DNA of 40,821 bases from Candidatus Margulisiibacteriota bacterium (lineage in GTDB: Bacteria; Margulisbacteria; WOR-1; O2-12-FULL-45-9). Made by a program: the position numbers and the translations under genes. Positions within the stretch are counted from its first letter, which is position 1; each line of letters starts with the position of its first letter. Below the pieces are notes generated by a model, which ran no database searches, had not been told where the DNA came from, and worked only from the letters and a program-made list of their open reading frames with translations. The stretch lies in the NCBI GenBank assembly GCA_034723395.1, contig JAYEOW010000026.1, positions 1-40,821 of the forward strand. The letters run 5' to 3'. Of this stretch, positions 1 through 40,821 are shown one piece after another.

Positions 1-2
1 AT

Positions 3-2456
3 TTTGTTGACCCTTACATCGAAAGATCGCTTAAAGATAAACGGAACCTGGTCTATATCCGTTTTGCCAAACACGAACCCCTGATCAAAAATAAGCAGGG
101 CATAAAAATTTATAAGCTGGATGCGCGCAGCGGGTTTGAAACCTTTACCAAAGAGATCCACGAGATCATTGCCCGCGAAGGATTACAGGCCTTTTATGTT
201 TTTGACTGCCTAACCGAGCTTTTAAGCGCCTGGGCGACCGATCTGATGATCGGAAATTTCTTTATGGTTACTTGTCCCTATCTATTCAAGCTTGATACAA
301 TCGCTTATTTTGCCCTTTACCGTGATAACCATTCGTTTAAAACGATCGCGAGGATACGTGAAACAACCCAGTTACTGCTTGATGTCTATGACTTTGAAGA
401 TGAATTTTATGTCCAGCCGTTAAAGGTATGGAAGCGCTACTCGCCGACGATGTTCCTCCCCCATGTTGAAGAGAGAGATAAATTTATCCCAATTACCAGC
501 AGTGCCGATGCCACCAAGTTGTTTTCTTATATTTCCCGGAAGGGGGCGGAGAGTGCCGAGCGCAATCTTGACTACTGGGACCGTCTCTTTATCGGTGCGG
601 AGGAGCTCTCCCGGGAAGTTAACAGGGAAAAAGAAAAAAAAGAGATGCTGGATCGGCTCGATCGGATCATGCTCGGACGCGAAAAGCGGATGCTTTCTTT
701 AATTGACCAAAATTTAACTCTCGAAGACCTTTTGGCGATCAAGGCGCGAACTATCGGCACCGGTTTTATCGGTGGAAAGGCGCTGGGAATGCTGCTGGCG
801 CGAAAAATTCTTTCGCGGGATAAGTCGTTCGATTGGGGAAAAGTCCTTGAGCCGCACGATTCATTTTATATTGGTTCGGACCTCTTCTACACATATATGG
901 TGGAGAATGGCTGGTGGGAGCTTTGGCTCGAGCAGAAGACCAAGAGAGGGTATTTTGCCAAAGCGGCAGAGCTCCGCGAAAAAATATTGAGCGGGAAATT
1001 TACCCACGAGATCCGGGAGCAGTTTCGCCAAATCATCGAATATTTTGGCCAGTCGCCGATCATCGTTCGTTCCTCAAGCCTTTTGGAAGACGCCTTTGGC
1101 AACGCCTTCGCAGGGAAATACGAGAGTGTATTCGACGTTAACCAGGGATCTCCCGAAGAGCGTTACCAGCGTTTTGAAGCTATTATCCGCGAAGTCTATG
1201 CCAGCACGATGAACGAAGATGCGCTCGATTACCGCCTGCAGAGGGGGTTGAGCCAGCAGGACGAACAGATGGCCCTTTTGGTCCAGCGGGTATCGGGAAC
1301 CCACCGTGAAAATAGTTTCTTCCCTTTTATGGCCGGAGTCGGATTTTCTTACAACACCTTTGTCTGGCATAAGGAAATGGATCCCAAAGCGGGGATGCTT
1401 CGCCTGGTATTCGGGTTGGGGACGCGCGCGGTTAACCGGGTCGAGGGGGATTATCCAAGGATTGTGGCACTTGACCAGCCGCTAATGCGCCCGTACGCGG
1501 GGATGGAGAAGACAAAACGCTTTTCCCAGCATGATGTTGATGTTTTAAATATAAAAAATAACCGGTTGGAAACAGTCCCCCTGCAAAAATTATTACAGGA
1601 TGAGCCGGGAATCAACCTTGACCTGATCGGCCAGCGAGACGCGGAGGCAGAAAAGAAGCTGAAGGCGCTAAAGCTTAAAGGCCAGGCCTGGATCTTGACC
1701 TTTGACAAACTTTTGTCCGATACCGGTTTTTCAAAGACGATGCAGAGGATGTTAAAAACTTTGGAAGAGGCCTATCAATATCCGGTCGATATCGAATTTA
1801 CCGTCAATTACGGGCGCGAAGGTAACGCCCAGGTAAATCTGGTGCAGTGTAGGCCTTTACAAGCGAAGGGTGAAGTGGCGCAGGTTATGATCCCCGAAAA
1901 TATCCCGCAGGAAAAACTGGTCTTTTCATCCGCAGGGAATTTTATGGGTGGTAGTGTCTCCCAGTCGATCGGAAGGTTGATCTATGTTGATGCCGAGGCT
2001 TACCGCGATCTTTTAATGGGAAAAAAATTTGAAGTTGCGCGTATAATCGGCCGGATTAATAAGCAGAGTAAGGGAAAAAACACACTTTTGATCGGGCCGG
2101 GGAGGTGGGGAAGCCGTGATGCGACGCTGGGAGTGCCGGTAAACTTTGCGGAGATCAATAATGTTTCGGCATTGATCGAAGTGGATGACCCGGAAGGGGG
2201 CTTTATGCCCGATCTATCCTTTGGTTCTCACTTTTTCCTCGATCTGGTGGAGACCAATATCTTTTACACCGCGCTGTTTATGGATAATGAAAATGTATTT
2301 TTTAGAAAAGATTGGCTTGACGGCTTGACCAACAAACTTTCGGAAATAATCCCCGAAGCTAGGGGCTATGAGTCGGTGATCAGGATCCACGATTTTAGAA
2401 GTGAAATCAAGCTTCTCTCGGATGTGACGAGTCAGAGGGTTCTGTGTGTTAAGTAA
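3..2456 (+). CDS. PEP/pyruvate-binding (PPDK_N ATP-grasp) domain protein, 5'-partial; no PEP-utilising C-terminal barrel
   Basis: The frame is open from base 3 (FVDPYIERSLKDKRNLVYIRFAKH...VFDCLTELLSAWATDL) into the ORF-track protein, so the true start lies before the window. PPDK/PEPS nucleotide-binding motifs VRSSSLLED..FAGKYES, PVDIEF and VQCRPL are present. The C-terminal region has GPGRWGS and FGSHFF. Confidence 0.85.
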   Translation, partial: FVDPYIERSLKDKRNLVYIRFAKHEPLIKNKQGIKIYKLDARSGFETFTKEIHEIIAREGLQAFYVFDCLTELLSAWATDLMIGNFFMVTCPYLFKLDTIAYFALYRDNHSFKTIARIRETTQLLLDVYDFEDEFYVQPLKVWKRYSPTMFLPHVEERDKFIPITSSADATKLFSYISRKGAESAERNLDYWDRLFIGAEELSREVNREKEKKEMLDRLDRIMLGREKRMLSLIDQNLTLEDLLAIKARTIGTGFIGGKALGMLLARKILSRDKSFDWGKVLEPHDSFYIGSDLFYTYMVENGWWELWLEQKTKRGYFAKAAELREKILSGKFTHEIREQFRQIIEYFGQSPIIVRSSSLLEDAFGNAFAGKYESVFDVNQGSPEERYQRFEAIIREVYASTMNEDALDYRLQRGLSQQDEQMALLVQRVSGTHRENSFFPFMAGVGFSYNTFVWHKEMDPKAGMLRLVFGLGTRAVNRVEGDYPRIVALDQPLMRPYAGMEKTKRFSQHDVDVLNIKNNRLETVPLQKLLQDEPGINLDLIGQRDAEAEKKLKALKLKGQAWILTFDKLLSDTGFSKTMQRMLKTLEEAYQYPVDIEFTVNYGREGNAQVNLVQCRPLQAKGEVAQVMIPENIPQEKLVFSSAGNFMGGSVSQSIGRLIYVDAEAYRDLLMGKKFEVARIIGRINKQSKGKNTLLIGPGRWGSRDATLGVPVNFAEINNVSALIEVDDPEGGFMPDLSFGSHFFLDLVETNIFYTALFMDNENVFFRKDWLDGLTNKLSEIIPEARGYESVIRIHDFRSEIKLLSDVTSQRVLCVK

Positions 2457-2459
2457 AAC

Positions 2460-2489
2460 TTGACAACAGCTACAATATTGTATTACACT
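2460..2489 (+). promoter_or_regulatory. Putative sigma70 promoter of the sigma54 activator gene
   Basis: TTGACA (2460-2465), 18 nt, TACACT (2484-2489), just before ATG 2500. Confidence 0.6.
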
Positions 2490-2500
2490 ACAATGTTGTA
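2471..2500. promoter_or_regulatory. Tandem palindromic operators TACAATATTGTA and TACAATGTTGTA
   Basis: Perfect palindrome at 2471-2482 and near-perfect copy at 2489-2500. The same motif occurs twice upstream of glnA. Confidence 0.75.
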
Positions 2501-4008
2501 TGAGCCCGATGCGTGATGTGAAAGTAAAAGTCTTAGTCGAAGTCGGGGAGGCGCTCTCTTCTTCCCTCAATCTCGAAAGATCGCTCAGTTCTATCCTCGA
2601 TGTTCTTTCCGAATCGCTCGAAATGAAGCGCGGTACCATTACCCTGGTTGATCCGATGACAAATGAGTTGCGTATCGAGGTTGCTCAAGGTCTGACCAAG
2701 AAAGAAAAAGAGCGCGGGCATTATAAAATCGGCGAAGGGGTTACTGGTAAAGTAGTTGAATCCGGCGAGCCGATGGTGGTACACGATATCGAAACTGAAC
2801 CGCTCTTTTTGAACCGGACCCGGTCGCGAAAAGAGTTAAGAGAAAGAAAGTTTGCTTTCCTCTGTGTTCCGATCAAAGTCGGGACCAAGATCGTCGGTGC
2901 GTTATCGGTCGATCATCTTTTTAAAGGGAAGATCTCTTACGAAGAAGACATTAAACTTTTGACCATTATTGCTTCGATGGTGGGGCAGGCGGTGTTGATC
3001 CGCGACCTGGCGGAGAAAGAAAAGCAGGTGGTGGTAGCAGAAAATATTAAACTGCGCCAGCAACTTAAAGGGAAGTATAAATTTGGTAATGTTGTTTATA
3101 GTTCTACCGCGATGGAATCGGTCCTGGAAGGGGCTCGTCAGGTAGCAACGACCAATGCGACGGTTTTACTGCGTGGAGAGTCGGGGACAGGTAAGGAATT
3201 AGTTGCGGCGGCGATCCACTATTCGAGCCCGCGCGCGGATAAACCTTTTGTAAGGATTGCCTGTGCCGCATTGCCGGAAAATCTTTTGGAATCCGAGCTT
3301 TTTGGATATGAAAAAGGTGCTTTTACGGGGGCAATGGAGAGAAAGATCGGCCGTTTCGAGATGGCGGGCGGGGGGACGGTTTTTTTGGATGAGATCGGCG
3401 ATCTTTCGCCGTTGACACAGGTTAAATTGCTCCGCGTATTGCAGGAGAGAGAGTTTGAGCGGTTGGGTGGGACAGAGACGATTAAAGCGGATATCAGGAT
3501 CATTTGCGCGACGCATCAGAATTTGGAGAAGATGGTGAAGGAGCGCAAGTTCCGGGAAGATCTTTTTTACCGGATCAATGTTTTTCCGGTTGTTTTACCC
3601 CCTTTACGCGAGCGAAAGGAAGATATCCCGCTCTTGCTGGCGCATTTTACGCATAAGTATAACAAGGAGAGCAGCAAGAGTATTGAGGGGGTCAATCGGG
3701 CGGTGCTTGATATCCTGGTGGCACATGATTGGCCGGGCAATGTTCGCGAGCTCGAAAATGTGATTGAGCATGCGGTCGTTCTCTGCCAAAAAGAGCTGAT
3801 CTCTTCCCGCGATCTCCCCGCAAACCTTTCGCAAGGTGTGGTTGAAGTCAAGGCTAAAGGGACGACGCTCCCTAAAATCGTTGAATCGATCGAGAAGCAA
3901 AAGATAGTCGAAGCCCTGGCAAAACAGAAGACCCAAAAAAAAGCGGCGAAGGCGCTTGGAATTACCGAACGGATGCTAGGGTATAAGATTTCTAAATACG
4001 GGCTCTAA
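2500..4008 (+). CDS. NifA-like sigma54-dependent activator (GAF + AAA+ + Fis-type HTH)
   Basis: N-terminal GAF region, Walker A GESGTGKE, intact GAFTGA loop, [16 protein letters not shown], and C-terminal [19 protein letters not shown] helix-turn-helix. No receiver domain. Confidence 0.92.
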
Positions 4009-4082
4009 TCTGAGTCCGTCTCGATCCCCGTCCCGATATCGTTTTTTCTGAAATTTCTCATAGATAATACTGAAATAAAGGC

Positions 4083-4359
4083 ATGAAAGTGCCAGAATTC
4101 CTATATCACGGAACTGCGGCAATGTCAGTGTGGGCTTCGTACCACCACTGGCAGGCATTGGGAAAATTGCACAAGAAAGAGCCGCAACTGGTTGAGAAGC
4201 AGTTGCGGCCCTTATCTTCGCGATGTTGGTCTCTTGATGGAGCCAAAGGGGGAAGATGATTTTGTTGCGCGCTGTCTTTCCTGGCGAGTGATGAGGGAGA
4301 TTCTTTTAGTTTCTGCTTTAGATTCCCATCTCGGACTGCCCAAGCCGCCGGGAGCTTAG
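4083..4359 (+). pseudogene. Possible frameshifted small gene, unknown function
   Basis: ATG 4083 gives MKVPEFLYHGTAAM...EKQLRP (58-aa ORF, stop 4259). A shifted frame near 4210 continues YLRDVGLLMEPKGEDDFVARC...PPGA to TAG 4359. Confidence 0.35.
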
Positions 4360-4507
4360 TTGTCCCGACCTCTGCCCCGGATCTTTACTTGACCTTGAGG
4401 CGATTCGCTTTTCCATCCAACGCCGGTGCGGTTAGGTAGACCTTGTTGTTTTTAAACGTATTCTTCTTAGCCTTGGGAGCTACTTTAATGTCTAATTCCT
4501 TATCTAT
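4356..4507 (-). pseudogene. DUF167 (YggU/UPF0235) remnant with internal deletion and frameshift
   Basis: The minus strand translates to KELDIKVAPKAKKNTFKNNKVYLTAPALDGKANR, matching the intact copy at 17207-17419 (KTIEIKVVPNAKKNQFKNGKVYLTAPAVEGKANR). It stops early at 4385-4387. The tail QVKIRG..RDN is in another frame, and no ATG start is present. Confidence 0.8.
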
Positions 4508-4554
4508 TAATGGAGCTATGCCACAATTTCGTAGTTTTCCTTCGTAACCCCTCG

Positions 4555-4570
4555 TGGTAATAAAATTGCT
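4555..4570 (+). promoter_or_regulatory. Sigma54 -24/-12 promoter of the sORF-barrel-amtB-glnK operon
   Basis: TGGTAATAAAATTGCT, with GG (4556-57)-N10-GC (4568-69). 15/16 identical to the glnA promoter. Confidence 0.85.
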
Positions 4571-4613
4571 ATTACTAAGGTGTAACTAATTTTTATTAAA
4601 GGGGGGAAAGTAA

Positions 4614-4775
4614 ATGAGAACCATACATGAATTGCTGGATACGATTATTCCGTTCGTAGTTGTTCCGTACGAAGGCGTTGGAAAAGGAGTTCCGGAAAAG
4701 GCCGGGGGGCTGACGTATCTTCATGAATTGGAGCTGGAAGAGATTGATCTTGAGGAGGTGGTTCCCGATGAGTGA
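4614..4775 (+). CDS. Small acidic hypothetical protein (53 aa), below the ORF-track cutoff
   Basis: G-rich SD (AAAGGGGGGAAAG) before ATG 4614 gives MRTIHELLDTIIPFVVVPYEGVGKGVPEKAGGLTYLHELELEEIDLEEVVPDE*. It is the first ORF after the sigma54 promoter. Confidence 0.65.
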   Translation: MRTIHELLDTIIPFVVVPYEGVGKGVPEKAGGLTYLHELELEEIDLEEVVPDE

Positions 4776-4819
4776 TAAGCGCCAAAGGTGTCGAAATAAA
4801 CCGGGAAAGGATATTTAAA

Positions 4820-5497
4820 ATGAAAAAAATTATGTTTGCTTTTTTAATTAGTTTGATTTTGTTGACCAGGATGACTTTTGCCCTGGCGGACCTGAACGCG
4901 ACCTATGTTTCAAAATATATTTGGAGAGGATTTGATCTGAATGCCGCTCAGCCGGCAATCCAGCCCGGACTAACGATCGGTTTGGGGGATAGCGGAACCT
5001 CGTTGGGACTTTGGGGTTCCTATAATATAGGAGCCGGTACCCGACAGCTGACCGAATTGGACGCAACTCTTGATTATTCTTTATCCGTATCGGGAGTTGA
5101 TTATTCAATCGGCTACACTTATTATACTTTTCCAAATTTAACTGGAGCGGCAGCTAAAAGTGGAGAATTTTATGCTGGCGCTACCCTTGGGGAAGTACTG
5201 TTCAGCCCTGGCCTGACCATCTATTACGATCATGATCAAGGAGATGGTGTGTATGCCAGCCTGTCTGGAGGGTATGACTTGGCCATGATCTCTTCGAGTT
5301 TGGCAGTTGGCTATAACGCTGGGCAATGGGGAGCAAAGTCTGGCAGCATTGATATCGCTTTGGGGCTGTCATCAGAAATATCGGTTGGAGCGGCAACCGT
5401 TACCCCTTCAGTGAATTATGTGCTTGTCTCGGACACGAGCGTTAATCCTAATTCCAGTGAATTCTGGTTTGGGATTGATATTGCAGGAAGTATATAG
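4820..5497 (+). CDS. Outer-membrane beta-barrel protein, TIGR02001/TorF-like putative porin
   Basis: Signal peptide MKKIMFAFLISLILL, S.YIWRG and PAIQPG motifs, ELD..L.Y, alternating aromatic strands, located upstream of amtB-glnK. Start moved to ATG 4820 (SD GAAAGGA). Confidence 0.75.
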   Translation: MKKIMFAFLISLILLTRMTFALADLNATYVSKYIWRGFDLNAAQPAIQPGLTIGLGDSGTSLGLWGSYNIGAGTRQLTELDATLDYSLSVSGVDYSIGYTYYTFPNLTGAAAKSGEFYAGATLGEVLFSPGLTIYYDHDQGDGVYASLSGGYDLAMISSSLAVGYNAGQWGAKSGSIDIALGLSSEISVGAATVTPSVNYVLVSDTSVNPNSSEFWFGIDIAGSI

Positions 5498-5528
5498 AGG
5501 GTTACAATTTTATGCAGGAGGTGTAAAT

Positions 5529-6869
5529 ATGTTTGGGAAAATAAGCAGGATAGGGATTATCGTCTTTCTTTTTTTAATGCTTGGCTTGGGGACCGCATCT
5601 TTTGCTGAGGCAACTGCAGAATCAAATGCCCTGGCTATTAATACGGTTTGGACCTTGCTGGCAGCCTTTCTGGTTTTCTTTATGCAAGCGGGATTTGCCA
5701 TGGTTGAGACCGGCTTTACCCGGGCCAAGAATGCGGTCAATATTATGATGAAAAATTTACTGGATTTTTCAATTGGTTCGATTGCTTTCTGGCTGGTCGG
5801 TTTCGGGATCATGTTTGGTGCAAGTTTTATGGGATTTTTTGGGACTAGTGGTTTTTTCCTATCATCGGCTAATCCGGGAACCGCCGAAGGTTTGTGGCAG
5901 TATGCTTTCTGGATCTTCCAGGCGGTTTTCGCAGCTACGGCGGCTACCATTGTCTCTGGTGCTATGGCTGAACGAACGAAGTTTATCGGTTATCTGGTTT
6001 ATTCGGTTTTCATCACTGCTTTGATCTATCCGGTTGTTGGCCATTGGATCTGGGGGAGTGGCTGGTTAGCCAATCTAGGCATGCTTGATTTTGCCGGCTC
6101 TACTGTTGTGCATAGTGTTGGTGGTTGGGCTGCTTTGGCTGGCGCCATCGTTCTCGGACCACGCCTCGGAAAATATAATAAAGATGGTTCTTCCAATGCT
6201 ATTGCTGGTCATAGTATCCCGTTGGCAGCGCTTGGTGTGTTCATTTTGTGGTTTGGCTGGTTTGGATTTAACCCCGGATCAACAACTGCAGGGACCGATC
6301 TATCCATAGCCTTTATTGCCGTGAATACTAACCTGGCTGCAGCGGCAGGAGCTATCCTGGCGATGATTACGGTCTGGATAAAATATGGAAAGCCGGATGT
6401 CAGTATGACTCTCAATGGCGCCCTGGCCGGACTAGTTGCGGTTACGGCTCCGTGTGCTTTTGTCAGTCCGCTGAGTTCAATCATCATCGGTGCAATAGCT
6501 GGAATACTGGTTGTTTTGAGCGTAGAATTCATTGATAAGGTTTTACGCGTGGATGACCCGGTCGGTGCTATTTCGGTGCATGGTGTTTGTGGTGCTTTTG
6601 GGACATTAAGTCTTGGTCTCTTTGCCGAAAAGGCCTTTGGCGGAGTTAATGGTTTGTTTTTTGGCGGGGGATTTGCTCAATTCTGGGCTCAACTAGCGGG
6701 TGTCCTGGCTGTATTTGGATGGGTTTTTGCTACAGCGTTAATTCTTTTCATGGCCACCAAATACATAGTTGGTTTACGCGTAAGTAGAGAGGAAGAGCTG
6801 CGCGGTCTGGACATCGGCGAGCACGGCATGGAAGCTTATTCAGGCTTTCAGATTTTTACGACTCAGTAA
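5529..6869 (+). CDS. amtB: Ammonium transporter
   Basis: [69 protein letters not shown] before ATG 5529. Confidence 0.97.
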
Positions 6870-6883
6870 AGGAGGTATTAAAC

Positions 6884-7225
6884 ATGAAACTTATAATAGC
6901 TATGATCCAGCCCGAAAAACTGCCGGATGTTAAAAAGACGTTATTTGATGCCGAAGTGCATAAGATGACTGTAACCAATGTGGTCGGCTGTGGTCAACAG
7001 AAGGGATTTACCGAGACTTACCGAGGGGTAGTTCATGAAGTTAATCTTTTAAAAAAGGTTCGCCTTGATATCGCAGTCAATGATGAGTATGTTAAGCAAA
7101 CGGTGGACGCGATTATGAAAGGGGCGCGTACCGGCAAGATCGGCGATGGGAAGATCTTTGTGCTTCCCCTTGAAGAATGTTACCGGATCCGTACCGGTGA
7201 AACGGATGGGGATGCGATTGGATAA
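6884..7225 (+). CDS. glnK: P-II nitrogen regulatory protein (amt-linked, GlnK type)
   Basis: G.GQQKG, YRG T-loop, K58, [27 protein letters not shown]; directly follows amtB. Confidence 0.93.
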
Positions 7226-7243
7226 CAACCTCATTTCCTTTTG

Positions 7244-7274
7244 TCCCCCTCTCCATTGAAAATGGAGAGGGGGA
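7244..7274. repeat. Perfect 14-bp hairpin palindromic element; may terminate or stabilise the amtB-glnK transcript
   Basis: TCCCCCTCTCCATT-GAA-AATGGAGAGGGGGA. No clear U-tract on the + strand. Confidence 0.75.
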
Positions 7275-7298
7275 AACCCGAGCGGCGCGAGGCAATAT

Positions 7299-7340
7299 TA
7301 CAATAATGTAGCTATGAGTATCAAAAACTACAATAATGTA
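7299..7340. promoter_or_regulatory. Two identical TACAATAATGTA boxes (putative upstream activator sites) before glnA
   Basis: Copies at 7299-7310 and 7329-7340, 30 bp apart, upstream of the sigma54 promoter. Confidence 0.8.
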
Positions 7341-7370
7341 TGTTAATGGCTTGATTTTAAGGGAATTTTC

Positions 7371-7386
7371 TGGTAATAAGATTGCT
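7371..7386 (+). promoter_or_regulatory. Sigma54 -24/-12 promoter of glnA
   Basis: TGGTAATAAGATTGCT, with GG (7372-73)-N10-GC (7384-85). Confidence 0.85.
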
Positions 7387-7413
7387 TATAATAAGTTAAA
7401 GGAGAGTGCAAAC

Positions 7414-8748
7414 ATGCCAACAAAAGAAGAGATATTAAAACAGGTTCAGGATAATGATGTAGAGTTCATAAGATTGTGGTTCACGGACCTAAATGGGATA
7501 TTAAAGAGTTTTTCGATCGGGAAAGAAGAACTAAAACATGCTTTGGAGGATGGGATGGGGTTTGATGGTTCCTCGATCACCGGTTTCCAGGATATTGAAG
7601 AGTCAGACATGATCGCGATGCCCGATCCAAATACCTTTGCCATCTTGCCGTGGAGGCCAGAGGAAAAGGCGGTTGCCAGGATGATCTGCGATGTGCTTCA
7701 ACCGGCTGCCGGAGGGCATAAGCCTTACGAAGGAGATCCAAGATACGTTTTAAAAAGACAGTTGGCTAAGATGGAAAAATTAGGTTTTGATCATTTTTAT
7801 GTTGGCCCGGAACTTGAGTTTTTCTATTTTAAAGATAACAAGGGGACTGAGACTTTGGACGAGGGGGGGTATTTCGATCTTACTCCGTTGGATATGGCCT
7901 CAAATTTAAGACGTGATACTATTTTTGCGCTAAGAAAATTGGGGATCCACGTTGAATATTCCCACCACGAGGTTGCACCTTCACAGCATGAGATAGATAT
8001 GCGCTATGACGATGGTTTAAAGATGGCGGATGACATGTTTACCTACCGGTTGACAGTAAAAGAGATCGCTTCGGCCAACGGAGTTTATGCTACTTTCATG
8101 CCAAAACCGATCTTCGGCCAGAACGGCTCCGGGATGCACGTCCACCAATCGCTTTTTAAGGGGAAGTCTAATGCCTTTTATGATGCCAAAGATAAATACA
8201 ACCTTTCCGAAACTGGAAAATCGTATATTGCCGGCATTCTAAAGCATGCGCCGGAAATGATCTCGATCCTTGCCCCGTGGGTAAATTCCTACAAGCGGTT
8301 AGTCCCGGGTTATGAAGCTCCGGTATATATTGCTTGGTCGAGAAGGAATCGCTCCGCCTTGATCCGTGTTCCGATGTACCAGCCAGGTAAAGAAGCGGCT
8401 ACCAGGATGGAGCTCCGCTGTCCAGATCCTTCGGGCAATCCCTACCTGCAGTTGGCTGTAATGCTCTCTGCCGGGTTAAAAGGGATCGAAGAGGGTTATA
8501 AACTGGCCGATCCGATGGAACTTAACCTCTATCATTTAACCGATGAAGAGAGAGCTGAGCGTGGGATCAAATCCCTCCCCGCTAGCCTTGGCGAAGCGGT
8601 CCATATAACCGGCAAGAGCGAATTAGTTAGAGAAACGCTCGGCGACCACTGTTTTGAGCGCTTCATCGAACTAAAGAAAAAAGAGTGGGATGAGTTCCGC
8701 ATCCAGGTAACGGAGTACGAAATCAAAAAGTACTTGCCGATACTGTAA
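7414..8748 (+). CDS. glnA: Glutamine synthetase type I (GSI-alpha-like, 444 aa)
   Basis: FDGSSI.GF, GPELEFF, HHEVAPSQHEI, TFMPKP, NGSGMHVHQS, YKRLVPGYEAP, RNRSALIRVP. SD AAGGAG before ATG 7414. Confidence 0.97.
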   Translation: MPTKEEILKQVQDNDVEFIRLWFTDLNGILKSFSIGKEELKHALEDGMGFDGSSITGFQDIEESDMIAMPDPNTFAILPWRPEEKAVARMICDVLQPAAGGHKPYEGDPRYVLKRQLAKMEKLGFDHFYVGPELEFFYFKDNKGTETLDEGGYFDLTPLDMASNLRRDTIFALRKLGIHVEYSHHEVAPSQHEIDMRYDDGLKMADDMFTYRLTVKEIASANGVYATFMPKPIFGQNGSGMHVHQSLFKGKSNAFYDAKDKYNLSETGKSYIAGILKHAPEMISILAPWVNSYKRLVPGYEAPVYIAWSRRNRSALIRVPMYQPGKEAATRMELRCPDPSGNPYLQLAVMLSAGLKGIEEGYKLADPMELNLYHLTDEERAERGIKSLPASLGEAVHITGKSELVRETLGDHCFERFIELKKKEWDEFRIQVTEYEIKKYLPIL

Positions 8749-8755
8749 ATTTAAT

Positions 8756-8810
8756 GGGGCGGGACCTTTTCGGCTCGACACCTTTGAGGCCTGCCCCTTC
8801 AAAGGTGTCG
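8756..8810 (+). promoter_or_regulatory. RNA structure sequestering the gltB ribosome-binding site, with an alternative or pseudoknot pairing
   Basis: CGACACCTTTGA (8776-8787) pairs with TCAAAGGTGTCG (8799-8810). CCTGCCCC (8790-8797) is complementary to GGGGCGGG (8756-8763) with one G-U. Confidence 0.5.
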
Positions 8811-8812
8811 TT

Positions 8813-13154
<4,342 letters not shown>

Positions 13155-13162
<8 letters not shown>

Positions 13163-14486
13163 TCCAAAGGGATTTTTATTACACAAAAGAAAAGATGTGC
13201 AGTACCGTCCGGTTTGCGAAAGGGTGAAGGATTATAAAGGGGTGGTAAAAATCCGTCCCGACCGCCAATTACGCGACCAGGCTTCCCGCTGCATGGATTG
13301 TGGCACGCCTTTTTGTAACTGGGGTTGTCCGCTAGGCAATTATATTCCAGAGTGGAATGACTATATTTATACCGGCCAGTGGAAAAAGGCTTTTGAATTG
13401 CTTGATGCAACCAATAATCTTCCAGAAATAACGGGCCGCGTGTGTCCGGCTCCTTGTGAATATGCTTGTGTACTTGGCATTAATGATGATCCAGTAACCA
13501 TTCGAGAAAATGAGCTGGCAATCATTGAACACGCTTTTAAAAAGGGGTGGATTAAACCGAATCCTCCAGAAAAGAGGACAAGAAAGAAAGTTGCGGTAAT
13601 CGGTTCTGGACCGGCGGGCCTTTCTTGTGCGGTTGAGCTGAATAAAAATGGCCATTCGGTTACAGTTTATGAAAAAGACGCCAAGATCGGCGGGATTTTA
13701 CGTTACGGGATCCCTGATTTCAAACTTGAGAAGAAGATTTTGGACCGCCGGATCGCGATCTGGGAAAAAGAGGGAATTAAGGTTAAAACTAATACCGAAG
13801 TTAAAAAAGATCCGGCTGGATTTGACGCAGTCTGCTGGGCGGGTGGGGCAAGGACGCCGCGCGATCTGGAAATTGAGGGAAGAAATCTTTCTGGTATCCA
13901 CTTTGCGATGGATTATCTGTCGCAGGCAAATAAAAAGGTTTCCGGTGAAAAAATTAGCGAAAAAGGGATCAATACCAAAGGGAAGAAAGTCGTTGTCGTC
14001 GGTGGCGGTGATACTGGATCGGATTGTGTCGGAACGGCAAATCGACAGGGGGCAAAATGTGTGGTTCAGATCGAACTTTTACCACAGCCACCGGAGTGCC
14101 GTGATGGTTCGTGTCCTTGGCCAAAGTATCCGCTTCTGTTGAAGACGACTTCTAGCCATAAAGAGGGGGCGGAAAGGCATTGGTCGATCCTCACCAAAAA
14201 GTTCGTGGGCGAAAAAGGCAAAGTTAAAAATCTTTCTTGTATAAAAGTTGAGTTCGAAGGACGGAAAATGGAAGAGATTCCTGGCTCAGAGTTTGAGATC
14301 GAGGCTGATCTGGTTATTTTGGCTGTCGGATTCTTAAAGCCGGAACTGCCTGAGACATTATCGAAAAAAAATGTGTTTTGCGCGGGGGATTCACAGCGCG
14401 GACCATCTCTGGCAGTATGGGCGCTTTATGAAGGGCGCGAGACCGCATGCGAAATAGACAACTATTTAAGGGGAGAAGAAAAATGA
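13155..14486 (+). CDS. gltD: Glutamate synthase small subunit
   Basis: RCMDCGTPFC..GCP, GRVCPAPCE, IGSGPAG, GGGDTGSDC; overlaps the gltB stop. Confidence 0.96.
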
Positions 14487-15577
14487 ATGCGATTTTAGCG
14501 CTTGAGGATGGGACTATATTCGAAGGAGCTTCCTTCGGCGTCGCCGGAGAGCAGACCGGAGAGGTCGTTTTTAATACTTCCATGACCGGTTACCAGGAGA
14601 TACTCACCGATCCTTCCTACAAAGGCCAAATTGTTACCATGACTTATCCCCTGATCGGCAACTACGGGATCAATCCCGAAGATTTTGAATCGGAAAAACC
14701 GCATCTTTCGGGTTTTGTCGTCCGCGAAGCGAGCCGGATCGTCAGCAACTGGCGCTCGAGCATGAGCCTGGACGATTTTCTGAAAAAACATAAGATCATC
14801 GGGATCGAAGGGATCGATACCCGCGCGCTGACCCTCCACATCCGCTCTGCCGGAGCGATGAAGGGGATCCTCTCCACCGAAGATCTCGACCCAAAGAGCC
14901 TGATCAAGAAAGCAAAGGGATCAAAAGGCCTGGTCGGAGTTGACCTGGTCAAAAAAGTTACCTGTAAAGAGATATACGAATGGAATAAGAAGGGGAAATA
15001 TAAAGTTGTCCTCCTCGATTGCGGAGCTAAATATAATATTATGCGCGATCTGGCTAAGCGTGATTGCCATGTCGTGGTCGTTCCCTCCAATACTACGGCC
15101 AAAAAGATCCTTTCTATGAAACCCGACGGAGTTATGCTTAGTAACGGCCCCGGCGATCCGGCGGCGGTGACATATGTTATCGAAACTGTCCGCGAACTTA
15201 TCGGTAAAGTTCCAATGTTCGGTATCTGTCTCGGCCATCAGATGCTCGGCCTGGCCCTCGGCGGCAAAACATTTAAGCTAAAATTCGGCCATCGCGGCGC
15301 CAACCACCCGGTAATGGACCTTAAAACCAAAAAAGTTGAGATCACTTCGCAAAACCACGGGTTCTGTGTCGATGTCGATTCGCTCGATCCGAAAAAAGTT
15401 GAGCTTACCCATCTGAATTTAAATGATAAGACAGCGGAAGGCCTGCGGCATAAAAAATATCCGGTTTTTTCGGTCCAATACCATCCCGAGAGCAGCGCCG
15501 GCCCGCATGACAGCAAATATTTATTCGACAGGTTTATGGCCCTCCTTTGCGGGGCTTCGGAGGGTAAGAATGCCTAA
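14483..15577 (+). CDS. carA: Carbamoyl-phosphate synthase small subunit
   Basis: [38 protein letters not shown] overlap with gltD places the start at 14483. Confidence 0.97.
15540..15564. repeat. Short palindromic element in the carA 3' end
   Basis: CCCTCC (15540-45) ... GCTTC-GGAGGG (15559-64). It is translated as the carA tail [12 protein letters not shown], and its right arm sits at SD distance from the carB ATG. Confidence 0.45.
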
Positions 15578-17204
15578 AAGAAAAGATATAAAAAGCATTT
15601 TGATCATAGGCTCGGGGCCGATCGTGATCGGCCAGGCGTGCGAGTTCGACTATTCCGGAGTTCAGGCATGCAAAGCGTTAAAATCGGAAGGCTATAAGGT
15701 GATCCTGGCCAACAGCAACCCGGCGACAATTATGACCGATCCCGAAGTGGCCGACCGGACCTATATTGAGCCGATCGATCCTCTTTTTATCGAAAAAATA
15801 ATCGAAAAAGAGAAGCCGGATGCAGTTCTTCCAACTCTTGGAGGCCAGACCGCGCTCAATTGCGCGATCAAGCTCGAAGAAAAGGGTGTATTTAAGAAAC
15901 ACGGAGTTGAAATGATCGCTGCGAATGCGGAAGTGATTAAAAAAGCGGAAGACCGCGAGCTTTTTAAGGAGGCGATGAAAAAGATCGGGCTCGATTTACC
16001 TGAAAGCGGTTTGGCTTATACCTATAAAGAGGCGGTCCAGGTTGCGGAAGAGATCGGATTTCCGCTGATCATCCGCCCGAGTTTTACCCTCGGTGGAAGA
16101 GGGGGTGGAGTCGCTTATAACATCGATGAGTTCAAGGTGATCGCCGGCCGCGGGTTGGAAGCGAGCATGAATTCGGAGATCCTGGTCGAGGAATCTTTGA
16201 TCGGGTGGAAAGAGTATGAGATGGAGGTTATGCGCGACCTCAATGATAACGTAGTGATCATCTGTTCGATCGAAAACTTCGATCCGATGGGGATCCATAC
16301 CGGCGATTCGATCACGGTGGCCCCGGCGCAGACGTTGACCGATAAAGAATATCAGATCATGCGTGATGCATCGATCGCGGTGATCCGCGAGATCGGAGTT
16401 GAAACCGGCGGGTCCAATATCCAGTTCGCGATAAATCCGAAAAACGGGCGGATGGTGGTTATCGAGATGAATCCACGCGTTTCGCGCTCCTCCGCTTTAG
16501 CTTCGAAAGCGACCGGTTTCCCGGTCGCCAAGATGGCGGCTAAGTTAGCGGTCGGTTATACCTTAGATGAGATCCCAAATGATATTACCCAGAAAACCCC
16601 GGCCTGTTTTGAGCCGACGATCGATTATTGTGTGGTCAAGATCCCCCGTTTTACTTTCGAAAAGTTCCGCGGGGCAGATTCGGTCCTCACCACTTCGATG
16701 AAATCGGTGGGGGAGGCGATGTCGATCGGCCGGACCTTTAAAGAATCGCTGCAGAAAGGCCTGCGTTCACTCGAAGTGGATGTTTTTGGCCTGGAGGGAT
16801 TGAAAAAAGAGCCCTCGCAGGAAGAGATAGAGCATTATCTCCGTTATCCGGGGAACAATCGGATCTTTTATATTAAACATGCGCTGCAGAACGGAATAGG
16901 CATCGACCAGATATTTCAAATGACCAAGATCGACCGCTGGTTTTTGGATAATATGAAAGAGATCGTCGATTTTGAGACCGGGTTAAAGGGTTACAAAGGG
17001 AAAGATATCCCACAGAAGCTTTTGCTCGAAGCAAAGGTCATGGGATTTTCGGATGTTCAGTTGGCCAGGTTATGGGGGATCTCCGAAGAGAAGGTTTTTG
17101 ATCTTCGCAAAAAGAGCGGGATCATCCCCGACTATAAATTAGTCGATACCTGCGCGGCCGAGTTTGAGGCTTACACCCCTTATTATTATTCGACCTATTC
17201 GTAA
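15570..17204 (+). CDS. carB: Carbamoyl-phosphate synthase large subunit, N-terminal half only (544 aa)
   Basis: [30 protein letters not shown], one ATP-grasp domain ([19 protein letters not shown]) and the oligomerisation domain. It ends at [19 protein letters not shown]. Confidence 0.93.
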
Positions 17205-17206
17205 TT

Positions 17207-17419
17207 CTAGTTTCGAATCCGGACCACTTTATTCCTCGATTTTAATCCGCGGATAATTTTGATCTGGCTCTTTTCAACGTCATAATATTCGGCGAGGAAG
17301 ATAGTCAAAGCCCGGTTCGCTTTCCCTTCCACCGCCGGTGCGGTCAGATAGACCTTTCCGTTCTTGAATTGATTTTTTTTGGCGTTGGGTACGACTTTTA
17401 TTTCAATGGTTTTGGGCAT
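17207..17419 (-). CDS. DUF167 (YggU/UPF0235) family protein, 70 aa
   Basis: IKVVPNAKKN, KVYLTAPAVEGKANRAL, IIRGLKSRNK. The start is taken at ATG 17419. Confidence 0.85.
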   Translation of the reverse strand: MPKTIEIKVVPNAKKNQFKNGKVYLTAPAVEGKANRALTIFLAEYYDVEKSQIKIIRGLKSRNKVVRIRN

Positions 17420-17426
17420 GATCGAT

Positions 17427-17890
17427 TTAAGTTTTTTGTGCAATAAAGAATTCGTATCCAAAATAGTCAGAATTTTTCTTGAAGCCGTCGGTTTCCTTCT
17501 GGGCAGCATCGAGAACCGCAGCAGCAACTGCATTATTCTTATACTTCGGCCTTAGCTCATCGATCCTCTTCTGCATTGGGTCATAGTAATTGTTCATCCA
17601 GGAGCTAACAGGAAGAGTGAAGTGGCCGAGTACCTTATAATTGTTATTCTGGCGGCCCAGATAATGTCGAAGCTCTCGGGTTCGAACGCCATGGTGTTCA
17701 TGTCCTGATTGAGGAATTTAATATGCTCTAATAATTTGCCTTTTTTAGTATCGGTTTTTAGCTTATCGAGAAAGGGCTGATGATTATCCAGGGCGATGAC
17801 GGTTCCTTTAGAAAGCCTGGCTAGTTCCAGTGTCTGCACTCCCGGCCCAGCGCGCGGCAGGACTCCGTAGATCTCGAAGAAATAGGTCAT
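17427..17890 (-). pseudogene. Class I SAM-dependent methyltransferase pseudogene (two internal deletions, frameshift)
   Basis: Frame 1 reads MTYFFEIYGVLPRAGPG|VQTLELAR...ESFDIIWA and lacks the LDxGCGxG motif I. Frame 2, from about 17651, reads NYKVLGHFTLPVSSWMNNYYDPMQKR...DYFGYEFFIAQKT*. Confidence 0.75.
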
Positions 17891-17904
17891 TTGGTCGGGC
17901 ACGC

Positions 17905-18195
17905 TCAACACGGCCCCCACTTATGACGAGGATGGAGCTTTTCGTACTGCTTAGCTGAATCCTTGGTGACCTCATGCCACGGAACCCCCAGATTGGCGCC
18001 GACGATCGAGGCTAAAACGCAGCGGCAGAGGGTGCGATCTACCTTTTTTAGCAGCATAAAAAAAATATAGTAAGGATCTTCCGACATAAAGTCCCTTTTT
18101 GTCATTATGTTAAGCTTCTTTAGCTTTTTGGCGATCTCCGGCCCGATGTTGGGCAGGGTGGTCAGTTCACTTTTTGCGGATCTTTGTCTAGACAT
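17905..18195 (-). CDS. TfoX C-terminal-like helix-hairpin-helix protein
   Basis: LTTLPNIGPEIAKKLKKLNI, DPY, C.C.LASIVGA..GVPW. Confidence 0.7.
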   Translation of the reverse strand: MSRQRSAKSELTTLPNIGPEIAKKLKKLNIMTKRDFMSEDPYYIFFMLLKKVDRTLCRCVLASIVGANLGVPWHEVTKDSAKQYEKLHPRHKWGPC

Positions 18196-18262
18196 AGTTA
18201 TCCACTATATCACATATCGCTGCTTACATCTCAAAAATAAGAAGATAGACCCCGCGGTTTAA

Positions 18263-18364
18263 TTACCTGTTGAATAGCAATCTCAATGTAAATATCCCTC
18301 CATCAAGATCCAACGCGTTGCTCTCCTTCGTTACCCGACCGGACCAATATTTCTTTGTTGACAA
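18263..18364 (-). pseudogene. Truncated DUF3175-like fragment
   Basis: TTG-started 33-codon frame LSTKKYWSGRVTKESNALDLDGGIFTLRLLFNR*, resembling the WS..VT..S.ALDL..G.F N-terminus I recall for DUF3175. Confidence 0.5.
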
Positions 18365-18386
18365 TTATTTGTCTTCATTATAGTAT
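18358..18386 (+). promoter_or_regulatory. Putative sigma70 promoter
   Basis: TTGACA (18358-63), 17 nt, TAGTAT (18381-86); SD GGAGGT precedes ATG 18417. Confidence 0.55.
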
Positions 18387-18416
18387 ACTTAAAAATATTA
18401 CTTTGGAGGTATAGGG

Positions 18417-19481
18417 ATGAAATTTAGGTATGTGTTCTTTTCTTTGTTGTCTGTCTTGGTCCTCTCCTTGGCTTTTTGCGGGTGCAGCGCTACTTCGGGC
18501 GGGAGCAACCCTGAGGCTAACCATGGGACCTATACTTACCTTGGTACACAGAGCCCGGGGGATGTGTGGAGCTGGGTGATCGGTACAGGGACCTTTACTG
18601 GTACTAACGAAACCACCTCGATGACTTATGAGGGGACATTTGTTTCCCTTGCCAGCGGATTCCTTAAGGCGACTATTACCTCGGCCAATGACCCTAACGT
18701 TCCGACCGACGGGACCGCGGTTTTCTACTGCCTTGAATTCCCGAATACTATGCTTCTGGTTGGGTCGGGTGGAGTGAATGAGAATCCGATCATCTGCGCA
18801 GCCAAAGCTGCGTCCGCGCCGAGCGCCGGCCAGTATAACTGGCTCAATATCCCGACCTCAGGATGGAGCCCGGGAGATACTTCATACGGTTCGACCGAGG
18901 TGACAGTGGACACGGTTAACAATCTTTTTGACTTCTATGTTTCCACTTATGATATCAGCGGCAACCTGGAGGAGATTATAACCTATGAAGGGTTCTCTTT
19001 CTCGGAAGGTAGAATGGCCAAGAGCGGCGAGACGCTGCAGATATTTATGACCCCGTCCGGATTGTTTATGGGAGACAATGGTCCGGGAAATGGCGGGTTG
19101 GTAGGGGCGGCAAAACAGACCATCGACATGGCGGATGTGGCAAGCAAGAACTATCGGGGGGTGATGTACGAGTTTGACGCGGCTACCGGAGATGCGAGCG
19201 TAGATCCGATTGGCGGCGAACCGCATCCGACCGTATCCGGGGCGATCCGCGGTTTCGCCTATAGCGATCTTGATAATAACACGATCGATTCCAGTGATTA
19301 CGCGACATTGACTTTTAGCGGCCAGGACGCCGATGGGATTGTAGCTGGAGCCATGGCTACCAGCAGCCATACCTATGATTTTAAGATGGTGGTTTCCCAG
19401 GTAAATAACAAATATATTGTTATGGGGATTGCGGTCGTTGCGGGATCGAATCCGCTTTACTTCTTGATTGTAGAGATCTAA
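18417..19481 (+). CDS. Hypothetical lipoprotein (Thr/Ser/Gly-rich, beta-rich)
   Basis: Signal peptide with lipobox-like LAFCGC, strong SD, 354 aa. Confidence 0.8.
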   Translation: MKFRYVFFSLLSVLVLSLAFCGCSATSGGSNPEANHGTYTYLGTQSPGDVWSWVIGTGTFTGTNETTSMTYEGTFVSLASGFLKATITSANDPNVPTDGTAVFYCLEFPNTMLLVGSGGVNENPIICAAKAASAPSAGQYNWLNIPTSGWSPGDTSYGSTEVTVDTVNNLFDFYVSTYDISGNLEEIITYEGFSFSEGRMAKSGETLQIFMTPSGLFMGDNGPGNGGLVGAAKQTIDMADVASKNYRGVMYEFDAATGDASVDPIGGEPHPTVSGAIRGFAYSDLDNNTIDSSDYATLTFSGQDADGIVAGAMATSSHTYDFKMVVSQVNNKYIVMGIAVVAGSNPLYFLIVEI

Positions 19482-19488
19482 AGCAGTT

Positions 19489-19944
19489 TCATAAAATAAG
19501 AATAATATCGCCGGTTTTTAACCGGTTCTTCTTGATCTCACCGGCGTTAAGTTCGATCACTTTATCTGCCGGCTGGGTGGGTTTGAGGATTTCGTTATCT
19601 TTCAGTTCCATTCGTCTCTTTTTGGTAACCGGGACATTTTCCATTATAGTGACTACTTTGTTTTCCCTGATCCAGGCCAGATCGAGCGGAAAATACATAT
19701 CGACCATGCAGAACTCATGGATTTCCGGCTTATCGAACAAAAAAAACATCCCCCGACCTTTTTTTAGCTCTTTCCGGTAGGAGAGACCAATATGCTGTTT
19801 CAAAATCGAATCGGCGACATCGAGTTCATACACTTTGCTTCCGATCCTGGCGTGGATCACCTTATATTCGAATTGTGGGACCGTGGCGGAGTGCGGCGGT
19901 GTAATAAATGATCCCATAAATATGGCAAAGGCGAGTAAGAACAT
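19489..19944 (-). CDS. DUF192 domain protein
   Basis: L.VAD......GLSYR.....GRGMFFLF, F.M....FPLD..WI, VIELNAG, GD. Confidence 0.88.
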   Translation of the reverse strand: MFLLAFAIFMGSFITPPHSATVPQFEYKVIHARIGSKVYELDVADSILKQHIGLSYRKELKKGRGMFFLFDKPEIHEFCMVDMYFPLDLAWIRENKVVTIMENVPVTKKRRMELKDNEILKPTQPADKVIELNAGEIKKNRLKTGDIILIL

Positions 19945-19985
19945 AAGATGTTGAATTATAGCACAGATGAATATATAATTGCGGC

Positions 19986-20618
19986 ATGAGGAGATTGCTG
20001 CTGCTTTTTCCGTTGTTATTATTGGTCGGTTGTTCCAGCCACCGTCTCAACCTTACCCGCTACGAACCTAATCCCGCGCCTCCGTATCAAAGGGTGATGA
20101 TCGAAAAGGGGGGAGATGAGGGGAGATACCTCATTTATCAATCAAATAGATATAAAATAAAAGCGGCGCTCTATGCCTACAATCAGATCATTGTCCTGCC
20201 TTTGACGATCTCCAACGGGACCGGTTCAAGGATTCTCCCGGAAGAATACTGTGTTGCTTTATATGACGGCCGGGATTATAAAGAGCTCCACATAGTAAAG
20301 AGAGATACGATTAGCCGGATCAAAGCGACTTATCAGTCGAACGGGAAAGGGGCGGGGGCGGGGTTGATGGACGCGGCAGCGCAGGTTGCCTTTAACGCGG
20401 TGGTCGATATTTTTAGCCCGGCAACCAAAGATATGGTGGTCAAGGCGCTCAACCAGATCGAAGATCAATATTTTTCATTCCGACCGATCTGGGCGCACGA
20501 GAAACGTTACGGAGTATTAGCTTTTGTCCACGATTTTCAGCTCGAATTTCCTTTAACTTTGGTGGTCAAAGTTAAGGATGAAAAGGCAGGCTTCAGGTTT
20601 GGCCCGCCATTGAATTAA
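19986..20618 (+). CDS. Hypothetical lipoprotein
   Basis: MRRLLLLFPLLLLVGC lipobox; 210 aa; TATAAT 6 nt upstream of the ATG. Confidence 0.75.
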   Translation: MRRLLLLFPLLLLVGCSSHRLNLTRYEPNPAPPYQRVMIEKGGDEGRYLIYQSNRYKIKAALYAYNQIIVLPLTISNGTGSRILPEEYCVALYDGRDYKELHIVKRDTISRIKATYQSNGKGAGAGLMDAAAQVAFNAVVDIFSPATKDMVVKALNQIEDQYFSFRPIWAHEKRYGVLAFVHDFQLEFPLTLVVKVKDEKAGFRFGPPLN

Positions 20619-20648
20619 CTCCTATTTTTTGCTATTATGATAGCAGTT

Positions 20649-20897
20649 ATGTACGAAGCGCAGGTAAAGATCACCCTCAAAAAAACGGTCGCCGATCCAC
20701 AGGGATTAACCGTAAAACACGCCCTGGAAGCGCTTAATTTTAAGGATGTTTCTGGCGTAAGAATGGGAAAATTTATTACTTTGCAGCTTAATTCCAAAGA
20801 CAAGGGGACGGCGGAGGCGGAGGCAGGGGGTATGTGCCAAAAACTCCTCGCCAATCCGATCATCGAAGACTTTTCGCTTGAGGTAAAAGAAATCTGA
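20649..20897 (+). CDS. purS: FGAM synthase subunit PurS
   Basis: [20 protein letters not shown]; precedes purQ-purL. Confidence 0.95.
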
Positions 20898-21583
20898 TGA
20901 AATTCGGCGTCGTTGTTTTCCCCGGTTCAAATTGCGATCGCGACTGTTTTCATGTTGTTAAAGAGGTTATTAAACAGCCGGTCGAATACATCTGGCATAA
21001 AAGTACCCAATTAGACCATTTCGACTGTATTATTATTCCGGGCGGATTCAGCTACGGCGATTATCTCCGCTGCGGAGCGATCGCCCGTTTTTCTCCGATC
21101 ATGGATTCGATCATAAAGTTCGCAAACGATGGTGGTTTGGTAATCGGTATCTGCAACGGCTTTCAGGTCTTGCTCGAAGCTGGCCTGCTTCCAGGAGCGA
21201 TGCTTAGGAACAAGAACCTCCACTTTATTTGTAAATATGTAGACCTAAAGGTTGAAGCGACCGCTTCGCCGTTCTCCTCCCAATATAAAAAGGGCCAGGT
21301 CGTCCGCATTCCGATCGCCCACAACGAGGGAAATTATTATATCGACGATAAGGGTTTGGCCGAGCTCAAGAAAAACGATCAAATCATCTTTCGCTACGCC
21401 GACAACCCGAACGGGGCGGTGGATGACATCGCGGGGATCGTTAATAAAAAACGGAACGTTCTCGGCATGATGCCGCACCCGGAACGCTCTTCTGAGATAG
21501 AATTAGGCTCCGAGGATGGGGTTTATGTTTTTAAGTCTATTGTAAAAACCCTCACCCTGGGTTTTTCTCGAAGTAAGGTTTAG
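20897..21583 (+). CDS. purQ: FGAM synthase glutaminase subunit PurQ
   Basis: [33 protein letters not shown]. Confidence 0.97.
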
Positions 21584-21654
21584 GTATTTGTCCCTCTCCC
21601 TGAGGGAGAGGGAGTTATAGAAAAACCAAAAGATAAGAATAGTTTGGGTGAGGG
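21549..21654. repeat. Nested palindromic (REP/MITE-like) element overlapping the purQ 3' end
   Basis: Three nested stems: CCCTCACCC/GGGTGAGGG (21549-57/21646-54), GGTTTTTCT/AGAAAAACC (21560-68/21619-27), and TCCCTCTCCC-TGA-GGGAGAGGGA (21591-21613). Confidence 0.8.
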
Positions 21655-21669
21655 CTGGGAGAAGTTAAC

Positions 21670-23847
21670 ATGGTTAAAAGAGACGTCTACTGCGCGTTAG
21701 GTTTAACTGACGCCGAATATCAGAAGATCGAGGAGATCATGGGGCGCGAGCCTTCTTCGACCGAGCTCGCCATGTTCTCGGTGGAGTGGTCGGAGCACTG
21801 CGGTTACCCGCGATCCAGAAGTTTACTTAAAACTTTACCCCAAACCGGTAAGTATGAAGCGTTAGTCGGCGAAGATTCGGGCGGCATTGTAGTCGATAAC
21901 CTGGCGATCATCTTTAAAATGGAGAGCCATAACCATCCTTCACAGGTCGAGCCCAAACAGGGGGCGGCGACCGGGGTAGGAGGAATTATTCGCGATATCT
22001 TTACGGCCGGAGCGCGGCCGATCGCGTCTTTAAACTCGCTTCGCTTTGGCCCGTTGACCGAACCGTATAACCGATATCTATTAAAAGGGGTAGTCGACGG
22101 TATTCAGTTCTATGGAAACTGCCTGGGCGTCCCTACCGTTGGCGGCGAAGTCTACTTTGACGAATCGTATTCCGGCAACTGCCTGGTAAACGCGATGAGT
22201 ATCGGGATCTGTGAGAAAGATAAGCTTGCCCGTGCCAAAGCGGTCGGGACCGGTAACCCTATAATGTATGTAGGTTCGTCGACCGGACGGGATGGAATTG
22301 GCGGTTGTTCAGTTTTAGCATCCGCAGAATTCAGCGAAGGTGAAGAGAAAAGGCCGACGGTCCAGATCGGCGATCCATTTACCGAAAAATGCCTGATCGA
22401 AGCGACCTTGGAAGCTCTCGAAACCGGTCACATCCTCGGGATCAAAGATATGGGGGCGGCCGGGCTTACCTGCTCTTCTGCCGAAATGGCGCATGCGGGG
22501 GATGTAGGGATGGAGATCGATCTTAATAAGGTGCCACTAAGCGAAGAGGGGATGGAGGCGTACGAGATCATGATGTCCGAGTCGCAAGAACGGATGCTGG
22601 CTTGTATTAAGAAGGGGCATGAAGATGAGATCTCTAAAATATTTGAAAAATGGGACCTGCATGGCGTAATTATCGGTTACGTTACTGATGACAAGCTCCT
22701 TACGGTTAATTATAATGGTAAAGAGGTTGCAAAAATTACTACCGAGGCGCTGGCTAAGGCACCGATCTACGAAATGAAGTCGGAAAAACCGGATTATCTT
22801 GATAAGCTTCACGCTTTTGATATTAAATCGATCTCTGAGCCGTCCGATTACAATGAAGTTCTGTTAAAACTGCTTGCCTCGCCGACGATTGCGAGCAAAG
22901 AATGGGTTTATCAGCAGTATGACCATATGGTGCAGACCAATACGACGATCCTCCCAGGGTCAGATGCAACGGTTTTAAAGGTAAAAGGGAGAAAGATGGG
23001 GATCGCGGCGACGACCGACTGCAACAGCCGCTATTGTTTTCTAAATCCTCACCGTGGGGCGCAGATCGCCGTTGCTGAAGCAGCGCGTAATCTAGTCTGT
23101 TCCGGTGCTGATCCAGCCGCGGTGACCGATTGTCTAAATTTTGGTAACCCAGAGAAGCCAGATCGCTTCTGGTACTTTAAAAACTGCGTCGAAGGGATCG
23201 TGGATGCCTGTAAGAGTTTTAATATCGCGGTTATCTCTGGAAACGTCTCTTTTTATAACGAAAGTCCAAATGGTGCGATCAATCCCACTCCGGGAATCGG
23301 GATGATCGGGATCATTCCAGACTATAAAAAGCGCTCTACCCAATATTTCAAAAACGAAGGTGATGTGGTAATCCTTCTGGGTGAGACAAAAGAAGAGCTC
23401 GGCGGAAGCGAATATCTAAAGGTTATCCATGATAGAGTTGCCGGTGATGCGCCGGAGCTCGATCTTGAGAGAGAGAAGGCGGTGCAAAAAGTGGTTTATG
23501 ATGTGATCCAGGAGGGGTTTGTAAACTCTGCGCACGATTGTTCGGAGGGCGGATTAGCTGTCGCGCTCGCCGAATGCTGTATGCGGGATGGATTGGGATT
23601 TATCGTCGATAATTTGCCCAAGCTAAGGGAGGATTGCTTGCTTTTTGGCGAATCCCAATCTAGAATAATTCTTTCCGCGGATAAAAAGATCGCGGGAAAG
23701 ATAGAGGAATTGGCAAAGAAGAACAATGTTCCATTCGCGGTTCTCGGACAGGTAGATGGCGATAGATTTAAGGTCGGCCAATTGATCGACCTTCCTTTAA
23801 CAAGGATAAAAGAAGCCTGGAACAAGGGGATAAGAAGTTATGTCTAA
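21670..23847 (+). CDS. purL: FGAM synthase subunit PurL (small type)
   Basis: WSEHC, ESHNHPS, GAATGVGGIIRDI, DMGAAGL, SESQERM, LNFGNPE, SGNVSFYNE, HDCSEGGL. Confidence 0.97.
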   Translation: MVKRDVYCALGLTDAEYQKIEEIMGREPSSTELAMFSVEWSEHCGYPRSRSLLKTLPQTGKYEALVGEDSGGIVVDNLAIIFKMESHNHPSQVEPKQGAATGVGGIIRDIFTAGARPIASLNSLRFGPLTEPYNRYLLKGVVDGIQFYGNCLGVPTVGGEVYFDESYSGNCLVNAMSIGICEKDKLARAKAVGTGNPIMYVGSSTGRDGIGGCSVLASAEFSEGEEKRPTVQIGDPFTEKCLIEATLEALETGHILGIKDMGAAGLTCSSAEMAHAGDVGMEIDLNKVPLSEEGMEAYEIMMSESQERMLACIKKGHEDEISKIFEKWDLHGVIIGYVTDDKLLTVNYNGKEVAKITTEALAKAPIYEMKSEKPDYLDKLHAFDIKSISEPSDYNEVLLKLLASPTIASKEWVYQQYDHMVQTNTTILPGSDATVLKVKGRKMGIAATTDCNSRYCFLNPHRGAQIAVAEAARNLVCSGADPAAVTDCLNFGNPEKPDRFWYFKNCVEGIVDACKSFNIAVISGNVSFYNESPNGAINPTPGIGMIGIIPDYKKRSTQYFKNEGDVVILLGETKEELGGSEYLKVIHDRVAGDAPELDLEREKAVQKVVYDVIQEGFVNSAHDCSEGGLAVALAECCMRDGLGFIVDNLPKLREDCLLFGESQSRIILSADKKIAGKIEELAKKNNVPFAVLGQVDGDRFKVGQLIDLPLTRIKEAWNKGIRSYV

Positions 23848-24691
23848 AATACTAAAGAAGGAAAAACTAAATGAAAGTGTTTCGCGTATTATCGTGGATG
23901 CACCGCATATTGCCAAGGCGGCCAAGCCGGGCAATTTTGTGGTCATTGTCCCCAAAGAAAATGCGGAGCGGATCCCTTTGACCATTGCCGATACCGATGC
24001 CAAGACCGGGACCGTATCGATCATCTTCCAGATCGTCGGTGCTACCACCAGGCTTTTGGATTCATTAAAAGAGGGAGACGAGATTGCCCATCTCTTAGGC
24101 CCGCTGGGCGTTGCTTCACATATCGAAAAATTCGGAACGGTGGTGGTGATAGGCGGTGGAGTGGGGATCGCCGAAATTTATCCGGCGGTAAAAGCCCTGA
24201 AGGCGGCCGGGAACAAGGTTATAACTATTATCGGCGCGCGCTGTAAAGATCTTTTAATCTATCGTAAAGAACTCGAAGCACAGAGCACTGAACTTAAGGT
24301 TACTACCGATGACGGGAGCTGCGGGCGGAATGGATTTGTTTCAGATGAACTAAAAGATATTATCGCTTCGGGTGAAAAGATCGACCTGGCCATTGCGGTC
24401 GGACCGGTCCCTATGATGAAGGTCTGCTGCGACGTCACTAAACCGCACGGCATTAAAACGATGGTCTCCTTAAACCCTCTAATGCTGGATGCGACCGGGA
24501 TGTGCGGGGCCTGCCGGGTAACGGTTGGCGGAAAAACTAAATTCGCTTGTGTCGAAGGGCCTGAGTTTGACGGCCACGAAGTTGACTTTGAAGAATTAAC
24601 CGGCCGTTTAAAAGCTTACAAGGACGTTGAAAAGCAGGCGGACTATCATGTATGTAAATTGTTGGAGGATGCGAAATGTCAAAAGAAATAA
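23840..24691 (+). CDS. NfnA/SudB-type FAD/NAD-binding 2Fe-2S subunit
   Basis: ERIPLTIAD, GPLG, GGGVG, TDDGS.G, MLDATGMCGACRV, FACVEGPEFD. Confidence 0.9.
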   Translation: MSKILKKEKLNESVSRIIVDAPHIAKAAKPGNFVVIVPKENAERIPLTIADTDAKTGTVSIIFQIVGATTRLLDSLKEGDEIAHLLGPLGVASHIEKFGTVVVIGGGVGIAEIYPAVKALKAAGNKVITIIGARCKDLLIYRKELEAQSTELKVTTDDGSCGRNGFVSDELKDIIASGEKIDLAIAVGPVPMMKVCCDVTKPHGIKTMVSLNPLMLDATGMCGACRVTVGGKTKFACVEGPEFDGHEVDFEELTGRLKAYKDVEKQADYHVCKLLEDAKCQKK

Positions 24692-25869
24692 TCAAAAAGG
24701 CCCAGGAAAAATTCGGCGAAATAATTGAAGAGCAACTTAAACGTATTGAGGTAATGAAAAAAGGCGAGAAAGAGACCGATTTTTCCAGATTAAAACCGAT
24801 CATTATCGGTTTATGCTGGGGCGACGGGATCGGGCCGACGATCTCCAAGCATGCGCAGGCGATATTGGAACATGTTTTGAAGGATGAAGTGAAAAGCGGG
24901 AAGATCAAATTTAAAGATATTGCGGGGCTGACGATCGAGAACCGGGCCAAACACAAAAAGGCGATCCCGGATGATGTGTTGGAAGAGTTAAAATCATGCC
25001 ATGTGGTCCTTAAAGGACCGACGACAACCCCTCAAGCCGGCGATAAATGGCCGAATATCGAGAGCGCAAATGTAGCTATGCGCCGCTACCTCGATCTATT
25101 TGCAAATGTCAGGCCGGTAAGCATCCCAAAAGACGGGATTAACTGGACTTTCTTTAGGGAAAATACCGAAGGGGCTTATGTTTTGGGTTCAAAAGGTTTT
25201 GATGTTTCCGAAGATCTCAGTATCGACTTTAAAGTTATCACCGAGCAGGGAGCAGAGCGGATTATTCGTATGGCGTTTGAATACGCGGATAAAAACAGTA
25301 TTGACCGGGTAACTGTAATTACTAAGTCAAATGTGGTAAAAACCAGTGACGGCCGTTTTTCAAAAGTTGCCTTTCGGATCGCAAAAGAATATCCCAGGAT
25401 AAAATTAGATGAATGGTATATCGATATTATGACCGCCAAATTACTCGATCCGGCGCGCCGGAGCGGTTTTAAGGTAATGGTCATGCCAAATTTATACGGC
25501 GATATTCTAACTGATGAAGCGGCCCAGCTCCAGGGAGGGGTGGGGACTGCCGGGAGCGCTAATATTGGCAAACGCTGGTCGATGTTTGAAGCTATTCACG
25601 GGAGCGCCCCGCGGATGGTAAAGGAAGGGCGCGATAAATACGCGGACCCGTGTTCGATGGTTCGCGCCAGCGCGATGCTGCTTCGCCATATTGGTTATCC
25701 GGAACGCGGCGAAGAGGTTGAGATGGCCCTTGAGGTTTGCGGTCAATACGAAAAGAAAATGGTCATTACCGGCAGGGACACTGGCGTTACCGGTGATGAA
25801 TATGTCAAATATCTATTGTCTTGGATCGACAATCCTGGTCTCAAAGCGCGCTGGGAGCAAGGGGCTTAA
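24676..25869 (+). CDS. Isocitrate/isopropylmalate dehydrogenase family protein
   Basis: GDGIGP, LKGPTTTP, S.NVAMRR.LDLFANVRP, FRENTEG.Y, PNLYGDILTD, FEAIHGSAP. Confidence 0.9.
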   Translation: MSKEIIKKAQEKFGEIIEEQLKRIEVMKKGEKETDFSRLKPIIIGLCWGDGIGPTISKHAQAILEHVLKDEVKSGKIKFKDIAGLTIENRAKHKKAIPDDVLEELKSCHVVLKGPTTTPQAGDKWPNIESANVAMRRYLDLFANVRPVSIPKDGINWTFFRENTEGAYVLGSKGFDVSEDLSIDFKVITEQGAERIIRMAFEYADKNSIDRVTVITKSNVVKTSDGRFSKVAFRIAKEYPRIKLDEWYIDIMTAKLLDPARRSGFKVMVMPNLYGDILTDEAAQLQGGVGTAGSANIGKRWSMFEAIHGSAPRMVKEGRDKYADPCSMVRASAMLLRHIGYPERGEEVEMALEVCGQYEKKMVITGRDTGVTGDEYVKYLLSWIDNPGLKARWEQGA

Positions 25870-27110
25870 GGAGCACTGGTTAACCACGGGGTGACATCGA
25901 TTGTTCCGGTAGCGTTAAAATTATAAGCGTGGATTTCAGCCAAAGTTGTATAGCCCCAGTAATTGTTTTCCGCGTTAATATTTGAAGATGAATCGTTCCA
26001 GATCCCGTTGTTATTTCCCGAAAGATCATTTTGATGAATAATCGGGTTGGCATTATCAATATGGACCCCGTGGGTTATATTATCCGATATATTATTTGAT
26101 TCAAGTGTGCTGACCAGCGAATTGTTCAAGACCCTGACCCCGATATAATTATTTTTTATTAAGTTATCGTACGCGTATACTTCGATCGTCCCTTCGATGC
26201 ATAACCCGGCATGGATCTGGGAAGTCAACGCGTTTGATCCGATGCTGTTATTATGGACAACCGCGCTCGAGGTGTTGAACTCATCATGCAGGAATATGCC
26301 GAAATCACCGTTGTTATTTACCTGGTTATTATTTATATTAAAGCTCATCTCTCCGCTCCCCTCGATCCCGGTAAACCGGTTGTTTTCAACCGTATTCGAT
26401 TCGATAGTTCCGTTGCTGACTAAAAAGATCAAGCCGCACCCATCGGTCCGGCTGGTATCTGTCCCGTTATTGCTTAAGGTGCAGCCGGAAACCTCTATAT
26501 TATTACTGTTCCGGACCAGGAGGCCGTTCGCGCCGTTATTGATGAATTTGGTGTCCTCGGCCGAGAAGCCGTTGGCCCCCAAGGTTTCGATCCCATTCCC
26601 TTTGACTTCTTTAACAACAGATTGGGAAATCCCGAAATCGTCAGCTTCGATAAAGATGCCGGCTTCATTGAACTGGGATTTACCGCTCAGATCCCCGGTC
26701 CAGGCGGATTCTATGGTTGAGCTCGTAATATTTCCCGAACTTCCCGATTTGTACCAGAATGGATAACCCTCCGCGGAGTTATATGCGGCAATAACGCTTT
26801 GACTTTTAATGTACAGGCTGCCGCCCGGGTTTACATATATGCCGTAACGTGTATTGGCTTCGTTGCTGATATAAAGGCCAGTGTTGGCCAGGGTTAGCGA
26901 TCCGCCGCTTTCGATTGAGATGTTTCCGGTGCAATAAATGATCTGGCTGGAAAATCCTTCGGTGGAATTTACAGTCCGTCCGGACCAATGGATAATGGGG
27001 CGAGGATCGGGTTGCGGAGGGGTGGGGTTGCTGACCCTTCCGCAGCCGGTGATCATTAATATACCGGCCAGGAATATAATACCTTTTGTCATCAGGCAAT
27101 AGTTTAGCAT
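25866..27110 (-). CDS. Lipoprotein with right-handed parallel beta-helix repeats
   Basis: MITGC lipobox, Pro-rich linker, Asn-rich xxNNxxxGI repeats, NAENNYWG and C-terminal PWL. The start may be ATG 27092. Confidence 0.8.
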   Translation of the reverse strand: MLNYCLMTKGIIFLAGILMITGCGRVSNPTPPQPDPRPIIHWSGRTVNSTEGFSSQIIYCTGNISIESGGSLTLANTGLYISNEANTRYGIYVNPGGSLYIKSQSVIAAYNSAEGYPFWYKSGSSGNITSSTIESAWTGDLSGKSQFNEAGIFIEADDFGISQSVVKEVKGNGIETLGANGFSAEDTKFINNGANGLLVRNSNNIEVSGCTLSNNGTDTSRTDGCGLIFLVSNGTIESNTVENNRFTGIEGSGEMSFNINNNQVNNNGDFGIFLHDEFNTSSAVVHNNSIGSNALTSQIHAGLCIEGTIEVYAYDNLIKNNYIGVRVLNNSLVSTLESNNISDNITHGVHIDNANPIIHQNDLSGNNNGIWNDSSSNINAENNYWGYTTLAEIHAYNFNATGTIDVTPWLTSAP

Positions 27111-27182
27111 TGATTTGATATATTAGGATAGTAAAATTGAAATTTCCCCCAAAAGGTGATGATATATAAAGAGAGGGAAAAG

Positions 27183-27542
27183 ATGACATTAAGAATAGTT
27201 TCAGACAATCAAAACCCGCAACCTCGATTCCAAAAAATGAACCTAAATGCTGCAGAACGTTGGCTCGGATGCCTTAGGGAGGCTATAAAGAGCGGGAAAA
27301 CAGGTAGTATAAAGCGGGCATTAATTGATATGTCAAATGCATTAAAATTTCGAGGACTTTGTAGGGGGGACGCAATTGAAGTTCTTGGGTTGGCATATAA
27401 GTTAACAAACGAAATGGAAAAATTAATAAAAGAGCGCTCAACTCTTGCCGAACAGGCACTTGCCAGAGAGATTAAAGGACTTTTAGATAAGCTTGTCGGT
27501 AAGGTAGAAGATTCCCTTCCTCCACCGGATATGTCCTATTGA
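27183..27542 (+). CDS. Hypothetical protein
   Basis: SD GAGAGGG before ATG 27183; helical-looking 119 aa; no recognised motif. Confidence 0.6.
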   Translation: MTLRIVSDNQNPQPRFQKMNLNAAERWLGCLREAIKSGKTGSIKRALIDMSNALKFRGLCRGDAIEVLGLAYKLTNEMEKLIKERSTLAEQALAREIKGLLDKLVGKVEDSLPPPDMSY

Positions 27543-27551
27543 TTTAGTCTG

Positions 27552-27618
27552 GATTTTCATTCCTCCCCGCTTAATGTTATAATAAAGTAATCTATGGTTG
27601 GGGAAACCCCGCGTTTAC
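27552..27618 (+). repeat. Direct-repeat copy 1 of the nfnB/sudA promoter and first codons
   Basis: 27552-27586 is identical to 28433-28467 (GATTTTCATTCCTCCCCGCTTAATGTTATAATAAA), followed by a diverged CTATGGTTG...CCGCGTTTAC. Confidence 0.9.
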
Positions 27619-27718
27619 ATCTGTCTGCCGGCTTCGCTCCGAGGGGCAGGCACGGCAGGGAAGGGCGCGTATTTTTTTACATGAAGATGGTTAATTTTTT
27701 ATCAAAGGGAGTTGCCAG

Positions 27719-28432
27719 ATGGCCGGCGCAAAAATTCCACCGGGAGGGCTAGGGTTCAAAGGCAGGGTCGGTGCCCAAAAGCAAACTGCCCTTCAGCAGC
27801 GGACGGCTGTTCAACTCCAGATCCGGACCCTAGAATGCTTGCGGAATAACCGCATTGCTGAGCTCAAGGGGATTTTAACTGGCTTCGTCAAGAATAATAA
27901 GCTTGGGAACTTGGCCCGTAACTTTGACGAGATAATTTGTGAAGGGCTCAATCCAATCCATTCCTTGCGGAAGTTTGTGGATCTCTTGAGAGACGTGATG
28001 GGTAGCGATTTTTATCGCCTCTTTATAGAATTTTCTGGAGAAGCTCAGGCCAAGATTATTGGACAGATCAAGGTTGGGAATGAAGGTGTGAGGGTGGCTG
28101 CCAACCTTTTATACAGGCTTTTGTTGGTTCCGGAGCGCGGGTGGGCTGATAAAAAGACCCTGCAGGCGGCGGCCCAACTGGCTTCCCCGGAAATACTCTA
28201 CCATCTTTTGAATAATTACGAAATTGCTGAGGATAGCGAAGGGAAATTATCACTGGTATATCTGGTAAAATACCGCAAGTCTGATGAGATCGGTCCGCTC
28301 ATCAGCCAAGCCTTAGGGGATTATATTAAATGCGGGCCCCAGGTTACTCTAAAGGAGACAAAGGCATTGCAGTCCTTTAGGAGGATAATGGAAGGGTTCA
28401 GGGATTTTTCGATACAAGCACAGCTAGTTTAA
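27719..28432 (+). CDS. Hypothetical protein
   Basis: 237-aa ORF with SD AAGGGAG, lying between the direct repeats; no recognised motif. Confidence 0.65.
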   Translation: MAGAKIPPGGLGFKGRVGAQKQTALQQRTAVQLQIRTLECLRNNRIAELKGILTGFVKNNKLGNLARNFDEIICEGLNPIHSLRKFVDLLRDVMGSDFYRLFIEFSGEAQAKIIGQIKVGNEGVRVAANLLYRLLLVPERGWADKKTLQAAAQLASPEILYHLLNNYEIAEDSEGKLSLVYLVKYRKSDEIGPLISQALGDYIKCGPQVTLKETKALQSFRRIMEGFRDFSIQAQLV

Positions 28433-28498
28433 GATTTTCATTCCTCCCCGCTTAATGTTATAATAAAATTCCTATGGTTGAGAAAAAACCGCGTTTAC
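28433..28498 (+). repeat. Direct-repeat copy 2, containing an extended -10 promoter (TGtTATAAT 28456-64) and the start of nfnB/sudA
   Basis: Matches copy 1; ATG 28474 lies 9 nt after TATAAT with no SD. Confidence 0.88.
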
Positions 28499-29877
28499 GT
28501 ATGGAAGAACGCTCGGTTGCCGAGCGGACCAAAGACTTCCAAGAGGTTCCTCTTGGATACACTGCCGAAGAGGCGATAGAAGAAGCCAAACGCTGCATCC
28601 AGTGTAAGAACCCCTTATGTGTTAAAGGTTGCCCGGTAGAGATCAATATTCCTGCCTTTATCGATCTGGTGGCCAAAGGCGAGTTCAAGGCCGCGGCCCA
28701 GAAGATCAAAGAGACAAATGCTTTGCCCGCCATTTGCGGTCGTGTCTGTCCTCAGGAAGATCAATGTGAGAAAAAATGCATTCTTGGGATAAAAGGGGAA
28801 CCGGTCGCGATCGGTAATCTTGAGAGGTTTGTGGCAGACTGGGAGCGGGAAAATAAATCACCCCCTCTCAATCTCCCCCTTAGTAAGGGGGAGATGTCCC
28901 GAAGGGACAAAGGGGGTAGCAAGGTGGCCGTCGTCGGTTCTGGTCCCGCAGGCTTAACTTGTGCTGGAGATTTGGCCCGCCAAGGATACCAGGTTACGAT
29001 CTTCGAATCGCTCCACGTTACCGCTGGCGTTTTAACCTACGGGATCCCTGAGTTTAGACTTCCTAAGGCGATTGTTAACCTTGAAGTTGAATATATCGCT
29101 TCTTTAGGGGTAGATATCAAAACCGATATGCTGATTGGCAACGTTTATAGTATTCAAGACTTATTAAAAGAATACAAAGCGGTTTTTATTGGTTCGGGTG
29201 CCGGCCTTCCCAAGTTTATGAAGATCCCCGGAGAGAATTTGGATGGCGTCTACTCGGCAAACGAATACCTGTTCCGTGTAAACATGATGAAGGCGTGGCA
29301 GTTCCCGGAGTATTTGACCCCGATCAAGATTGGAAAAAGGGTGGCAGTTGTTGGCGGCGGCAACGTGGCGATGGATGCGGCCAGAGTTTCGCTCCGTTTG
29401 GGTGCGGAAGAAGTTGTTGTTCTTTACCGCCGAACCCATGATGAGATGCCCGCCCGAAAAGAAGAGATTAAGCGCGCGGTCGAAGAAGGGATCGTTTTTA
29501 AGATCTTAACTTTGCCGCTTCGATATAATGCTGACCAGAATGGATGGGTGAAGGAGGCGGAGTGTCAGCAAATGAAACTCGGTGAACCTGATTCATCCGG
29601 ACGAAGACGACCGGTCCCGATCGAAGGATCGGAGTTTAATCTTCCTCTTGATACTGTTGTTGTGGCAATTGGTAATTCTCCAAATCCGCTGATCCCGCAT
29701 CGCACCTCTGAGCTAAAGACCGAGAAGTGGGGTGGAGTGATCGTTACCGAGGAAGGATTATCCTCGATCCCAAATGTTTACGCCGGCGGTGATATTGTTC
29801 GCGGAGCTGCAACAGTGATTTCTGCGATGGGCGATGGTAAGACCGCGGCGAAGGCGATCCACAAGCTACTTTCCTAA
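28474..29877 (+). CDS. NfnB/SudA-type GltD-like NADPH oxidoreductase subunit
   Basis: EAKRCIQCKNPLCVKGCPV, CGRVCPQEDQCE, GSGPAG, YGIPEFRLPK, GGGNVAMDAAR, GAATVISAMGDG. Confidence 0.92.
   Translation: MVEKKPRLRMEERSVAERTKDFQEVPLGYTAEEAIEEAKRCIQCKNPLCVKGCPVEINIPAFIDLVAKGEFKAAAQKIKETNALPAICGRVCPQEDQCEKKCILGIKGEPVAIGNLERFVADWERENKSPPLNLPLSKGEMSRRDKGGSKVAVVGSGPAGLTCAGDLARQGYQVTIFESLHVTAGVLTYGIPEFRLPKAIVNLEVEYIASLGVDIKTDMLIGNVYSIQDLLKEYKAVFIGSGAGLPKFMKIPGENLDGVYSANEYLFRVNMMKAWQFPEYLTPIKIGKRVAVVGGGNVAMDAARVSLRLGAEEVVVLYRRTHDEMPARKEEIKRAVEEGIVFKILTLPLRYNADQNGWVKEAECQQMKLGEPDSSGRRRPVPIEGSEFNLPLDTVVVAIGNSPNPLIPHRTSELKTEKWGGVIVTEEGLSSIPNVYAGGDIVRGAATVISAMGDGKTAAKAIHKLLS
28860..28917. repeat. In-frame palindromic element inside nfnB/sudA
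   Basis: Outer ACCCCCT/AGGGGGT enclosing ATCTCCCCCTT-AGT-AAGGGGGAGAT and TGTCCC-GAA-GGGACA; translated as SPPLNLPLSKGEMSRRDKGG. Confidence 0.8.
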
Positions 29878-31245
29878 ACTTTTTATCTTCGGATATCGGA
29901 TCAACTTATAAACCTTCTCTTTTTTGGACAGGTGTAGCTGTTTGAACCGCGGAATAAGTTCATTCCCGATAAAATCAAAAGGGGCCTGGCTGATATAGGT
30001 TTTTTCTATCGGTGATGAGACCGTATAAACTTCTTTTCCGTTCGGAAGGATTACTTTTACTAAAGAACGGACAGGGATCGAAGCGGTCCCGTTTTTTGAG
30101 TCTTCAACAGTTATAAAAAACTGGATGCTTGGAGAAATTAGCGATAATGGTACGCCGAAATAATATATTCCGCTGTCATAATAACCGTTTATCCCTTTCC
30201 ACGCCTTTTTTGTCCAACTGCTTGGTTGCCCTTTTGCATAATACAGCGTCGCCCGTTTTATTTTACTGCTGCTTTTTGCGGTGATCGGGATAATAAGCTT
30301 GTTGCCCTTAACGAATGCCGGCCGATGGTCGATCTTCGGGAAGCTCCCTTTACCTTTTAATTTAATATCCAGCCAGCGCCAGACCACCTTTTGTGTATCC
30401 GCTAAAAATCGGTGCCTTAAATTTGGCACCAGATAGATCTTTTTAGGAGCTTTTACCTCTTCATAGCTCTTTTGGAATGTGGGGAGATAATAGCAGTGGT
30501 CATTAGTTCCGCTAATGAACAGGATTGGGGCGTGTTGGGTTTTAAGAAAGTTCTTTGGGTCGATAAATGAATTCCAAAGGTCTAGGTCTTCCTTGGTCAT
30601 GGCGTCAAACCTTTCCTGCCAGGTGCATCCCTCGGGGATATAACCGGCGCCAAAGACATTGACCGCGGTTTTCAAACGTTTATCTTGTCCGTTGGTTAAA
30701 AGAGTGATCACTCCTCCCCAGGAAAGGCCGACCATGCCGATATTTTCGGGATCGACCTCTTTTCTTTTTGATAAATAAGTTATTCCGTTGCGGGCTGCGG
30801 CGACCGCATGGATCAGATAGTTGTGGGTTAGGTCGGGTTGTGTCTTTAACAGGGTAGGGACATCCATATTCGGTCCGGTCGATCGCGAGTTAGCTCTCTG
30901 TTCTCCCTTTCCCGGAAGATCGACCGCTAAAACCGCATATCCTCTCCTTGCCCAGTTAGCTGCCCGGCCAAGATGAGCGTTCCCGCCGCCGCCATGGACC
31001 AACAGGATCGCCGGTAATTCTTTTTTGCTCTTAGGGTAAACGTAGTAACCGAATATCCAGACCGGATTACCTTTATAATCGCGGCTCCGGTATTTGATCT
31101 CTTCTACCTGTGCCGAATCGTAGCTATAAGATTTAACTGTTTTTGATTTTATGCTGTCAAAAGGGATATTCCAGAGGCGATTGATCGATCCTCCCGGCGG
31201 AGTTGCTAGAACCATAAGGATTAGAGTGATTAGAATAAAACGCAC
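29866..31245 (-). CDS. Secreted alpha/beta-hydrolase (acetyl xylan esterase / dienelactone hydrolase-like)
   Basis: VHGGGG, GLSWGG nucleophile elbow, GTND, H. Hydrophobic N-terminus. Start placed at GTG 31245, downstream of TGaTATAAT. Confidence 0.8.
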   Translation of the reverse strand: MRFILITLILMVLATPPGGSINRLWNIPFDSIKSKTVKSYSYDSAQVEEIKYRSRDYKGNPVWIFGYYVYPKSKKELPAILLVHGGGGNAHLGRAANWARRGYAVLAVDLPGKGEQRANSRSTGPNMDVPTLLKTQPDLTHNYLIHAVAAARNGITYLSKRKEVDPENIGMVGLSWGGVITLLTNGQDKRLKTAVNVFGAGYIPEGCTWQERFDAMTKEDLDLWNSFIDPKNFLKTQHAPILFISGTNDHCYYLPTFQKSYEEVKAPKKIYLVPNLRHRFLADTQKVVWRWLDIKLKGKGSFPKIDHRPAFVKGNKLIIPITAKSSSKIKRATLYYAKGQPSSWTKKAWKGINGYYDSGIYYFGVPLSLISPSIQFFITVEDSKNGTASIPVRSLVKVILPNGKEVYTVSSPIEKTYISQAPFDFIGNELIPRFKQLHLSKKEKVYKLIRYPKIKSLGK

Positions 31246-31251
31246 AACGTG

Positions 31252-31264
31252 TGGTATTATATCA
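31252..31264. promoter_or_regulatory. Overlapping back-to-back extended -10 promoters
   Basis: On +, TGgTATTAT (31252-60) lies 7 nt before the MATE ATG. On -, TGaTATAAT (31264-56) lies 10 nt before GTG 31245. Confidence 0.55.
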
Positions 31265-31267
31265 TAG

Positions 31268-32641
31268 ATGATCAAGAGAATAATTCATCATTTTCAAAGA
31301 GAGAGAGATTTGACTGCGGGCTCGATCTCAAAAGCGATCTGGATCCTGGCAATTCCGATGATTATCAGCAACGTTTTTCAATCCGCTTTTAACCTGGTTG
31401 ATATGGCTTTCGTCGGACGATTAGGCCCGGTCGCTTTAGCGGCGGTCGCGATGAGCGGCCAGATCATCATGATCCTGATGTTTCTAATGATCGGGATCGG
31501 CGCGGGGACGACCGCCCTGATCTCCCGGGCGATCGGAGAGAAAAATAAGGATAAAGCGAATAATGTCGCCATGCAGTCGATCATCTTGGTCTTTATCGGC
31601 TCGATCATCTTTGGAGTTGCCGGTTTTCTTCTATCACCGTGGATGCTAAAGATCCTGGGAGCAAGTGCCGAAGTAATTCAAGTCGGGACCGGTTACTTGC
31701 AGATTACCTTCGGAGGGATCATCGTATTGGTCTATATGTTCTCGATCGCCTCAATCCTGCATGGGGCCGGCGATGCGACCACGCCAATGCTTATTTTGGG
31801 GCTTTCTACTATATTAAATATAGTCCTCGATCCTCTACTGATATTCGGGATCGGGATCTTTCCCCGGCTCGGAGTAAATGGCGCCGCCTGGGCGACCGTT
31901 TTTTCGCGCGGGATCGGCGCGGTGATCGCTCTGGAGGTATTGCTTCGGGGAAGATCGCGCGTGCACGTACGGATAAAAGATTTAAAAGTTCATCTGGATA
32001 CAATGTGGAGGATATTAAAGATCGGTATTCCGGCATCGGCGCAGATGACGCTCCGGGGATTAGTAGGGATAGCCTTGATCGCGGTTGTTGCCGGTTTTGG
32101 TACCACTGCTATAGCCGCTTATGGGGTAGGGATCAGCCTTTTTATGGTGGCGATGATGCCGGGTTTTGCGATGGGGATGGCGGCGCAGACACTGGTTGGC
32201 CAGAACCTGGGAGCGAGGCAGCCGGAGCGGGCGTCGCGCAGTGCCTGGACGACCGTAGCATACTATTCTATCTTTATGATGACAGTGGCCTTTGTGTTTG
32301 TAGCTTTAGCGCCCAATTTGATTATGATCTTTAACGAAGATCCGGAGGTTATAAGGATGGGGACAAGCTTTTTACAAATAACTGCCTGGGGATATGTCTT
32401 TATCGCCTTTTCACTAATATTCAACCGTTCTTTATCCGGGGCAGGAGATACCATGTCTCCATTAATCTTTACTTTTATTGCCCTCTGGCTGGTCCAGATT
32501 CCGCTGGCGATATTTTTATCACGGATCCCCAGGTTTGGAGTGGAGGGGATCTGGTTTGCGGTGCTGGCAGCGTACGTTGTCCAGGCGATTATTACTACGG
32601 CATGGTTTCAAACTGGCCGTTGGAAACTAAAAAAGGTATGA
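31268..32641 (+). CDS. MATE family efflux transporter
   Basis: LAIP, VD.AFVGRLG..ALAAV, GAGD..TP, NIVLDPLLIFG, GQNLGA; about 12 hydrophobic segments. Confidence 0.95.
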   Translation: MIKRIIHHFQRERDLTAGSISKAIWILAIPMIISNVFQSAFNLVDMAFVGRLGPVALAAVAMSGQIIMILMFLMIGIGAGTTALISRAIGEKNKDKANNVAMQSIILVFIGSIIFGVAGFLLSPWMLKILGASAEVIQVGTGYLQITFGGIIVLVYMFSIASILHGAGDATTPMLILGLSTILNIVLDPLLIFGIGIFPRLGVNGAAWATVFSRGIGAVIALEVLLRGRSRVHVRIKDLKVHLDTMWRILKIGIPASAQMTLRGLVGIALIAVVAGFGTTAIAAYGVGISLFMVAMMPGFAMGMAAQTLVGQNLGARQPERASRSAWTTVAYYSIFMMTVAFVFVALAPNLIMIFNEDPEVIRMGTSFLQITAWGYVFIAFSLIFNRSLSGAGDTMSPLIFTFIALWLVQIPLAIFLSRIPRFGVEGIWFAVLAAYVVQAIITTAWFQTGRWKLKKV

Positions 32642-33216
32642 ATAATAAGTTATTTAAAGCTTTTTTCGGAGTAGAACCAAAATCGGTTAGAGGAACAGTA
32701 GTCATCTCCCCGATAATCTATCCAAAGCAGTTTGAGGCGGAATTCGGGGAGAAGGGGAATCATTATAAATCAGTCCTCAGTTACCTGGTCGCGAACTTTA
32801 AGAACCTGACCTTTATTAAAACGCCGATGACCCAAAGTGCGGTTCATGATCTGATCGTTCTATTAAAAGGATCAAAATGCAAAAATATTATATTTATCGG
32901 CGCGATTGGCGGGATTGCTAAAGGCTTGAAGATCGGAGATGTTGTCCTTCCTGATAAAGCAAAAGAGATTTGCTCTTTAAAATCGATCCATGACGAAACC
33001 AGAACGAATATGGTTGTTCTGAGGAAAAAAGGAGTGATCGGGATAGATTTTGAGGCACAATCTTTCTATAAAGCAGCGAGAAAAGTAAATATCTTCGCCG
33101 GTTCAGCTTTTATTGTTACCGACCTCCCGCTAACCAAACCTTTTTATCAGACAAAGACACAAAAAGAGAGAGAAAAGATAAAAAAGGCGGTAAAGTTTAT
33201 TGTCCACTCAATCTGA
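32638..33216 (+). CDS. Nucleoside phosphorylase-like (PNP/UDP family) protein
   Basis: IIFIGAIGG....LKIGDVV, GIDFEA, VTD; ATGA overlap with the MATE gene. Confidence 0.65.
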   Translation: MNNKLFKAFFGVEPKSVRGTVVISPIIYPKQFEAEFGEKGNHYKSVLSYLVANFKNLTFIKTPMTQSAVHDLIVLLKGSKCKNIIFIGAIGGIAKGLKIGDVVLPDKAKEICSLKSIHDETRTNMVVLRKKGVIGIDFEAQSFYKAARKVNIFAGSAFIVTDLPLTKPFYQTKTQKEREKIKKAVKFIVHSI

Positions 33217-34165
33217 AAAGAAGATAAAGTATATAAAAAAAGTAAAGCGGCCTGTGGTCCGTCCCTGTCCCTGTGCCGTCGGGCACATTTCTTGTAATTA
33301 TGTCAATATCAGCCATATTCTCGGCTGCCCATATAACTGCAGCTACTGTTTTCTCCACACCTTCTATGGTAAGGACGAGATCGTTGTTTATGATAATGAA
33401 GAAGATATCCTAAATCAGCTTTCGGCATATATGAAATCGGCCAAGGAGCCTTTAAGGATCGGGACTGGGCAATATTCTGATAGTTTAGCATTGGATAAAA
33501 AGGTCCCGTTTGCCCAGAAGCTAATAGAATTCTTTGCCGGTCAAGATAAACATCTACTGGAACTCAAGACTAAAAGTGCCGAAGTTGATCATCTTCTTAA
33601 TCAAAATCTAAACCATAACTGCAAGTCGATCTTCGCCTGGTCAGTCAATCCGGAGAAGATAGTTAAAAGCGATGAGGAGGGATCAGTCCCGCTGGCTGAA
33701 AGAATTAACGCAGCCAAGCGATGTTCAGCTGCTGGCTATCCGGTCGCTTTCCACTTTGATCCGATCATTCACTATTCTGGATGGGAGGAAGATTATAAAG
33801 GAGTGATAGATCTTATATTTTCAAATATCGATCCAGAAAATATTGCCTGGATAAGTTTAGGAGCGCTTCGCTCACCTCCGGAGCTAAAAGATATTATTAA
33901 GAAACGTTTTTTCCATTCTTGTATCACCTGGGAGGAAATGGAGCTGGGAGAGGATGGGAAGATCAGGTATTTTAAGCCGATCAGGATAGAGATATTTAAA
34001 CGGATGCATGAAATTATCCGGTCGTACTCACGAGATGTATATGTATATTTATGCATGGAAAGGATTGAGGTTTGGAATGAGTCTGGTTTAAATAATATGG
34101 AGAAGCATCCTTATGCCGGTTTTTTTAAGTTTTTTAGGAAGAGGTGTTATAATAGAAAGGCATGA
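33200..34165 (+). CDS. Spore photoproduct lyase-like radical SAM protein
   Basis: GCPYNCSYC CxxxCxxC motif, RIGTG..SDSLA, ELKTKS, FHFDPII, GKIRY, YLCME. Confidence 0.85.
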   Translation: MSTQSEKKIKYIKKVKRPVVRPCPCAVGHISCNYVNISHILGCPYNCSYCFLHTFYGKDEIVVYDNEEDILNQLSAYMKSAKEPLRIGTGQYSDSLALDKKVPFAQKLIEFFAGQDKHLLELKTKSAEVDHLLNQNLNHNCKSIFAWSVNPEKIVKSDEEGSVPLAERINAAKRCSAAGYPVAFHFDPIIHYSGWEEDYKGVIDLIFSNIDPENIAWISLGALRSPPELKDIIKKRFFHSCITWEEMELGEDGKIRYFKPIRIEIFKRMHEIIRSYSRDVYVYLCMERIEVWNESGLNNMEKHPYAGFFKFFRKRCYNRKA

Positions 34166-34845
34166 GCAAGGTCCTTATAATTGAAGATGAAAAAGATATC
34201 GTTGAAGCGCTTGAGTATAATCTCAAGAAGGAAAATTATTCTGTCTCAAAAGCTAACGATGGAAAGCGGGGGTTAAAAGTCGCCCGCGAAAAATTACCCG
34301 ATCTAATTATCCTCGACCTAATGCTCCCGGTGATCGAAGGCCTTGAAGTATGTAAGATCCTTAAGAAAGAGATGTCCACAAGGAACATTCCGATTATCAT
34401 GCTTACTGCTAAAAGCGCCGAATTGGACAAAGTGTTGGGATTGGAACTTGGGGCGGACGATTATATGACCAAACCATTTAGCATACGCGAGCTTATCGCC
34501 CGGGTCAAAACTATCCTTAAAAGATATGGATCAAAAGAATTGTCCAAAAATCCGGTCTTGAGGTTTTCGGATCTGGAAATCGATATTGAAAAACACGAAA
34601 TAAAAGCTGCCGGGAAGCCGATCGAACTTACCGCTAAAGAATTTACTCTGCTCCAATATCTCGCCGAAAATAAAGATAAAGCTATCGGCCGTGATAAACT
34701 GCTCGATCAGGTATGGGGGATAGAAGTGGCGATCGAGACTCGCACGGTGGATGTCCACGTTACCCGCTTGCGGGAGAAACTAGGGAAAAAAGCCGGCAAA
34801 CATATCCAAACCCTGCGGGGGGTCGGCTATAAATTTAAAGAATAA
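34162..34845 (+). CDS. phoB: OmpR/PhoB-family response regulator
   Basis: IIEDE, ILDLMLP, MLTAK, GADDY..KPF, RTVDVH..RLR; adjacent to phoR and pst genes. Confidence 0.85.
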   Translation: MSKVLIIEDEKDIVEALEYNLKKENYSVSKANDGKRGLKVAREKLPDLIILDLMLPVIEGLEVCKILKKEMSTRNIPIIMLTAKSAELDKVLGLELGADDYMTKPFSIRELIARVKTILKRYGSKELSKNPVLRFSDLEIDIEKHEIKAAGKPIELTAKEFTLLQYLAENKDKAIGRDKLLDQVWGIEVAIETRTVDVHVTRLREKLGKKAGKHIQTLRGVGYKFKE

Positions 34846-36614
34846 TGTTTAAGACATTAAAATCCGTGCTTTTTATTACATTTATCGGCCTGGTCATTCT
34901 GGTTCTTTTGATTTTTGCTATTTTAGCGACCCCGCGTATCCGCGCCGCGGCGATCAACCAGATCAGCAGTGAATTGTTTAAACAAATAGCGCTAGAAGAG
35001 GGCAAATATACAGATATTTTGGAGAAACGATTAAATAGCTCTGTGTTACAAAAAAATGTAATTACAACAGGGAAGTTATCTGGCGGCAGAGTAACGATTA
35101 TCGCAAAAGATGGGAAAGTTTTGGCAGATTCTGCCACCCCTTTTGCTAAAATAAGTGAATTAGAAAATCATGCCGATCGCCCTGAGGTTGTTCAGGCAGA
35201 GAGAGAGGGGAGGGGGAGGTCGATCCGTTTTAGCGCGACGCTGGGGAAGAACTTAATTTATGTTGCTGTGCCAATCAAAGATTTAGGTTATCTTCGGCTT
35301 TCTATTCCGGCCACTTATGCAACTGATCTGGTAATCAATATCCAAAAATCGATGGCGGTCGCGTTCGCAGCCGCGCTAATAACCGCAATCATTTTAAGCA
35401 TGATGTTTTCACGGTGGTTCGCAGACCCGATCATCCGGCTTTCAGAAATATCAAAGAAAATTGCTGATGGGAAGTATCCGCAGACGATTGTTAGAAAATC
35501 AGGGTTTGAGATCGGTAAGCTTGAAGAATCGATCGAGCAGATGAGCTATCGTTTGGCAGGCGCTTTCCGCGATCTAAAAATGGAACAGGGGCAGATCATT
35601 ACGATCCTCTCCAGTATGTCGGAGGGGGTGCTGGCGGTGGGAAGCGATGGGAAGTTAATAATCGCGAACCCCGTTATTGAAAAGATGTTTGAAGTGATCG
35701 AACCCGAAATAGTCGGCAAGAGGGTTAGGGAGGGGATACGCAATAATGAGATAGCGGACCTGATCGAAGAGACATTGAAAACGAGCCGGGCGGTGAACAG
35801 GGAGATAAATTTGATTTCTCCTGAAGAGAGGTCGGTTGTGGCGCACGCCAGCCCGATCCGAACCGATGAAGGGGATCTGTTGGGAGTTGTTTGCGTGCTT
35901 TATGATGTTACAGAAATGAGAAGGCTTGAACAATACCGATCTGAATTTGTGGCAAATGTTTCGCATGAACTAAAAACCCCGTTGACCTCAATCCGTAATT
36001 ACGTTGAGACTTTAATAAACGGGGGGATTGAGGATAAAAAGAATAATATGCAGTTTTTACAAAAAATCGACAAGCATGCGATCAACCTTTCCGCACTAAT
36101 TGATGACATCCTTGAAATATCCCGGCTCGAATCCAAGAGGGGATTGGGGCCTTTTGTGAAGATAGATATCGGGAAGATAGTTAACCGAACAGTAGAGACG
36201 GTTTCGGAGAAAGCGAAGAAGAAAAGGGTTGAACTGGTTGTGAACTGTAAAATTAATGGGTGTTTTATCTCAGGGATAGAAGACCATGTTTACCGGGCAG
36301 TCCTTAACTTGCTGGATAATGCGATAAATTATACGGATGCCGGCGGGAAAGTAGAGGTCTCTTGCCGCAGGGATGGGGAAACGATTAAGATCGTAGTTTT
36401 AGATACCGGGATTGGAATCCCTAAAGAGCATCAATCACGTATTTTCGAGAGATTCTATCGGATAGATAAAGTCAGATCGCGAGATGAAGGGGGGACCGGA
36501 CTAGGGCTCTCCATTGTAAAGCATGTGGTTAATATCCATAATGGGACCATCTTGGTAGAAAGCGATATAAATATGGGATCAAAATTTACGCTTACTTTTT
36601 CCCTGCCCGCATAA
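34845..36614 (+). CDS. phoR: PhoR-like sensor histidine kinase (TM, HAMP, PAS, HisKA, HATPase)
   Basis: ENHADRPEV, FVANVSHELKTPLTSI, NLLDNAINY, IFERFYRIDK.RSR..GGTGLGLSI. Confidence 0.88.
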   Translation: MFKTLKSVLFITFIGLVILVLLIFAILATPRIRAAAINQISSELFKQIALEEGKYTDILEKRLNSSVLQKNVITTGKLSGGRVTIIAKDGKVLADSATPFAKISELENHADRPEVVQAEREGRGRSIRFSATLGKNLIYVAVPIKDLGYLRLSIPATYATDLVINIQKSMAVAFAAALITAIILSMMFSRWFADPIIRLSEISKKIADGKYPQTIVRKSGFEIGKLEESIEQMSYRLAGAFRDLKMEQGQIITILSSMSEGVLAVGSDGKLIIANPVIEKMFEVIEPEIVGKRVREGIRNNEIADLIEETLKTSRAVNREINLISPEERSVVAHASPIRTDEGDLLGVVCVLYDVTEMRRLEQYRSEFVANVSHELKTPLTSIRNYVETLINGGIEDKKNNMQFLQKIDKHAINLSALIDDILEISRLESKRGLGPFVKIDIGKIVNRTVETVSEKAKKKRVELVVNCKINGCFISGIEDHVYRAVLNLLDNAINYTDAGGKVEVSCRRDGETIKIVVLDTGIGIPKEHQSRIFERFYRIDKVRSRDEGGTGLGLSIVKHVVNIHNGTILVESDINMGSKFTLTFSLPA

Positions 36615-36632
36615 TTGAACCAGCCTAAAAGA

Positions 36633-36686
36633 TTTACACTCCTGTAACACTCCTTTCATCAAACCTTAATCACCCTTTGGGATAAT
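36633..36686 (+). promoter_or_regulatory. Pho-box-like direct-repeat array plus -10 element
   Basis: TTTACA (36633), GTAACA (36644), TTTCAT (36654), CTTAAT (36665) at 10-11 bp spacing. ACACTCCT is repeated exactly 11 bp apart. GATAAT at 36681-86. Confidence 0.7.
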
Positions 36687-36762
36687 TCTATCCGAAGAAG
36701 GTTGTGGAGGTGATAGGCGCAGATAAATAAAGATCGAGTTTGTTGACGATAAGGAGGGAAAA

Positions 36763-38100
36763 ATGAAAAAAGTATTAGTTTTTATAATGTTTTTGTTGTT
36801 TACGTTCGCGGTCCTGTCGCCGGTTGCTAATGCTGCAAGCCTGGAAAAAGTAAAGGCCTACGCGCAGTCTCTGGAAGTAAAATTAGCGGAATCCAAAGCA
36901 CAGGGGGATACTAATCGCGTAAATTTATTGGAGGGGCTGATTAATGACGCTAAATCCAGGATCGTAAAAATGGAAAAGGCTGGCAAGACGAAAGAAGACG
37001 GGAAAAAAGTTGAAGGGTTAGAGAAAGGCAATCATGCATTGCAGAAGCAGATAGACGAATTGAAAGAAGAAGTGACCGATGCAATTGCCGCCCTAAATAG
37101 TCAGATCAAGGGAACAGATAAGGTCGCTAACAAAGGGGCGACAGTTGCCGGCCGGGCCTATATCTATTACCAGAAAGACCTGTTAGATGACTCAGTTAAC
37201 AAATTTGATATCAGCCGTGTGTACCTGGATTATAAAAAGAAATTAAACCAGGATACCGCCGTCAGGTTTACTACTGATATAGGCAGGGAGACATATGTTG
37301 AAGCTGTAGATTTTTCCGGCCAGGATGTTGATACCGATACCCGCATGCAGGTTTACCTTAAGTATGCATACTTTGATATTGGGGGATTAAATGTCCCGTA
37401 TATCGGGCTGCAAACTCTCCGGGTTGGCCAATCTGCTACCCATTGGATCGATTTTATGCAGAAAAACTGGAAGTTCCGCTATGTTGCGAAAACCATGACT
37501 GATAAGTATAAACTATTCAGCTCTGCGGATCTTGGTTTGGCCGCTTTAGGGACACTTGATTTTGCCGATTTTGAAATTCCTTATCTTAACAAGGTCAGCT
37601 ATCATGCGCTCCTCATGAACGGTTCGGGATACAAGAAAGCCGAATCAAACGGAGGCAAGGATATCGGCTTAACCCTTAAGACCGAACCGGTGCGCTGGGG
37701 CAAAAAGGATTACATAACAACTGCGGTTGGTTTTTTAGTTGAAGATGTTCCACTAAGCAGTTTAGATACCAGCGGGCTTGCCAAAAAAGCAACCGCCATG
37801 GTCTCTTACGCTTTTAGCAAGCCGGCTAAAGGAATTGCCTACGCCGAATATGCTAATCAGTTAGAAAGCACCAATGGTGGGCTTTCTGTTGGTGGGCAAT
37901 ATCAAGTGTGTCAGGATACCAATGCTTTCGCCCGCATCGATAATTATAAGAAATCTGGCAGCGACTATGTCTTGCGGATCGCGGGCGTGGAATATAATTG
38001 GGGCAAAAACGTCAAGCTCGCGCTGGATTATCAGCATGAGACCAAGAACAGCGCGGACAATTCTAAAAAGGTCGCGATCCATACCCGGATTAAATGGTAG
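36763..38100 (+). CDS. Putative phosphate-starvation outer-membrane porin with N-terminal coiled coil
   Basis: Signal peptide (ANA|A), coiled-coil segment, F.I.R.YL and YLKYAY strands, C-terminal Trp; first gene after the Pho boxes. Confidence 0.7.
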   Translation: MKKVLVFIMFLLFTFAVLSPVANAASLEKVKAYAQSLEVKLAESKAQGDTNRVNLLEGLINDAKSRIVKMEKAGKTKEDGKKVEGLEKGNHALQKQIDELKEEVTDAIAALNSQIKGTDKVANKGATVAGRAYIYYQKDLLDDSVNKFDISRVYLDYKKKLNQDTAVRFTTDIGRETYVEAVDFSGQDVDTDTRMQVYLKYAYFDIGGLNVPYIGLQTLRVGQSATHWIDFMQKNWKFRYVAKTMTDKYKLFSSADLGLAALGTLDFADFEIPYLNKVSYHALLMNGSGYKKAESNGGKDIGLTLKTEPVRWGKKDYITTAVGFLVEDVPLSSLDTSGLAKKATAMVSYAFSKPAKGIAYAEYANQLESTNGGLSVGGQYQVCQDTNAFARIDNYKKSGSDYVLRIAGVEYNWGKNVKLALDYQHETKNSADNSKKVAIHTRIKW

Positions 38101-38112
38101 GAGGGAATTAAA

Positions 38113-39147
38113 ATGTTAAAGAAATTAATTGTGTTATCGGTAGCCGCGATGTTAATGATCGGCGCTGCTTCTGCCGCGGTATTAAATGGGGCAGGGGCCA
38201 CTTTCCCGTATCCGATCTATATGAAATGGAACAAGATCTTTTCGCAGAAGACGGGGATCAAGGTTAATTATCAGGGGATCGGTTCAGGAGGAGGGATTCG
38301 CCAATTTACCGTAGGGATCACCGATTATGGCGGTTCGGATGCCCCGATGACGGATAAACAGATTGCAAAGGCGTGTAAAAATGGAGGAGAAAGTGTTTAC
38401 CATATTCCAACTGTGATGGGAGCAGTTGCAATTGCTTATAACCTTCCGGGGATTGATCTTCGTTTGGATTTGGAAACCATGGTTGACATATTTATGGGAA
38501 AGATCAAGAAATGGGACGATCCGGCGATCGCCGAATTAAATCCAAATGAGGATCTCCCTAATAAAAATATTACGGTTGTCCACCGTAGTGATGGAAGCGG
38601 GACTACCAGTATTTTTACCACTTATATGGCTAGAAGTATGAAATGGGCGGCTGAAGTTGGAAAAGGGAAGGCGGTTGCCTGGCCGGCCGGATTAGGCGGA
38701 AAAGGGAATGCCGGGGTTGCCGGGTTGATCAGTACAAATCCGGGCGCTATCGGTTATGCCGAGCTTTCTTATGCGATAAAAAATGACCTGCCGGTCATAG
38801 CATTGAAGAATAAAGCTGGGAAATTTATAAAGCCGACCATCGATTCTACCTCTGCCGCGGCGGCGGGGGCGCTTAAGTCTAAAAAGCTTAAAAAAATGGT
38901 AAATGCGGGGGATTTCCGCCTCAACCTTACAAATGCGCCAGGCGATAGGTCGTATCCAATTGTGGGGATGACCTGGCTTTTGGTCCATAAGGTGCAGAAG
39001 AATCCGGCCAAAGGGAAACTACTAGTAAAATATCTGAACTGGATATTAACCGACGGGCAAAAGTACGCGTCAGAGCTGCTTTATGCTCCGCTGCCAAAGC
39101 CGGTGCGGGAAAAAGTATTGGATGTGGTAGGAAATATTGAAACGTAA
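38113..39147 (+). CDS. pstS: Phosphate ABC transporter substrate-binding protein
   Basis: GAGATFPYP, GSGGG, GSDAP, RSDGSGTT, GGKGN.GV, YPI. Confidence 0.97.
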   Translation: MLKKLIVLSVAAMLMIGAASAAVLNGAGATFPYPIYMKWNKIFSQKTGIKVNYQGIGSGGGIRQFTVGITDYGGSDAPMTDKQIAKACKNGGESVYHIPTVMGAVAIAYNLPGIDLRLDLETMVDIFMGKIKKWDDPAIAELNPNEDLPNKNITVVHRSDGSGTTSIFTTYMARSMKWAAEVGKGKAVAWPAGLGGKGNAGVAGLISTNPGAIGYAELSYAIKNDLPVIALKNKAGKFIKPTIDSTSAAAAGALKSKKLKKMVNAGDFRLNLTNAPGDRSYPIVGMTWLLVHKVQKNPAKGKLLVKYLNWILTDGQKYASELLYAPLPKPVREKVLDVVGNIET

Positions 39148-40012
39148 TATTCAAGGGGATGGCTGGTTTAGAAATTTCACCTTCTTCTTTGCGGCCAGCA
39201 TCCCCTTGTTCCTTTTAGCGCTGGTTATTATTTTAATTGATCAGTCGCGGCTTTCATTTAGTGAGTTTGGATGGGGATTCCTGTTTAGCTCTGCCTGGGA
39301 TCCGCTTAAAGATGTTTACGGTGCGCTCCCTTTTATTTACGGGACAATTGTCTCCTCGCTGATCGCCCTATTGATTGCTGTTCCGTTGGGCTTGGGGTGC
39401 GCAATTTATCTTTCCGAGGTTTCCCAATCAAGGTTTAAAGAATATCTTGCGGTAATGGTTGAACTACTGGCGGCGATCCCGTCAGTCGTCTACGGTTTGT
39501 GGGGAATATTTGTTCTCGGCCCATGGTTGGGAAGACTGTTCCTAGGTGCTTTTTCCGGGCCGAGCATGCTTACCGGCGGCGTTATTTTAGCGATCATGAT
39601 CCTGCCGACGATCACCGCAATTTCGAGAGAGGTTTTTCAGTCGGTGCCCAACAGCTTGCGGGAATCGGCCTGCGCTCTAGGAGCTACAAAATGGGAGGGT
39701 TTTAAGCTGGCTGTTTTTGGGCCGGCAAAATCGGGAATTATAGGGTCAATAATCTTGGGGCTTGGCCGTGCTTTGGGGGAAACGATGGCGGTTACAATGG
39801 TGATCGGCAATACGCCCAGGATCTCCCCGTCACTTTTTGCCCCGGCTTATACAATAGCCTCGGTTATCGCGAACGAATTTGCCGAAGCGGTATCGGATGT
39901 TAATTTATCAGCATTGATCGAATTAGCGTTGGTCTTGTTGGTCATGACAATTATAGTTAATGGTTTTGCGAGATTTATAGTATGGAAAACATCGATCAGA
40001 TACGGAAGATAA
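39137..40012 (+). CDS. pstC: Phosphate ABC transporter permease
   Basis: ELLAAIPSVVYGLWG, ALGATKWE, LGRALGETMAV, IANEF. Confidence 0.96.
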   Translation: MKRNIQGDGWFRNFTFFFAASIPLFLLALVIILIDQSRLSFSEFGWGFLFSSAWDPLKDVYGALPFIYGTIVSSLIALLIAVPLGLGCAIYLSEVSQSRFKEYLAVMVELLAAIPSVVYGLWGIFVLGPWLGRLFLGAFSGPSMLTGGVILAIMILPTITAISREVFQSVPNSLRESACALGATKWEGFKLAVFGPAKSGIIGSIILGLGRALGETMAVTMVIGNTPRISPSLFAPAYTIASVIANEFAEAVSDVNLSALIELALVLLVMTIIVNGFARFIVWKTSIRYGR

Positions 40013-40821
40013 AAGAGAAGATATTTTTAATAGCGATCCTTTGCTGCGCAGTAATAGCAGTCGTGCCGTTGTTTTCGGTCATCGGCTATGTTTTTGTTAA
40101 AGGGATCGGAGCGATCGATCTTAATTTCTTTACCCAATTGCCGGCGCCGGTGGGGGATCCAGGAGGGGGAATGGGAAATGCAATTGTGGGGACAATTATT
40201 ATTGTTGCGTTGTCGTGTTTGGTGGGGTTGCCGGTCGGGATATTAGGAGGGATCTGGCTGGCGCAATTTGGCAGCGGTAAACGAGGCTTCTTTGTCCGCT
40301 ATGCCGCAGATGTCTTATCAGGTATTCCCAGTATTGTGATCGGGATCTTTGCCTATGTCCTGATCGTCCTGACTATGAAACGGTTCTCGGCCATTGCGGG
40401 CGGATTTGCCCTTGGGATGATCATGGTCCCGACCGTTACCAGAACGACCGAAGAGATGATCAGGATGGTCCCGCGCAGCTTATATGAAGCGGGGCTTGCT
40501 TTAGGGATCCCCGAATGGAAAGTTATGATCAGGGTAGTGTTTAAGACTGCCTGGAGCGGTATTTTTACCGGAATAATGCTGGCGGTTGCCAGGATCATGG
40601 GGGAGACCGCCCCTTTATTATTTACTGCCTTTAATAATATGTATTGGAATTTTAGGATTGACCAACCAATGTCATCGATGACCGTACAAATTTACAATTA
40701 CGCTATATCGCCATTTACCGAGTGGCACGCGCAGGCCTGGGCGGGATCGTTGACCCTGGTGTTTGCCGTGTTGGTTATCACGCTTTTGGTAAGAAAATTT
40801 TCAAAGAGGGTGATTTATGAA
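39982..40821 (+). CDS. pstA: Phosphate ABC transporter permease, 3'-partial (absent from the ORF track)
   Basis: ATG 39982 gives MENIDQIRKIKEKIF...GGGMGNAIVGT...LSGIPSIVIG...ARIMGETAPLLFTA; the frame stays open to the window end. Confidence 0.95.
   Translation, partial: MENIDQIRKIKEKIFLIAILCCAVIAVVPLFSVIGYVFVKGIGAIDLNFFTQLPAPVGDPGGGMGNAIVGTIIIVALSCLVGLPVGILGGIWLAQFGSGKRGFFVRYAADVLSGIPSIVIGIFAYVLIVLTMKRFSAIAGGFALGMIMVPTVTRTTEEMIRMVPRSLYEAGLALGIPEWKVMIRVVFKTAWSGIFTGIMLAVARIMGETAPLLFTAFNNMYWNFRIDQPMSSMTVQIYNYAISPFTEWHAQAWAGSLTLVFAVLVITLLVRKFSKRVIYE

Follow-up and report, generated by a model that had tools for sequence, protein, structure and literature searches.

A NifA-like activator, rather than NtrBC, probably runs ammonium uptake and glutamine synthesis in an uncultured Margulisbacterium

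In an uncultured Margulisbacterium, ammonium uptake and glutamine synthesis are probably run by a NifA-like activator and not by NtrBC, with a protein of the PPDK_N family as an ATP-using effector rather than a sensor and NrpR as a second regulator. The window, that is, the whole stretch of DNA analysed (40,821 nucleotides), is one entire contig of a 1.68-Mb genome, and its start cuts into the PPDK_N gene. The missing start of this gene was found on the upstream contig (8-nt overlap), which terminates in gdhA<>nrpR (<>, divergent) and PPDK_N codons 1-38. A nitrogen supercluster spans the two contigs, with its downstream two thirds in the window; the order is gdhA<>nrpR-PPDK_N, GAF activator, acidic ORF-porin-amtB-PII, and glnA-gltBD-carAB. 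Since nrpR lies on the other contig, it was invisible to an earlier sequence-only reading of the window. The gene content and the two sigma-54 promoters given in that reading were borne out by Pfam and NCBIfam domains and by -24/-12 elements at 4555 and 7371. The features are as follows.

3..2456, + strand: PPDK_N-family protein, truncated at the contig start to 817 of about 855 codons (PF01326, E 4.5e-55)
2460..2489, + strand: activator gene promoter, sigma-70-type (TTGACA and TACACT with an 18-nt spacer; top sigma-70 match in 2300-9000, 10/12)
2471-2482 and 2489-2500: TACA-N4-TGTA box pair, located within the promoter spacer and across both the start site and the start codon of the activator gene
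2500..4008, + strand: NifA-like sigma-54 activator, GAF - AAA+ (GAFTGA, Walker A/B) - Fis-type HTH (GAF, Sigma54_activat and HTH_8 matches)
4400..4510, - strand: DUF167 (YggU) gene remnant without a start codon (tblastn, 67.6% identity over 37 aa, E 6e-15, against the intact copy at 17207-17533)
4522..4533: degenerate box CACAATTTCGTA; the -24 TGG of the amtB-unit promoter follows 33 nt downstream
4555..4570, + strand: sigma-54 promoter (-24/-12, consensus match) of the acidic ORF-porin-amtB-PII unit
4614..4775, + strand: 53-aa acidic ORF, preceded by a strong ribosome-binding site
4820..5497, + strand: putative outer-membrane porin, Gcw_chp/TorF-type (PF09694, E 5.4e-10; TIGR02001)
5418..6869, + strand: ammonium transporter AmtB (PF00909, E 2.6e-136; TIGR00836, 471.9 bits)
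6884..7225, + strand: PII, GlnK-type, with His51 and Gln38 (PF00543, subfamily alignment)
7244..7274, + strand: perfect 14-nt inverted repeat after the PII gene, possible terminator (repeat search)
7299..7340: pair of perfect TACAATAATGTA boxes at a 30-bp spacing, 72 and 42 nt before the glnA -24 TGG
7371..7386, + strand: glnA sigma-54 promoter (consensus match)
7414..8748, + strand: glutamine synthetase type I (glnA), 444 aa (TIGR00653, 545.9 bits; true start 7414)
8813..14486, + strand: gltB and gltD, glutamate synthase large and small subunits, then carA and a half-size carB (domain annotation)

The activator has the three-domain GAF-AAA+-HTH build of the NifA/AnfA/VnfA family. Its best match in the PDB is NifA (9qq6_C, full length, E 2.9e-108), and its GAF domain is closest to that of Aquifex Nlh1 (4g3k, E 4.7e-28). 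With the NifA model TIGR01817, it scored 503.3 bits, under the equivalog cut-off of 528.85 bits. In contrast to NifA, whose site is TGT-N10-ACA, the activator is associated with a different box and with glnA, amtB, and its own gene as predicted targets, in a genome without nif genes; inspection of its GAF domain and linker revealed no cysteine cluster. The box fits the consensus of AnfA sites, TAC-N6-GTA, as given in passages of PMC7294313. According to passages of PMC12655853, the GAF activator EbpA of Leptospira drives a sigma-54 amtB promoter; in contrast to the activator here, EbpA is described as FhlA-like with two GAF domains. EbpA with RpoN in Leptospira interrogans serves sigma-54 nitrogen promoters in a non-diazotroph, as the activator here would. 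Aquifex aeolicus, also a non-diazotroph, has NifA-like GAF activators (Nlh1/Nlh2, AQ_218). One such Aquifex protein reportedly binds upstream of glnBA. A GAF-type activator of nitrogen genes is of a kind already known from EbpA, the Aquifex NifA-like proteins, and AnfA-type sites, while the portions of the literature covered hold no tie of the EbpA or Aquifex systems to NrpR or a PPDK_N-family protein.

The TACA-N4-TGTA palindrome occurs at 12 sites in the genome, five of which are inside the window. Four of these five form two pairs, one on the activator promoter (2471/2489) and one before glnA (7299/7329). A dimer of the activator would bind these boxes, which belong to the TAC-N6-GTA class. 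With its start codon at 2500, the activator gene is practically leaderless behind its sigma-70 promoter, and promoters of identical design were found at three other loci, L009 among them. Of 23 distinct loci of the host's class, 21 have one box or more in the 40 nt preceding the activator start. As far as can be judged from sequence, the box pair is an autoregulatory design by which the activator, seated on its own promoter, would limit its own synthesis. NtrC limits its own synthesis likewise at glnAp1 and glnL.

The -24/-12 elements at 4555 and 7371 are almost identical, and both fit the genome-wide consensus TGGYAATAAGATTGCT. In the 23 distinct loci of the host's class, a box precedes 23 of 36 sigma-54 promoter matches at a distance of 25-110 nt, whereas chance would give about 2.7%; some of the 13 pattern matches without a box lie within coding DNA. 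The offsets cluster at 32-34, 42-45, 72-78, and 92-102 nt, and those of the glnA boxes are identical in L009. Across the host's class and in Planctomycetota, nitrogen genes with sigma-54 promoters were found to have the box upstream of these promoters. Outside the class, 13 GAF-activator loci were examined, and 4 of them have a box between the activator gene and the divergent porin-amtB-PII unit. Boxes with centres as little as some 53-63 nt away from the start site are unusually near for an enhancer. When the GAF domain reports nitrogen limitation, the activator would switch on the glnA promoter. The inverted repeat before the glnA boxes is absent from the list of a consensus terminator scan.

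The operator motif had been assigned to both ammonium-assimilation units, which was borne out in part. It stands, as perfect boxes, before glnA and also on the activator's sigma-70 promoter, while the amtB unit has a single degenerate box. A motif search revealed no box at the amtB-unit promoter at up to two mismatches, and only the variant CACAATTTCGTA, which differs from the box in 2 of 8 half-site letters, is present at 4522. The same sequence is found at the same offset in L009, while CACAAAATTGTA, a proper box, occupies this position in genome G115. Offsets of 32-34 nt recur in seven promoters. The amtB unit would be activated in the same manner as glnA via a weaker box. The small acidic protein named in the sequence-only reading is encoded by the first ORF of the porin-amtB-PII unit. 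Its homologue in G115 lies at the equivalent position (62% identity), a single 73-aa protein was found among 5.8 billion proteins, and no family was found in Pfam or NCBIfam; it appears to be a lineage-restricted small gene. The start of amtB is uncertain, as the listed ORF overlaps the porin gene. The PII is the only one in the whole genome (one PF00543 match) and has His instead of Tyr at position 51. By analogy with NifA proteins, 2-oxoglutarate and/or this sole PII would be the likely signals to the activator.

Does the genome have another candidate for these promoters? The domain and ORF survey confirmed that the window has no ntrBC, glnD, glnE, or nif genes. The whole-genome search gave 0 matches to PF08335 (GlnD/GlnE) and merely partial P-loop matches to PF00142, with no nifH, although such absences are no proof in a genome that is 97% complete. 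Two further full receiver-AAA+-HTH activators were found, one by rpoN and pilus genes and the other adjoining a 7TM kinase and an Opp transporter. It is conceivable that one of them drives one or both promoters and that the boxes are only autoregulatory. They scored 428 and 450.6 bits with the NtrC model TIGR01818, and CACAATTTCGTA resembles another upstream motif found at other sigma-54 promoters of the genome, so a receiver-type activator could serve the amtB-unit promoter. However, both scores are under the NtrC cut-off of 558.6 bits, and no NtrB-like soluble kinase or gln gene adjoins either of the two genes; they do not look like NtrBC. Moreover, the perfect glnA boxes at fixed offsets are conserved together with the GAF activator, and the amtB-unit motif of G115 is a proper box. 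I regard a role of these receiver-type activators as very improbable. The boxes on its own and the nitrogen-gene promoters, the lack of GlnD/GlnE, and the lack of an NtrB-like partner support the proposal that the NifA-like activator replaces NtrC, and make it the strongest candidate for activating the glnA and amtB promoters.

In enterobacterial NtrBC, enhancers lie upstream of the sigma-54 promoters of glnA (glnAp2) and glnK-amtB, and the activator also represses sigma-70 promoters. The system here shares this logic, having enhancers and an activator that would be seated on a sigma-70 promoter. In contrast, it has no receiver domain, NtrB, or GlnD/GlnE, its GAF domain would do the sensing, and its sites are different and nearer to the promoter.

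The PPDK_N protein (837-870 aa in homologues) starts with a KaiC-like domain that has no P-loop. An ATP-grasp follows, and then a swivel-like tail in which one His (H743, window numbering) is invariant. Fold comparison gave Z scores of 25.8 with RPH (5hv3, rmsd 2.9, 300 residues), 24.1 with PpsA (2ols), and 19.9 with KaiC. The ATP-grasp is shared with RPH, PEP synthase, and PPDK, with positions 4-326 of 328 in PF01326 matched, and looks intact and PEP-synthase-type. The tail resembles phosphohistidine domains weakly, with Z scores of 5.5-6.0 (5.9 with RPH 758-865 and 5.8 with the PPDK carrier domain) and no match reaching 8. Unlike dikinases, the protein lacks both the PEP/pyruvate TIM-barrel domain and a Pfam mobile domain, its KaiC-like domain is an N-terminal addition, and its context is nitrogen assimilation. 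It would be an ATP-using effector enzyme of the regulon, tied chiefly to GDH and glutamate formation, and probably carries phosphate on a histidine. In a survey of 80 loci from many phyla, the PPDK_N neighbours were gdhA (29), GAF activator (15), PII (14), carB (14), NrpR (13), gltB (13), gltD (13), amtB (12), and glnA (9). The link to nitrogen genes is thus conserved, and the protein belongs to a widespread nitrogen-linked family.

The sequence-only reading had proposed that the dikinase-like protein senses nitrogen and controls the activator (or PII), replacing GlnD/NtrB. The two genes adjoin here and in three arrangements elsewhere: PPDK_N before the activator, the activator before PPDK_N (Planctomycetota), and divergent (another Margulisbacteria family). 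The activator is present in 40 of 40 PPDK_N-positive genomes of the phylum, and the intact-looking ATP-grasp and the invariant His are in line with this role. PF08335 co-occurs with PPDK_N in 1 of 40 genomes (a weak match) versus 19 of 106 without PPDK_N, a contrast that tracks class boundaries and is thus confounded by kinship. However, 49 of the 106 PPDK_N-negative genomes have a GAF-activator homologue, and in at least 18 of them it is an orthologue with at least 69% identity in the GAF region. Among the genomes with these 18, nine have a completeness of 91% or more and two are single contigs. The boxes and sigma-54 promoters are retained in activator-bearing genomes without PPDK_N. Furthermore, PPDK_N is equally often linked to NrpR, gdhA, or gltBD without a nearby activator. 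In family f7 of the phylum, a box overlaps the sigma-70 promoter of PPDK_N itself in 4 of 4 examined divergent-activator loci, which makes PPDK_N a target. With these orthologues and the coupling of the gene to nrpR, the transducer role was not upheld; it is quite unlikely, and PPDK_N is probably not the activator's sensor.

The nrpR product has HTH_12 and NRD1_2 domains (E 1.6e-81) as methanogen NrpR does, while the gene here is bacterial and in an operon with PPDK_N. Passages of PMC11957540 describe NrpR as a nitrogen repressor whose repression is lifted by 2-oxoglutarate. Between the PPDK_N start and the end of nrpR there is a 14-nt overlap, so that the stop and start codons overlap, and in 21 further genomes nrpR is the gene directly upstream, in the same orientation; the two proteins would be translated together. 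The gdhA<>nrpR-PPDK_N triad is conserved: gdhA is divergent in 21 of 22 cases, and the palindrome TACGGCAA-N4-TTGCCGTA is present in 19 of 24 nrpR-upstream regions. NrpR, as the second regulator, probably binds this unique palindrome, which is located in the gdhA sigma-70 promoter spacer, a pairing drawn solely from adjacency. The methanogen NrpR operator differs from this candidate, and gdhA repression by a protein that is freed when 2-oxoglutarate is high departs from the textbook direction.

Alternatively, PPDK_N may work with NrpR and/or GDH as an ATP-driven modifier or partner and so determine the activity of NrpR or the flux through GDH; this would account for the translational coupling. 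In the phylum, NrpR is nearly nested within PPDK_N (29 genomes with both, 4 with NrpR only, these being 77-94% complete), and gdhA is the most frequent neighbour across phyla. On the other hand, NrpR is missing from 11 PPDK_N-positive genomes of the phylum, and the Omnitrophota gene follows gltBD instead. This role is unlikely, and an effector enzyme of the regulon is preferred. As a minor observation, the DUF167 remnant reads as a scar within the activator-amtB spacer.

The genome behind the window comprises 1.68 Mb in 55 contigs and is 97% complete, and the window is one entire contig of 40.8 kb (C26). Among the matches listed, those closest to its proteins carry the label Candidatus Margulisiibacteriota. 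The genes concerned are the following.

3..2456, plus strand: PF01326 protein (dikinase-like; hereafter PPDK_N), open at the contig start
2500..4008, plus strand: sigma-54 activator with GAF, AAA+ and HTH domains
4614..4775, plus strand: acidic ORF of 53 aa
following it, plus strand: Gcw_chp/TorF porin, then amtB, then PII
start at 7414, plus strand: glnA, with gltB, gltD, carA and a half-size carB downstream

A near-identical pair of -24/-12 elements was found at 4555 and 7371. Both match the consensus TGGYAATAAGATTGCT, which recurs at about ten intergenic sites genome-wide. Since the pair matches a recurrent consensus and the gene calls agree, the description given in the sequence-only reading, a PPDK_N gene and an activator gene followed by two sigma-54-driven ammonium-assimilation units, holds. 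As an observation, it was largely right.

The PPDK_N gene begins on another contig. Its first 38 codons form the end of C7, the contig just upstream, and C7 and C26 share 8 nt where they meet. Directly 5′ of PPDK_N is a gene for an NrpR homologue, with an overlap of 14 nt between its last codons and the start of PPDK_N; gdhA and a second glnA are divergent from nrpR. Like methanogen NrpR, this homologue has a winged-helix HTH_12 domain (PF08461, E 7.5e-18) and NRD1_2 (PF01995, E 1.6e-81). Methanogen NrpR is described in PMC11957540 as a nitrogen repressor released by 2-oxoglutarate. A palindrome, TACGGCAA-N4-TTGCCGTA, is unique in the genome and fills the spacer of a TTGACA/TATAAT promoter directed at gdhA. 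The same palindrome is present in 19 of 24 nrpR-upstream regions, and the divergent neighbour of nrpR is gdhA in 21 of 22 cases. The methanogen-type operator GGAA-N6-TTCC was not retained as a candidate; it occurs at 59 genomic sites, versus about 25 estimated for a random sequence of equal size, and one site, seen by eye, is inside the acidic ORF at about 4680.

What kind of protein is the activator? It matches PF00158 (E 2.6e-72) and HTH_8 (E 3.5e-08), and it has the Sigma54_activat domain, GAFTGA loop, Walker A and B motifs, FLDEIG and C-terminal HTH of a sigma-54 activator (bEBP). It aligns over its full length to the solved NifA 9qq6_C (E 2.9e-108), and the nearest relative of its GAF domain is Aquifex Nlh1 (4g3k, E 4.7e-28). 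However, its score of 503.3 bits lies below the cut-off of the NifA equivalog TIGR01817 (528.85). Moreover, NifA controls the nif genes of diazotrophs, whereas this genome is without nifH; the best match to PF00142 in the 97%-complete genome spans only profile positions 6-44. The NifA upstream activator sequence is given in PMC7294313 as TGT-N10-ACA, which differs from TACA-N4-TGTA, the recurrent site of the window. The same paper gives the dyad sites of the AnfA/VnfA type as TAC-N6-GTA or GTAC-N6-GTAC, the AnfA consensus TAC-N6-GTA having been defined experimentally, and describes conserved cysteine motifs in the GAF domains of AnfA and VnfA (PMC7294313). The window site, as a candidate operator, fits TAC-N6-GTA, but the cysteine motifs are missing from the window activator, whose GAF region has a single Cys. 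NtrC differs in having an N-terminal receiver that is phosphorylated by NtrB, where the window activator has a GAF domain, and the NtrC model TIGR01818 aligns only to activator residues 192-476. Studholme et al. are said to have reported in 2000 that an Aquifex NifA-like protein binds upstream of glnBA; a search of open-access PMC and bioRxiv for Aquifex glnBA found nothing. In Leptospira, the GAF activator EbpA drives a sigma-54 amtB and is required at low nitrogen, according to PMC12655853. With EbpA and the Aquifex protein as precedents, the activator in the role of NtrC adds one more case to a type already known.

The 12-bp palindrome TACA-N4-TGTA (the box) has 12 sites in the genome. Five are in the window, and four of these form two pairs. 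The pair at 7299 and 7329 is spaced by 30 bp and lies 72 and 42 nt 5′ of the -24 TGG of glnA. The pair at 2471 and 2489 is in the spacer that separates the PPDK_N stop codon from the activator gene, where the region's best sigma-70-like promoter is also found (TTGACA-18-TACACT, 2460-2489). Box 1 occupies the promoter spacer, and box 2 spans both the start site and the activator's start codon. This layout, a predicted autoregulatory and nearly leaderless design, is repeated in three other loci of the class (L008, L009, and L037). The sequence-only reading had the two sigma-54 units share one operator motif. Perfect boxes do precede glnA and the activator gene, but the amtB unit (acidic ORF-porin-amtB-PII) has no box at two or fewer mismatches in its promoter and carries only a variant, CACAATTTCGTA, 33 nt 5′ of its TGG. 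CACAATTTCGTA is probably a weakened box, because L009 has the identical variant at the identical offset and the corresponding site reads CACAAAATTGTA in G115, a genome with the same acidic ORF-porin-amtB cassette. On the other hand, CACAATTTCGTA also resembles a different upstream motif of other sigma-54 promoters in the genome, and the identity of the activator at the amtB-unit promoter is therefore less certain.

Is the box conserved in the class? I compared 23 distinct loci: the window, L008, L009, L037 and 19 newly fetched ones, the duplicate L099 being excluded. At least one box is present within 40 nt of the activator start in 21 of them. A box lies 25-110 nt 5′ of 23 of the 36 sigma-54 pattern matches in these loci, versus about 2.7% expected from box density, and the offsets concentrate at 32-34, 42-45, 72-78 and 92-102 nt. 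Outside the class, 13 GAF-activator loci were examined. In four of them, which are from Planctomycetota, a divergent porin-amtB-PII operon faces the activator gene and the DNA between the two contains a box; these four activators share 45-46% identity with that of the window.

The absence of ntrBC, glnD, glnE and nif genes, noted earlier for the window, was found to extend to the genome (97% complete), in which there are zero PF08335 (GlnD/GlnE) matches, no nifH and no apparent NtrBC. Two other full activators are encoded, both with receiver domains, scoring 428 and 450.6 bits versus the NtrC cut-off of 558.6. One follows rpoN and has a degenerate paralogue and pilus genes as neighbours, and the other adjoins a 7TM histidine kinase and an oligopeptide transporter; judged from these features, neither looks like NtrBC. 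Since GlnD/GlnE matches are lacking and the receiver-type activators appear unlike NtrBC, the proposal that a NifA-like protein would replace NtrC is, with the boxes, well supported by comparison.

The PII of the window (P-II family, PF00543, E 5.5e-29) is the only PII match in the whole genome. It has His at position 51, which I take to be the Tyr51 uridylylation site of the proteobacterial type; its subfamily has H/N/F/V/E instead of Tyr there and Gln or Glu at 38. The protein is 58-77% identical to PIIs of other phyla such as Omnitrophota and Planctomycetota (73-77% for Omnitrophota), versus just 36-39% for the nearest relatives, L009 and L037. Likewise, amtB is 56-67% identical to Omnitrophota proteins versus 36-39% to those of the closest relatives; the loci compared were L009, L037, L061, and L085. 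Thus, by identity, the amtB-PII cassette (4614-7225) looks exchanged. A remnant of a DUF167/YggU gene, truncated and without a start codon, lies on the minus strand at 4400-4510 in the activator-amtB spacer. An intact copy of the gene is present at 17207-17533, and over 37 aa the two share 67.6% identity. The remnant resembles a scar left by rearrangement and suggests, with the PII identities, that an older amtB-glnK unit gave way to the acidic ORF-porin-amtB-PII cassette. The acidic ORF is conserved within narrow limits: a relative was found in G115, and a search of 5.8 billion proteins gave one other. It was ruled out as a general component of the system, as only 2 of 31 genomes of the order and that one other protein have it.

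Next to the activator gene, the PPDK_N protein had been proposed as the signal transducer in place of GlnD/NtrB. In a sample of 146 genomes of the phylum, PPDK_N was found in 40, NrpR in 33, a GAF-activator homologue in 89 and PF08335 in 20. The activator is present in all 40 PPDK_N genomes, as a transducer would have it, but a homologue is also present in 49 of the 106 genomes without PPDK_N, in 18 of the 49 at 69% GAF identity or more. Completeness is 91% or higher for nine of these 18 genomes, and two consist of a single contig. These genomes retain boxes and sigma-54 promoters. NrpR is nearly nested in PPDK_N, with both in 29 genomes, NrpR alone in 4 (77-94% complete) and PPDK_N alone in 11. 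In addition to the present genome, 21 others have nrpR immediately 5′ of PPDK_N and in the same orientation. In a family without NrpR (f7), the activator and PPDK_N genes are divergent, and one box coincides in part with the TGnTATAAT promoter of PPDK_N itself in all four loci examined with a divergent activator (L115-L118); a fifth locus, L121, has a degenerate box only, by eye. These results suggest that the activator works without PPDK_N and that PPDK_N is a regulated member of the nitrogen regulon. Judged by distribution and gene order, its closest ties would be with NrpR and GDH. PF08335 and PPDK_N are almost mutually exclusive in the 146 genomes (one weak overlap), as expected of a replacement for GlnD; since this contrast tracks class boundaries, it is weak evidence. 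Thus, the transducer proposal is unsupported as stated, the activator being kept in PPDK_N-less genomes and PPDK_N being tied to NrpR and GDH.

The link of PPDK_N to nitrogen genes is nevertheless real across many phyla. More than 8000 database proteins matched the family, those among the matches listed being typically 837-870 aa in length and about 60% identical across phyla, and relatives are encoded in at least 563 stretches (contigs of one genome per species). Genes within five of PPDK_N were counted in the best 80 loci, from Margulisiibacteriota, Planctomycetota, Omnitrophota, Syntrophales, Spirochaetota and others.

Neighbours of PPDK_N (loci among the best 80)
gdhA: 29
GAF activator: 15
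PII: 14
carB: 14
NrpR: 13
gltB: 13
gltD: 13
amtB: 12
glnA: 9
carA: 9
pyrG: 7
purF: 6

No published description of the family was found in open-access PMC and bioRxiv. In the fold model of a full-length relative (pLDDT 85.9, pTM 0.80), PPDK_N has three parts. The N-terminal part (model residues 4-216) resembles KaiC CII (8zn5_G, Z 19.9, rmsd 2.8, 193 residues aligned), and a RecA-like core fold of the KaiC/RecA superfamily is predicted; the nearest named Atlas clusters are PF06745 (score 0.82-0.84), a lead only. In contrast to KaiC, the Walker A P-loop (GxxxxGK[ST]) is absent. An invariant GDN-V..Q.D stretch without Gly-Lys-Thr/Ser is found instead, presumably at the position of the KaiC P-loop. 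The second part is an ATP-grasp domain (PF01326, E 4.5e-55, positions 4-326 of 328), modelled as similar to those of rifampin phosphotransferase (RPH, Z 25.8) and PEP synthase (PpsA, 2ols, Z 24.1). The third part is a tail of 185 residues that includes an invariant His, H743 in window numbering. When the tail was modelled by itself (pLDDT 92.7), it gave weak matches (Z 5.5-6.0) to the swivel domains of RPH, PPDK and pyruvate kinase, tied with unrelated folds. Pfam gave no match to the N-domain or the tail, including the PEP-utilisers mobile domain, and sequence-profile searches of both against PDB gave none below E 0.2. Unlike PEP synthase and PPDK, the protein ends after the tail and has no C-terminal PEP/pyruvate TIM barrel by Pfam, and it scores at most 58 bits with the NCBIfam PEP synthase models versus cut-offs of 598-1063. 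PPDK_N is probably an ATP-using enzyme that relays phosphate through histidine.

In Planctomycetota (G180, G182, G227, G237, and others), a sister family matches only the ATP-grasp domain and the tail (profile positions from about 255 onward, E 1e-113 to 1e-144). Since the match covers part of frames of 770-1320 aa, other N-terminal domains seem to replace the KaiC-like one. Full-length PPDK_N was found in just about 10 of 151 Planctomycetota genomes sampled.

The textbook cases of nitrogen control are GlnD-PII-NtrBC in enterics, NtcA in cyanobacteria and NrpR in methanogens; to my knowledge, nitrogen control in candidate phyla is almost unstudied. For the Margulisbacteria, a sister lineage of Cyanobacteria, the locus offers a small regulatory scheme that can be put to the test. 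Its parts are a GAF activator of the one-component type with a predicted 12-bp site, a repressor of archaeal type probably acting at gdhA, and a single PII that cannot be uridylylated. Of greatest interest is the PPDK_N family with its operon with a bacterial NrpR beside gdhA. Ammonium assimilation would thereby have at its core an enzyme-like family that is very widespread, and identifying its substrate would fill a real gap. A speculative and rather unlikely extension is that PPDK_N is a new nitrogen-signalling enzyme, a phosphotransferase driven by ATP and working through a histidine relay, which uses its dead KaiC-like domain to dock GDH, NrpR or PII and which sets flux or repressor activity in the many anaerobic phyla without GlnD/GlnE/NtrBC, nrpR-PPDK_N by gdhA being the minimal unit.

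Several minor features were also found. The second glutamine synthetase (L090, a stretch on C7, 9656-11341; 561 aa), upstream of gdhA, has about 130 residues before Gln-synt_N as listed, and neither a box nor a sigma-54 promoter was seen nearby. The carB gene (15423-17204) encodes the N-terminal half alone (593 aa, domains D1-D3), with a minus-strand gene immediately after it; it may be a split carB. The glnA-gltB intergenic DNA contains a hairpin with a 14-bp stem (8776-8810); as a terminator or attenuator, it may set glnA apart from gltBD expression. The hairpins CCCTCTCC...GGAGAGGG, repeated in intergenic DNA (window 7244-7274, L090 13410-13490, and about 610-640 of the relative L009), are REP-like or terminator elements. 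An Rfam scan of 2300-9000 for riboswitches and leaders gave nothing but a chance miRNA match (E 0.28). The sigma-54 promoters C3:26111, C40:17040 and C7:69596 bear another upstream motif (GTCGA-N4-TCGAC-like), presumably the site of one receiver-type activator; the genes after the C7:69596 and C53:7892 promoters have, by eye, putative ORF6N-type starts. The same sigma-54-like 16-mer, TGGCACACTTTTTGCT, was found at C16:103, C27:102, C39:102, C10:2483, C18:16760, C24:34668 and C24:34861, and three of these copies are roughly 100 nt from the end of a contig, as though the 16-mer were part of a multi-copy repeat at which the assembly breaks. Finally, 34162-40821 of the window has a PhoB/PhoR-like two-component pair, an unnamed 445-aa ORF and pstS/C/A-like genes, and looks like an ordinary phosphate regulon.
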